Positions 1 to 64,000 of a stretch of DNA of 64,000 nucleotides are shown here, one piece after another (the stretch's first letter is position 1; every line of letters begins with the position of its first letter). The DNA comes from Ylistrum balloti (taxonomy: Eukaryota). The position numbers and the translations under genes were made by a program. The notes under the pieces are model-generated. The model was not told where the DNA came from and did no database searches. It saw only the letters and a list, made by a program, of their open reading frames with translations. The DNA lies in contig NW_026782116.1 of the NCBI RefSeq assembly GCF_031769215.1, positions 372,001 to 436,000 of the forward strand, written 5' to 3'.

Positions 1-174
1 GACAAGTAGGTCATTACAAGGATGGCATACAATTTATCAAGAAAAAAGACCTGAAGGGATTCAACAGAAAAAATAAACGATGAAGGAGATAATCTGACTT
101 TATTGTATTTTTCTAATTTAAGCAATTTTCATTAATAGATATCTTTTAATAAACATGATGAATGGTTTCAAATA

Positions 175-1030
175 AAAAACAATATGACCGAGGGCTCACA
201 TATATATCCCAACATACCATCAGTTTTTTCTTCTGATCTAAATGTTTTGAGGGGTTAATCTTTTAAAGGGTTCATGAGATATCTTTTACAAAAGCTGTTT
301 ATTTCAAAAATGGTCAAGAGTGACCTTTGACCTTGAATGAAATTGACAGAGATTTCAAAAATCATCTTCTCAACCACCTGATGTGGTAGAATAAAATGAT
401 CTGTTTGAATGGAATCATGAAAGGTAATTTATTTATCAAAATGGGTCTCATATTTTTTTCTGGGGAGGAAGTGTTCTTAACATTTACTATAATATTACAT
501 TACATATTACATTGGTTATTTCCCACTGGAAGTAACTTTTTAAGAATTATTTGCACAGGATGACAGTTTTGGTGGTATGCATGTATTGACACCAGCTTAC
601 TTCATTCAGTGTCACAATTTCTGTTTCATGATACTTGATAACTACCCTTTGACCTTTATATTCAGTATTGCTTGTCTCAATAGTGACTGTCAAGGCTGCT
701 AGGCCTCTTGTTTTTAAAAGTGGTCAAGGGTGATATTTGACCTTTAACCTTGACTGGACTGATGACCATTAAGATCTTATAAGGTGTAGACCTTGGTGGG
801 GTAAAGCACTGGTGTGGATATGAAGTAAAAGGTGGCTAAGGATGACCATACACTTTAACCTGAGCCTAGTAGTAAAATCTCATCAGGTGTAGACCTTGGT
901 TAGGTAAAGCTATGGCATAAGTAGGATCTAAATCTGACCATGAGTTCATGAGATATTTTGTACACTACACAAGTTTATAATGGGGCACAGACAAAGTGAT
1001 CAATATACCAATATATTATTTCACCAGTTT
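175..1030 (+). mobile_element. Helentron-associated (HINE-like) bivalve repeat, degenerate
   Basis: Repeated (t)gacctttgacct(tg) motifs and a gacaaagtgatcaata end block, typical of bivalve HINE-type elements as I recall them. Confidence 0.45.
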
Positions 1031-1514
1031 CCAGTCGTTTCCTTGCTAACAGTATTCCTAATAATGCTGCCCTTTATCTTTTGTGTACCATACTTCATCT
1101 CTTGCTTTATCCTTCACCAATGGCATCAAATCATTGTTTATAGTGCAAGTCGCCTCTGGCTCCTCCACATTTCGGTGGACAGATGTCTGGTGTGTTGCCT
1201 CCATACCAAATATCTACTTGTCAGTGTGTCTTAAGGTTGGTGTAGGAGTTGGAGGAAACACGTGCATCATGCTACCCAGGTATTGATGATATAATCTGGG
1301 CTTCTTCCCAATAAGATGATTTTCGTGCAAGATGACCGACATACTCAAAACACACTGGGTTCCACGAGACCCAGGTTGTTAGGAATTATAGGGAAGTTTA
1401 AAGGTTGTCATAGCGATTTCATTGAAAAAAAAATCATTTCTTTGTGCAATATGAAGCTAACGTGCTTATTGCTCCTTAGTTTGCCTGTTCGTTCTGCTGT
1501 TACGTACATTTGAA

Positions 1515-1680
1515 AACGTGTCGTCAAGGAAGCAGAAGATGCTTACTCATCTGGAACACCCTGTCTTCATCTTATTCATTTCTTATGAGTATCCTTACAA
1601 ATCTTTCTTTTGTTCATAATTTGCCTTAGTTATATTGAATTTGAGTTTGGATTATGGTAGTTCACATGTTGGTATTTTGA
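1515..1680 (+). mobile_element. 3' terminal segment of a Penelope-like element family (copy)
   Basis: gaagcagaagatgcttactcatctggaacacc…gagtttggattatg aligns by eye with 16110-16420 (reverse complement), 23560-23715 and 43030-43270. Confidence 0.6.
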
Positions 1681-3332
1681 TGTTTTTCTGTTCCATTTGC
1701 TTTGATTTTCTCAACTTTCACTTCTACCCTAGCTAATAGCAGCCCGTCTTTTTTTCTTTTTCTTTTTCCATTTTTTTCTGTTTCAAATTGTCCCACTTTG
1801 TATGTCTGAATATTGACTGTTCTACAATAAAACCTCATTAAATAAAGCTCTTTAGAACTGTCTTGGAACATTATTCCAAGTGTTAGTTTCTTATTAGCTT
1901 TGGTAAGAAATCAAAGCCAATCCATGCACATAATTCATATTTGTGCTTTGGAAGGAAGATGATTGATGGGTTCTACAAATGGATGCTATATGTTATATTA
2001 AACACTTTTTGTGGTTAATGAATCCATTGAACATCGAAGGACTGAAAGTTACCAGCAGAGCTTACATCCAAATATTCGAATAGCATGTATAAAATGCATT
2101 CAATTTCTCCGTATAAGAGTGAAGCTGAATATCAGAACTAAATTGTATCTAAACTGCCATCGCCTTGTTTGAAAATATACTGAAATGTTTGTCTGAAAAA
2201 GAATGAAAATCATATGTTATGGGTACATATAAAGGAAATCACTCCGGAATTTAATATTTTCCTTTTTTTCTTTTTTTTAATTGTGTTATATATGTGGTGG
2301 GTAATATCCTAGAAATCGATTTTTTTATCTGATATTGTTGAGATTTTCACACCTCTAGGGGGGTATTTGCTCCAAGACTTCCATCACAGATTCCATTTTT
2401 TTTTTTGTATGCGAATTGCAAAATAAGTTATATATTTAAGTTATTTAAATTGAGATTAAATCCTTTAGTATGCTCCATTAATCGATATGAAATACTCAAC
2501 ACCAACCAACATCGGTGCTTAATACCAAAAACATTTTTAAAAATCGCCCCAACCCGCTGTGTCTACATCAGGAAAGTGTAGACACGCGGTATATTTCCTT
2601 GTTACAGTATAACTTCCAGGTACATGTGAATTTATGATAACACAACCCAATATGAATAAGTAAAGAGAAAAGACTTTTTATTTGATAACAAATATATACA
2701 TGTATGTAGCATTAAATATTTAATTGATAAAGGAAATCAACAGCAACACTTGTAGCGATAAACAGCAACACTTATAACAATAAACCTCAACACTTATAAC
2801 GATAAACAGGGGGTTTAAGAAACAGCAACAAAATTGTAACTTTATCAACAATAAATGAAAACACGCAAGTTATTAACAAATAAAAATGATTTATAGGATG
2901 TTTTATTTAAATGAATTACTTCCCTTTAAGCGTGTATAATGTCACTATCTTTAGAGTCCAAAATAATGACTATTTTTAGAAGGTTATCATTATTTATAGT
3001 ACTACCTTTTTAACTGTACAAAACATTCAGCAAATTTTTACATGGAAAATTGATATTTTTACAATGTAATTTTAACAGTATATATCTCGAAAATTTGATA
3101 AGTGTAACTGTATATGAATATACATATATATATGTATATGAATGATCATAGAAAGCAATAAAATACCATCAAGTGTTAGATATATAAAGTGTATTTCTCT
3201 ACACTTTTCTTCAGAATTGTTTGTTATTAATCGGAAAAGATATATAACCAAAATAAAGACAAACAGGTCAATAGCACCTTTTGACACAAATTTAGATTTA
3301 GCTACAGCAGAGCCAAATAATGAATTAAAATT

Positions 3333-3556
3333 CATTATAAAGCTGTTTCATCCTTCTATGACTCGTCAGTGATGCTACATCATAAAGCTGTTTCATCCTT
3401 CTATGACTCGTCAGTGATGCTACATCATAAAGTTGTTTCATCCTTCAATGACTCGTCAGTGATGCTACATCATAAAGCTGTTTCATCCTTCTATGACTCG
3501 TCAGTGATGCTACATCATAAAGTTGTTTCATCCTTCTATGACTCGTCAGTGATGCT
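3333..3556 (-). ncRNA. Head-to-tail array of five minimal type-I hammerhead-ribozyme-like units (45-bp monomer)
   Basis: Minus-strand monomer GCAUCA-CUGACGA-GUC(AUAGAAG)GAU-GAAA-CAGCU-UUA-UGAUG; cores at 3363, 3408, 3453, 3498 and 3543 (plus-strand TCGTCAG). Confidence 0.7.
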
Positions 3557-4419
3557 AAGAACCTAAATTTTCAGGCCAGGAGACGACTGAGGAAAATCGA
3601 AAAAGTGAGTCTAAACCTAAATAAGGAGATGCACTAGACCAATAGTTCAATAAATTTTGTAATTTTCATATATCTCACAATTCATGCAGTACTTGTGTGT
3701 AACGAAGAACAAAGAAAGAGGAAAAGAAACCATAATATAGTAAGGTTAATATATTTATACAGACGCAGTGTACCAACATAAATGTAAATGATTTGCAAAA
3801 CAATTGAACCAGGTGGTTAGAACAGCATATTGATAATTAAATACAATATGCAATGAACAGACATGAAATACATGTAATCTTAAATGCGATGAGTAAAAAA
3901 TGTTTTATTCTACATGGTGCCAAAAATAAATAGAATTTAATAGATACGTACAAAAACATGTAGTGAATGCAAAAGGTAAATACAGGTGACATATTCTTTA
4001 ACTTAATAGGGAAGGTTAAATATGGTGAAAACATATTAGTTTGAGTAGAACGTTATATGAATATAGGATTGAAGACTGAATCACAAAGCATATAAGTAAT
4101 GTTGACATATAGTCATAACTATCACTGTTCTATATATAGAGATATAATATTTACATATTTATCACAGGAGTTATATGTAACATCACACTCATATTTTGTA
4201 CAATGCTGTATAGATACAGAATACTGCAACAGGTAGGACGGGATGGCACGTCTAATCACACGGAGACGATAGCCTTGATTGAACATGAAAATAAGTATAT
4301 AGAAAGATTTACCGACTTGGAGCAGGCTTTTAGGGTTTCTCCATTTCCCTTTTCCTACGCTTAAACTGCTTTTGTAACGTTAACGTAATACGAAGTGAAA
4401 CAGACGAAGAACTTTCCAT

Positions 4420-4800
4420 AAGATGGAATTGTGAAGTGTAAAACTAAGTTTTTCCACATTTAAAATTTTCAACTTTTACCATTGGATTTCCTCAAAGAGT
4501 TAATAGCATGGAAACTACAAAAATAAACACATGAATTACGTTTTATAAAGTCTTACAGTCCAAAATTTGAATGATCAATTATTAATTCCATTCATAGTAT
4601 CAAAGTTTTAACAATAATTTTCAATTCGCAAAATGGTTGTTACAGATTATTGAGCTTTGATAATTTGGCATTCATAGTCAATATAAATTCCAAACGGGAA
4701 CTAACACAAATTCAGTATATGTAAATATAGCTATGAAAGCCAACCGAAACAGATCAATGAACATTCAAATAAACATAACCTGTTTTAGAAAGTGAACATC
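4420..4800 (+). pseudogene. Degenerate Penelope-like reverse transcriptase fragment
   Basis: Frameshifted remnants of F(D)FST, IP(M)GTN and YSYES in the order expected for PLE RT (TYDFSTLY…GIPMGTNCAP…LYSYE). Confidence 0.45.
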
Positions 4801-5604
4801 ACATAACTTTGTACACGTAAAAAGAATGTCATTACATGCGGTAAGTCTATGGACCTTGATTTGCAAATAAATCGACAAAAATAATATTTGTAAGAATACA
4901 TGTGTAAATCTACAGATAAAAACTCAGGTTGTTATGTTATGATGTCCAACAATATGTCTTGGAGTAAACTTTTTTTTTTTTGCAACATTTTGTTTTCATT
5001 GTATCGTCAAGCTACTTAATAATACACACTTCCTCTGGACTAATGATAACTATATAGCGAGTTTTTAAGATACACATGCCGATTCTATATACTTTTTCCC
5101 GTAAGCGATAATAATAAAAATAAATGAATCAATATTGTTAATCCAAAGCTAACCATCACCATCTCTGTCATAAAATACATCGTTACACATGGAAATAACC
5201 CATGCATGTCCTATTTTCATTACTATATGTACAATATAATATCACTTAATTTATTCAAGATATGTGTCAGTAAAAATCCAGTATTTCAAATTATGCATCA
5301 TTTTGAAGTAAAACGACGCGACAATATCATGAAATGAAACACCACGCGAACAATAAAAAAACAATGAAATCACAGTAACAATGATGATTAATGACCTCTA
5401 AAAATCTACTTTGTAAGCAATATTTGACTTTTCTGTATCCATAATGAGTAAATCATTATCAGACCTGGATAAGGTCACAACCTTTGGGACAAGACGTTTA
5501 AGTATCTATTACATATAACTTGTATTTCTTTACTTGTTTTTTTTCTGTACAACTAAGTAAGTTAGGCGATGAACTTTTAATGTCCACAATGTCAACAAGA
5601 CACA

Positions 5605-6205
5605 TATTGATATATCTAGACTAAACACAGATTAAAATGTCCAGACTAAACACAGATTGAAATGAACTTTTGAAATGTCTAAACACAATGTCTAAACAGA
5701 TTGATATACACATATTGAAATGTCCAGACTAAACACAGATTGATATATCCAGACTAAACACAGATTGAAATGTCCAGACTAAACACAGATTGAAATGTCC
5801 AGACTAAACACAGATTGAAATGTCCAGACTAAACACAGATTGAAATGTCCAGACTAAACACAGATTGAAATGTCCAGACTAAACACAGATTGATATATCC
5901 AGACTAAACACAGATTGATATATCCAGACTAAACACAGATTGATATGTCCAGACTAAACACAGATTGAAATGTCCAGACTAAACACAGATTGATATATCC
6001 AGACTACACACAGATTGATATATCCAGACTAAACACAGATTGAAATGTCCAGACTAAACAAAGATAATATATCAAGACTTAACACAGATAGATATATCTA
6101 GACTAAACACAGATAAATATATATAGACTAAACACAGATTGGTATATCCAGACTTAACACAGATTGGTATATCCAGACTAAACACACTGATATATTCAGA
6201 CAAGA
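5605..6205. repeat. Minisatellite, 25-bp unit agactaaacacagattgaaatgtcc, about 22 copies
   Basis: Direct 25-bp periodicity. Confidence 0.95.
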
Positions 6206-6250
6206 CACAGATTGATAAATCCAACACGTAACTTTGAAACTCTTCAAAGT

Positions 6251-6483
6251 CTACTTGAGCCATTTCGTAAAACTATTGTCTTTCTTCTTGCCCATCAATT
6301 CTTGTGCTCCCTCTGTTTTCATCCATTCCTCTGTGATTCTGACGGCATCCTCAGCATTGGTGACCTTCTCTACACTGTACTTCTCCTTGGCGGGCAGATA
6401 AATAAAGCCCTGTCTCTCTAATTTAGCCTGTATGACTACTCTTAGGCAAGTCTTAATGTCTGTCGCGTCCAGCTCCTCCTCGT
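6251..6483 (-). CDS. IQCM: IQCM-like terminal coding exon (DEEELDATDIKTCLRVVIQAKLERQ...KWLK*)
   Basis: gtttcag| phase-1 acceptor inside ORF 6251-6547. The segment resembles recalled IQCM ALKRANIRVVGKLVARSIRERK. Minus-strand AATAAA at 5250-5255. Confidence 0.75.
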
Positions 6484-9400
6484 CTGAAACATCATGTTCA
6501 TGGTAAGGACAATTATATACATCATGTATTACGGCTGAGGTTCTCACATTTTACATGTACTTAATTATTTTTACAATATCAGAAAACTTTATAACGTAGT
6601 AAGTTAATTATGCATTGATGTGCAATAGGATAACATTAATTTCCTTTCAAAAACTTTTTGGGAGCTCTTTAACAATAGAATCTATAAATATAAACAAGCA
6701 TAGCCGTCTGCCTGTAGACATTGTTTAAGTTGTATTTGTCGATTTATTTCCAAAACTGTTATCTTACATTGGATAAATATTGTAAGTATTAAAAAACATT
6801 TCTAAAATTAAACGATGGATAAATTCAATAATAGGTAAAAGAGAATTATAAGAGAATAGTTTTATCAAGCAAGCCAGCATATATCAATATAGAGAATTTA
6901 AGGCACTTTGTATGTATCAGTCACCAACAAAGTACTCTATGACTATACATCATTTCGGCTGAATATATCACCGACCAATCAAATATCCATCTACTGCCTG
7001 ATGTAGGTATCGACTTCCTGTTTTGCAGGGGAGCACCAAGATTCATTTTTGAAAGCTGTTGTAAATTTTTGCTCACATTAAATGATATAACAAATTGCCT
7101 TTACATTTTATATGAAGAATTTTATCAAAATCAAGCCACTAATGGGCTTAGTTCATTTTCATAAGGGAAACTATGTTGCGAGTTGATTTGGTTCTAAACT
7201 TCTATATGATACTTAAAGTTGTGATAAATGATATTTCTTTTAATCATGAACAACTACTGAAAAATAAAATACTTTGTAGAATTGTGTGCTTGAATATCTT
7301 CAGTATTGTCAGATTCCATTACCAAGTGCCATGTTTTACGAACCAGTGTTGAGAAAAGGAAAAATGATAATTTCCAACAATTCAAAGAAAAGAGCTTTAT
7401 TACTAAAATTACTCTCTTTTCCGTTTGTAATTGGTGCTAATTCACACAAGTTGACCAATCAACAACATTGAACTCATTTAATTTCTCGCGATATGGAAGA
7501 CTCTTAAACTGATGGTTAAACATCACTATAGAATAAGTTAATAGCAGTATCACAATGTAGTGTTCATAGTGTTGGGTCTGTATCATGATAAAAATACCAA
7601 GGCTGTGATATAGACACTGTGAATAATACATTCTAAACTATAACCAACGACTGTGATTAGTCTACGTAAGCGACAATATATCGGGTGCGTGATTTCGTTA
7701 TATCATATACTGGTGAGAAAGATGTGCAAATGGTGCATTGAAAAGAGACCTCGATTAAAGAATTTCAAAACTTGTCTGTTAAGCTTAAAATGACTTCTCT
7801 TCTCACTGTTACTCAAAGCATATCTGACAGCAATATATCGGATTCTTTTGCAAACTCAGAATTTGAGGTATTCGGATTATTTTTTTCATTCTCAGGAAAA
7901 TTAAGTAAATAATGTTTTGCTTATTATTTTTCAATATTGATCTATATCGTTTCTCTGAATCTAGTGTCTACTCAAATTACTAGGAGAGATAATTTAGTGT
8001 CTCACACATACCAAGTATGGATTGAGCGTTGGCCTCTTGGCCATCAACGATTGGATGTATCCAGCGAGACTTCCGGGTGATGTGAGCTGCAGGGGGTGGA
8101 TAGATGGTCCACAACATCTCCATAACATCCTTCTTATATAAGGGCTGGCACTTACCCTTCAGAGTCCCGTCCCGGCCCGCCGCTACAACACCACAAGTAG
8201 ACGGCCTGTCTTAATACAACTCCCACAACTAACCTACATGCATACCGACTTTGCTTCGTGCCAATTTTTTAATACTACAATAACGCATCTATAAATGTTG
8301 ATAAGGTATATGAACGATGTTTTTTTTCAAAACCATATGCTTATATGTAATTGTTTGAGTCGTCTGAAATGTTTATGCAATGAATAAAGCTTCTTACTTC
8401 TTACCTTTACACATACACATGCCTTCTCTACAGAACCTCCCACATTGAACCATTCTTACACTTCAAAGATTCTAACTATCGTCTCATGGCAACTATCAAA
8501 GCGATACCATTCCCGGTATTTATATGTACCAATGTGAGCTTCAATGTCTACCCCATACAGAACCGGTTAATTCGACTGTTGTGATGGTGTTAAAGGTAAG
8601 TCATTCGACTCTGGACGTCTCTCGTTATATTCTTTGCTTTGTGCCAGACTTCTTACTGTGTCGTCGATGAAGCCAGATATTCTACCTCTTGCGAAACATC
8701 TGTTTTTTTCCATGCATTTTTCATTTGTTGATATTATCAAAATATTTAATTTATCATTTATGGATAGAATTACGATTTTTCTATTACACTAAAAACTACC
8801 TGTATTGGAGACAGTTTTAAGGTGACATATCCCTATTTCGAGAAAAATACGTCAAACGTTGTAAATCAGGAGATCTTTTGTCAAGAAAGTATTTTCTATC
8901 CCCAGAAATTAGATACTTAAAGCGAATACTGATGAAAGTCTGTTATAAAAAGATAATGTAGAGAGAAATCGCTAATTAGATGAAGGGGTATTCAATATAA
9001 TTACGTAATTAAGAGGTCGGTTGTGAATGCATAGTGAGATACATGTACCAAAAGCTCGGCTATAAAGGAAAACAATATGTTAATTCTCTCATAATATCAG
9101 GGCGATTGCAGGTATTCATTATGTACTAAAAGGTTTAGTTAGTAAATGTTCGCCATTATCAGATTACTGTGTTGAGCAAACTTATTTGTTTATAGAATTG
9201 ACAACGTCCTTATTATTATAAGAGAAACATATTGTTGATAACGTTAGAAAAGCGTGATGGGAAGAGTCGGTGAGATTCGTACTGGAGGTGTAGAAGAGTT
9301 TAGATGATACATCGCACATAAGGTCTGATGATAGCGTTCTCAAGTACCCGATTTCACACCCAGGAGGGGGATACAGTGTCCAAGCTACCTCCAAAACCTC

Positions 9401-12400
9401 CGATTTGTAGAGGCCCATGTCTCTGATCCGAGGGAGGATTTGCTGACAGAGGATGCAAGCGGCTTAAAAAGTACAACCATCTTTATCTATCAGAATTTAT
9501 CATACTAAGAACAGTATCTTTCTATACTGGATTATGCAGCTAAACAACTATACCTACAAGATTTTACATCAAAATGATCTCCCATACACATTCAAGTGCC
9601 ACACGACTCGGAAAAAACCTTACTGTACTCCCATATACCACATTGTTATTCAACTTAACTGATATTGAAACTTATTTTAAATGTATTCAATTTGATTACA
9701 TTGGAGTTCTCTAAGGAATCATGTTGTATATTGAGGACGTAAAGAGTCAGTAAATTGGTACCTCACCTAAACACGTTTTCTTTGCCAACTTTTCCTTGAT
9801 CGTCTTTAAGGCGTTGTAGTCAGCAACTGTGAACACGTTTTCGTTTGACGATGCGATGGCCTCCAGCTCGTCCTTGTCATAACCATCTCCCACACCTTTT
9901 GTAGGTAAAAACATAAACTTAAATCAGAGGATGAATCTTTAAAGAAAACAGCCTATTTTTAATTTCCCCATAAGACTTCAGAAATCTGGATAACTTGACC
10001 TCTATCCTTTCATTGAGAATTTAACCCTTCATTCTCTGTTTGACGATATCTGAAATAAAGGTCTATATTATGATTCGTATATACTAATGTTGACAGCTAC
10101 TGGAACATTCATATTTAAAGTCACAGGAGGTATTGTTTGTCATTGAAACATGTCGCTTTTTTATGTAATTGTAGTCGTATTATCGGAAATGGACTATTGG
10201 AAATCCTATGAAAGTCGCTACTGGTTGTATTTTAAATGTATAGTAATTGCAACAGCCAAAACATGCAATGGCAGGTAAAAGTATTGTCTTGACATCACTT
10301 CATTGACCGTTTAATAAGTCACCTTGACCACACGTTAAATCATAGTGTATCACAATGTAAGCTAAATGATGCTACTTGCCAATGGAGAACACGGTGATGT
10401 TTTCATTGTGCGCTGCCTGGGCGGCTAGTCGGGTGTGATCGGGATTGGATGATCGCCCATCTGTAATCACTATTCCTATTCTCTGTACACCAGGTCTTGC
10501 AGACTGAATGGCATATTCATGGCATTTCTCATTAATTGTCTGATACATAAAATTTCCAACACAGCTTACTAAGGTATACATCTATTATGATAGCTTTATG
10601 GTTACTTAATATTCAATACTTTTTTCTCAACAATGTTCGTCTTCCTCTTGTAAGAAGGTAATTCTCAAACTCGGTATGATTACTTTATTTATATCATTCG
10701 TTTGCATTCGCTGTATATTCAATTGTCTTTGTACTATGATTCCAAATAACTATTAATCTTGTCGTAATTGTGTGAAACTCACCAACATCATATGGGACAT
10801 TTTTTTCAAGGCTAAATCTGTTCGTGTTACTCCGCTCCTGGGTTCCAGTTCATCTAAAATTATAGTTGATCAGTGAATGTTTATTTGTGCCCTTATATAG
10901 AATACATAACTTTCTTCGGTAAATACCGGCGTCACTAATACATGTTCACGGTGTGATAATCCATTCGGATATCTTAGATACCAATGACAGGTTGAGTATA
11001 ATACAGATAACTAAATAGACGCACTCTTCAAACTGAAGCATGCTGCTTCATATATTACAATTTCCTCGCAAAAAAAAAAAAAAAAAAAAAAATCACCCTA
11101 AATAGGATGCTGAATATCTTGGTATAAATATATTTATAATAATAAAGCTGAACGATTATGGAATTATTGGTTATATAAATCCTTAAATGGGACGACCAGT
11201 AAATAGGCTCATTGCCTCAATTTAAAGTCATATCTCTCTATATATAATCTTGTCAAAGCATTGTTAATTAAGTGCCTGGAATTTGAATAAAACCATAACA
11301 AAGTAATCGTTAGGCATACCTATAGCACAAAGTACCCCTCGCTTAGATGGATGCTTTGTGAACCCGAATGAATTGTAGATTGCGTCGTTGTAAGGTATAA
11401 CGCCAACTCGGATACGTTCTGGTCCTACGTCAAATGACGACACGACATCTTTAACAAATGTAGTCAGAAACCGGAAGCCACAAGTTCCAATGCTAGATGA
11501 AGAGTCTAAGACAAAAACTACTTCCGCAGTGGTCCCAGAGACTACAAAATAAGTTGGACGGTTAGTTCGGAGATCCGTTTTAGTTAGATATGTTACATTA
11601 TGACAAGAATGTTACAAAACGACGTGGTACATCGCAATAAGCGACGGGACGGACAATGAGTTAAAACATAAGCATTTAGGGTTTCAGCAAAAGCACACTC
11701 ATTGGATAAAAAAGATCGATATTCTATTCATTTAAATGAGGGTTAGAAACTTTGCCGGTATGTAAGACAAAATAGTTCTAATCGCCAAGGTTACAAATGA
11801 TAAGATTTAAGATTCGGGGATAGATTGTCATGTGTTGAAAACTGTTAAGCATTTTTAAAATGATATATTTCAACGAAAGAGTCTGTGATAATACCTACCT
11901 CTAAAAACACTGTCAAATGATTTTGAGAGCTCATTGCTAGTGGGTGATAGCTTGCAAGTATTGAAAAAGGTCACTAAATCTTGCTTCATTAATTTCGACC
12001 CATATGCTGTCTCGTCAAATGCTCTTTCATATTCTGTAACAAATTATGTGATAAAATATGTTATATATTAAATTCATAGTATCATGCCGTCATCAGTTTG
12101 TAAGTAAATAGAAAATGCTTTATTCAGCACGAGAAAAGTTTTAAAACTTGACTTACTAAATTTTTGGTCCATGAATTCTTCTATTTCCGTGAGGTTGATG
12201 CCACATTGACCCTTAAGTTCACCATACCTGGCCTGAATCCTAATAATCAACTCCTTGTACTCTGTAACAAACTTCTGCCAGGGTGTCCCGTGTTCAAGCA
12301 CCGCCTATCACGGAAATATCACACTCCATTATACTTATATAAAAAAGGTGTTCCCACTCTATTTTTACTTATATCTTTGTATATGAACTAATGCAATACA

Positions 12401-15400
12401 TATATGACCTTATGTGACAACAGGAGTAGATAGTGTGTTGTCACCATGAAGTACTTAACACAGAGCCACGATTGTGTGAAGTCTGACATGAAAAAGCATG
12501 AAATAACTGGAAAAATACTTGTCAGAGAGAAAAATCGTTTAAAAAACGTAGTGGTTAATGGTAACGTTAAATCAATTATATAGAATGAAGCCTTCAGAAG
12601 CAGTTTGAATAGTGTATATACAAAAAGGCAAACTACAATAACATGATATTAACAAGGGCTGGAAAGCCTGTATGTGTAAATAATGTGAAAAGTTTTGATA
12701 TAGTATAAGTACGATATATATCTGTGTTGACATTATGGTATACTTTTGACATGTTACTTCCCTATATGTCTGCTTATATATTCCATGGTTATGACCTATA
12801 ACGTCCATCGGCCACTATTATGTAATGCTTACCTTTCGTTTGAGTTTTGATAAACGTTTCCTGACAATCCACCCCCGGAATACTTTCTGTATGAGCAGAC
12901 AGGCGTCACGCCTCCTCTGCTTTTCTAGACGGTATGAATGGTAATGCCTGTTTTTAAGAAATATGTTGAGCATACATTAATTTCGTAAAACACACGCGCT
13001 GATCAATTGAAGAAAGGTACACGGTTGGTTTAACAAAGGTAAATAAAATATTTTTATTTGATCATACTTTGGCTTCTAAAAGCTTTTAGATCCTTAAGAG
13101 ATAAAACAATCCTACGAAGATAATGAAAGTCACTAAATATATGTCTGTACATAGCATGTTACATATAATTAATTGCTAGGTGTCAAGAAATGAATCAATA
13201 TTTACGCGAACAGGTCGGCATGTGGCTTATCGCCATTACGATCTCGTCTTGGGGTAGACTGGTAGTTTTTGTACGTCTTGGTGGTTGTCCGGTCAGTATC
13301 AGATCGCCATGACCTGCAGTAAAGGAAACCACACAAAGTTAATATCTGTTTACCTTTACGACTCAAACAACGAGATGTTGATAACATTGTCTATATTCAT
13401 TTCTATGAAGATGACGTTTACGGCAATAGTGGAAATAGTAAGACCTATACCAATAGTAGCAACCTTTATTCCAGTTGTAGCAATATCACCAAAGAAAATA
13501 TCGATACAAGACAATGCTTACAACAGTGGTATGAAGGCTTATACCACTGGTAGCCATGTTAACACACATGGTATGAAGGCTCATACCACTGGTAGCCATG
13601 TTAACACACATGGTATCAAGGCCTACACCACTAGTAGCCATTTTTATACCATCAGTAGCCATGTTATCACACATGGTATCAAGGCTTACACCACTGGTTG
13701 CCATGTTAACACACGTGGTATCAAGGCTTACACCACTGGTAGCCATGTTAACACACATGGTATCAAGGCTTACACCACTAGTAGCCATGTTTATACCATC
13801 AGTAGCCATGTTATCACACATGGTATCAAGGCTTACACCAATGGTAGCCATGTTAACACACATGGTATCAAGGCTTACACCACTGGTAGCCATGTAAACA
13901 CACATGGTATCAAGGCTTACACCACTGGTAGCCATGTTAACACACATGGTATCAAGGCATGTTAACACACATGGTATCAAGGCTTACACCACTGGTAGCC
14001 ATGTTTATACCATCAGTAGCCATGTTATCACACATGGTATTAAGGCTTACACCACTGGTAGCCATGTTAACACACATTGTATCAAGGCTTACACCACTGG
14101 TAGCCATGTCAACACACATGGTATCAAGGCTTACACCACTGGTAGCAATGTTTATACCATCAGTAGCCATGTTATCACACATGGTATTAAGGCTTACACC
14201 ACTGGTAGCCATGTTAACACACATGGTATTAAGGCTTACACAACTGGTAGCCATATTTATACCATCAGTAGCCATGTTAACACACATGGTATCACGGCTT
14301 ACACAACTGGTAGCCATATTTATACCATCAGTAGCCATGTTATCACACATGGTATCAAGGTTTACACCACTGGTACAATGTTTATACCATGCTAACATTT
14401 ATGCCTTTTTTTACACTTCAGTTTTCCGGTGGTGTATTTTTCTCGTTTTATTTTTACATTGTTCTTTCCGGGAGGTTACTACTACGTCAAACTGATTCGA
14501 TAGTGAATATCTTCAAATCATGGACATTTGAAAAAAATCCAAAACCTTTTAGAAAATAAATTGAACACACATATTTTATATTTTAGGTTGAATTACAAAC
14601 TTAAAATGGTGAAGGTGACATAATGTCCCTTCAAGTTGTACAATTTTATCATTCATTAATTATTAATCGTAATATCATCTCAATGGGAAAGTAAATCAGT
14701 ATATCCAGAGAAAACTAATTTCCACATTCTTATTATTCATAATATGAGAGCTTTGCTTCTCCTCTCAAACAATGAGTCATAGCGTGTGTCATGAATGACA
14801 TTGTATCATGTGTTTGTGAATATATTCATATCTGAATATCGTTTAAGCAAAGAAATGTTTGGGTTTTATATACCAATTAATATGTAAATATAACTTACGA
14901 AAGAACTGGCCCTGTAGATCAAACTTGCTTATAAAATCAAGAAAAAAGAACTGCGATATTGAATCATATAAAGTTATAGATATTCAGGAAATTAATCTAC
15001 CCTTGACAATTCCTGCTGTTAATTGATTTGAGCGAAATGCTCTTGTATCATTAGGATCGTATATCTGCCTGGTACATACCCTGAAATCAATACATTACAT
15101 TAAAAGTTAAATTTCAATCAACGTCCTGCTGTTAAGGCATTTTTAAAATATATGTTATTTAATTACAAAGAACACAATAATGTCCATCCTGTGTAATACG
15201 ATGGAGATTTATCGGTATGTAAATTGTTAACGCATGACATGCCTATGATGTAATTATATTGAAATGTAGTCTCGTGGCTATATATAACAGACAAAGATAA
15301 TACTTTCAAGCCTTATGTTACCGTGTAACTCGCAGGAAATGGAACTCTCCTGAGAGTGGACGTTTTACAAGTTGTTATAAATCGTGCCTGATCCCCTCAC

Positions 15401-18400
15401 TTTGATGTCTGTGGATCAGGTGTATATTTGTTTCAAATTAATGTGAAATAGCTTATATGTCGTGAACACATTGTTACTGTTCTTGCTTTCCCCACACTTT
15501 GACAGTTTGTTGATTTGTGATTTCAAGATTACATTTTGTACCATACAATACTAATGTAACTTCTATGATATACCCAACATTGCACTGTAACTATCATAAC
15601 AATTAAGGCTAAACATAACAGATATATACGTCCATTGGTTTATTGTTATTGAATCAACAGTGAAATAAAAACAATAAAATGTAAATAATGAAGAATGGAG
15701 TGGATTTAACATCAGGATCAAAGAATACAGATTTACGTTTTTACTTCAGATTTCAAGCTGATCATTTTTAGCAAGTTCAGAGAAAATATTGTTTATTATA
15801 TAATACATAAAGTTTCGTCCTTATATATAAATTATGATATATCTTCTTAAAATTTAGAAAAATGATTTGGTTGGCAAGTAAAATGTAAAAGTTTCAGTCA
15901 TTGGTAAAAAATAATCAAGCAAAGTGTTCATTTTATGCAAGAGATGGTACTCTCTATAATAGACCAATAAATAATATTTCCAAAAGTGATGGATCAGACC
16001 TAAACTGTATCGCTGGCCTCCATGAATATTCAGTACCTACATTGCTATCTGGAAAAGTGTTTTAATGTCAACTTAACTGATGATTTTGGAATTAAATAAA
16101 ACAAGGAAATACCAACATGTAGATAAAATCATAATCCAAACTCAATTTCCCATAAAAATAGGGCAAAAGAAAGATTTACGCGGATACTCCTGACAAAAGT
16201 ACCAGAATAATTAGACCAGGTGTTCCGGAAAAGTAAACGTTCTCTGCTTCACCCACGACACCCGCTATGTGAGCTTGGTCAATCCAAGTAAGCAATGCCA
16301 CGTTCCCAAATGAGAATAAGGTATACAACAACGAAACCAACAGGTCTAACGAGTATCCACTATGTCCAGCATTATATTACACAAAGAATTAGAATATTTC
16401 TAGATGAGATCACAATGATAAACGTAAAATTTTTAATTTTTAGCAACCTACATAATTTGAAAACCTGTGATACGGTATTTGGTAACGTATCCTTTGTTTC
16501 GTCCTTAAATATCAGTATACATTACTGTACAACACTTTATTGAGCTGTAATTGATCCTGACTTATTCTTAAGTCAAGTGAGTGATTTTTAACCATTCAAG
16601 TAAAATGAAAGAAAAAATACCATATATTAAACAAATAAATGATAAAATGACATAAGAACAAAACACTCCATTCCCAAAAAAGATGACATCATATTTGTCT
16701 GTTCGATCTCAATAACATCAATGCTACTGAAACACTTTGCGTGCAATTAATGATAAATGTCATTCAAATAAAGATAACATATTTATCCCTGACACCAATC
16801 CGTCGTATATAATGATAAAACAAATAAACTGAACAATTCATTATCAAAATGTATATAACTGAAATATCTGTCATAGATGTATTGTAGCGTTAGACAATGA
16901 CATCTTATCTTTTATCTCTAGTAATATAATATTAATAGATAACTTATACACTAAGGCTTTGTTCTCCATAATAAGCTGCTTTATCTTGTTCAAAGTGCCC
17001 TGCCAACAACAGGTAAATAAATAAATGGTGTATACAGGTTGACATTAATTCCTACATGACACGAAATACAACAATCAATAATATGGCCAAGGGACCATAC
17101 CCGATGAAAAAAAGATATACATTTACTATTCCTGACAAAAGTTGGAAACAGGTTTTTTATATTGTATTGAAATGATGTTGGATGAAATACATAGTAAAAA
17201 TTTCAATGTTTTAGACTAATACAACAGCATAAATGAGGTTTAGGTGGGTATAGACATGCCATTCCTGTTTTAAACTGATATATACGTCGTTTTGAAGTCA
17301 TGTTCGATGAGGGTACATATAATATTTAACTATTTATGAATTATTCATCAACATGAACCGAAAGAATAGGCTGATATATTTACCATTTCTGACATTAATG
17401 ACAAGTACTTCTATTATTATTATTATTTTCAAGTGATGTTTGATGACACTAACAGACCGACTTCAAATATTTCAGAAAATTAAAACTTACAAAAATAAAA
17501 CATTACAAGCAAAGGACTAAATGGTAGAGGAACCGAACTATAACATTTTATCAATCGAGACTTTAGCTGGTTTTCACTATCATAACGCAAGTCATATCAA
17601 CATAGTCTAACAATATTCTGTGCGATATGGAAGTCGAAAGCCTCATTTCGAGAATACACGAAAGAAAGAACCCAATTCAAAAATGATATACAAAAATACG
17701 GTCGGCTAGACTGGAAACTATCGGAGTGAAATACATTCGAACCTCGTTATCTCGAACTCGGCGGGACCATGGAAAAACCTCGAAATAATCGAGTATTCGA
17801 TTCAAGAAAATACGAATGTTTTAGTGTTAGGTATGGACCGACGATATGCTTTGAGTTAGACGGGTCTCCGAGTTACAAGAGCTCGAGATTACGAGGTTCG
17901 ACTTATAAACAGGAGATAATTTCAACATAGAGCATGTTTTAGAGTAAAAGAATGATATCAACAATCCTCGAACATAAGCATCAGACTATTTTATCACAAA
18001 AGGGAAGTTTTGTAAGGCATAATGGAACAGCTAAATCCGAATGAACTAAAAAAAACCATTATACTTCAACGGTACTATTGTTAACCTACATTCTAATAAA
18101 CATATGGTAGCTAAATACTTACATAGAACCCTTGGCATTCGATGAAAGCCTGTGGAAAACGAAGATACATTTGATAATATCGGGATATTTTGCATCGAAA
18201 TTTCATCTCTAGCGATTTTGTAAATGAGGAAGGACAGTGGCACACTGACGAAAATTTGTCAATACAGATCTCTATCTACATATTGCCATCAAATATTATC
18301 AAATTATAAACATATATTTATATAAAAAGTTCAATAATTACATTGCTCATTTTTATAGATGTTTTAATCTTTAACTGCAAAACAAAAACATGTACAAAAG

Positions 18401-21400
18401 CTTACTTTGGTTCACCCCGAGAGACTGACGGCGCGGGAGCTGATGACGTCATTTTGTTGTATAACCAAATGTTAAAGTCATCTTCCCAAAGCCACGTTCC
18501 TAATGGCGGTGTCCGAACTTTGGGCTTGTGTTTATTACTCCTGAAAGAAGAAGCCATCACAACTGGACTAAACTGTGACAATTTAGATTTCTATCCTGAC
18601 CGCGTGTTACAGTAAACTAGTATGAGAATGACGACTTAGCAACAGAGGTTTGATAGATAAGGGACGATGTTCCAATGAAACCTGTATATTGTGTCTTATT
18701 ATTGTATCTTTTTAATACTAAATTATTGAATTATTGTCACCACAGGAAAATGACATCACCCTGTGGGAAATACAATGCCGTAAGTAGCGTAAAGCTAATG
18801 GATCCGTCAATTGTGACCGAGATACACTCTAAATAATATATACCATTGCAATGTATCATCATAACGGTGTCTAGTTATTAGAAAAAGGGAGTTTTATTAT
18901 CAAAGTGAATTGTTTTGATTGACGATAGTTTCCAATTGACAATATAGGAAAAAACATTAATTCTTCTTGAAATCAATTACATTCGACTAGAGTAGTATGG
19001 CTTAGTTAATTATAAATGAATTTCTCCCTTTTCACATAAAACATTCTCGCGTATCATATTTAAGATCTCAAATGAGTTTTTTTTAATTCATATTTGATGA
19101 AAAGAGTGTTGGTATAACTTGGTGTGTAAAGGTCCATAGAGTCAGCCCACCTTATATCTTCTACCCTGATACCATGTGTACATCTCACACAAATACTTGC
19201 TTACCTAAGTTCGTAAACATTTCCGTATTTCGAGTTAGTGACAAACTTCCGGCTTTTTTTCTTTAGGTCCTCCTTGTCAATGTCCTCCGGTAAGTATGCG
19301 TCGTAGAAAAACTCTGAAATATATTAAGTCGTCAGAATGATTAGCTCTACCATTTTGGTCGATATTGAGATATTGATTTGAGTCAACAATACAAGTGCTT
19401 TCGAAATGAATTGATTAACAACAAAACGACAAACGTCTTTTTCATAATGTTTCATCTTCTGGTAGTTACCCCGTTCTGTTCTAAAGCACTTTCGGAAGCT
19501 GTGTTAAAAGTGTAAAAGTATGTTCAATGACAGGACCTGGACATTACTTCGTATAAAAACATTCGTTATTTGCAAATTCGTTTGCGTTTTCAATGTGATT
19601 TGAATGATCTAGTAGCTTAATTTGGGGATTTATTTTTTTTTATTTATTATGAATCGCAAAGATGCAAGGCTAATTTTCAACATCAGATATGTATTGAACG
19701 CTCTAGGAGACTAACAACCCTGACATTTAACACAAACGATAAATCCCTGACTAACAATATTTTAAAATAAATGAACCGGGGTATCTATTGCTACAAAGAT
19801 TTCCTCGACACATCGAGACCTGTTCAACTTATGTTGTGATAATTTCGCTCACTATCCATCCGTAGAAATATGACAACATCGGTAGCCATTTAGGTAAAAA
19901 AATTAATTCAAATCACAATTATTCTAAATACTTACAAGAAATATATGAGAATATCATAATTACTTTTTCAAACACTGAGATATTTACCAGTTCGTGACAC
20001 ATACAAAAAATATGAAAATCTCTATGGTAAATTCCTAAAGATAAAATACGTAATTATTAAAGTCCATTTAATACAAGTTAGGGCTTTTAGGGTGTTGAAT
20101 ACTACGACACATTTGGGAACAATAAAAGCAAACATTTATAATCATTTACACTAAATGTTGAAGCAGACCTGTATACTTAAGTGTAGATTACTGGTTTTCC
20201 ATTTGGAATTACCTTCAATATTGAAGTTTTCCATTCCATAAATAAATCATCAGGTATTGAGTGAACGGGCTTGTTCTACTAGAGCGTATTTCATATTGTT
20301 TGATGTATACTCTATCAAGCAGTACCGTGGAAAACAATATCTTATCGCACATATACCATATAAAACATTAACTCGATGTATAGGTGTGTTGCTGAGCTTG
20401 GGGTTTCTAATTGCAGTTTGCAAATCGATCCAATCAATTTACATACCGCCATTTTAATTTGATGCAAGTTGGAGCATGTACTGATACACCCAAACGGTAC
20501 GCAGGAAAGAGAATACTAAATTTTTACTTGCATGTAATCAAAAGGGGACAAGAAACATGACTATTTCTAAACACGAAAACAGTCATCACTTAGATAAATA
20601 TGATGTAAAAATAGACACATACAAAGCATTTTTGTGGTTAACCGTATTTTGCTTTTGGGGGAACTTTATGATTGAATCTATTACTTGATATAAGATGGGA
20701 TCGATATATCACTAGGTCCTGGCAGTTTTATGTCTTGTCGTAATACGATATCATTAATTTGATTGTTCGCTGGCATGATTTATATTCTAAAGATTACAAT
20801 GATGTATTTTCGACAGTTTGTCTAGTCGAGGTCGTGGTTTTGCCATTGCATACAATTCATATGATATTAATTTTTCATGAATCGAGGACAACAACGACAA
20901 TAAGAACGATAATAATAACGACGACGACGACAACAACAAAACAGGAATTAGTAAATGGAAAAATATGACTACAAAGAGTTCATGTCATCAGTGTCTTTTG
21001 ATATAAGCTTTATTTTGGCGAGAGTAAAGAAAGACAAAAGTAGCGAGCCTCTAGCAAGCCACTTTCATCTATTACATATTATTTGTTTATGTATATTATA
21101 TATGAACATTTAAAAATTGTCTATTGATTTTTCCGGGCTAACGTAGAATAAGTAAAGGGAAACGATTTAGTAGAACATATTAAGTCTGAAGGTTGATGAC
21201 AATTCCTGGCTGTTAGGACTGAGATGGGTTTAACACAGTGTTATCTACATTATCTAGTTCCATCATCGATATATTAAAACTAGTTTTTTTGAAAAAGCAA
21301 ATGTACAGATTAAGTATGTAAAAACCATGGGGACATATACAATACTGTGGATTTTGGGTTATTATGTTATTTAGTATTATCTAATGAAGTTGACAGTAAG

Positions 21401-24400
21401 AAGGTTTGATGGTAATGTTTTGAATAACTGACGTATTGACAAGCATCATGCTTTCTTTCTTTTATCTGTTGTTACAGTGTGACTTTTCATTTGTTCACTG
21501 ACCCATATCACTTCCGCGAAACATGCCGTTATCGTCTAATGATTTGATGATATCAGAGATAACAGATATACTACGTAACACCTCACTATAGCACATGTTA
21601 ACGAGGAAAGCATTTTTTCATGACCTTGACACAGACACCACAGTATAATGAAACACAGGCTGAAGTGCTGTAATACGATGTAATAATATCCATTGTCAGT
21701 CAAATAACAATAACAAGTGATAAGGATACACCATTTTCACAATATTACTAAAACAATTTTGATGAAATATATAATGGTATTTTCCGACATAACTAAATGA
21801 CAGAAATTGGTTTCAAAGCTTACGGTTTCTTGAAATAAAGCATACCTTGTCCAGATGTTCCATTAGATTTATCACAAAGTATATTATCCTGGTATCGAGA
21901 ATCTTGTTTTCGTTTCATCTGTTTCGTCAGAGACGTTATCAGGAGGTTAAACAGCGGTTCCTCACCCATCGTAGTGATGTTTTTGTCGTGTTAGTACAGA
22001 TATAGTCGATCAGCGCATTTATATTAGTTCCCTTACATCATTTCACACTGTTGATAGCTTCAAGTCTTTTCAACAAAGCTATGCATTATTTATCTTCCCT
22101 ACAGGTTATTCATTGTATGTATGTTCAAATGTTTAACAAAGGAATCACAATGGGAACACACTGGTTAAAAATCAGATAGTAAAATAGTCATAATTCCGCC
22201 TGCTGATTGTCAGCTGATGGTTGGCAGTTGTTGGTTGGATGGTTTGTGTTATACTGTAAAGTATATGATGAAATATGCCGAACAACTGTTAGTATGTCAT
22301 GTTGATGTTCTTTTACCAGGAATATTGTTATTGAGGTCATGAAAGACTATTAATGAAGCTAATTAACACTATGATATTACGTATCCAATAATTTCCACCC
22401 ATGCTTCAAACCATCCTCCGCTGTGTGGACGGACACCCAAACCATCCAAAACAGGCAGACAATAACCATTGCCTACTTTGTAATTCCCTTATATGTAACA
22501 CCCTTTGTATAACATTTTAAATGTTTCATCTATTATACATTTATTCTGAGTTTCAAGAATATTAATAAGCATAATTCTGACGAGAAATTCAATCCACGGA
22601 CTTCCAAAACATAATACTAGGGCGAACGTCAATTAACGTGATAATAATGAGAGCGTCAACTAACGTAATAGTGATGTAGGCGTCAAATAACGTGATACTT
22701 GTGTGACCTTAAACTAACCTGATACCTATGTGACCTTAAACTAACGTGATACTTATGTGACCTTAAACTAACCTGATACCTATGTGACCTTAAACTAACG
22801 TGATACTTATGTGACCTTAAACTAACCTGATACCTATGTGACCTTAAACTAACGTGATACTTATGTGACCTTAAACTAACGTGATACTTATGTGACCTTA
22901 AACTAACGTAATACTTATGTGACCTTAAACTAACGTGATACTTATGTGACCTTAAACTAACGTGATATATATGTGACATTAAACTAACGTAATACTTATG
23001 TGACCTTAAACTAACACGATACTTGTGTGACCTTAAACTAACTTGATACCTATGTGACCTTAAACTAACGTGATACTTATGTGACTCTAAACTAACGTGA
23101 TATTTATGTGATCGTTTACTTACGTGATACTGATCTGATCGTTTACTTAAGTGATACTGATGTGAGCGTCAACTAGCGTGATGCTTATGCGTGCACCAAC
23201 TTATGTGATACGAAGCCATCGTCAAATAACCTGATACCATGGTTAGCATCAACTAACGTGATACTTAGTCAAATGTCCATTAACGTGATATATAGAATGG
23301 GAACGTAAACTTGCCTGCTTTTAACGGAAAAGTCAATTATTAAGGGAGCAGCAATGCAAGCGTAGGAATGAGGAACTATGAATTCAATAAGATTTCTACG
23401 TCATTTCAATACCTTCCTTAGAAATTTCCACCAACAGTTTGTTCACAATATCACAATTTTCGAAGTATTCTATTTCTTAATGTGGTGTTATGTATGATGT
23501 GTTTGTTACCCGTTTGTATGCCTGGTGGTTCTATTGTGGGTCCATTTTGGATTGAACAAGTTTTACATGTTTGGGTCATTGGGGAAGCGCAAAGCGATAA
23601 CCCTTCCGGAACACACATAATATTATTCTCCTGGACTTTTTTCAGTGGTTTCCATGTAAGATATTCTTTTGTTTCTTCTTTGCCCTAGTTGAATTGAATT
23701 TTGAGATTGAATTAAGATCAAATTTTCCTCATTGTCCTTGGGAACTGAATTGAGTCGGGCGTTAATTCTATGGCCACTTTTAAACTCAGTACGGACAACT
23801 TGTGGTCAACCGACAGAGGCCTTGGTTTTATAACACACGTAAATTGTATAGTACATTAAAGTACTGCACACTACCATTACAGCTAATAATGTTTGGGTGG
23901 TGATTCTTTTGTCATTCTTTTTTTATCATTTTATAGTTGAACAATATTGGTCTAGTGATGAATTATGTGTTTGATACAATACCTGAGTCGTAGGCCTTGC
24001 TAAGGGACTCAGAGTGGCTTGGCTCCGTCCAAGGTTTCCGTCTGTTGACGCGTTGTTGACGTCGTATCTCGAGCTCTTGATATTTCGCTATCATGTCTTT
24101 GTCACTGCTATTATTGAAAAAGGCAGGCAGACTAAAGGGACGATTGGCCTTCCGGTCAAAATTTACTGATGAACTGACCAAAGCATTCGACGACGAGTCA
24201 GGCGCTTCCGACTGTATTAAAGAGATAAATATATGAAAAATTACTCTGACAGTAAATGTTATATCAATCGAATATGATACATTTTTCATGAATTAAAATT
24301 AATTTTTTTCTTGGATAACCGATACGATGGCAATACTCTCACGTATTGTTTTTTCACATATCTAAAAGTGTAAAAACATCTAATTCAGATAGAAAATGTG

Positions 24401-24711
24401 GGGAAATTAACACAGTTTACCTTTATCAGACGGTTAAAGCGCTTGTTATTATGACGTCTTGGCGTGTCATCATCCAGATCCTGGCCATTATAGAGGGATT
24501 CCATGGAGGCGCCATAGGTAGGTATTCTTGCGTCATATTTTCGTAATATATCAAGACTAGTGTTGGAGCCATTAATGGCATTATTAGAGGTTCGGGGTGT
24601 CCGTCTAGGTTTTCGAGGAGTGATTGTAAATGTCTTGACTTTCTGCTCCTCTACCCAACTTTTCTGATACAAGCAGTGGTTCTGTAGAATATGACGCTGA
24701 ATGCTGTCCAT
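6251..24711 (-). CDS. IQCM: IQCM-like protein with an internal VWA domain (spliced gene model, about 15 coding exons, 761 aa; 579 aa without the VWA exons)
   Basis: Exons 24421-24711, 23983-24211, 19205-19313, 18406-18540, 15001-15080, 13206-13313, 12833-12924, 12157-12304, 11899-12033, 11320-11541, 10783-10853, 10380-10503, 9767-9895, 9283-9462 and 6251-6483 chain with compatible phases and no stops (2286 nt). IQ motif IQKVFRGWIVRK, then EHG..., INLTEIEEFMDQK, TLYPPPG and LDATDIKTCLRVVIQAKLERQ, colinear with my recollection of vertebrate IQCM. Confidence 0.75.
9283..9462 (-). CDS. IQCM: IQCM-like penultimate exon (…GLYKSEVLEVAWTLYPPPG…); boundaries uncertain
   Basis: The WTLYPPPG motif matches recalled IQCM FTLYPPEG. 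Proposed acceptor tttttaag| (phase 1) and donor A|gtacga (phase 1) are both weak. Confidence 0.55.
9767..9895 (-). CDS. VWA domain exon 4 (GVGDGYDKDELEAIAS...LAKKTCL)
   Basis: Typical VWA C-terminus (GVG, EL..IAS, VF.V.DY); phase-1 acceptor; G|gtgagg phase-1 donor. Confidence 0.92.
10380..10503 (-). CDS. VWA domain exon 3 (SARPGVQRIGIVITDGRS...VFSI)
   Basis: IVITDGRS MIDAS-aspartate segment; attcag| phase-0 acceptor; non-canonical G|gcaagt phase-1 donor. Confidence 0.92.
10783..10853 (-). CDS. VWA domain exon 2 (DELEPRSGVTRTDLALKKMSHMML)
   Basis: GxTxTxxAL MIDAS-threonine segment; ttttag| phase-1 acceptor; |gtgagt phase-0 donor. Confidence 0.88.
11320..11541 (-). CDS. VWA domain exon 1 (AEVVFVLDSSSSIG...RVGVIPY)
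   Basis: DxSxS MIDAS motif; ttttgtag| phase-1 acceptor; G|gtatgc phase-1 donor; 222 nt open. Confidence 0.92.
11899..12033 (-). CDS. IQCM: IQCM-like exon (YERAFDE...SFDSVFR), EF-hand-like helices
   Basis: ttgttacag| phase-1 acceptor; G|gtaggt phase-1 donor; 135 nt open. Confidence 0.85.
12157..12304 (-). CDS. IQCM: IQCM-like exon (AVLEHG...EEFMDQKF)
   Basis: gatag| phase-0 acceptor; A|gtaagt phase-1 donor; overlaps ORF 12074-12301. Confidence 0.88.
12833..12924 (-). CDS. IQCM: IQCM-like exon carrying the IQ calmodulin-binding motif
   Basis: KQRRRDACLLIQKVFRGWIVRKRLSKLKRK (IQxxxRGxxxRK); gtctag| phase-1 acceptor; AAG|gtaagc phase-0 donor. Confidence 0.9.
13206..13313 (-). CDS. IQCM: IQCM-like exon (HGDLILTGQPP...MPTCS)
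   Basis: ctttactgcag| phase-1 acceptor; C|gtaaat phase-1 donor; the only frame compatible with both neighbours. Confidence 0.7.
13535..14385. repeat. Minisatellite, 42-bp unit built from 21-bp subunits
   Basis: catgttaacacacatggtatcaaggcttacaccactggtagc interspersed with catgtttataccatcagtagc. Confidence 0.95.
15001..15080 (-). CDS. IQCM: IQCM-like exon (VCTRQIYDPN...AGIVK)
   Basis: gatttcag| phase-2 acceptor; G|gtagat phase-1 donor (weak); bridges the phases of its neighbours exactly. Confidence 0.65.
16110..16420 (-). mobile_element. Penelope-like element 3' end (RT C-terminus plus 3' UTR), intronic copy
   Basis: The reverse complement aligns with 42950-43270 (HCDLI*KY vs RHSDLVEKF, then cttacttggattgaccaag…ccggaacacctgg). 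Confidence 0.65.
17734..17903. mobile_element. MITE with Tc1/mariner (pogo/Tigger)-type TIRs
   Basis: Inverted termini cattcgaacctcgttatctcgaactc … gagctcgagattacgaggttcgact, about 170 bp, flanked by TA. Confidence 0.8.
18406..18540 (-). CDS. IQCM: IQCM-like exon (SNKHKPKVRTPP...RGEP)
   Basis: cttctttcag| phase-2 acceptor; AA|gtaagc phase-2 donor; 135 nt open. Confidence 0.8.
19205..19313 (-). CDS. IQCM: IQCM-like exon (FFYDAYLPED...NVYEL)
   Basis: atttcag| phase-1 acceptor; AG|gtaagc phase-2 donor. Confidence 0.8.
21846..21969 (-). CDS. IQCM: Candidate alternative first coding exon (MGEEPLFNLL...NGTSGQ)
   Basis: ATG preceded by an in-frame TAA; 41 codons plus 1 nt; donor CAAG|gtatgc is phase 1, compatible with the acceptor at 19313. 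Confidence 0.45.
22683..23100. repeat. Minisatellite, 27-bp unit tgtgaccttaaactaacgtgatactta (degenerate flanks about 22620-23280)
   Basis: Direct periodicity; 9-aa period in ORF 22683-22979. Confidence 0.95.
23560..23715 (+). mobile_element. Penelope-like element 3' segment (copy)
   Basis: gaagcgcaaagcgataacccttccggaacac…gccctag…gagattgaatta, similar to the other copies. Confidence 0.55.
23983..24211 (-). CDS. IQCM: IQCM-like exon (SEAPDS...SKAYDS)
   Basis: ttaatacag| phase-0 acceptor; G|gtattg phase-1 donor; open frame, GC higher than flanks. Confidence 0.75.
24421..24711 (-). CDS. IQCM: IQCM-like first coding exon (MDSIQRH...FNRLIK)
   Basis: Acceptor cctgtag immediately before the ATG; phase-0 donor AAG|gtaaac; 97 open codons. 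Candidate donors of an upstream 5' UTR exon lie at about 24983-24992. Confidence 0.7.
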
Positions 24712-26139
24712 CTACAGGAAAACAACACAAGCAACAGGTTTTCTTTCGTATTTTATATTCGTTTACTTGTTACTTACCATACTTATACCTACATACGCTT
24801 TACTCCGTGTTTGTCGTTACCTCATTTTATGGACAATTTTCAAGCAAAAACACCACAAAACAAAACAAACTTGATCTTTAGGAATTAGAGTATTATCGGG
24901 TTCTAAATCAGTTCCTATGGACGGAAAGACACAAACACCATTAAGTATGATTGTCAACAATGACACACGCAGTGTTGGTCCCCATACCTTACTTGTTATT
25001 GCAGAGTTTCAGTCAATTATCTTTCACTGTCTGAAACTATGTGGAACTCGAGAAACAATGGAATTCCGAAAGATGAAAAATTGAGAAATGAAAACATCAC
25101 ATGCTGCGTAATTTTTCTTACCATTACTAGTTTGATATATATAACGATAACAGATTTGTTAAACTAATCCTCACCTCACTAATCAGTTTATATATTATCA
25201 ATAGATAACTCCTACTTCACTTAAAGGTCTTCACTTTTGATCTTCTACATTTTAATAATTCATAACACCTATTGGATAACGCATTAAGGCATACAGGAAC
25301 TTCTTAACTGCCTTTAATTTACCGATTGAACCAGATCTTTTTTTCTTGAATGAATCGTTGAATATTTCATGTTGCTTCCTGTTGGCCTTGATCTATTGGG
25401 TTGTTATTACGCCAAAGTTGACCGTAACCTTTGTTAGTGATAATGTAGCAAATGGAAGGTAGAACAACCGGTCTGGTCCCAATACTGTAACACTGATTAC
25501 TGGTTAGCAATGGCAAAACCATTATTACGTAACATTACTTGCTACATAAGATAAATATCTTCAGAAAGAAACTATTCATCTTATGTGTTGTCGGTTTTCC
25601 TTCCCATGTCGCCTCGATCTCCTATTACGTAGATTTTATAAGACACACAAGTGAATAGCACCTTTCAAAACAATTTAAAATCAAAAGTGTTTATTACCTT
25701 ATTAGGACATCTAGCACTATTCACTAATGCTTATGATCTAAATTTTGAAACGTTAAGCGATGTTATACAGACAACATAAGAAATATAAAGGAAATGCTGC
25801 AATGCTTTTTGGATTAAAACCAGAAATATAATTGCAATATTGCGTCATTATCCAGTGTCGCCAATTCAGATTATATTTCATATGGTAGTGTGGCGTAGTG
25901 AGAAGATATAGTTTTAACAGGCGGACTTAGTGTGATTTCTTCTTTGTATTCGGGATTCCTCTTACAAATCAAAAGTAATACATGTAATCATTCATTTCAA
26001 AAAGACACACGTTCTTAAAGTATCAAAGTGTGACATCCATAGGTTTATTTTTAGTTTTTAAGCAGAAAATATAATCAATTCTTTTATGTTCAAAATTGAA
26101 CAGTAATACAATGTAAACTAAAATATATCAACCAAACAT

Positions 26140-26640
26140 GTAACGGTACCAAAGTACACTGTTGACCATAGACTTGATCGAAAGTTACCATACAAACATA
26201 TATTGGTACAAAAGTACATTGTTGACCATAGACTTGATCGAAAGTTACCATACAAACATATATTGGTACAAAAGTACACTGTTGACCATAGACTTGATCG
26301 AAAGTTACCATACAAACATATATTGGTACAAAAGTACACTGTTGACCATAGACTTGATCGAAAGTTACCATACTAACACGTAACGGTACCAAGGTACCAT
26401 TTTTAACATAGACTTGATCGAAAGTTACTATACAAACATGTAACGGTACCAAAGTACAATGTTTAACACAGACTTGATCGAAAGTTACCATACTAACATG
26501 TAACGGTACCAAGGCACACTATTGACCGCAGACTTGATCGAAATGTACCATACTAACATGTACTGGTACAAAAGTACAATTTAGAACATAGATCGACCAA
26601 CATACACCAACACATGGCGGTACCAAGGTACGATTTGTGC
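26140..26640. repeat. Minisatellite, 60-bp unit, about 8 copies
   Basis: gttgaccatagacttgatcgaaagttaccatacaaacatatattggtacaaaagtacact repeated. Confidence 0.95.
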
Positions 26641-28001
26641 ATACAAGGCAGAAGTAATGACCTATTTCGATATGACAGAACAAAATTTACATGATGTACG
26701 AATGATATGCCGCAGTATACTCACGGACGCATGGGATTTAGATCCGAGTCCCCTGGTGTTAATTCTATGGCCACTTTCAAACTCCATACTGACAACTTGT
26801 GGTCGACCGTCAGAGGTCTTGATTTGTTTACATAAGTAAATTATCTAGTACATTAAAGCACTGCACACTTGAATACCATTACAGTTAAAACTGTAATAAC
26901 AGTATAAATCAGAAATATCAATCAGGCGACACTGTAATACTAGTTCACTAGTCCAATTGTTTTAAAGTTTGTGAACAAAAATATTCAGGTAAAAACACTA
27001 GTCCTATCCCATCTTACAGAGCACTGATACAAGTCCAGCAATAAATTCCATTTCACGAAACAAGCTATAATTTTCTTTATATGAGAAATCCCGTGCATGC
27101 ATTGTTCAGGTTATCTCCGCATTGAACAAGTTGGTGGACTGATGGAAAGAAATTAACTCCATTATGGAATACAAGAAAGTATCCAACATCTCGAGTTTGA
27201 TTGTCAATTATATAACCAGGTATTCTAGGCAATATTCTCTGACTAAATGAACAAATGATTATACTTTAAGTCAAGTATCATTCATGTTGGAAAAAATCTC
27301 GTTTTGGACATCACCATATATCATATTGTATCAACAGGTGAAGGTCCGATAAATGCCCGGTAACTTCGGGTACATCATACATGACTCCTGTCATCTTTTG
27401 CTTATATAATGCGATACGCCAAGACAAAACCGTCTTGCCAGTTCCGATCTATGTCACACACAAACGTAGCACACTATTACTAGTATTGTATCTGTATTTC
27501 CGTGCCTTACGAGGAGATAAAACCTAAATCTACAATGTTGCAGGTCGTATTGTGTACTTTAGTGTATCGTTAATCTAATGATTGATGAATTATTAAACAA
27601 ACACCTTACTATTAGGTGTTTAGTCTGGACGTCTGTTCCAAATTACCAGAAATTGATTAGGTAAGAGAACACGAGCTAATTACCGACCTTATGACTTTAT
27701 CATATACCCCGTGCATACCGGTTGGTAATGTATTGGTCCATCCAATACCTGGGCCCTAGACACAGGTATACTAGTTACACACTAATACACGTCTGTCACT
27801 TAATAATGATCTACGGCAGTAATGATACTTGACTAATGTAGCATTATTGTTTGGGGGTTTTATGTCTTTTGATGTTAAACAGATTAGATATCATCTTGGA
27901 TGCAGCCGACACCGTTGTCCGTTATGATAATACAAATACCACAACACTGCCCTTTATCAATGACGGGACGTAAGAGTCGTTGTTTATTCATATTTGTACC
28001 C

Positions 28002-28410
28002 CCAGATCGAAAGATCGAGGGCATATTGTTTTTGTTGGTCTATTGTCAACTTTAACCTTGCCCACAACTTTTGCACTGTAAGAAGTAGGGCTTTTATATC
28101 TAGCATGCATATTCTTTGAGACAAGACCTTTTTTGATCATATGACCTTGACTGTGACCTTGGACCTACATATGAAAAATGTTAACATTGGTCATGACTAT
28201 TGCATGGTAAGAAGTAGGGCTTTCATATTTGGCATGTGTTTCTTGTACCAAAATTTTTAGTCACGTGACCTTGACCATGACCTTTGACCAACATTTGTAA
28301 TGAAGTAAAATAATCTAACCACAATTAAGACGTCAGTGTTTCACAAAATGTGTATGCAATCAGAATTAGTTGCAACCAAGGGCCTATTGTTTCACAAACA
28401 TATCTTGATT
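28002..28410 (-). mobile_element. HINE-like (Helentron-associated) element
   Basis: Terminal hairpin cccccagatcgaaagatcgagggc, internal tgaccttgac repeats and the opposite end gtttcacaaacatatcttg. Confidence 0.65.
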
Positions 28411-31400
28411 CTCGTATTTTTCTTTTTTCGATGAAGAAAAAAATGGCGACTTTTTGTTATGAAAACTACATACTACAAACGTACACATTTCAGTGTTAAC
28501 ATTACTTTTGCGTTTTTTGTGTTTAAAGTATGGCGATGAAATATTATTCTGCTTCTATATATTGCTTATTTATTGCAGTTATTACTGATGTACGAATTCA
28601 TCATTGCGCTGATTTGAGTGAGCTAAAATGAACTAAAGTCTGATTGTGTTACATCAATAACGCTTACATTACACTGTTGTAAGGCCTAGAGCCACATCTT
28701 TTGTCAAAATAAGTCATACCAAACTTTGTGACATGCTCCATTGTTTGGTGGAATGATAGTGCAACCTTTGCAGCTGATATAGCATAGGTAAGATAGAGAT
28801 TAGGCGGCAGGGAAGAATACAGAGTGCGATATCAATCCGATATACGGTCGCTTTGTACTACTCTGATGCTAAACGTAATGAAAACAAAACTGTACTAAAG
28901 AATATATCACATTAAGGATGCCCCCCACCACCGACTTCGAAACAGTAGGATTTAAATGTACCAAATAGGGCGATTTTGTATTTTACAGCTGTGGGAAAAA
29001 TGTCTATTTATTCGAAATAAAAATATGAAAAGATGGAAAAGCCGAATTTGACAGATGAAAGTATTATAGCCACTCTAATTAACAGTGAATCTGATAATAT
29101 TGGGATATACATTAAAATAAAACATGTTATTAGCTTCAAGGTATAAATTTCTCTCACGCTATGTTTACTTCATCCATGCATGCAAGATTACATTTACCTC
29201 GTGCATAAACGTACTTCCTCCTTCACTATTGTAGTATTCAGTAGACTATAAATCATGTGTATCGATACCATCACGGATGGTAATCAATGATTTATATCCG
29301 TGGTATTCGCGGATATTCCTATCAGAAATGGAAACAAATTAATATGACTCTGAACCATATTTACCATGACAAGGAGTGGCTCATATAAAAGCTTGCTTTT
29401 AGCTTATACTATTGCATTCCATATCACGTACGTAACGTATGATTAAAAAATGCGATACCGGGGAAAGCGTCCATGGCTATATATAGCAAGAAGGAAATAG
29501 AAACAAAACTTCAAATAGATCATGATTGATATCCCAATTCTTTATATATGTTATTGAGGTTTAAAAACAAAAACAATAAATAAATCAAATAAACACACAA
29601 GTACTTAAGTGCATGATTTGTGTAACTACATATGGTCCTTTTAGCCCCGTTTGTGCGGTTGCATCCCAGCCTCAACAGCGGTATGTTACCTAAATTTTAC
29701 ATTGATTGGAATGCACGCACTATAAATATCAGCGTACCTATATTTGTATCACAGGTAACATTTCTTTGAGTCAAAGACTGTTTGTTTTGTTGAAGAAGGC
29801 TTTTCTATAATATTTTATGATTTCTTTTCCCGAACACTGCATTATGCATTAGTATGGATCTTCACCTTAAGTGAACAAACTTTACAATGCTAGAACGAAA
29901 AAATATAAACTTCATCATCTATCACAAGGGGTTATCAAAGCATATTCGAAAATACAAAGATTCTGAGAAAAAGTGTGAGTGGTTTTTTCCATCAATATGT
30001 GGTATGTGTCGCACAATGCATCCTCCCTGTTATTCCCGACTACGTGACGTACACTAGAAATAATTAAGATATAGACGAGAGTGGCGCAGCATGGAAATGA
30101 TGCACAATAAAATATCTTCATTACGTATTGATTTTCACCCACCATTCATGGTCTGTTCTCCAGAATAAGACGTTTTCTTTAATAAAATAATAAATCCTAC
30201 TGGTTTTAATATCTAGATAAATACATGTTTTGATGAATGACAATACTTTCACGACTGATTTTCGAAGATAGATGTCAATTGTCATGCTACTCAAACTACC
30301 TTTGAAAAAATAGCCCTGGAAATAAGCAGGAGTGAAATTAAGTAATAACATATGTGCTAAAACATTTTAAACCATAGGCCAAATTGAAGAAAACAGGGAA
30401 TAAGTTAAGCTAAATTGGTACGAATGTGTTCTGAGAAAGGTGATAACTTTAAGTTCTTCAACTAGTCCTATTACCAACCTTATTGGTTACATGTATAGCC
30501 AGTATCGTCGATAGAAACGATGTTATAACTTCAAATCAACATCATTTATGTTGATATGTTTACATTTTTACTTCTTTAAAATGTACCAATTCTTTGAATT
30601 ATTCTGATGGCTGCCACAATGTGCTCGAGATGAGTGCGTTCGCTTTAGACAAAATCGCTTCCATGCTACAATCATATCCGGGAACCACAGTATTCTCCTA
30701 ATGTGAGAATTAAGACTTTAACTTCTTACCCTAGTAGTAAGTAATTGTATATGCTACGTCTTCTATGATACGGATATTAATTTTATTATTCGTCCTTGGC
30801 AGAACCTTGTCTATCTATAAATACGTAAACAAGTCTATCGTATGTGATGGAGATGATACAAGCACTGAGTTATATATATTTCCCCCTGTCAATAAAGAAG
30901 GATATGTTTTGTGGCTCTTTTTCGGAATAAACAACATTATCAATGCATTTCTATGTGTCTTACTTCCACTTGGGAATAACAACTAAGTTATTAATGCCAA
31001 TATAACTGGGCTCCAGGCAAAAGAAATAACAAATCCGCAGGGAAATTAATAACGTATGTCACTATATACACAAGAAGGCCATTATGTTGACGGTTAACGC
31101 CGTACGGGTAGAAGAGATGTTAGTCAGTGGAAAGAAGTAACCATTTCGATAATAAAGGGAGTGGTTTTAGAAAAAAAAATATAATTTTGTTCATTACTAT
31201 GGAACAGATAATTGCAAAGTTCTGCATATTTCATAAAAGTGTTAAAATTTGTACAAGTCTACTCTGGGCCATAGTTATAAACTTAGCAAATGGAGCTATC
31301 TCAAGTAACTCACTGGTTCAAGATAACGCTCATTTAAAGGTAAACATAAAGATGTCAAATCCGCGACCTTTGAGCTGTATCTTTGTTAGTGGGTAAAAAC

Positions 31401-31719
31401 AATATTTCAGGTAACTCGACTTTGGAAAAAAGTCCAAGATAATCATGTTTATTATGATGTCAACATAGGCTTTCAGTGGACTCATTATATTAAATGCCTT
31501 CCATTACTGTGATATCGTTTAACCAAACACGTCAGGCAGTCATCCGCTTTACTTTGTGTAAAGTTTATTGTTGTAAAATACTTGCAGACTTTGTATGCAG
31601 ACTTTGTGGTATATCAAAATTCTTTACATCTTTCATCTTTCACAAAATGTCATTACTATGTTATGGCTTGTACTTCCTAGTAAACATACATGTAATTTGA
31701 ACTTTCTGTCCTGAATTTT

Positions 31720-32345
31720 TCACATTGAGACATAAAACTTAATTCCAAAATGTTTGTCTTACAAAAAAATATCAATATTGAATTGATTAAATTATCAAAA
31801 CAACAATAATTGCTAATGTTAACTGATTCTAACACAACTCTATAGGACATGTTAAAATCATATTTAAGACCCATCATTAGACCATTTATGCAAAACTGTT
31901 TCCCTTCTCCAAATGATGCTCTGACCAAATTTGGCCACAAAACCTTCACCAAAAACAGAAGAAGAAGAAGGATTTTAAAGGTTTTGCCTAATTCCTTTAT
32001 TGACCCTGCCTCTATGTCCTGTATGAGTGACAGACCCACTGTTTATACACAAGTGAATCCTGTTCACTTTATGATACTTCAGCTCAAAAGAAGAAGGATT
32101 TGAAAGAACTTGCTAGATTAATTCCTCTGTTTGGCCTTGTCCCTCACGCTCCGGAGAGGGTGGAGGCAGGTGTTGGGTTCAAGGCCCATCTGCTAGTAAA
32201 AAAATCTGCTTTCCCTGAGGATGCTTTTGATCAAATTTCGCTAGCCTTATCAGAAGTTTACGACTACAAGTGATTCGTAGAAAATATGAACGGGCGACAG
32301 ACGCTGCGATATGTCTAAAAATGACGCTATGACGTTAGGTAATCA
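31720..32345 (+). mobile_element. Degenerate HINE-like element
   Basis: ccaaatttggcc, gaagaagaaggattttaaa and ggacgacagacg-like blocks shared with the other copies; ends poorly defined. Confidence 0.4.
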
Positions 32346-33459
32346 TGATTAACTGCTGTGTCAAGACTTGGATACTAGTAAAAAGGAATCGATGTGAAAA
32401 ACATGTAATAACATTCTACTCATCCATACGTTAACGTGTGTCAACAAACAAGAAATTTTAAGAGAGCGGATTTCAACGTCATCAGACATTTCCATACAAT
32501 AAATATCTATATTTGGTATACAAGGAGCCATGACTGAGGTGAATATGGGGCTGTCTGTGGAAAGACAAACTCATAAACTCATTCGGCTGTGTATTATAAC
32601 AGCGTGCTTTATGATCCTGTAGCTGATACAAAATACATCACCCACAAGTTCGTTACATGTTCTTAAAATATCCTTGTATCTGTAGGTAGCAGGTTCGTTT
32701 GTTTGCTGGGTTCATTGACCCGTGAACAACCAGGATCATTTTGAGGCTATTTTTTGTAGTAGCTGGCGATTACCTCACTACACATCAGGCGTCAAATGAG
32801 GTAAAATGTCTTTCTTAAGGACACAACTATGAAACCTCAGCATCCTTTGACACAACAATTCGTCCTCGGTAGGGATTAAATCACATACCTCACAGCCAAT
32901 GGGCTATTGCGACCCTATAAGGGTTGGCATTCTACTGAGAAAATAATGTTGACCACAAAATGTTATTACATCATGTTGTATGTGCTCGTCTACAACAAAT
33001 TGTTCTTTAGAATGAACAAGACTCATCGTAGTTAATATCATTGTCGAATCAAAACAGCTATTTCATTTATTTTTCTAACTAAAAATCTTGTAGCGAATAG
33101 CATTGCAAATTTCCTTATGAGATATTAAGAATGCTAGTCACTGAATTACAAAAAATACCCATGACATCTGAAGGAACCCATAACTGTCTGGTAGGACGTT
33201 TATGCGTTCTTTACAAAACGTAACTACATATTATGGTATCCTGCAGCCGCATCGAGATGAAAAAAACCACACATAGGTTATCTAGCCATTCTCTTATTCT
33301 ACAAGCCAGCGTCTAGGTCACAGTCACAAGCAAGTCAATAATTAATGTTCACAAACATAAGGACATCGCATCTTTGCACAGAGAGTAAATCTGCTGACAC
33401 TCTCGATATATTGCAAACGGATGTAACAAAATATAGCGCCGTTTCCCCAATACTTGATA

Positions 33460-33555
33460 TGATTACAATGGACATTGTCTACAAGCTGTATCATTGTAAG
33501 CTATTGAAACTTGGGTTAGGGGTAATATGTTATAGTATCTGGCCGATTTCAAATT
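33460..33555 (+). pseudogene. Short degenerate LINE (CR1/L2-type) RT fragment
   Basis: DIV…KLLKLG, then after a frameshift RGNML*YLADF, resembling AFDxV…LLxKL…G(I/V)RG…FL. Confidence 0.35.
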
Positions 33556-33881
33556 CTTTTAATGACTCAAATGACCCTAAACGTCATGTGAACTGCACAG
33601 GTCAATGCTAATACGATATTTCAAAATGTGTTGTAAACATCAAAACTTGTTATACTGATGTGTTTGCTCTGGGGAATTATGCACCGAATGCCGTACATTT
33701 GCGATTTTTCCAAAAGCAATTAAGTAGTAATGTGTATTTTTCATGCACATACCATGCGTTTTACAGTTTTCTAAAGGCATGGTCGAGCCGGTGCTTCTCT
33801 TCACGAGGCCGATCCATTTACTTGGTAGTATTATTATTATCATTTTATGTACGTTTTATTCTGCTCTTCATCTTGTTAATA

Positions 33882-34122
33882 GGGTCCGCGGTGATCGAGA
33901 GGTTTACGCGTCTGACCGTCTTTGTCAGTACCATTCCATCTCGTGGTTGAGGGCTCGAGACCTTCGAGGGGCAATCGCCAGGTACTGGTCACTGGTTTGT
34001 GGTTTTTCTCCATGAACTCCAGTTTTTCTCCGGGAACTCCAGTTTTTCATCACCATCCAAACCTGGCATGGCCTTAAATGACCCTGGCTGTTAATAGGTA
34101 GTAAAGCTATGCTAAACTAAAC
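33882..34122 (+). mobile_element. tRNA-derived SINE with V-domain-like core
   Basis: A-box-like cgcggtgatcgagagg; B-box-like ggctcgagacc; V-like ggtttttctccgggaactccagttt (locally duplicated); tail ctggctgttaatagg…aaactaaac. Confidence 0.7.
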
Positions 34123-34436
34123 TCATCTCATTAATAATTAGACAGCAATTGACTTATTAATGGTCAGTAGATTATTACTACTTATTGGCCCTTCACACCT
34201 GTCGTTACAGTGTCTATCGATTTCAGGTTAATACCCTTCTCCGTCTATCTATTGTACACTTCAGATGTTTTTCTCTGCCGAATTCACTTTAGCCTTATTA
34301 AACAGAATCACAGTACTGATGTGTATAAACTTGACAGGAATCATTCACTCATAAACAAATTCAGTAGCTATAATTAACAAAAACATGTTGGTATCGGTTT
34401 GGTAGGTTATCAAGGCTTCAGTAATTAGGTCCGGCG

Positions 34437-34466
34437 AGTAAGTAAGTAAGTAAGTAAGTAAGTAAG
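34437..34466. repeat. (AGTA)n microsatellite
   Basis: About 7 perfect units. Confidence 0.95.
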
Positions 34467-34771
34467 AGTTCCTTCACAGCTGAGGCACCTTTCGTTCCGT
34501 AGCTTAACTGTGATCGGCTAACTGTAATGTCCCTTGGTAGCGTTGCTGTTTTCATGTGTCAATTACGAAGCCCGTAATTGAATCAAAATCCATACATGTT
34601 TAATCAAAGGTCGATTAGATATAGTTCAACAGTCCCATATTCGACTGCTCAAAGTTTGATAAGCATGTTTACCATCATAGTCTCAATAAATAACACAGAT
34701 ACCGCACTTACATCTTTAAAATGAAACCCTGAAATACTGGTAAAAATTGTAATACTATCGTACAAAAAGGT

Positions 34772-34875
34772 CGCAGACCACTTTAGTGATGTCGGTAAAA
34801 CAGAGAGATCGCAGACCACTTTAGTGATGTCTGTAAAACAGTGAGATCGCAGACCACTTTTAGTAATGTCTGTTA
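34772..34875. repeat. 38-bp tandem repeat, about 3 copies
   Basis: cgcagaccactttagtgatgtc… at 34772, 34810 and 34848. Confidence 0.9.
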
Positions 34876-36251
34876 AGCCTTGCGGAGGAAAAAAATCTAC
34901 AATGTTCACCACAAGTCTGACATAGTTGTAAGATAGATAAAATATAGGTAGTAAAAACGGATTTCTGATCATACGATTCAATTTAGAAAATAAGAATCAT
35001 TATTTTGTCTAAAGTGTGACACAGTGGTAGGTGTGTCACGACAAAGTTCATGGTGTTTCATAAAAGTACAATTGTGTATCATAATATAGTGACATGGATA
35101 CCCTAACTGAAGAGAAACGGGAAAAAAATCGATTCTGAGTCTGTGATCAAGTCCGTATCATCCTGTTTGAAGTTAAACCCTAATGACATGGGAACATTGT
35201 GTCATCCTAATCAGTCGCTATGTTGGTTACACGCCGTGTTGTTAATTATTTTATAAACATATACACGGACGGGACAACATCCTTGTTCTGATGAACTCGG
35301 TGTCATGGTTACCCCGCTGATAACAGTAAAGCTGTCAAAGTATTTGATTTAATTTCCAATATTAAAAAATTGAATCAAATGATCCAGGTATGTACTGCAT
35401 AAAACACAACCAATCAATTTCATAATGAATATATTGGTGTATGAAAACAACATAACGATACAAAAAAAAAAATAAGTTCTCAGCGCTCAAAAATGTTTGT
35501 TTGGAGTAACAAATTGAAGTATATCTTTGCTATAAAACTCCGGCACTCACTATCAGTCTAACGCTTCAGTTCCTTCAGTTTCATTCTTCTGTCGTAATTT
35601 TAGTCTATATCTAGTTTCAGGTATAACAGTGTCATCATGATGTCTTATTGGTAGAAGATACATCACTTCATAGAAAAAAATACTCCCAACTTCCATTACT
35701 AGCAATTTTACATAGAAATGTTTTACGAGGAAGACTAGGCTCATTTTCTATCCTGATTTAGATACACATAAACTCATTTTATTCGAATTAAAGTATCTGA
35801 CTTCTATAATACACATACCCAATAGGACGTCTATGTTGTTAACAAACTACTTGTTAAAACACATCTACTTGTGAAAATCTGGCTTGAATGATGATTCCCA
35901 TTATCAAAAATAGAATTGTTGTTTAAACATTTCGAAATGATTATAGTATCGATAAAAAGATAAAAACAAAGTTAAAAATTACGCACACCACAACGAGTAC
36001 ATTTATGAGCTCGAAATTTTCCTGGACATGTTGGTATACTGTACAAAGTTGCTAAAAATAGTGTCGCTTCATACTTCACAGTTTTTTTATTGTTTATTCG
36101 TGAAATGTATATAGATATTAGTAATCACAATGAATAACTCTTATCAAATGGCCGCTCTATATTAATACTGATTGTACAAAAGATACACCGTTCAATAACA
36201 ACTTTCAATACAAAGTTAGAATTAGAAACAGTAAAAGTAAAAATAATTAAA

Positions 36252-36299
36252 CTACGTCCTACAGCTGTTTCGTCAACTTAGGACTCGTTAGTGTTACTA
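36252..36299 (-). ncRNA. Degenerate single hammerhead ribozyme motif of the same repeat family
   Basis: Minus strand CUAACGA-GUC(CUAAGUU)GAC-GAAA-CAGCUG-UA-GGACGUAG; G5 is changed to A and stem I is broken; both flanks resemble those of the 3333-3556 array. Confidence 0.55.
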
Positions 36300-36469
36300 A
36301 GGGCCTAAATTTTGGAACCTACGGAGACCGAGGGAAGTTGAAATTAAGGAATGTCAAAATTTTGATGATGAATTACATTAGCCATGATTAAATCACTTTC
36401 GTAATTTCATTTATCTGATAACTTCAAAATGTGCAACTATTCGGATAACTTAAAACATTAAAAATGTCT

Positions 36470-38150
36470 ATAGTGTCCTCTCAATAAGCTATCTTACAGT
36501 ATCACCGATGTCCTCTCAATAGGCTATCTTATAGTGTCAGTGGTGTCCTTGCAATAAGCTATCTTATAGTGTCAGTGGTGTCCCCTCAATGTTCTGTCTT
36601 ATAGTGTCAGTGGTGTCCTCTCAATAAGCTATCTTACAGTGTCAGTTGTGTCCTTGCAATAAGCTATCTTATAGTGTCAGTGGTGTCCTCTCAATGTTCT
36701 GTCTTATAGTGTCCTCTCAATGTTCTGTCTTATAGTGTCAGTGGTGTCCTCTCAATAAGCCATCTTACAGTGTCAGTTGTGTCCTTGCAATAAGCTATCT
36801 TATAGTGCCAGTGGTGTCCTCTCAATGTTCTGTCTTATGGTGTCAGTGGTGTCCTCTCAATGTTCTGTCTTATAGTGTCACCGATGTCCTCTCAATGTTC
36901 TGTCTTATATTGTCCTCTCAATGGGCTGTCTTATAGTGTCAGTGGTGTCCTTTCAATGTTCTGTCTTATGGTGTCAGTGGTGTCCTCTCAATGTTCTGTC
37001 TTATAGTGTCACCGATGTCCTCTCAATGTTCTGTCTTATAGTGCCAGTGGTGTCCTTTCAATGTTCTGTCTTATGGTGTCAGTGGTGTCCTCTCAATGTT
37101 CTGTCTTATAGCGTCACCGATGTCCTCTCAATGTTCTGTCTTATAGTGTCCTCTCAATGGGCTGTCTTATAGTGTCAGTGGTGTCCTCTCAATGTTCTGT
37201 CTTATAGTGTCAGCGGTGTCCTCTCAATGTTCTGTCTTATAGTGTCACCGATGTCCTCTCAATGTTCTGTCTTATAGTGTCCTCTCAATGGGCTGTCTTA
37301 TAGTGCCAGTGGTGTCCTTTCAATGTTCTGTCTTATGGTGTCAGTGGTGTCCTCTCAATGTTCTGTCTTATAGTGTCACCGATGTCCTGTCAATGTTCTG
37401 TCTTATAGTGCCAGTGGTGTCCTTTCAATGTTCTGTCTTATGGTGTCAGTGGTGTCCTCTCAATGTTCTGTCTTATAGCGTCACCGATGTCCTCTCAATG
37501 TTCTGTCTTATAGTGTCCTCTCAATGGGCTGTCTTATAGTGTCAGTGGTGTCCTCTCAATGTTCTGTCTTATAGTGTCAGCGGTGTCCTCTCAATGTTCT
37601 GTCTTATAGTGTCACCGATGTCCTCTTAATGTTCTGTATTATAGTGTCCTCTCAATGGGCTGTCTTATAGTGTCAGCGGTGTCCTCTCAATAAGCTATCT
37701 TATAGTGTCAGCGGTGTCCTCTCAATTAGCTATCTTATAGTGTCAGCGGTGTCCTCTCAATTAGCTATCTTATAGTGTCAGCGGTGTCCTCTCAATAAGC
37801 TATCTTATAGTGTCAGCGGTGTCCTCTCAATGTTCTGTCTTATAGTGTCACCGATGTCCTCTCAATGTTCTGTCTTATAGTGTCCTCTCAATGGGCTGTC
37901 TTATAGTGTCAGTAGTGTCCTCTCAATGTTCTGTCTTATAGTGTCAGTGGTGTCCTCTCAATGTTCTGTCTTATAGTGTCAGCGGTGTCCTCTCAATAAG
38001 CTATCTTATAGTGTCAGCGGTGTCCTCTCAATGGGCTGTCTTATAGTGTCAGTGGTGTCCTCTCAATGTTCTGTCTTATAGTGTCAGTGGTGTCCTCTCA
38101 ATGGGCTGTCTTATAGTGTCAGTGGTGTCCTCTCAATGGGCTATTTTATA
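36470..38150. repeat. Minisatellite, 35-bp unit with a 26-bp deletion variant and higher-order duplications
   Basis: tagtgtcagtggtgtcctctcaatgttctgtctta; blocks starting 36921 and 37288 are near-identical. Confidence 0.95.
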
Positions 38151-39008
38151 GGATGACATTGTTCTTCAAAAGAAAACGATATAAACAGTATGTGCTTGTT
38201 GTTTGGTGAATGTCGGTTAAACAAATCTCAAAAAGCATTTTACTTACGTTGTCGAGGTATCAGACCCGCATAATAGTGTCACAATCCCTACCGGACAAGT
38301 AGTCAGATTAATAACAATAGTTCCAAGCACGTTTTTCTGGATTACAGGTATAATCTTGCTCATCACACCGTCAGCATCCGTTGTCAGGTAACGAGCGTGG
38401 CACGATGAATTATAGCTCATTATATCTCATCCAAGCGTGTCTGGGCGGGGTATGCATTACAGCCATGCACGAGTACGTAGAAACGCTCTAAAGCTCCATA
38501 ACAGGAACTAGATCGACATTAAAAAATAAAAGTAATTATGAATAGATAATTAACCACTGGAGTATTCGGTTGGTAGTGTCGTCGTGAAATTGCACTGAAC
38601 ATATCTCATAATGTAATTTCCACTGAATTATACAAGAGTAATATTCATTGAAGGACGAAGGCTTGTGCTTATCTTTTTTTTCTATTGAAAGTTGACTAAA
38701 ATAATACGGTGAGACTTTTACGAAAATAAGTAAGAATTTCAAATATTGGTGACGTATATTCCCATGTGTACTCGTGCGCATGCCATTAATTCTCTCCTGT
38801 GTAATCAATATTGTTTACTGCATTTCTGACAGACATGATTTCTTGTTTGCTTGTAAACCAATAAAACACAAGACTCTGAAATGATAATTTGAGTCCGCGT
38901 GTCGGATTCAATTATGTAACCTTTCACACTTCAATAGATCAGCACCAATTATATATATTGCACTTAATAACCTTACAATTTTAACATACATTTTATTAGT
39001 TTGACATT

Positions 39009-39140
39009 AGGTGGCTAGCCGATACAGTCGGTAGAGCACGACGACACGAGGTGTTTTGGTTCTCGAAATCATGGAATGTCTTGTCATGTTTTGCTTATGT
39101 CATTGGGGAAGACATTTATCTCCACTTGTTCTAAACAGAA
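39009..39140 (+). mobile_element. Degenerate tRNA-derived SINE (CORE-like)
   Basis: tagccgatacagtcggtagagcac (A-box-like), ggttctcgaaatc (B-box-like), tgtcattggggaagacatttatctccacttg (CORE-like). Confidence 0.45.
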
Positions 39141-39242
39141 TGCAGCAAAACTCGCATGTTGTTCAGTAGTAAAGCCGTCAGATATTACAAAGAGATCCTG
39201 TCTCAAAATGATACTGGATGTTCTATACACTCTGCAAAACCA

Positions 39243-41020
39243 TATTCTCATTAATGTGGCCATTCACTCTATTATAACTTTCAGGGTTGTCATTAATGTG
39301 GCCATTCACTCTATTACAACATTCCTGGTTCTCATTAATGTGGCCATTCACTCTATTATAACTTTCAGGGATGTCATTAATGTGGCCGTTCAGCCTATTA
39401 CAACATTCCTGGTTCTCATTAATGTGGCCATTCACTCTATTATAACTTTCAGGGTTGTCATTAATGTGGCCATTCACTCTATTACAACTTTCAGGGTTGT
39501 CATTAATGTGGCCATTCACTCTATTATAACTTTCAGGGTTGTCATTAATGTGGCCATTCACTCTATTACAACTTTCAGGGTTCTCATTAATGTGGCCATT
39601 CACTCTATTACAGTTTTCATGGTTGTAATGGATGTGGCCATTCACTCTATTACAGCTTTCAGGGTTCTCATTAATGTGGCCATTCAGCCTATTACAACAT
39701 TCCTGGTTCTCATTAATATGGCCATTCACTCTATTACAACATTCCTGGTTCTCATTAATGTGGCCATCCACTCTATTACAACATTCCTGGTTCTCATTAA
39801 TGTGGCCATTCACTCTATTACAACATTCCTGGTTCTCATTAATATGGCCATTCACTCTATTACAACATTCCTGGTTGTCATTAATGTGGCCATTCAGCCT
39901 ATTACAACATTCCTGGTTCTCATTAATATGGCCATTCACTCTATTACAACATTCCTGGTTCTCATTAATATGGCCATTCACTCTATTACAACATTCCTGG
40001 TTCTCATTAATGTGGAAATTCACTCTATTACAGTTTTTATGGTTGTCATGGATGTGGCCATTCACTCTATTACAGCTTTCATGGTTCTCATTAATGTGGC
40101 CGTTCAGCCTATTACAACATTCCTGGTTCTCATTAACTCGGGCAATCACTCTATTACAACATTCCTGGTTCTCATTAACTCGGCCATTCACTCTATTACA
40201 ACATTCCTGGTTCTCATTAATGTGGCCCTTCATTCTATTACAACTTTCAGGGTTGTCATTAATGTGGCCATTCACTCTATTACAACTTTCAGGGTTGTCA
40301 TTAATGTGGCCATTCACTCTATTACAACATTAAGGGTTCTCATTAATGTGTCAATTCACTCTATTACAACATTCCTGGTTCTCATTAATGTGGCCATTCA
40401 GCCTATTACAACATTCCTGGTTCTCATTAATGTGGCCCTTCACGCTATTACAACTTCCAGGGTTGTCATGGATGTGGCCATTCACTCTATTACAACATTC
40501 CTGGTTCTCATTAATGTGTCAATTCACTCTATTACAACTTTCAGGGATCTCATTAATGTGGAAATTCACTCTATTACAGTTTTTATGGTTGTCATGGATG
40601 TGGCCATTCACTCTATTACAGCTTTCATGGTTCTCATTAATGTGGCCGTTCAGCCTATTACAACATTCCTGGTTCTCATTAATGTGTCAATTCACTCTAT
40701 TATAACTTTCAGGGATCTCATTAATGTGGAAATTCACTCTATTACAGTTTTTATGGTTGTCATGGATGTGGCCATTCACTCTATTACAACATTCCTGGTT
40801 CTCATTAACTCGGCCATTCACTCTATTACAACATTCCTGGTTCTCATTAATGTGGTTCTCATTAATGTGGCCATTCACTCTATTACAACATTCCTGGTTC
40901 TCATTAACTCGGCCATTCACTCTATTACAACATTCCTGGTTCTCATTAATGTGGCCCTTCATTCTATTACAACTTTCAGGGTTGTCATTAATGTGGCCAT
41001 TCACTCTATTACAACATTCC
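39243..41020. repeat. Minisatellite, 42-bp unit, about 42 copies
   Basis: ctcattaatgtggccattcactctattacaacattcctggtt repeated. Confidence 0.95.
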
Positions 41021-41282
41021 TGTTTCTAATTTACTCGGCTGTTTTGCTGATAATTTGTCAGTGCGAACCCATTATCACTTACCTTTATAATACTATGGAT
41101 TTATGGGGAAAGGTTAAGTTGTAATGTTTCCTAATTACAAGCGAATGAACGATAAAATCAATTCGAACACCAGATCATTATTGCTGAATAACTTGACATT
41201 AATTATGTAAGTGATGCACGTGAAAGTCGTATACCTACATATATAAACTTTTCGAACTGCATCATGGGACACTCACAATGGC

Positions 41283-41830
41283 ATGTCAACTAAAGTAATC
41301 GGTATATCAACCCAGGGGGAATTAAACTTAATCAGCGCTTTGGATAATCATTCCCAACATCACTACCACGAACAGTGCAGTGTTTGAATAAGATTGGTTC
41401 CGAAACTTGAAAAGTTTAGCTCGTTCAAGAATCAAAACCAGGGCTCTTGTCTACTAACCAAAGAATAATTCTGAATGCTTCACTTTGGTTTAGAATATTC
41501 AATGTTTAGGCCATCACATGATACAAGGCTAGTTGATAAAAGATACTGGTATTGCTTCTTCAGCAATGGACAGCGCCATCCAACACAAAATCCTACTGGC
41601 ACAAGAACGAAACAAGAGACTACATCCACGCGGTCTACCAAACTCGTTCAGCTTTTGCGCGTGCACTAGGTCGACGATCGCTTTCGCGCCTCGGTCGGTT
41701 CGTACGGTAAAGTGAATCCCATGGTAAAATAGCGCGCGCTTCACTTCACCATTATGGTGTTTTGACTACGGTTTATTTCACCATGCTTTCACAATGCCAT
41801 GATACACCGGGAATATGGCGAATCATGTTT
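41283..41830 (+). pseudogene. Possible degenerate Mutator-like (MULE) transposase fragment
   Basis: Stop-interrupted frames give TQGELNLISAL…HEQC, then VYQTRSAFARA…SES and CHDTPGI, loosely following MULE motif order. Confidence 0.3.
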
Positions 41831-42299
41831 GAAAAAACCCACATTTTGCATCTGACAAACATAATACCGAGTTCCGTGATGCAGTCAGAAACCGTACAAA
41901 AATCCTTAAGGGAATACAGATCTGCAGAAAAACCCAAATACAAATTAAAAATCGATGAAATAAAGAAAAAAGTAAGCACAAGAAAGATTTACGCAGAAAC
42001 TCATGAAAAAGAACAAGAAAAATAAGCCCATAAGTTCCAGAAGGGCAAGTGTCATCTGCTTCATCGAGCATACCTGTCATATAAAATCTTGGTCGACAGT
42101 AGTAAGGAATGTCACGTTTCCAAATGAGAGTCAGGTTTATAACAACCAAACCAGACGACATACTCCAGAACATCAACAAAGCTAATGTCAATCCTAGCTC
42201 TGTCTTTAACTCTAAACTATAATTAATGAAAACGTTCAGATTTCATAGACATAAAATATTAAATGTAAGTTGAAAGTACAATACTGTTAATACCAAGAC

Positions 42300-43270
42300 C
42301 GTCCATTTCGAGTCAAATAAATATGAAATTATGCTTTGCTGACGTTTGTGGACAAGGACTTTGCCTTCCTTATTTTTGATATATTGACGATATCTTGACT
42401 TTAACTCACAAACTAATCCAGCATTTCCATCGAATATGCCCACAGAAATCTGAAATCAAGACACGAGATTCGTCTATGTTTCTTTGATCTCCACTTGATC
42501 AAAATGTCATCTCTCAGCTTAGCCCTAAAAATATTTTTCATTTTTTAAAACTATTTTGTTTTTTGCATTCCTAAATAATATCCATTCTTTAAAATTTGAA
42601 AAGCGCAAAGATGGATGCCGACATTTATTAAAATAGAAAGGGGGCGACAACATACCATCAGTCTACCTCGTTTTGAGCACATAAAACGTGGATTGACCTA
42701 GATATACATGGCGAGCGTCATCGATAAAGTAAAGACGCTTATCATTCTGGAACATCTGATTTTAATCTCTTTTTACTTTTTCACGGAATTAGTGTTAATC
42801 TTTTGTTCATATATTTCATCTTTCTTTTGATTCTGCGTTCGTATACATGTCGGTATCCCCGCGTATTCTTAGTCAAAATGCGGAGAATAATTCCTTTTCT
42901 TTGCAAAACTTGTCCAATTGCCACTTAAGGAGTCAGTGGTATTCATAGCCGACATAGTGATCTCGTTGAGAAATTTTCTTTTTCTTTATATGTTATGATG
43001 CTGGACGTGTTTGATGCTCGTTAGTTTGCCTGTTGGTTCTCATTTGAGAAGGCGTCATTACTTACTTGGATTGACCAAGGTTTACATGGCAGGTGTCGTC
43101 GATCAACCAGAATACGCTAAGTCTTTCGGAACTCCTGGTCTTATTCACTTTGTACCTTTTCAGGAGTCACCGTGTAGATCTTTCTTTTGTTCATGTTTCG
43201 CTCTAGTTTTATATGAGTATATATGGAATATGAGTTTGGATTATGATTATGTTGCAATGTGGGGATTTTC
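42300..43270 (+). mobile_element. 5'-truncated degenerate Penelope-like retroelement (RT YIDD region, RT C-terminus, partly duplicated 3' end)
   Basis: YIDDILTL…RICPQKSEIK at about 42380-42460; RHSDLVEKF…MMLDVF* at about 42950-43025; related 3' blocks at about 42690-42800 and 43030-43270. Confidence 0.7.
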
Positions 43271-43414
43271 AGATTTTTTTTTGATGTGGACCAAAGTCAT
43301 CAACCAGTTATAAACACAGCCCCTGTCAGTGATCAAAGACTTCAGTTGAAGGTCAGTGACACAAATAGATATTAGTCAAATATCATTGTCATTAACTATC
43401 CCCAGTCAAAGGAT

Positions 43415-44650
43415 AATATCACAAATAATACTCAGGCAGATGTCAATGTCACACATAACCTGGGCCATGGTTAATGTCACAAACAATACTCAGGCAGATG
43501 TCAATGTCACACATAACCTGGGCCATGGTTAATATCACAAATAATACTCAGGCAGATGTCAATGTCACACATAACCTGGGCCATGGTTAATGTCACAAAT
43601 AATACTCAGGCAGATGTCAATGTCACACATAACCTGGGCCATGGTTAATGTCACAAATAATACTCAGGCAGATGTCAATGTCACACATAACCTGGGCCAT
43701 GGTTAATGTCACAAACAATACTCAGGCAGATGTCAATGTCACACATAACCTGGGCCATGGTTAATGTCACAAATAATACTCAGGCAGATGTCAATGTCAC
43801 ACATAACCTGGGCCATGGTTAATGTCACAAACAATACTCAGGCAGATGTCAATGTCACACATAACCTGGGCCATGGTTAATGTCACAAATAATACTCAGG
43901 CAGATGTCAATGTCACACATAACCTGGGCCATGGTTAATGTCACAAATAATACTCAGGCAGATGTCAATGTCACACATAACCTGGGCCATGGTTAATGTC
44001 ACAAACAATACTCAGGCAGATGTCAATGTCACACATAACCTGGGCCATGGTTAATGTCACAAACAATACTCAGGCAGATGTCAATGTCACACATAACCTG
44101 GGCCATGGTTAATGTCACAAACAATACTCAGGCAGATGTCAATGTCACACATAACCTGGGCCATGGTTAATGTCACAAACAATACTCAGGCAAATGTCAA
44201 TGTCACACATAACCTGGGCCATGGTTAATGTCACAAACAATACTCAGGCAGATGTCAATGTCACACATAACCTGGACCATGGTTAATGTCACAAACAATA
44301 CTCAGGCAGATGTCAATGTCACACATAACCTGGACCATGGTTAATGTCACAAACAATACTCAGGCAGATGTCAATGTCACACATAACCTGGGCCATGGTT
44401 TATGTCACAAACAATTCTCAGGCAGATGTCAATGTCACACATAACCTGGGCCATGGTTAATGTCACAAACAATACTCAGGCAGATGTCAATGTCACACAT
44501 AACCTGGGCCATGGTTAATGTCACAAACAATACTCAGGCAGATGTCAATGTCACACATAACCTGGGCCATGGTTAATGTCACAAACAATACTCAGGCAGA
44601 TGTCAATGTCACACATAACCTGGGCCATGTCACAAACAATACTCATGCAA
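43415..44650. repeat. Minisatellite, 58-bp unit (two aatgtcaca-initiated subunits), about 21 copies
   Basis: aatgtcacaaacaatactcaggcagatgtc plus aatgtcacacataacctgggccatggtt; highly homogeneous. Confidence 0.95.
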
Positions 44651-44773
44651 TCTCAATGTCACAAATGGCCGTATGGTTAATGTTACAGAAAGCTCTTGAC
44701 CAAAGTTAATGTCACAAACTGCTTTGACCAAGGTAAATATCATCAATAAGATTAGCCAAGATAAAGGTCACAA

Positions 44774-45270
44774 AAACAAGAGGCTCCGGGGGCCTGCATC
44801 ACTCACCTGGCTAAGTTAACTATTCATTTCAAAAAGAATTTAAAAATGACTAATTTTTGTAATAATGTTGTTACTGGGTCAAAACCAGATTCACTGTTCA
44901 TAAAAATTGCATCCGACAAAACTTGAACAATATTCTTCTATGGAAAGGATTTTTAACAACTTACATTTCTGGTGTTAGGCTCTACCTCTCTAATCCTCAG
45001 GAGGTTAAGTTGTACTGTTCATACAGAACTGATCTGCCTCCACCCTAAAATACTTCTGACCCAATTTGGACCAATCATTCTTACAGGAGAAGTAGAATTC
45101 TAAAGAATTTCCTTTATTTCCCCTTTTGGGCCCCATCCCAGAGGAGACCAAGATTTAACCTCTGTACAGGATTGATTTCCATTCACCCAAGAATACTTCA
45201 GATCAACTTTGAGCAATAAACATTCATTCCTACTGGAGGGGTAGGATTTAAAAGAATAAGTGCTAATGGT
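44774..45270 (+). mobile_element. HINE-like element, 3' truncated
   Basis: 5' end aaacaagaggctccgggggcctgcatcactcacctgg; internal ccccttttgggccccatccc block. Confidence 0.6.
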
Positions 45271-46932
45271 CATATATATGTATATTTGTAAACCATATAT
45301 AAAGAAAAAGAAAGAAAATGTACATGTTTCATTAAGTTTATTTGAGGGTTGGCTATACTTTAACCCTATATACAGAGAATTTCAAGGTACAGCCCCAGGC
45401 TGACTTGCTGGCCAGGGTAATGTACAAGGGAGTGGGTACAAATCTCATCACTATTGCATCGTGTAACCTAGATTCCTACAGTCAGTAAACAACCTTACTG
45501 GGCCAACACTGTGTGACAGGCCAGCACCAATATTATACACTGTGTGACTAATTGCAATATACATGAAGTATCTATATAAGATTTTTGCCTTTGACATTAA
45601 AACTTGTACAATGTATGCTAAGTTTGACATAAGTTATAACTTGTATGCTACATAATACTGTTTTGTTTACTAGATATGACATTACTTGTATGCTAGCACA
45701 GTCCTGTGATGACATTGCTATACATTATGTTTATCAACGTCATAACTAATGTATATGGATGTTTGTCTTAACAGCACTGACATTATGTATGTCTAGCATA
45801 ATGTAGTCTTTATAGCATATGTCAATAGTTAGCATAAGCTTAATAGACTTACATCAAAACCTACAGCTAGAACGAAGACTAGAATTTGTATGAATTTGAA
45901 AAAGTCAATTTTAGCTACTGCAAACACTATACATTTGGGTTGAATTGTGAACATTTCTTCTTAGTGTTAAAGCAGGATTTATGACAATACAAGACACTTT
46001 ATTGTCTCCTGTGACCTAAGCAATAACAGGAAGGATGTGATAACTTTTAGACTATCATTCAAATTCTGTGTGCTATCATATCATCAAAGTGACGGTTATT
46101 AAGCCCATTTTTTCTAAATTACAGATTACAATATGAAAATCAAAAGCAAAATTTGGTAATTGTTGACAGCATACATATAGAGGGTAGCATTCCAGGAAAC
46201 TAGTGAGAACTCTGAGAGTGACATGTCTACTTGGCTTTTTATATAAAACAATCTCTAAATTGTAATTACAATGTCAGTGCTTCACAAACACATAAATACA
46301 CTGTATGTACAAGCAATACTTTAGATTTCATTGCAATTAAATATTCGTCAGTAATTCACTGTACAACATGTGTTCGTGGGAGGAAATGGAACAGTACATG
46401 GGATGACAATGGGGATACTAAAATGAAACTGAAAAAAATTTGAAAACAAGTAAAAATAGAGATTTATTGAGAGTACCTAGTGACATACTTAAATAACCAC
46501 AATGTCATCGCATAGTCATTCTCTCTTTATTCACAGAGTACTGTGCATTAGTCAACATTCTCAGTATTTCAACTTCTGTAGCAAACTATTGCACAGACTA
46601 TGCATTCAAGTGATAAAATTGACATCAATTAATGCAAATAAATCAAAGTTAAAATCTTATGTACAATTATTAATTCACTCATTCATTCAACATTTGATAT
46701 TTTCATAATTCTCACTTGACAAGAATCAGTTGTACAGTTGTTTAAATTACAGTAAAAACTTTAATTGTCTTAAGCACAGGGACCTGTAACCTATAAAGAG
46801 ATTTGTTGAAAAAAACCACAGGGACCTGTTACTTACCTGATTGGTATGTACATAAATTGAATCAAGTAAAACACAGGGTCCATAAATCCCTTTGTAGGGA
46901 ACTTAGGGGCCTGTTGCATCTTATGTAAGTAT

Positions 46933-47287
46933 CACAGGGACCTGTGATTTACTACACAGAATATATCCAGTAAAACACAGGGACCTGTGATTTACTACAC
47001 AGAATATATCCAGTAAAACACAGGGACCTGTGATTTACTACACAGAATATATCCAGTAAAACACAGGGACCTGTGATTTACTACACAGAATATATCCAGT
47101 AAAACACAGGGACCTGTGATTTACTACACAGAATATATCCAGTAAAACACAGGAACCTGTGATTTACTACACAGAATATATCCAGTAAAACACAGGAACC
47201 TGTGATTTACTACACAGAATATATCCAGTAAAACACAGGGACCTGTGATTTACTACACAGAATATATCCAGTAAAACACAGGGACCT
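46933..47287. repeat. Minisatellite, 43-bp unit, about 8 copies
   Basis: cacagggacctgtgatttactacacagaatatatccagtaaaa repeated. Confidence 0.95.
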
Positions 47288-49544
47288 GAACTGTATATGC
47301 ACAGGTGCTTGTTGCATTCTACACTCAGAAAGGACAAGTACCCGTGATTTACCATACAGTATGTAAATATCAAATGCTCTGCTATCAATAGGGTATGAGT
47401 AGGGAACATGGAGACCTCTGAAGTTCTATAAATAGTAAAAGTACAGATATGCAAGCTATATACAGTAAAACACAGGGGCCTGTGAGTTATCCACACAATA
47501 ATGTGATATTTTATACAGTAAGATGACAATGTTAGGTTTTAGTCAAACTAATCAAGTTCCCAGTTTTCCCATTGTTAGTTAATATTGATGTATGCATGCA
47601 TCCTCCAGGTTTTTTAAAAAAAATTCTTTATTAGTAATCACTAAAATATATATCATGTTTTGACAACAGAGAAAACTGTAATGAAGTACAGTGGAGCTTG
47701 CTAATTATCTGTACACGATAAATTATTTATAATGATACATAACTACTTTGACTTCTGGTCCAGTAGATTTCAATGACTTTTGGGACTCAGATATTTGAGT
47801 CCTGAACTCAAGCTTTTCCTGTGGGACTCATTCAAATTTTGGGACCCTGCTATATCTCTCGAGTATTGGGTTTTATCAAAATTTTGCAATTGGTGTTCTG
47901 AACTTGCCTTAAAAAATCCAACCCAAATTACTGGATTTAATTCTACTCTAGTTCTTACAGGTCTCAACGCTTTTATAGTTTAATTTTATCTATGATCTAC
48001 AGTTTACCTATGTACTAAAACATTGCCAGTGTCTTCAACAAATTAAGTGTTACGCTGTTACATCTTGTTATTTTGTTTTTTTTGTGTTGTTTTTGATTAG
48101 TTTTTGTTTTTCTTTAAGGAATAATTATGTGTGTTAAGAATAAAGGGATTTCCTAAAAAAATCTGAATTACAAAATGTACAACATTTACGTGTACATGAT
48201 TCACACATGTATCAGTTTCAACACAAAATTATGTTCAATTTTGTTTTTGTTACACTATTCTGATTTCATTCCAATCCAAAATAGATTAAAGAAAATAAAT
48301 CATTTTGGATATCAAGGAGAGCACAACCCTGTATAGCTTTAAAAAGTATGAATATGTGTAACAGTAGAGCCCGTTTCAGCTGATTAAAATATTGATAAGA
48401 TACACTGGAGGCCCTAACATGGAATGCACTGCTGATCAAAACATCAGCACTGTCACACACTTTTAATATTCAATCAATAATTGTTTAAAATAACAATCTA
48501 AAAACCACATCAGTAGGACCAATAACACTACAGGGACACCATATTTTTGCTTTACTGCGAAATAATAGTTATGATAATAAAAACAACAGATCCTTATAAA
48601 TGTAAAATGATTGAATTTTTAAATAAGTTTCATTTTGGTAAAATACAAGTAAGTTTCTCACATTTCAATCACAGTAAGCAATGATTCAGGAGATTAAACT
48701 ACCTTAGCAATGTGTTAAAAATGGTAATCATACATTCAAGACTGTGTATATTCTAAGTGGTACCCGACTTTCTTAAACCAGGTGCCTTTTGAATCATCAA
48801 TATTTTACTTGATAAATTTAAACATGCACTTGATGTCTGTTTTCAACAGATTAACGAAATTAAAAACCAACAATTTTAAAGAATTAAGCTTAAAGCATAA
48901 AACTACAATAAAACCATAACAGACAATAAAAATATAAGCCTTCACCATAACTAAAACCAATAATCTTGATCTTCCAGAAGTTTGCTTCCACATCTTGGCC
49001 ATACCTTCATTAGAAAGCTTGTAAGCTATGATACCCTTGTACATTAAGTAAACTTTGATGCTATAGTTTCCAATTGTAAGCAAAAACTATCTGATGTGAC
49101 CTTAATTTTGGTCTGCTGAAGGTCATGAAAATTACAATTTAATGAATTCCTATCTCATACCTCTGTATATCACAGTGCTGATATTGCGCATCAATATGTG
49201 TTATGAGAAAATCTGGGTCATAAAAAAATTGATGTGTGACATCTTTGTTCAAATATGTCAAATGTACATTTTTAATGATTATAATTTAAAAAAATTATCA
49301 ATGTTTTATCATAAATCTAACACATGATTTTCCAACCATGCATGAACACAAATCACCAACATCCTCAACAACAAAAACTTAGACATATCAGTCACATCAT
49401 AATTATAAAATAGTGAAGATGGCAACAAAATTCTGAGAGCATGTGTGTGGAGAATTTGATTACAATGGTAAACCCATTCTATATAAATCGATAGTGAAAA
49501 CAGAGTTGTTAATTACTGATGTCCAACTATACAGTGACCTAGCA

Positions 49545-49652
49545 TCATTCTAATACTTCCAAATATGTACTTGGTACTTTCCCCTTCTGAGGGCCTCTTT
49601 CTGCCATTAGCCAATCAGGATCCAAACCCGGAAGTCGATGCACTGTTATTAA
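49545..49652 (-). CDS. SH3GLB1: Endophilin-B last coding exon, SH3 C-terminal half
   Basis: ttcacag| phase 0; LITVHRLPGLDPDWLMAERGPQKGKVPSTYLEVLE* (SH3 W and GxVPxTY). Confidence 0.96.
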   Translation of the reverse strand, partial: LITVHRLPGLDPDWLMAERGPQKGKVPSTYLEVLE

Positions 49653-52600
49653 CTGTGAACAGTTTGAAAAAAAAAAAAAAAGTAAACAAAAAAATTAAAA
49701 CGTAATTCTTAAACTGTACTAAATAGAACAGATGATTTCATTTTTTTTCCTTCTGAAACTTGTCAGTGTACTACTGTTAATAAACACCCTAAAACAATAA
49801 ACTTCATCAATCAATCATCAAATGTTCATGATTCTGGATTTATAATGTAAATGTTTTAGTTTAAATTACTTCAGTGTAATAGATTATTTTTCTTTCACAT
49901 CACCTTCTACTAAATACTATCACCGTTTAGTTATTGAAAGGAAGAATTCCCAACAATAGCAGTATCTATTTCTTAAATGAATATTGACAAGAAAAAAAAA
50001 AAAGAAAAGAAAAAAACAAAACCTGCAGTAGTCAAGCTATACATAAACATATATATACTATATAAGTATAATACCTACCAACTGTTAGACAATATCAACA
50101 AGGCATTAATCAGTTATTTAGCTGACAATGACAGCGGAACTGCAGCACAAGTTTTAAATGTCTCTCAATGACCAAACATAAGCATGCTGAACCACATAGT
50201 AATGACTTCCTGAGTTGCCCACTGTAACTACATTTAACAACAACAAGCATTCATTCCCAATGACAGCAAGTTGCAAGTTGTTTATAATTTGCAAAGCAGC
50301 ATTTAATATCAAGAAGTAACAACATTACTGGTAATCTTAAACACCAACAAGTTCAATTGACAACAATAAAATTTAAGAAATAAAATGTATACTGTTTAAC
50401 CAGAATCTGATTATCATTGATATAATGTATTAACTTTCTGTTCTCTAAGCAGGCATTCCATGGAGTTATATTCAACAAGGGAGATAAATCTTGCATTATT
50501 AGAAGGATCAGGATGGGGTTGTCATTAGCAGGCTACGGCAAGGCAGATTTCTGGATATGTATAAATGTTAGGGATAGACCATAACTTTATGAATGAAATT
50601 ATGTTAAATACATTATGACTTTGAGAACAATAACTAGGACATACATTCAAGACCTATCTTTTGGGACGAATAATCTACAATAAGGACATCATTCCACCCA
50701 ATGGAAACACAAGGTTAATTGTTATCAGATTGGTTCAAATCATAATCCTCCATTACAGATCAATATTTATCTGAAACAGAAAGTTTAGACTGTCATGAAC
50801 TCAACAACCCCAGTGCCCCTGACCTGATTATTAGCACTGCATGACCTTTACCCTCATTTTCCAGCTTTCTGAATCCTTCAAATGGAATCTGTTCTTAAAT
50901 AGTGTTTAATTTGGGAATTAGACATGTAAATATCTAAAAACCTATGGCTGAATGTAAGGTTTTATTTTTCTTCTGCATTGGAAGTTTTCTCTGTCAATAG
51001 ATCTGCAGGTGTTAAATTCAACCTCAGAAAGGAAAATGTGTGAGAGCTTACCACAACTCATTTCATTTGCTTCAATGTAACAGGAAAAAAGATTTATTAA
51101 GCCTAACAGGAAAAGAGGTATATACATTTAACCAACCATTTATGGCTTTGTTTACTTCAAACCCATCAATTATTTCTTATCACTTATTCAACTTAATTTT
51201 TTTTTATCAAATCCATGACAGATTTGGTCAAAATCAATGTACAGTTTTATATCAAGCCAAATATATTTTACATAACACAAGCCAATGGAGTTAACTGCTT
51301 TCTTAAAAACAATCAAATATTTTGTTGGAAAACATGGCAGTCATACATATTGACATTAGTTGGCATATGAATTTGGTATGAAGTTAGCCTGAAGCAGTTA
51401 ACCCAGGTGTGTGCTGCCAGTATAAGCTTTGTGAGAGGTGTACAAAGCACTCACATGATACAACACTCCAACCAATAGCAAAAAATAAAAATGCGGAGCA
51501 TGTTCTGAGAAATAATCATCTATTATAACAGAATTAAAGAGACCATTAATGAAGTCCTGTAATGTTTCTAACTCATTGTTGACTGAATAGACACAACTAA
51601 AGGGAGATAACTACATGGTCAAGGAAAACCACTCAGCTTTCCTTTTTAGATATCTATAATTGGAAGTAAGACCTATCAGTTTTCCCTCCCTTCCCTTGAT
51701 AAAATTTGGAGCAGTCCTGATGAGGTCAATTCGAAAATGACTAAATGGAAAATGAGGGCAAAGGTCAGGTATAACTGATTCTCAAACTTTGACTTGCGTT
51801 CCCTTTTGGTATTAAATCAGAAACAAACCTTCCTTTTTAAATTCAAAATTGTATTCTATTTAGCCTGTCAATTTAAAGTGACACTGCCATGGTAACTGAA
51901 ACAAAAACCTTGGAAGATCTAAGGACATGTAGGGGGTTAAAGGTCATGACAGGGACTGCTACGGAAGCATGAGTGCTGCTAACCTCATCAGCCAACAAGG
52001 AGAGCTCTGAGCTATCAGCCGAGTCGTAGTCATAAAGAACACGGGCTTGTTTTTTCTCTGTGTTTGGAGTAGCAGCTATGACTTGTATCATGGGAGGTGC
52101 ACTAGGTATCATGGGATCGGTGGAAAAGTTATTTGAAATACCTGGACCCAAGGTATTTGGCGCAGTGTTTCCGCCACCGACATTGTAACTGAAACGACAG
52201 CAAAAACATTCAACCAACCAAGGAAACAAACTAAGTATAGAAAAATCAAACTGATGGACAGGAGAGTATTGGAAACATAACACTTGTAGCACTGAAAGAA
52301 AACCATTAGAGTAGATCTAGGAATGGCAGTAGAGTCCTCACATATTCTTATTCTAATCAAAAGTTTCATTTTTATTGGCATTTTGAGACTTTCACACAAT
52401 GTAAGGAAGATTTTTGATGAATTGAAGCATATCCAAACTACTCCACAATCTCTTTTCAAATATGAAAAAGAGAACATTTGTGGTTTCTTTATTAAAGACT
52501 GGAAATTGTGTGAGAAAATTCCAGATAATTTTAAAAACTGTCCATTTTAACCAATAAGACACATCTGTGAAAGCTATTCAGGGTAAGATGGTAAACATGA

Positions 52601-55127
52601 GGTATACACTAGTGCCATCCACTACTACAGAGATAACTAACAGTCTCATAATACAACTAATTACTGTAAAGTATATATGTTGTATATATATCACTGAAGC
52701 AAAGCCATGGCAGCGCCAACCACCAGGAGTTCACTCCCTTCCCAAACTACATACATATTTGTAAAGACCTGTTTATCTGCATCTTTTTAAAAATTAAACC
52801 ATTGACACATTTAGTAATGACTTACTTTATTTGTCAGCTATTTTATGAGCACAATAAAGATATTTATAACAATAGTTGAAATTTTATGAAGTGACATACT
52901 AATGATATAGAAGCAAAGTGGAGCCACAAAAATATCAGTAGGGATGAAGCAAGTGTTTACAAGTCTCTAATGGAGCTCACTGGTGACAGTAAAACCACAA
53001 TGGTGCACAGCAGTATCATTTACACTCCACATTCAATCAGGGAAAGATGAAATACAGAAAACATGTTAGCTCTTTCTCTAATGAATCTTGCTTTAATGTA
53101 AAATGGACCTCTGATTGAATGATCTCTACAACAGTTGTCTCCCCTTCCTACTAACATTGAACTGTATGTGAATCTTTGTTTCTAGTATATCAACAGCATT
53201 AAGTTTAAAGATATAAAAGTAAGATTTGCTTTAACATCATTATCATAAAAAAAAGTAACATTTAGTCAGACACAAGTGCTGAATAATAAAAAGAAACTTA
53301 GTTATATCCCATTTTTATTTAAAAGTCAAATGTTATAATGTCTCCATATATTTGTCCTATATCTATACACAAATGTATTTAGTTTGTACCATGGCTATGC
53401 TTCCCGCTCACATAAAATGAAACAGCCCAGTCCACACCTAGATGCATGCAATAGAAAGTTCTTGAAAATGCAAAAAGCAAACATTTTTTTCAAAAACCTG
53501 AAATAGCAAAACAGCTGATAATGTTGTCTGTGACTACTGTAACTATATGATATCACTTACCTTGATTCCCCCTCGGAACTACTAGTCAGCGAGGAATGGA
53601 AATATAGTCAGTGTAATGGACATATAGTTAATATGAACACAGATTAAAGGATATACTACAATGTTATACCACTGAATATTATACGAAGAAATTTGGTTAG
53701 AAATGAAATTAAATGCAATGAAGAATATACTAAACATTTTAACATCATATTAAGGAACTTCATTTAGAAAGGAAGGTGTGACTACTAAAAGATAACAATA
53801 AAGTAACATCTTTATAACATCATCTGGATGAATTTAACTCTGAATAATAACAATACTAATCATGGTGAAGCAACATATTGCTGACCATGACAGGTAGTTT
53901 GGAAATTTTTATCCACTTTGACTTTGCACGCTTCTCCTTTAAATCTGGAGAATAATCAGTTTTTTTGCATTTTTCATAAAAAATTGAACAAGTGTTTGGA
54001 ATGCTTAGATTTTCAGAAAATCATATTCACATGATAGCATACTCATGTTAAAGTTTAAAGAAAATCTAGTTGTTAATTGTTTAAGGGTTGAGCCTCCTTA
54101 ATAACACTATCACAAGATTCCGTTTGTTTTCTTTTACCAAAGAAATATAATTATAAAGAGAACTTCTCTAACTCAGTAAACCAGGTAAATTGATTTATTA
54201 CTTTGATGTTCTTGTCACTACTTTTATTAGATAACACCCTTAACATGTAAACTGTACAATACAAGGCGGGGCAGGAGGGTGTTAGACAGGTGCAAACTTA
54301 TTACATACATGTGCATTTATTAAGATATTTCATATCAATAGTACAGTTACAATGTTTGCAGATATAGCAAGGCATTTAAATGAAGGAAAATGATGTATAT
54401 CACATATATGTTGGCAGCGTAAAGCATGCATACACTTCACTCAATTAATTAGCAATGCTTAATCATTTGTTGCCAGTTATGTTTATTTGCTCATTAGGTC
54501 AATGAAAATCTTTAAAATTCAACTCCAGACATGAAAAGAACAAGTATTTCAACTCATGCAGTCATATTATTATGTGTATTATATTTGTAAACCTCAAAGG
54601 AAACCGTGTACTTTCTCCACCTTGGGGTAACCTTGACCTACCTTCCCAGCTGTCTCTGCAGATCTTGCATGTACAGCAAACACTGGGCGTAGTAGGTTGT
54701 CTGGGCCTCAATGAAGTCATTCAGACACCGCAAGTGATGGGCCTGCAGGTATGTAAACAGAAGACATGACACAGTATATATATTACAGAAATATGTGGAC
54801 AGAAAACTGATATACTAGTGTACATTAGAAGCTAGTAAGAGCGATCAATGGTGTATCAAACTTAAAGACTACAAAAATGAAGATGTCAACATTTCACTTC
54901 TTATTAAAATTGAAAGTCAAATGTGAGCAATAGCTCGGGTGGCTTATTACCAGGCATTGGATTGTTGTCTGTTTAACATGTTAATATATAACCACATATT
55001 AGGACAGGTTAAGTACATTACACTGTAAATCACATACATGAGCGCTGCTGACACCCTCTAACAACAGCTTTGTGATTTCTGCCTGTCGGTCAAACTCCGC
55101 TTGGGCCACCCGTAAGTCCGCTTCAGC
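49545..55127 (-). CDS. SH3GLB1: Endophilin-B (SH3GLB1-like), 3' constitutive exons: end of BAR domain, linker and SH3; the 5' exons lie beyond the window
   Basis: Exons 55038-55127, 54642-54742, 51984-52188 and 49545-49652 join in phase to give AEADLRVAQAEFDRQAEITKLLLEGVSSAH-AHHLRCLNDFIEAQ...ARVLYDYD...DWLMAERGPQKGKVPSTYLEVLE*. Confidence 0.95.
51984..52188 (-). CDS. SH3GLB1: Endophilin-B linker plus SH3 N-terminal half (…KQARVLYDYDSADSSELSLLADE)
   Basis: gtttcag| phase-2 acceptor; GAG|gttagc phase-0 donor; SH3 motif ARVLYDY. Confidence 0.95.
53561..53581 (-). CDS. SH3GLB1: Candidate 18/21-nt endophilin-B microexon (tandem TAGTAG acceptor)
   Basis: cctcgctgactag|tag|ttccgagggggaatcaag|gtaagt; phase 2-2 matches the host intron. 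Confidence 0.6.
54642..54742 (-). CDS. SH3GLB1: Endophilin-B exon, BAR C-terminus (AHHLRCLNDFIEAQ...QLG)
   Basis: ctgcag| phase-0 acceptor; AG|gtaggt phase-2 donor. Confidence 0.96.
55038..55127 (-). CDS. SH3GLB1: Endophilin-B exon, BAR helix (AEADLRVAQAEFDRQAEITKLLLEGVSSAH)
   Basis: cctttctcag| and |gtatgt, phase 0-0; signature EFDRQAEITxLLLEG. Confidence 0.96.
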
Positions 55128-56322
55128 CTGAGAAAGGAAAAAAACAGTTATATACACTTCAACAAAACACTGATCCATATCTAAGTTCATAATAACAAAT
55201 ACCTATATTACTGTAAATTTCATCCTTCCAATTCTGATTTTGATCATTTATTACATATGAAATTCACTGACAACATTTATTAGTTTGTATGGTGCACAAT
55301 TGATAAAATGTGACAGTAATACTTTTCTTATCAGTGAAACTTCCCAAAAGAGTGCAATACATCATAATTCAACTACCACCAAAGTACACATTGCGACACA
55401 TCAAAACAAATCACAGGTAAGCATTATTACAGAATCACTAAAAACTTGTCCAAACCCAGAAAATTCTACAAAGATAAATAGGCAAGCCTATATACAATGG
55501 GTCAATACAGGAAGCAGGCAAACCACTTACAAGATATCAGACTCATTCACTAGGTTTACATACTAATATTAACCATTCAAATTATTAATGTACATTTTTG
55601 TGGCTGCTTCATTTCATTGGAGAAGTTTTAAAATTTCATTCAAATACAAAAAGAAGAAACAAATCATCTTTTACCTGTTCAGTGTATTTGAATAAATTTT
55701 CTTACAAAATGTTTCTCACATTCTCAAAAGTTACTTACTGTGATATATAAACAACACATTAGATTATTTCAAGCCTATTTCATGAATTTTCACAAAATTT
55801 AATTTTTTAAATATGCTACCAATCCATACAGTAATCTCCATAAGTGACACATTCTTTCTGGTGATATTTCTTTATCATAAAGACTGAAACACTATAAGTT
55901 ATCAATTTGGGAAAAAATGATACCATCTTATTATTCAACGAGATGATTTATTTTTCTCTTGAGATGTAAATAAAGTTAATGTTGAATAAGTGGGTATTCT
56001 ACAACTCCACTGCTGCAGACAATACAGTTTATAAATAAATTTGATTTTTTTACCTCTACATACAATATATTTTATATCTAACTTTTATAAGTTTTATAAA
56101 CAATGCCTTACAAACAACAACAGATATTATCAAATAGGAGATGTCTTCTTGTTCATTGCCATTATGCTAATAATTCACACGTTTTTTTTTTTTACATATA
56201 AACTTTTTTTTTCACTTTGAAAATTTTGATAAAATACAAAGGTTTCTTGTTGAGTATCATATTCATTGCACCCAAATGGCAGAATATATTAATATGTTTT
56301 TATTGAAACTGCTGAAACAAAA

Positions 56323-56878
56323 AAACAGGAGGCTCAAGTCTGAGAACAGCCACTTCAGTTCTATAAACTGTCATTTTTGTTGTTGTAATATTAAAAATAA
56401 TTTTGTTGAAGTAAAATAACTTGGACCATATTTTGTATTTGCAAAAAATTATCTGCCACCGGATTTTAATACGTTTGTAGTTCTAACTAAGTTTTAATTT
56501 TTTCCCAACAGAAATTAAACAAAAAATCATGCTCAAAAACATAATTTTCCTATCTATATCTTACTGCAAGACCCTGGGGTCATGAAAGTGACATTTTCAG
56601 TAAAGCACCCTTCCATCAATGAAAAATATTTGAATCTATTGTATCTCGATAATGAAAAGAAGATTTCAAAATTTATGTTAATTTGAGCCCTTCTGGTCCC
56701 ATCCTAAATGCCCTGGGGGTGGGAATCATATAATTCACAAAAATGGTGAAGGTTTCTGCAAAATTTCTTTACAATTAGTTAAAGGATTTTCAAGCCAAAA
56801 AATGTCAATTGTTTATGGATAATGACAAACAAAAGGTAATGTATAGATCATCCGAGACCTCCCCTCGGGTGACCTAAA
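56323..56878 (+). mobile_element. HINE-like element, intronic
   Basis: 5' aaacaggaggctc; internal gaccctggggtcatgaaa and gccctgggggtggga blocks; 3' hairpin gatcatccgag…ctcgggtgacctaaa. Confidence 0.65.
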
Positions 56879-57017
56879 GAAGAGACTTAGAAATCCTCTA
56901 TAATGATTGAATACAAAATTTGATATAAACTTCCAATATGTAAATAAAGCTGAATACAAGACTAATTATGCATGCAAGCCACCATGCTGTATCTACTGAT
57001 ACAAACAAAAGTCTTAC

Positions 57018-57035
57018 TCGAGCAATGACATCATC
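57018..57035 (-). CDS. SH3GLB1: Candidate 18-nt endophilin-B microexon (DDVIAR)
   Basis: gtttgtgtttgtgcggaccag|gatgatgtcattgctcga|gtaaga; phase 0-0. Confidence 0.62.
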
Positions 57036-60000
57036 CTGGTCCGCACAAACACAAACAATAGGTCAAAGTTAACATAGGTCACAGTTCACATTGTACAGGT
57101 TCAGTAGTTTGAATATGTGTTTGGAACTTTGTAATATTGCCAGAGACAGGCATGCTAAATTATTAGATACCATGTAAAAACAGACAAACGTAACAGTGAA
57201 TACTGTCATTCTTATTATTGTAACATCAAAAAGTGTTTCCGATTACATCACTGAGGCACATTAAAACACATAGTACATTTACCAACAGTTGTAACACAAT
57301 TCATTTTCAGGAAGTTTTTAAAATCATTAAAATCAGTTGCTACTTCTTCTTAGTCACATGTGGCTGTGTTAACACTGCTTATAACTATATAGAATTGTTA
57401 CATTCATCTTCAAAGGAAACTATTGTAGTTTACTGGTCCAGAAAAGCACAGTACTTACTACCTGCAATATCATCATCATCAAATTAATATGTACTTTTAC
57501 CAGTGAACCAATATCAGAAATTACCAATTTGATAAAATAATGGAATCCTCCATCAAAATTTCTATAATTGATGATATATATACATTTTTTTTAAGAAATG
57601 GCTAATTAAATGTCGTTTTCTTTTTAAACTGATAGGAAATTCACTAATTTTTCTAACCAGATGCTAATGAGCTCAAGATTTATAAAGTGTGTTGCCTTCC
57701 TATATCTTTGTTGCATGCATACACTGTTTTATTCAAATTTGCATGACTATAAGACAATGTTAGAAAATGGTGAAACGGCATTGAACAGCAAACAGAAAAT
57801 GGTGCTGTTTCGTTGTCAAAGTGAAATATCATTACAGCAACACATCAAAGATCATTCTATTGATTTTCATACTTTTTTGATGCACATATTCTTGGTCCGC
57901 ATCAATGTAATATCGCATTGTATTTCATTTGTTGGACAGAATTACTGCTCGGATATTCAGTCATCACTGACATTTAATCAACAGAACCTTTCATATCGTC
58001 TAGATATACAACACTGATATAAAACAAATTTAGAACAGATCACATGTGAAAAGTTAATGGAATTCTGAAAAAGATTACAGTCAACTGCACACACAATTCT
58101 GAAACATATAGTCAACAGCACAATGTGTGCATTGTGCCAGTATCATGCATAGTTTTCTACACAACATTGGGTTGACAAACAGAAACTTAATGGTGATATA
58201 TAGTCACAGAAACTTTACATCTGATAAGTTATCTCCTCTTTTGTTTTGATGTAGTCAGCTAAAAATCTCACATACGTTTTTGTTTTTTATTTACAATCAC
58301 TGCACCATGGCCGTAAATGCACTGTTGCTTTTCATTTTCAAAGTAAGAGTATGTATAATAACTGAAAGTTGATAGAATTTTACAAAAAATTTTATCAAGA
58401 ATGGAAAATTTGTGTGAACTTAAATAATTTAAAGTCTACTAATTTCTAAGTGATCCAGAAAATATTAAATTTTACATCACTAGATTTACACAATGTACTG
58501 GATAACTTGATCAGCAGTAAAGTTTTTAAAAAGATAATTGCAAAGTCTAGTAACAGTTAATGGGTTTGTTTTAATGTGTATATCCAAGAGACACTAGGAT
58601 AAGTCAGTAGTCTGTTCTAAAACTGCTTCAGCTAATCAGAAAAGAAGATTTAAAGTATAACAAAGGGCTGGTACTATTGTACTGTGTTTTCTGGAGTGTG
58701 CTGTTGTACTCTCAGGATAGATCAATAGACAGGCAAGTCAATAAGTCCTCTACCTAACACCAGTCTGCAAACAGTAGGTATAAAACTCAATCAGCATTTC
58801 CTGTGCTTTCTGTGCCTAAATCAAATTATGAAATAAAATGAATGTAAAACGTCCAGAAGAAAGCTAGGCACAACAACTGAAACTGCATAACTGAAAAGTC
58901 CGATACATGCTGTTCTCATCAATAGATAGATCGGTACAATTCACCTATTGCTGTGTGGTTTTACATTGAGATAGGTACATGAACTGCAACATAGAATAGC
59001 TGTACTGCTGTGAACATGTCGTTATGATTCCAAAACCATAAAGATACCAATATGTGGCTGACTTGTCAGATCATTACAGCTATAATAATCAGGAAAGGAA
59101 ACATTGTGAGTATCATGTATAACAACAATTCACATAATGATGAAATTGAGGTATTTCATAAGTCACTATCTATCATATATCTACAAAACGAACAAACCAA
59201 AAAACTGATTTATATGAGAAATTTAAGGCCATTGTTGGGGAAAATTAATTACAGACCTACAGACGACTTCTAGTTCAAGACTAAAAGGTCTTCTTTGAAC
59301 AATTCCAAATTTCTGCTGTAATTCTTTTAGATATGTAGCATGGTCTAGGTATGTGTTATAATTGGGGATGCAATAAACAGATTTCCTGGTATTCCAATCC
59401 AGAACATATGAACATTATAGAACTAAAGGCCATACATAAAAGAAGTGAGGAAAATACAACAGCCCATGTGCCATGATTTGAACCTGAGGCAGCCAAACTT
59501 TGTGTGTACCAAGTGACCAAGCTCTGTTTATAATGTCAACAACATAACAATGATTGTCCTATATCTACCAGTGGAACAGGGATAACTACTTAACTAAATA
59601 ATCAAAATTAAATTAAATAATGTACAAATCGAAAATAAAGGCAGTTCCAAATAGCTAAATCTCATTGGTGCATTAACAGGGTTGGTATGCGTTACCATGG
59701 TTACAGGGTACGAGGAGAGCCCACTGACCTCCGTTCCCGACTGGATACATCTACTTGGCTTGTCAACAGGTAAAATCAATAGAAACAGATCATCGTTAAT
59801 TAAACAGTCATCTCTTTTTCAAAACTAAACTGCTAGCTCTACATACCAAGACTTGATCATAGTACAGCACAGTGGAACTGTGTATACTAGCATTTTATCT
59901 GACAACATTCTTGTATCAAAATGTTGTAAAAATATGAAGTGTAAGAATAATTATCAAATGACAATACCACTGAAGGAAGCAAAAGAATGAGTTATTGGAA

Positions 60001-60664
60001 CAAAGTCTGCCAAAATTATCCAAGGGATCAGTTGAAAATAGGGAGAGAGACAGGAAGAGATCTGGATAAGATTAAAATGTCAGAAAAAAGAAGGGCAATT
60101 TAAAAACTTTTTGATATGTAACTGGCAAAATGGTCCTGACTAAATCAAATCTAACTTATGACCATATAAAGCATACTAATTATCTTATTGATCAGTCTAA
60201 AACTTACAGAAATCTTCAAAACAAGAGTTAAATGCCCAAAAAAGTAAAAGGGCCATAATAAAATGTCTCTGGACAAAAAAATTTACAAATGATGACAAAA
60301 TAAATACACCTTCATCAGAATTTTACTTCAAGAATCCAGGGTTTATTTACTGATACACGTACAACTGATTTTCTACGGCATGGTGACATATATACATTTT
60401 ATCAATTTCATAGCCACCGAGGACAACTATATCAGAAATGTTGCAACATTTGCATAATATGTACATGTATTTGTCAATTCATGCTCTGCTCAGCCCATGT
60501 AATATGTGACAGTTTAGTAAATAGTGGATGTGCTGGAGGATACAGTATACATAAGGTGTTGACTAACCTATTGAAAGGAAGGTAACAAATACATGCTCTG
60601 AACCAAATTTAAAATATACCACAAGTTCATCATGTAAAAACTCCCCTGCATTGATCAGTTACCG

Positions 60665-61057
60665 AACCAATCACTGTCTCAAGTAAACATCCAATGTTTC
60701 ATCACATCAATTAGTTACCTAACCAATCACTGTCTCAAGTAAACATCCAATGTTTCATCACATCAATTAGTTACCTAACCAATCACTGTCTCAAGTAAAC
60801 ATCCAATGTTTCATCACATCAATTAGTTACCTAACCAATCACTGCCTCGAGTAAACATCCAATGTTTCATCACATCAATTAGTTACCTAACCAATCACTG
60901 CCTCAAATAAACATCCAATGTTTCATCACATCAATTAGTTACCTAACCAATCACTGCCTCAAATAAACATCCAATGTTTCATCACATCAATTAGTTACCT
61001 AACCAATCACTGCCTCAAATAAACATCCAATGTTTCATCACATCAATTAGTTACCTC
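60665..61057. repeat. Minisatellite, 56-bp unit, 7 copies
   Basis: aaccaatcactgtctcaagtaaacatccaatgtttcatcacatcaattagttacct repeated. Confidence 0.95.
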
Positions 61058-61904
61058 ACCTTTCCTTGATAACAAACAAAACATGAATGACAAACTATTA
61101 TAACAGAGGTCATCAAAATTCTGAACTTAGATAGAAACAAGTACACTCACAAGTATAGATAAACACTGTCAATTTTTACAAATACATCTAGAGAATTTGT
61201 TCCTTGCTGTATATATAATATACATACAGGCAATGTTTCTACAGCCCTACATAATCAATAAGCACAGGGTCCAAAAGGAGCATATACTGACGCCATGATG
61301 TGTATTAAACAGAAATTGGTATTTTATGATTTTCCTGCCATCCACAGTATTAGCTATGAGATTATTGAGTTGGACTAACACCAGACAGGAGTCTGATCAG
61401 TGGCCTTACTTGAACGCCTTAAATCACTAACACACCATTGTCAACATGTTAATATATCAATACTTGTCTAGCCTTGGGCCTCTTCTAAAAAGGTTTACTC
61501 ATAAACACTAAAAAACAATGTTCAGAAAATGATGTCTTTCTTGTTTAATATAAAGTCACTAGCTATATATGTCTAATTACACTATTTGTGAGCAATATCG
61601 CATAATTCTACACAAACACAAGGCAGAGACAGCTCTGAAACATCTTATCATTTAATAATACACTCCTCAATAGAGAACCTGGATTGGCACTAACCTTACG
61701 ATCGTATGTTGACACATTATAAGTAAGGACCTTACTACATAGATGTATTATACAGATATACTTGTGACCTTTATCCAAACTTTACATAATCTTGACATAC
61801 CCAAACCTGTCTGATTTTATATCTACTAAAATTATATGTCAACATTTGACCTCAACAGAAAATACATAATCTAGTGACCTTGACATCAGACATGATCTAG
61901 ACAT

Positions 61905-62025
61905 TATACACATTGTCCTATGACCTTGACATTATACACATTGTTGTCTTATGACCTTGACATTATACACATTGTTGTCTTATGACTTTGACATTTTACA
62001 CATTCCGTTATGTCCTTGACATTAG
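61905..62025. repeat. Short tandem repeat of about 32 bp, 3-4 copies
   Basis: tgaccttgacattatacacattgttgtcttat repeated. Confidence 0.8.
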
Positions 62026-62378
62026 AAATATGCCCTCATAACCTAAATTGTCATCATAGAGATGCCTCTCTTTTTTATACTTTGCATATTGTAAGCTTAA
62101 ATGCAACACTGATATCATTTGCATAATTTTAAGATGTTAACACAGTAAAATATCATCCCTGTGGATCGAATTAAAGTGTGTGTAGAGCACAATAATCAAT
62201 AAGTCATCACATTATTTTGTCCACCAGGTCTATACTGACATAAAGTCTGATGACTGTAAATCATAAAGATATATATATATATACAATGTATTAGAATTGG
62301 CTAGGATTGTACTACAATACACAACCAAATTAAAAGATTTCAATTTCGTTTTTGAGTAAAACTGACTGTGATACTTAC

Positions 62379-62480
62379 TCTAGCTACACACATCAACAAA
62401 ACAAGGATGGACAACAACCATGCATGAAAACAAGAGTCACTAACCTCTACGAGGGTCAGGGTGTTGGTAGTGGAGTTAGG
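62379..62480 (-). CDS. SH3GLB1: Candidate endophilin-B alternative exon with two donors: 36 nt (62445-62480) or 102 nt (62379-62480)
   Basis: tctgtcttttacaag| then PNSTTNTLTLVE|gttagt, or read on to …VSDSCFHAWLLSILVLLMCVAR|gtaagt; both phase 0 and stop-free. Confidence 0.5.
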
Positions 62481-62924
62481 CTTGTAAAAGACAGACACAC
62501 ATTACAAAATAGTACCCACGATGGTGGTCATACCCAGCCTTACCCGCACTACAACCATTTATATAGAAAATACAAAAATACTCATGATGATATGGTGGAC
62601 ATACCTTACTCACACAATAAATATATATAGAACACATGATATTATGGTGTGTTATCACAACCTACCGACACTGCTATATATACAAGTCATACAAACACAA
62701 GGTAGTACCAATGACCGGTGGTATTACACAAGTGTGTGTTACACTTACATTGTCAGCAATGTTGGGAACACATAACTGCACAGATACACAATAGATATAT
62801 GTATTGTACACATCTAAATGTGCTTACTAGTTACACATTAAAACCACAGGTGTGACCTTTCTATTCCTTTACACACATATATATGACGTACACATGATGC
62901 ACAAGTTACACATGGTGCAACATA

Positions 62925-63150
62925 AAACTTATGATAAACACATATATATATACCTGGTAGGTGTGAATACTTATGATAATCACATATATACCTGGTAGGT
63001 ATAAATACTTTTGATAAACACATATATACCTGGTAGGTGTAAATACTTATGATAAACACATCTATACCTGGTAGGTGTAAATACTTATGATAAACACATA
63101 TATACCTGGTAGGTGTAAATACTTATGATAAACACATATACAGGTGTAAA
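62925..63150. repeat. Tandem repeat of about 38 bp, about 6 copies
   Basis: tacttatgataaacacatatatacctggtaggtgtaaa repeated. Confidence 0.9.
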
Positions 63151-64000
63151 TACAACAGTCACCAGATAAAGGAGCTAGATACATATGAATAATATACGTA
63201 ACACTTTCCCATATACCCCCTATTTATGTATCTGTTGTGATTTTAAGAGTCACGTAAATATAGTTACACCCTATATGCATTACTTCAGAATATGAGGTCC
63301 CATAAGGTTAGCAGACAAATACCAATACATGATCATTAGTTATTTATATACCGTCTAGGGGACAGATTATATAAATAACATCCATCATATGTGTGCTAAT
63401 TGTGATGCCTAACATAATGAGTCTCCAAAGGTACAACAGGAAATGTGGTACTGATGCTGGTTCTATAACTCTGTTTGAAGGAGGACTTTTAGGGGTGACA
63501 TGTCAAATAGGCCGATTGTTTTAAGTAATTCAGGTAGGGATGGCGATATGCAAGTTTCCAAGCTCTGAGAATGTGTATTTGGATAGCTATAGATAGCCAC
63601 TGTTTTTGAGGATACTTCTAAACGGTTGTATAACTGACTAAGAGGGGAATTTCCTCAGTAGCTGACTATCCATGGTGTGGGAGGGGACTACTTAAAATTC
63701 CAAGGATAAGCAGCCTGGTTCTGTATAAATACTAGTATCAGACTCCCAGGGGACATGTCCATCTACTGGTAACTTAGAAGGGATTCTCAAAAGAGGCATT
63801 GGCTGGCTGTATATTCATATTAACCATCTAATTGTGGGATTCCTGTAGGACATAATGTTTGGCATACTATTCATAAACCAAACTTTGGACGAATTCCTAG
63901 AGATACTTATATGTTCAAAACCATAACATCAATATAACTGAAATCCTGCTTTTTGCCATCTATTCTACCAGTAGTCTTAAGTCCTTTTATTTAACTCATT

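Follow-up and report, generated by a model that had tools for sequence, protein, structure and literature searches.

In the scallop Ylistrum balloti, four exons encoding a complete VWA domain are, with a probability of roughly 0.8, a constitutive part of a single conserved gene that represents the lophotrochozoan counterpart of IQCM. The gene lies on the minus strand of the window (the whole 64,000-nt stretch of DNA analysed), and its full open reading frame (ORF) encodes 739–799 aa in 14–16 exons, depending on the isoform. Exon boundaries were set by spliced alignment with scallop orthologs as a guide (Table 1), and all splice sites are canonical apart from one GC donor, at VWA exon 3. This model replaces the 761-aa version of the first-pass annotation, now that the end of the WTLYPPPG exon is placed at 9283 and the start of the last exon at 6483. 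Donor 9311, implied by that annotation for the WTLYPPPG exon, was rejected because its phase 0 is incompatible with both downstream acceptors; acceptor 6534 was ruled out for the last exon because the scallop orthologs use 6483. The microexon at 18123–18149 is present in Mizuhopecten models and missing from Argopecten-type mRNA.

Table 1. Exons of the IQCM-like gene of Y. balloti (positions in the window).
Feature	Position	Strand	Length and phase	Product and remarks
Exon 1, start codon	24421..24711	-	291 nt	Conserved N-terminal motif ..ILQNHCLYQKSW..; Mizuhopecten exon 1 of equal length
Exon 2	23983..24211	-	229 nt	Poorly conserved, probably disordered; C-terminal end RRKPW
Exon 3	19205..19313	-	109 nt	Motif YV.N.KYG.IYE
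Exon 4	18406..18540	-	135 nt	Motif TWLWE
Probable alternative microexon	18123..18149	-	27 nt	LSSNAKGS-; splice sites intact, cacag/.../gtaagt
Exon 5	13206..13313	-	108 nt	
Exon 6	12833..12947	-	115 nt	IQ calmodulin-binding motif; octopus exon also 115 nt
Exon 7	12157..12304	-	148 nt	Helical domain begins, W..F..EYKEL..RIQ.RYG; octopus exon also 148 nt
Exon 8, final pre-VWA exon	11899..12033	-	135 nt, phase 1-1	Ends ..SFDSVFR
VWA exon 1	11320..11541	-	222 nt, phase 1>1	MIDAS D-x-S-x-S
VWA exon 2	10783..10853	-	71 nt, phase 1>0	MIDAS Thr (GVTRT)
VWA exon 3	10380..10503	-	124 nt, phase 0>1	MIDAS Asp (ITDG); GC donor G/gcaagt
VWA exon 4	9767..9895	-	129 nt, phase 1>1	Ends ..LAKKTCL
Alternative exon rep1	9283..9462	-	180 nt, phase 1-1	C.LCQ..LPRI...WTLYPPPG
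Alternative exon rep2	8012..8182	-	171 nt, phase 1-1	Homologous to rep1; C.PL...WTIYPPP...RWIHPIVDG
Last exon	6251..6483	-	230 nt + stop	Conserved C-terminal domain TD..TCLR.VIQAKLER.GFI

Together the four VWA exons comprise 546 nt (222 + 71 + 124 + 129) and 181 codons, stop-free in the frame used. Their product matches Pfam PF00092 (VWA) over profile positions 2–173 of 174, with an E-value of 7.2e-38 and 131 bits (cut-off 23.8), and the orthologs likewise match this family above the cut-off. The MIDAS is complete, comprising D-S-S-S-S, the first T of GVTRT and the D of ITDG. The coordinates that the first-pass annotation had given for a complete four-exon VWA were correct. AG precedes each of these exons and the donors are GT, save for the GC donor of exon 3, where a GT four bases further on would disrupt the frame; where Y. 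balloti uses GC, the donor of Mizuhopecten is GT. The block is entered and left in phase 1, so skipping it whole would preserve the frame, as had been proposed, and leave a 557-aa ORF. Two further early observations, an upstream intron of 357 nt (11898–11542) and a C-terminal Cys (KKTCL) with none on the N-terminal side, also held. The codon at the junction into the VWA is Val in Y. balloti (FR-V-SGTT) and Gly in orthologs. Of 22 orthologs, 17 retain an intact MIDAS, and it is degenerate in cephalopods, Dreissena, Sinanodonta and Gigantopelta, indicating that metal-dependent binding is not essential everywhere.

A search for the IQ + VWA architecture recovered it in about 20 molluscs (Bivalvia, Gastropoda and Cephalopoda) as well as in the nemertean Tubulanus. 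In nearly all of these orthologs the VWA is exactly 181 aa long and occupies the same place in the protein. Mizuhopecten exons are identical to those of Y. balloti in length and phase. In octopus, the VWA exons measure 222, 71, 127 and 147 nt with phase 1 entry, and the counterpart of exon 8 is 138 nt long, phase 1-1. In Tubulanus, VWA exons of 225, 74 and 124 nt have phases 1>1, 1>0 and 0>1, the entry boundary and the internal phases being confirmed there; symmetric phase-1 boundaries were confirmed at both ends in Y. balloti, Mizuhopecten and octopus. Since architecture and intron positions are common to molluscs and a nemertean, the fusion is old, and its earlier description as lineage-specific does not hold in the narrow sense. 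Publicly, these proteins are annotated as “uncharacterized” or “collagen-like”, or carry labels such as collagen alpha-1(XII/XIV)-like, collagen alpha-4(VI), cartilage matrix protein-like and COL12A. Collagen- and cartilage-type names are misleading here, and counts of molluscan matrix genes should leave these proteins out. Some public models at this locus are also faulty, with neighbour fusions in Lottia and Mytilus coruscus and a split gene in Haliotis rubra. No mention of the ortholog gene or protein identifiers from oyster, scallop, octopus, clam, mussel or limpet was found in the literature searched.

Judged by its sequence, the domain is of the extracellular-matrix kind (collagen VI, matrilin, integrin I-domain). 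Among solved structures, those nearest to it are collagen VI alpha-3, mussel PTMP1 (E 9.5e-35), the integrin alpha-1 I-domain (E 5.5e-17) and vWF A3, in agreement with the collagen-VI/matrilin affinity first suggested for it. The intracellular VWA proteins copines, Rpn10, Ku70/80, Sec23/24, midasin and VWA8 are absent from the best 60 of 84 PDB matches (E <1e-5), which argues that this VWA was not derived from them. Both members of the flanking Cys pair are found in Tubulanus, only the N-terminal one in cephalopods, and only the C-terminal one in Y. balloti. The host protein had been described as lacking a signal peptide, and neither a signal peptide nor a transmembrane segment was seen: the N-terminus is hydrophilic, and the maximum 19-residue hydropathy is 1.2, as judged from hydropathy windows rather than by a dedicated signal-peptide predictor. 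This suggests that the VWA is most likely intracellular.

The link to IQCM comes from the part of the protein that precedes the VWA, which resembles human IQCM in predicted fold and in language-model features. The IQ motif of exon 6 matches Pfam PF00612 (E 2.8e-5, 23.9 bits versus a cut-off of 20.3), as do two orthologs (P0022 and P0024). When an AlphaFold model of the pre-VWA part, of modest confidence (pLDDT 68), was compared with other protein models by Foldseek, the top match was human IQCM (E 7.6e-6), followed by a match at E 0.04; the alignment spans query residues 2–292 and residues 28–409 of the 501 of human IQCM, with TM scores of 0.36 and 0.22. Similarly, language-model features of the same part retrieved three chordate IQCM clusters at 0.91–0.92 (176–186 shared features), the next family scoring 0.75. 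Other searches did not reach IQCM. Pfam returned the IQ motif alone for the flanking exons and no IQCM family, word-indexed searches with an N-terminal profile or restricted by region found molluscan proteins and no vertebrate IQCM, and a PDB profile search with the N-terminal alignment matched nothing beyond IQ motifs in myosins and axonemal proteins. Single exons were uninformative as queries in the Atlas feature search, and a model of the C-terminal part (pLDDT 63) had no significant match, IQCM included, in Swiss-Prot AFDB, the ESM Atlas or the PDB. The IQ motif and the resemblance of the pre-VWA part, seen in predicted structures and language-model features, make the host a probable IQCM counterpart, as assigned earlier. 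Against the PDB and the Atlas, the last ~100 residues of the N-terminal model were weakly EF-hand-lobe-like (E 0.5–3), an observation that can serve as a lead only. Human IQCM is of unknown function and is testis-specific in RNA-seq surveys (PMC7436996).

That vertebrate IQCM has no VWA, as the first-pass annotation stated, was borne out: the chordate clusters list the IQ family only, and the residues of the human protein that align with the pre-VWA part leave no room for one. The event could be either a gain of the VWA in Lophotrochozoa or its loss in chordates. It is rather unlikely, in our assessment, that the IQCM family possessed the VWA from the start, at the latest in the bilaterian ancestor, and that chordates then lost it. 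The comparison spans molluscs, one nemertean and the chordate IQCM clusters; in favour of such an origin, the 181-aa length and the intron positions are already fixed at the deepest split sampled, that of Tubulanus. However, the closest relatives of the domain are secreted matrix VWAs, the small size of human IQCM speaks against it, and the Cys pair of Tubulanus and the N-side Cys of cephalopods fit a captured matrix module, although they do not date the capture.

Among three scallops, the VWA has a dN/dS of 0.030–0.036 and an amino-acid identity of 92–93%, and is the best-conserved part of the protein. The one sequencing run found for Y. balloti provided a second individual; its contigs are colinear with the introns and therefore represent DNA from another individual rather than RNA. 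Between the two individuals, one of 33 substitutions over 6 kb is exonic, with exons occupying 23% of this length, and it is synonymous; the sole VWA-exon variant in the second individual (9810, GCC>GCA) is synonymous. As far as these coding sequences can tell, the VWA is held under strong purifying selection since its entry.

Transcripts point to the same constancy. Intronless mRNA contigs from scallop and oysters carry the VWA in frame within an uninterrupted ORF, including the Argopecten-type contig L005 (2370 nt, 732 aa), contig L001 (687 aa) and the oyster contigs P0039, P0040 and P0082–87. About 30 RefSeq isoforms and mRNA contigs were read in five genera (Mizuhopecten, Magallana, Haliotis, Gigantopelta and Octopus), and none lacked the VWA, which is thus constitutive in this gene, judging from the models and transcripts of other genera. 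The first-pass annotation had suggested a switchable splice isoform; splicing variation falls instead on rep1 and rep2, the duplicated phase 1-1 exons immediately downstream of the VWA. For example, Mizuhopecten isoform X1 uses rep1 instead of rep2, and oyster mRNA contigs contain rep1, rep2, both or neither. A recent, lineage-specific fusion, with the VWA block spliced in or out as a whole, is consequently very improbable. In its favour, the block has symmetric phases and leaves an open frame when skipped, and rare VWA-less isoforms may occur in Y. balloti, the transcripts read being from other genera. Yet recent origin is largely refuted by octopus and the nemertean, and optional inclusion is at odds both with the VWA-containing transcripts of five genera and with the constraint on the domain. 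That the VWA exons form a separate or nested gene, the joint models being annotation or assembly artefacts, is scarcely credible despite the clearly faulty public models of Lottia, M. coruscus and H. rubra, since independent intronless mRNA contigs place the VWA between the IQ part and the C-terminal part of a single ORF, phases are compatible on both sides of the VWA, and the 357-nt intron is too small for a promoter and first exon.

In a lophotrochozoan IQCM counterpart of which the VWA is a constitutive domain, the 181-aa VWA with its MIDAS would follow a conserved N-terminal part, one IQ helix and a small helical domain; behind it would come the product of one or both W-T-x-Y-P-P duplicates and then the conserved C-terminal domain. 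The likeliest origin is insertion of the matrix-type VWA, as a phase 1-1 module, into a phase-1 intron of the host gene before molluscs and nemerteans diverged, and the domain would have been kept under strong purifying selection thereafter. Inside the cell, it may serve as a Mg2+/Mn2+-dependent protein-binding module on a calmodulin-binding scaffold, and the alternative exons downstream may tune the choice of partner. Any function in sperm or cilia is guesswork, prompted by the testis-specific expression of human IQCM. A fuller reading, which we hold tentatively and consider doubtful as a whole, is that the VWA derives from the matrix, has a working MIDAS and has served for more than half a billion years as an intracellular binding module of an IQCM scaffold regulated by calmodulin. 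The setting might be sperm or cilia, and the duplicated exons, usually used as alternatives, would switch partner or regulation.

IQCM is testis-specific and of unknown function in vertebrates, and its probable lophotrochozoan counterpart has a recognisable binding domain under strong constraint, so that partners could be fished via the MIDAS. Should the fuller reading be true, lophotrochozoan IQCM would offer a handle on the function of the vertebrate protein. The locus would also be a clean, datable case in which an intracellular gene captured a matrix-type VWA via a phase-1 intron; its intron positions are fixed from nemertean to scallop.

Compared with known systems, the scallop-type protein shares with vertebrate IQCM (human A0A1B0GVH7, 501 aa) a single IQ motif, the lack of a signal peptide and, in predicted structures, a pre-VWA part that aligns to the human model, whereas only the scallop-type protein has a VWA, and no equivalent of its C-terminal domain or of the duplicated W-T-x-Y-P-P exons was detected in IQCM. 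Intracellular VWA proteins, such as copines, Rpn10, Ku70/80, Sec23/24, midasin and VWA8, bind proteins in the cytoplasm or nucleus via the VWA fold, often with a MIDAS, and copines couple the VWA to Ca2+ sensing as well. The fold and often the MIDAS are common to them and the scallop-type protein, but the combination with an IQ motif sets the latter apart. The matrix VWA domains (collagen VI N-domains, matrilins, PTMP1, integrin alpha I and vWF A) provide the best sequence matches and resemble the scallop domain in a complete MIDAS, phase-1 introns as domain bounds and a Cys near the C-terminal end. In contrast to these, the scallop host lacks a signal peptide and carries no further matrix domain, the N-terminal partner Cys, which Tubulanus and cephalopods have, is absent from scallops and from most molluscs, and the domain is interrupted by three introns.

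The VWA block is an ancient, constitutive part of an IQCM-type gene. The first-pass annotation had described it as a lineage-specific and possibly skippable cassette; its observation is confirmed and its interpretation partly supported. The four exons with their metal-ion-dependent adhesion site (MIDAS) residues were correct in every detail that could be checked (coordinates, phases, Pfam match, residues, and the 357-nt intron upstream of V1). The 181 codons of V1-V4 match Pfam VWA across the whole profile (E 7.2e-38) and include the MIDAS residues D-S-S-S-S, Thr (in GVTRT) and Asp (in ITDG). AG precedes each exon, and three of the four have GT donors. The V3 donor is GC (G/GCAAGT, window 10378-10379, minus strand); Mizuhopecten has GT at this position (gtgagt), splicing at the next GT of the window would disrupt the reading frame, and the DNA of a second individual is identical to the window at the site. 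A full gene model, built with scallop orthologs as guide, runs on the minus strand from an ATG at 24711 to a stop at 6251-6253 in 14-16 exons. It predicts a protein of 739-799 aa, the length being set by optional exons, in place of the 761 aa first proposed; amino-acid identity is 87% with Mizuhopecten yessoensis, the closest, and 85% with Argopecten-type mRNA, which places the window in a third pectinid scallop. Long minisatellite-like tandem arrays occupy introns at 13490-14400, 22690-23170 and 26090-26520, and another at 5900-6250 begins immediately after the stop, in what is probably the 3′ UTR; such arrays yield long spurious ORFs on both strands.

Exons of the VWA block and its surroundings, in window positions
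Feature	Position	Strand	Length (nt)	Phase	Remarks
Optional microexon	18149-18123	minus	27		LSSNAKGS-, conserved, splice sites intact
IQ-motif exon	12947-12833	minus			Pfam IQ, 23.9 bits
Exon directly upstream of VWA	12033-11899	minus		1-1
V1	11541-11320	minus	222	1>1
V2	10853-10783	minus	71	1>0
V3	10503-10380	minus	124	0>1
V4	9895-9767	minus	129	1>1
rep1	9462-9283	minus	180	1-1	C.LCQ..LPRI..WTLYPPPG
rep2	8182-8012	minus	171	1-1	C.PL..WTIYPPP..RWIHPIVDG

The only sequencing run found for the species is DNA, as its contigs run colinear through introns, and it served as the second individual; evidence for the VWA in the message was drawn from related species. The exon that follows the VWA, used as query in an exhaustive HMMER search, returned proteins of Patella and Lottia in which a VWA occupies precisely this position; the Patella protein, used as query in turn, brought up the architecture in about 20 species, so that the IQ plus VWA combination, which the first-pass annotation had proposed seeking in other molluscs, is present in bivalves, gastropods and cephalopods, and also in the nemertean Tubulanus. 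The VWA is 181 aa long in nearly all of them. An Argopecten-type Logan contig of 2370 nt (L005) encodes the whole protein in a single uninterrupted ORF (732 aa), as do an oyster-type contig (L001, 687 aa) and a set of further oyster contigs, VWA included; since the gene has at least 14 introns in every genome examined, these contigs represent spliced mRNAs. They read from ..VFR/K-G directly into ..AEVVFVLD.. and out of the VWA again. The codon split at the 11899/11541 junction is Val in the window, Ala in Argopecten-type mRNA, and Gly (F-R-G) in nearly all other orthologs. Exon lengths in Mizuhopecten RefSeq equal those of the window: 135, then 222, 71, 124 and 129, then 180 or 171, then 230 nt. 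L001 also holds a second long uninterrupted ORF (2549-5149, minus strand, >860 aa) opposite to that of the gene, which suggests convergent transcripts with a 3′ overlap or an assembly chimera.

The idea of a switchable VWA cassette found no backing, as the VWA was present in all isoforms and mRNA contigs read from relatives; no VWA-less transcript occurred among those of Mizuhopecten (X1-X4), Magallana (X1-X4), Haliotis, Gigantopelta and Octopus or the Logan contigs. The variable region lies directly downstream, where rep1 and rep2 are homologous tandem exons sharing W-T-x-Y-P-P. Mizuhopecten uses rep1 in X1 and rep2 in X2, oyster mRNA contigs contain rep1 only, rep2 only, both or neither, and the two also alternate in RefSeq isoforms of Haliotis and Gigantopelta; the alternation is kept across bivalves and gastropods. 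The 27-nt microexon is present in Mizuhopecten models and absent from Argopecten-type mRNA.

The dN/dS of the VWA exons, a measurement likewise proposed at first pass, is 0.030-0.036 among three scallops, with dS (about 1.1-1.3) near saturation, and at 92-93% amino-acid identity the VWA is better conserved among them than any other region of the protein. Comparing the window with the second individual over 6 kb gives 33 substitutions, only one of them exonic although exons account for 23% of the stretch; this change (GCC>GCA, from a reading of the codon) is synonymous. MIDAS residues are retained in 17 of 22 orthologs; Octopus and Argonauta have a degenerate site, and Dreissena, Sinanodonta and Gigantopelta a partly degenerate one.

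The octopus VWA exons, from a protein mapped exactly onto its locus, measure 222, 71, 127 and 147 nt, and a 138-nt phase 1-1 exon leads into the VWA in phase 1. The first three in Tubulanus measure 225, 74 and 124 nt, with phases 1>1, 1>0 and 0>1. Both the module and the three introns within it are therefore older than the mollusc-nemertean split. In a sample of molluscs, a nemertean and chordates, the term lineage-specific stands only for Lophotrochozoa versus chordates; any narrower sense is unsupported. A VWA would not fit into human IQCM, and the IQ family is the only one listed for chordate IQCM clusters.

Whether the host is IQCM was addressed mainly through its pre-VWA part (N-terminal region, IQ helix and small helical domain). 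Pfam returned no IQCM family for the host protein, and sequence searches did not retrieve vertebrate IQCM. Language-model features of the Mizuhopecten pre-VWA part pointed to three clusters of chordate IQCM (0.91-0.92, with 176-186 features in common), followed by a gap to 0.75. An AlphaFold model of this part (17 sequences, pLDDT 68) had human IQCM as its top match in Swiss-Prot AFDB (E 7.6e-6, probability 1.00; next match E 0.04), aligning model residues 2-292 with 28-409 of 501; low TM-scores (0.36 and 0.22) accompany the match, as flexible, partly disordered models would lead one to expect. The C-terminal model had no structural match in Swiss-Prot AFDB, ESM Atlas or PDB. On this evidence, the N-terminal two thirds of the host protein are likely homologous to IQCM (probability roughly 0.75-0.8). 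Between IQ motif and VWA lies a helical domain (window 11899-12304, exons 7-8; model residues about 180-293) that weakly resembles EF-hand lobes of calmodulin, calpain PEF and troponin C (local rmsd 1.5-3.6 Å over 44-63 residues, E 0.5-3); Pfam detected no EF-hand there.

The architecture can be described as an IQCM-type protein into which a matrix VWA has probably been captured. It already exists in public protein sets under uninformative or wrong names ('collagen-like', 'cartilage matrix protein-like', 'uncharacterized'), several orthologs being named as collagen or cartilage matrix proteins because of the VWA (collagen alpha-1(XII/XIV)-like, collagen alpha-4(VI), COL12A, cartilage matrix protein-like); our literature search found no paper mentioning it. 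Public models of the locus from Lottia (P0007), Mytilus coruscus (P0060), Octopus vulgaris (P0069) and Haliotis rubra (P0045 and P0047) are fused to neighbours or split in two.

The N-terminus is hydrophilic and the protein has no hydrophobic segment, so it is most likely intracellular, as predicted from sequence. Inside the cell, the VWA would bind proteins in a metal-dependent way, as a module carried by a calmodulin-binding scaffold. A role in sperm or cilia is only suggested, by analogy with human IQCM, which is testis-specific (PMC7436996). In Tubulanus, Cys flanks the VWA on both sides (FRG-C..., ...AC-L); cephalopods retain the N-side Cys and scallops the C-terminal Cys only, a pattern consistent with an origin from a secreted module closed by a disulfide clasp. 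Below the orthologs, the best database proteins are collagen VI, collagen XXVIII and molluscan VWA proteins, and the 60 PDB matches listed, of 84 with E below 1e-5, include no intracellular VWA family. Among the matches listed, the solved structures closest to the window VWA are the collagen VI alpha-3 N-domains and mussel PTMP1 (E 9.5e-35), followed by the integrin alpha-1 I-domain (5.5e-17) and vWF A3.
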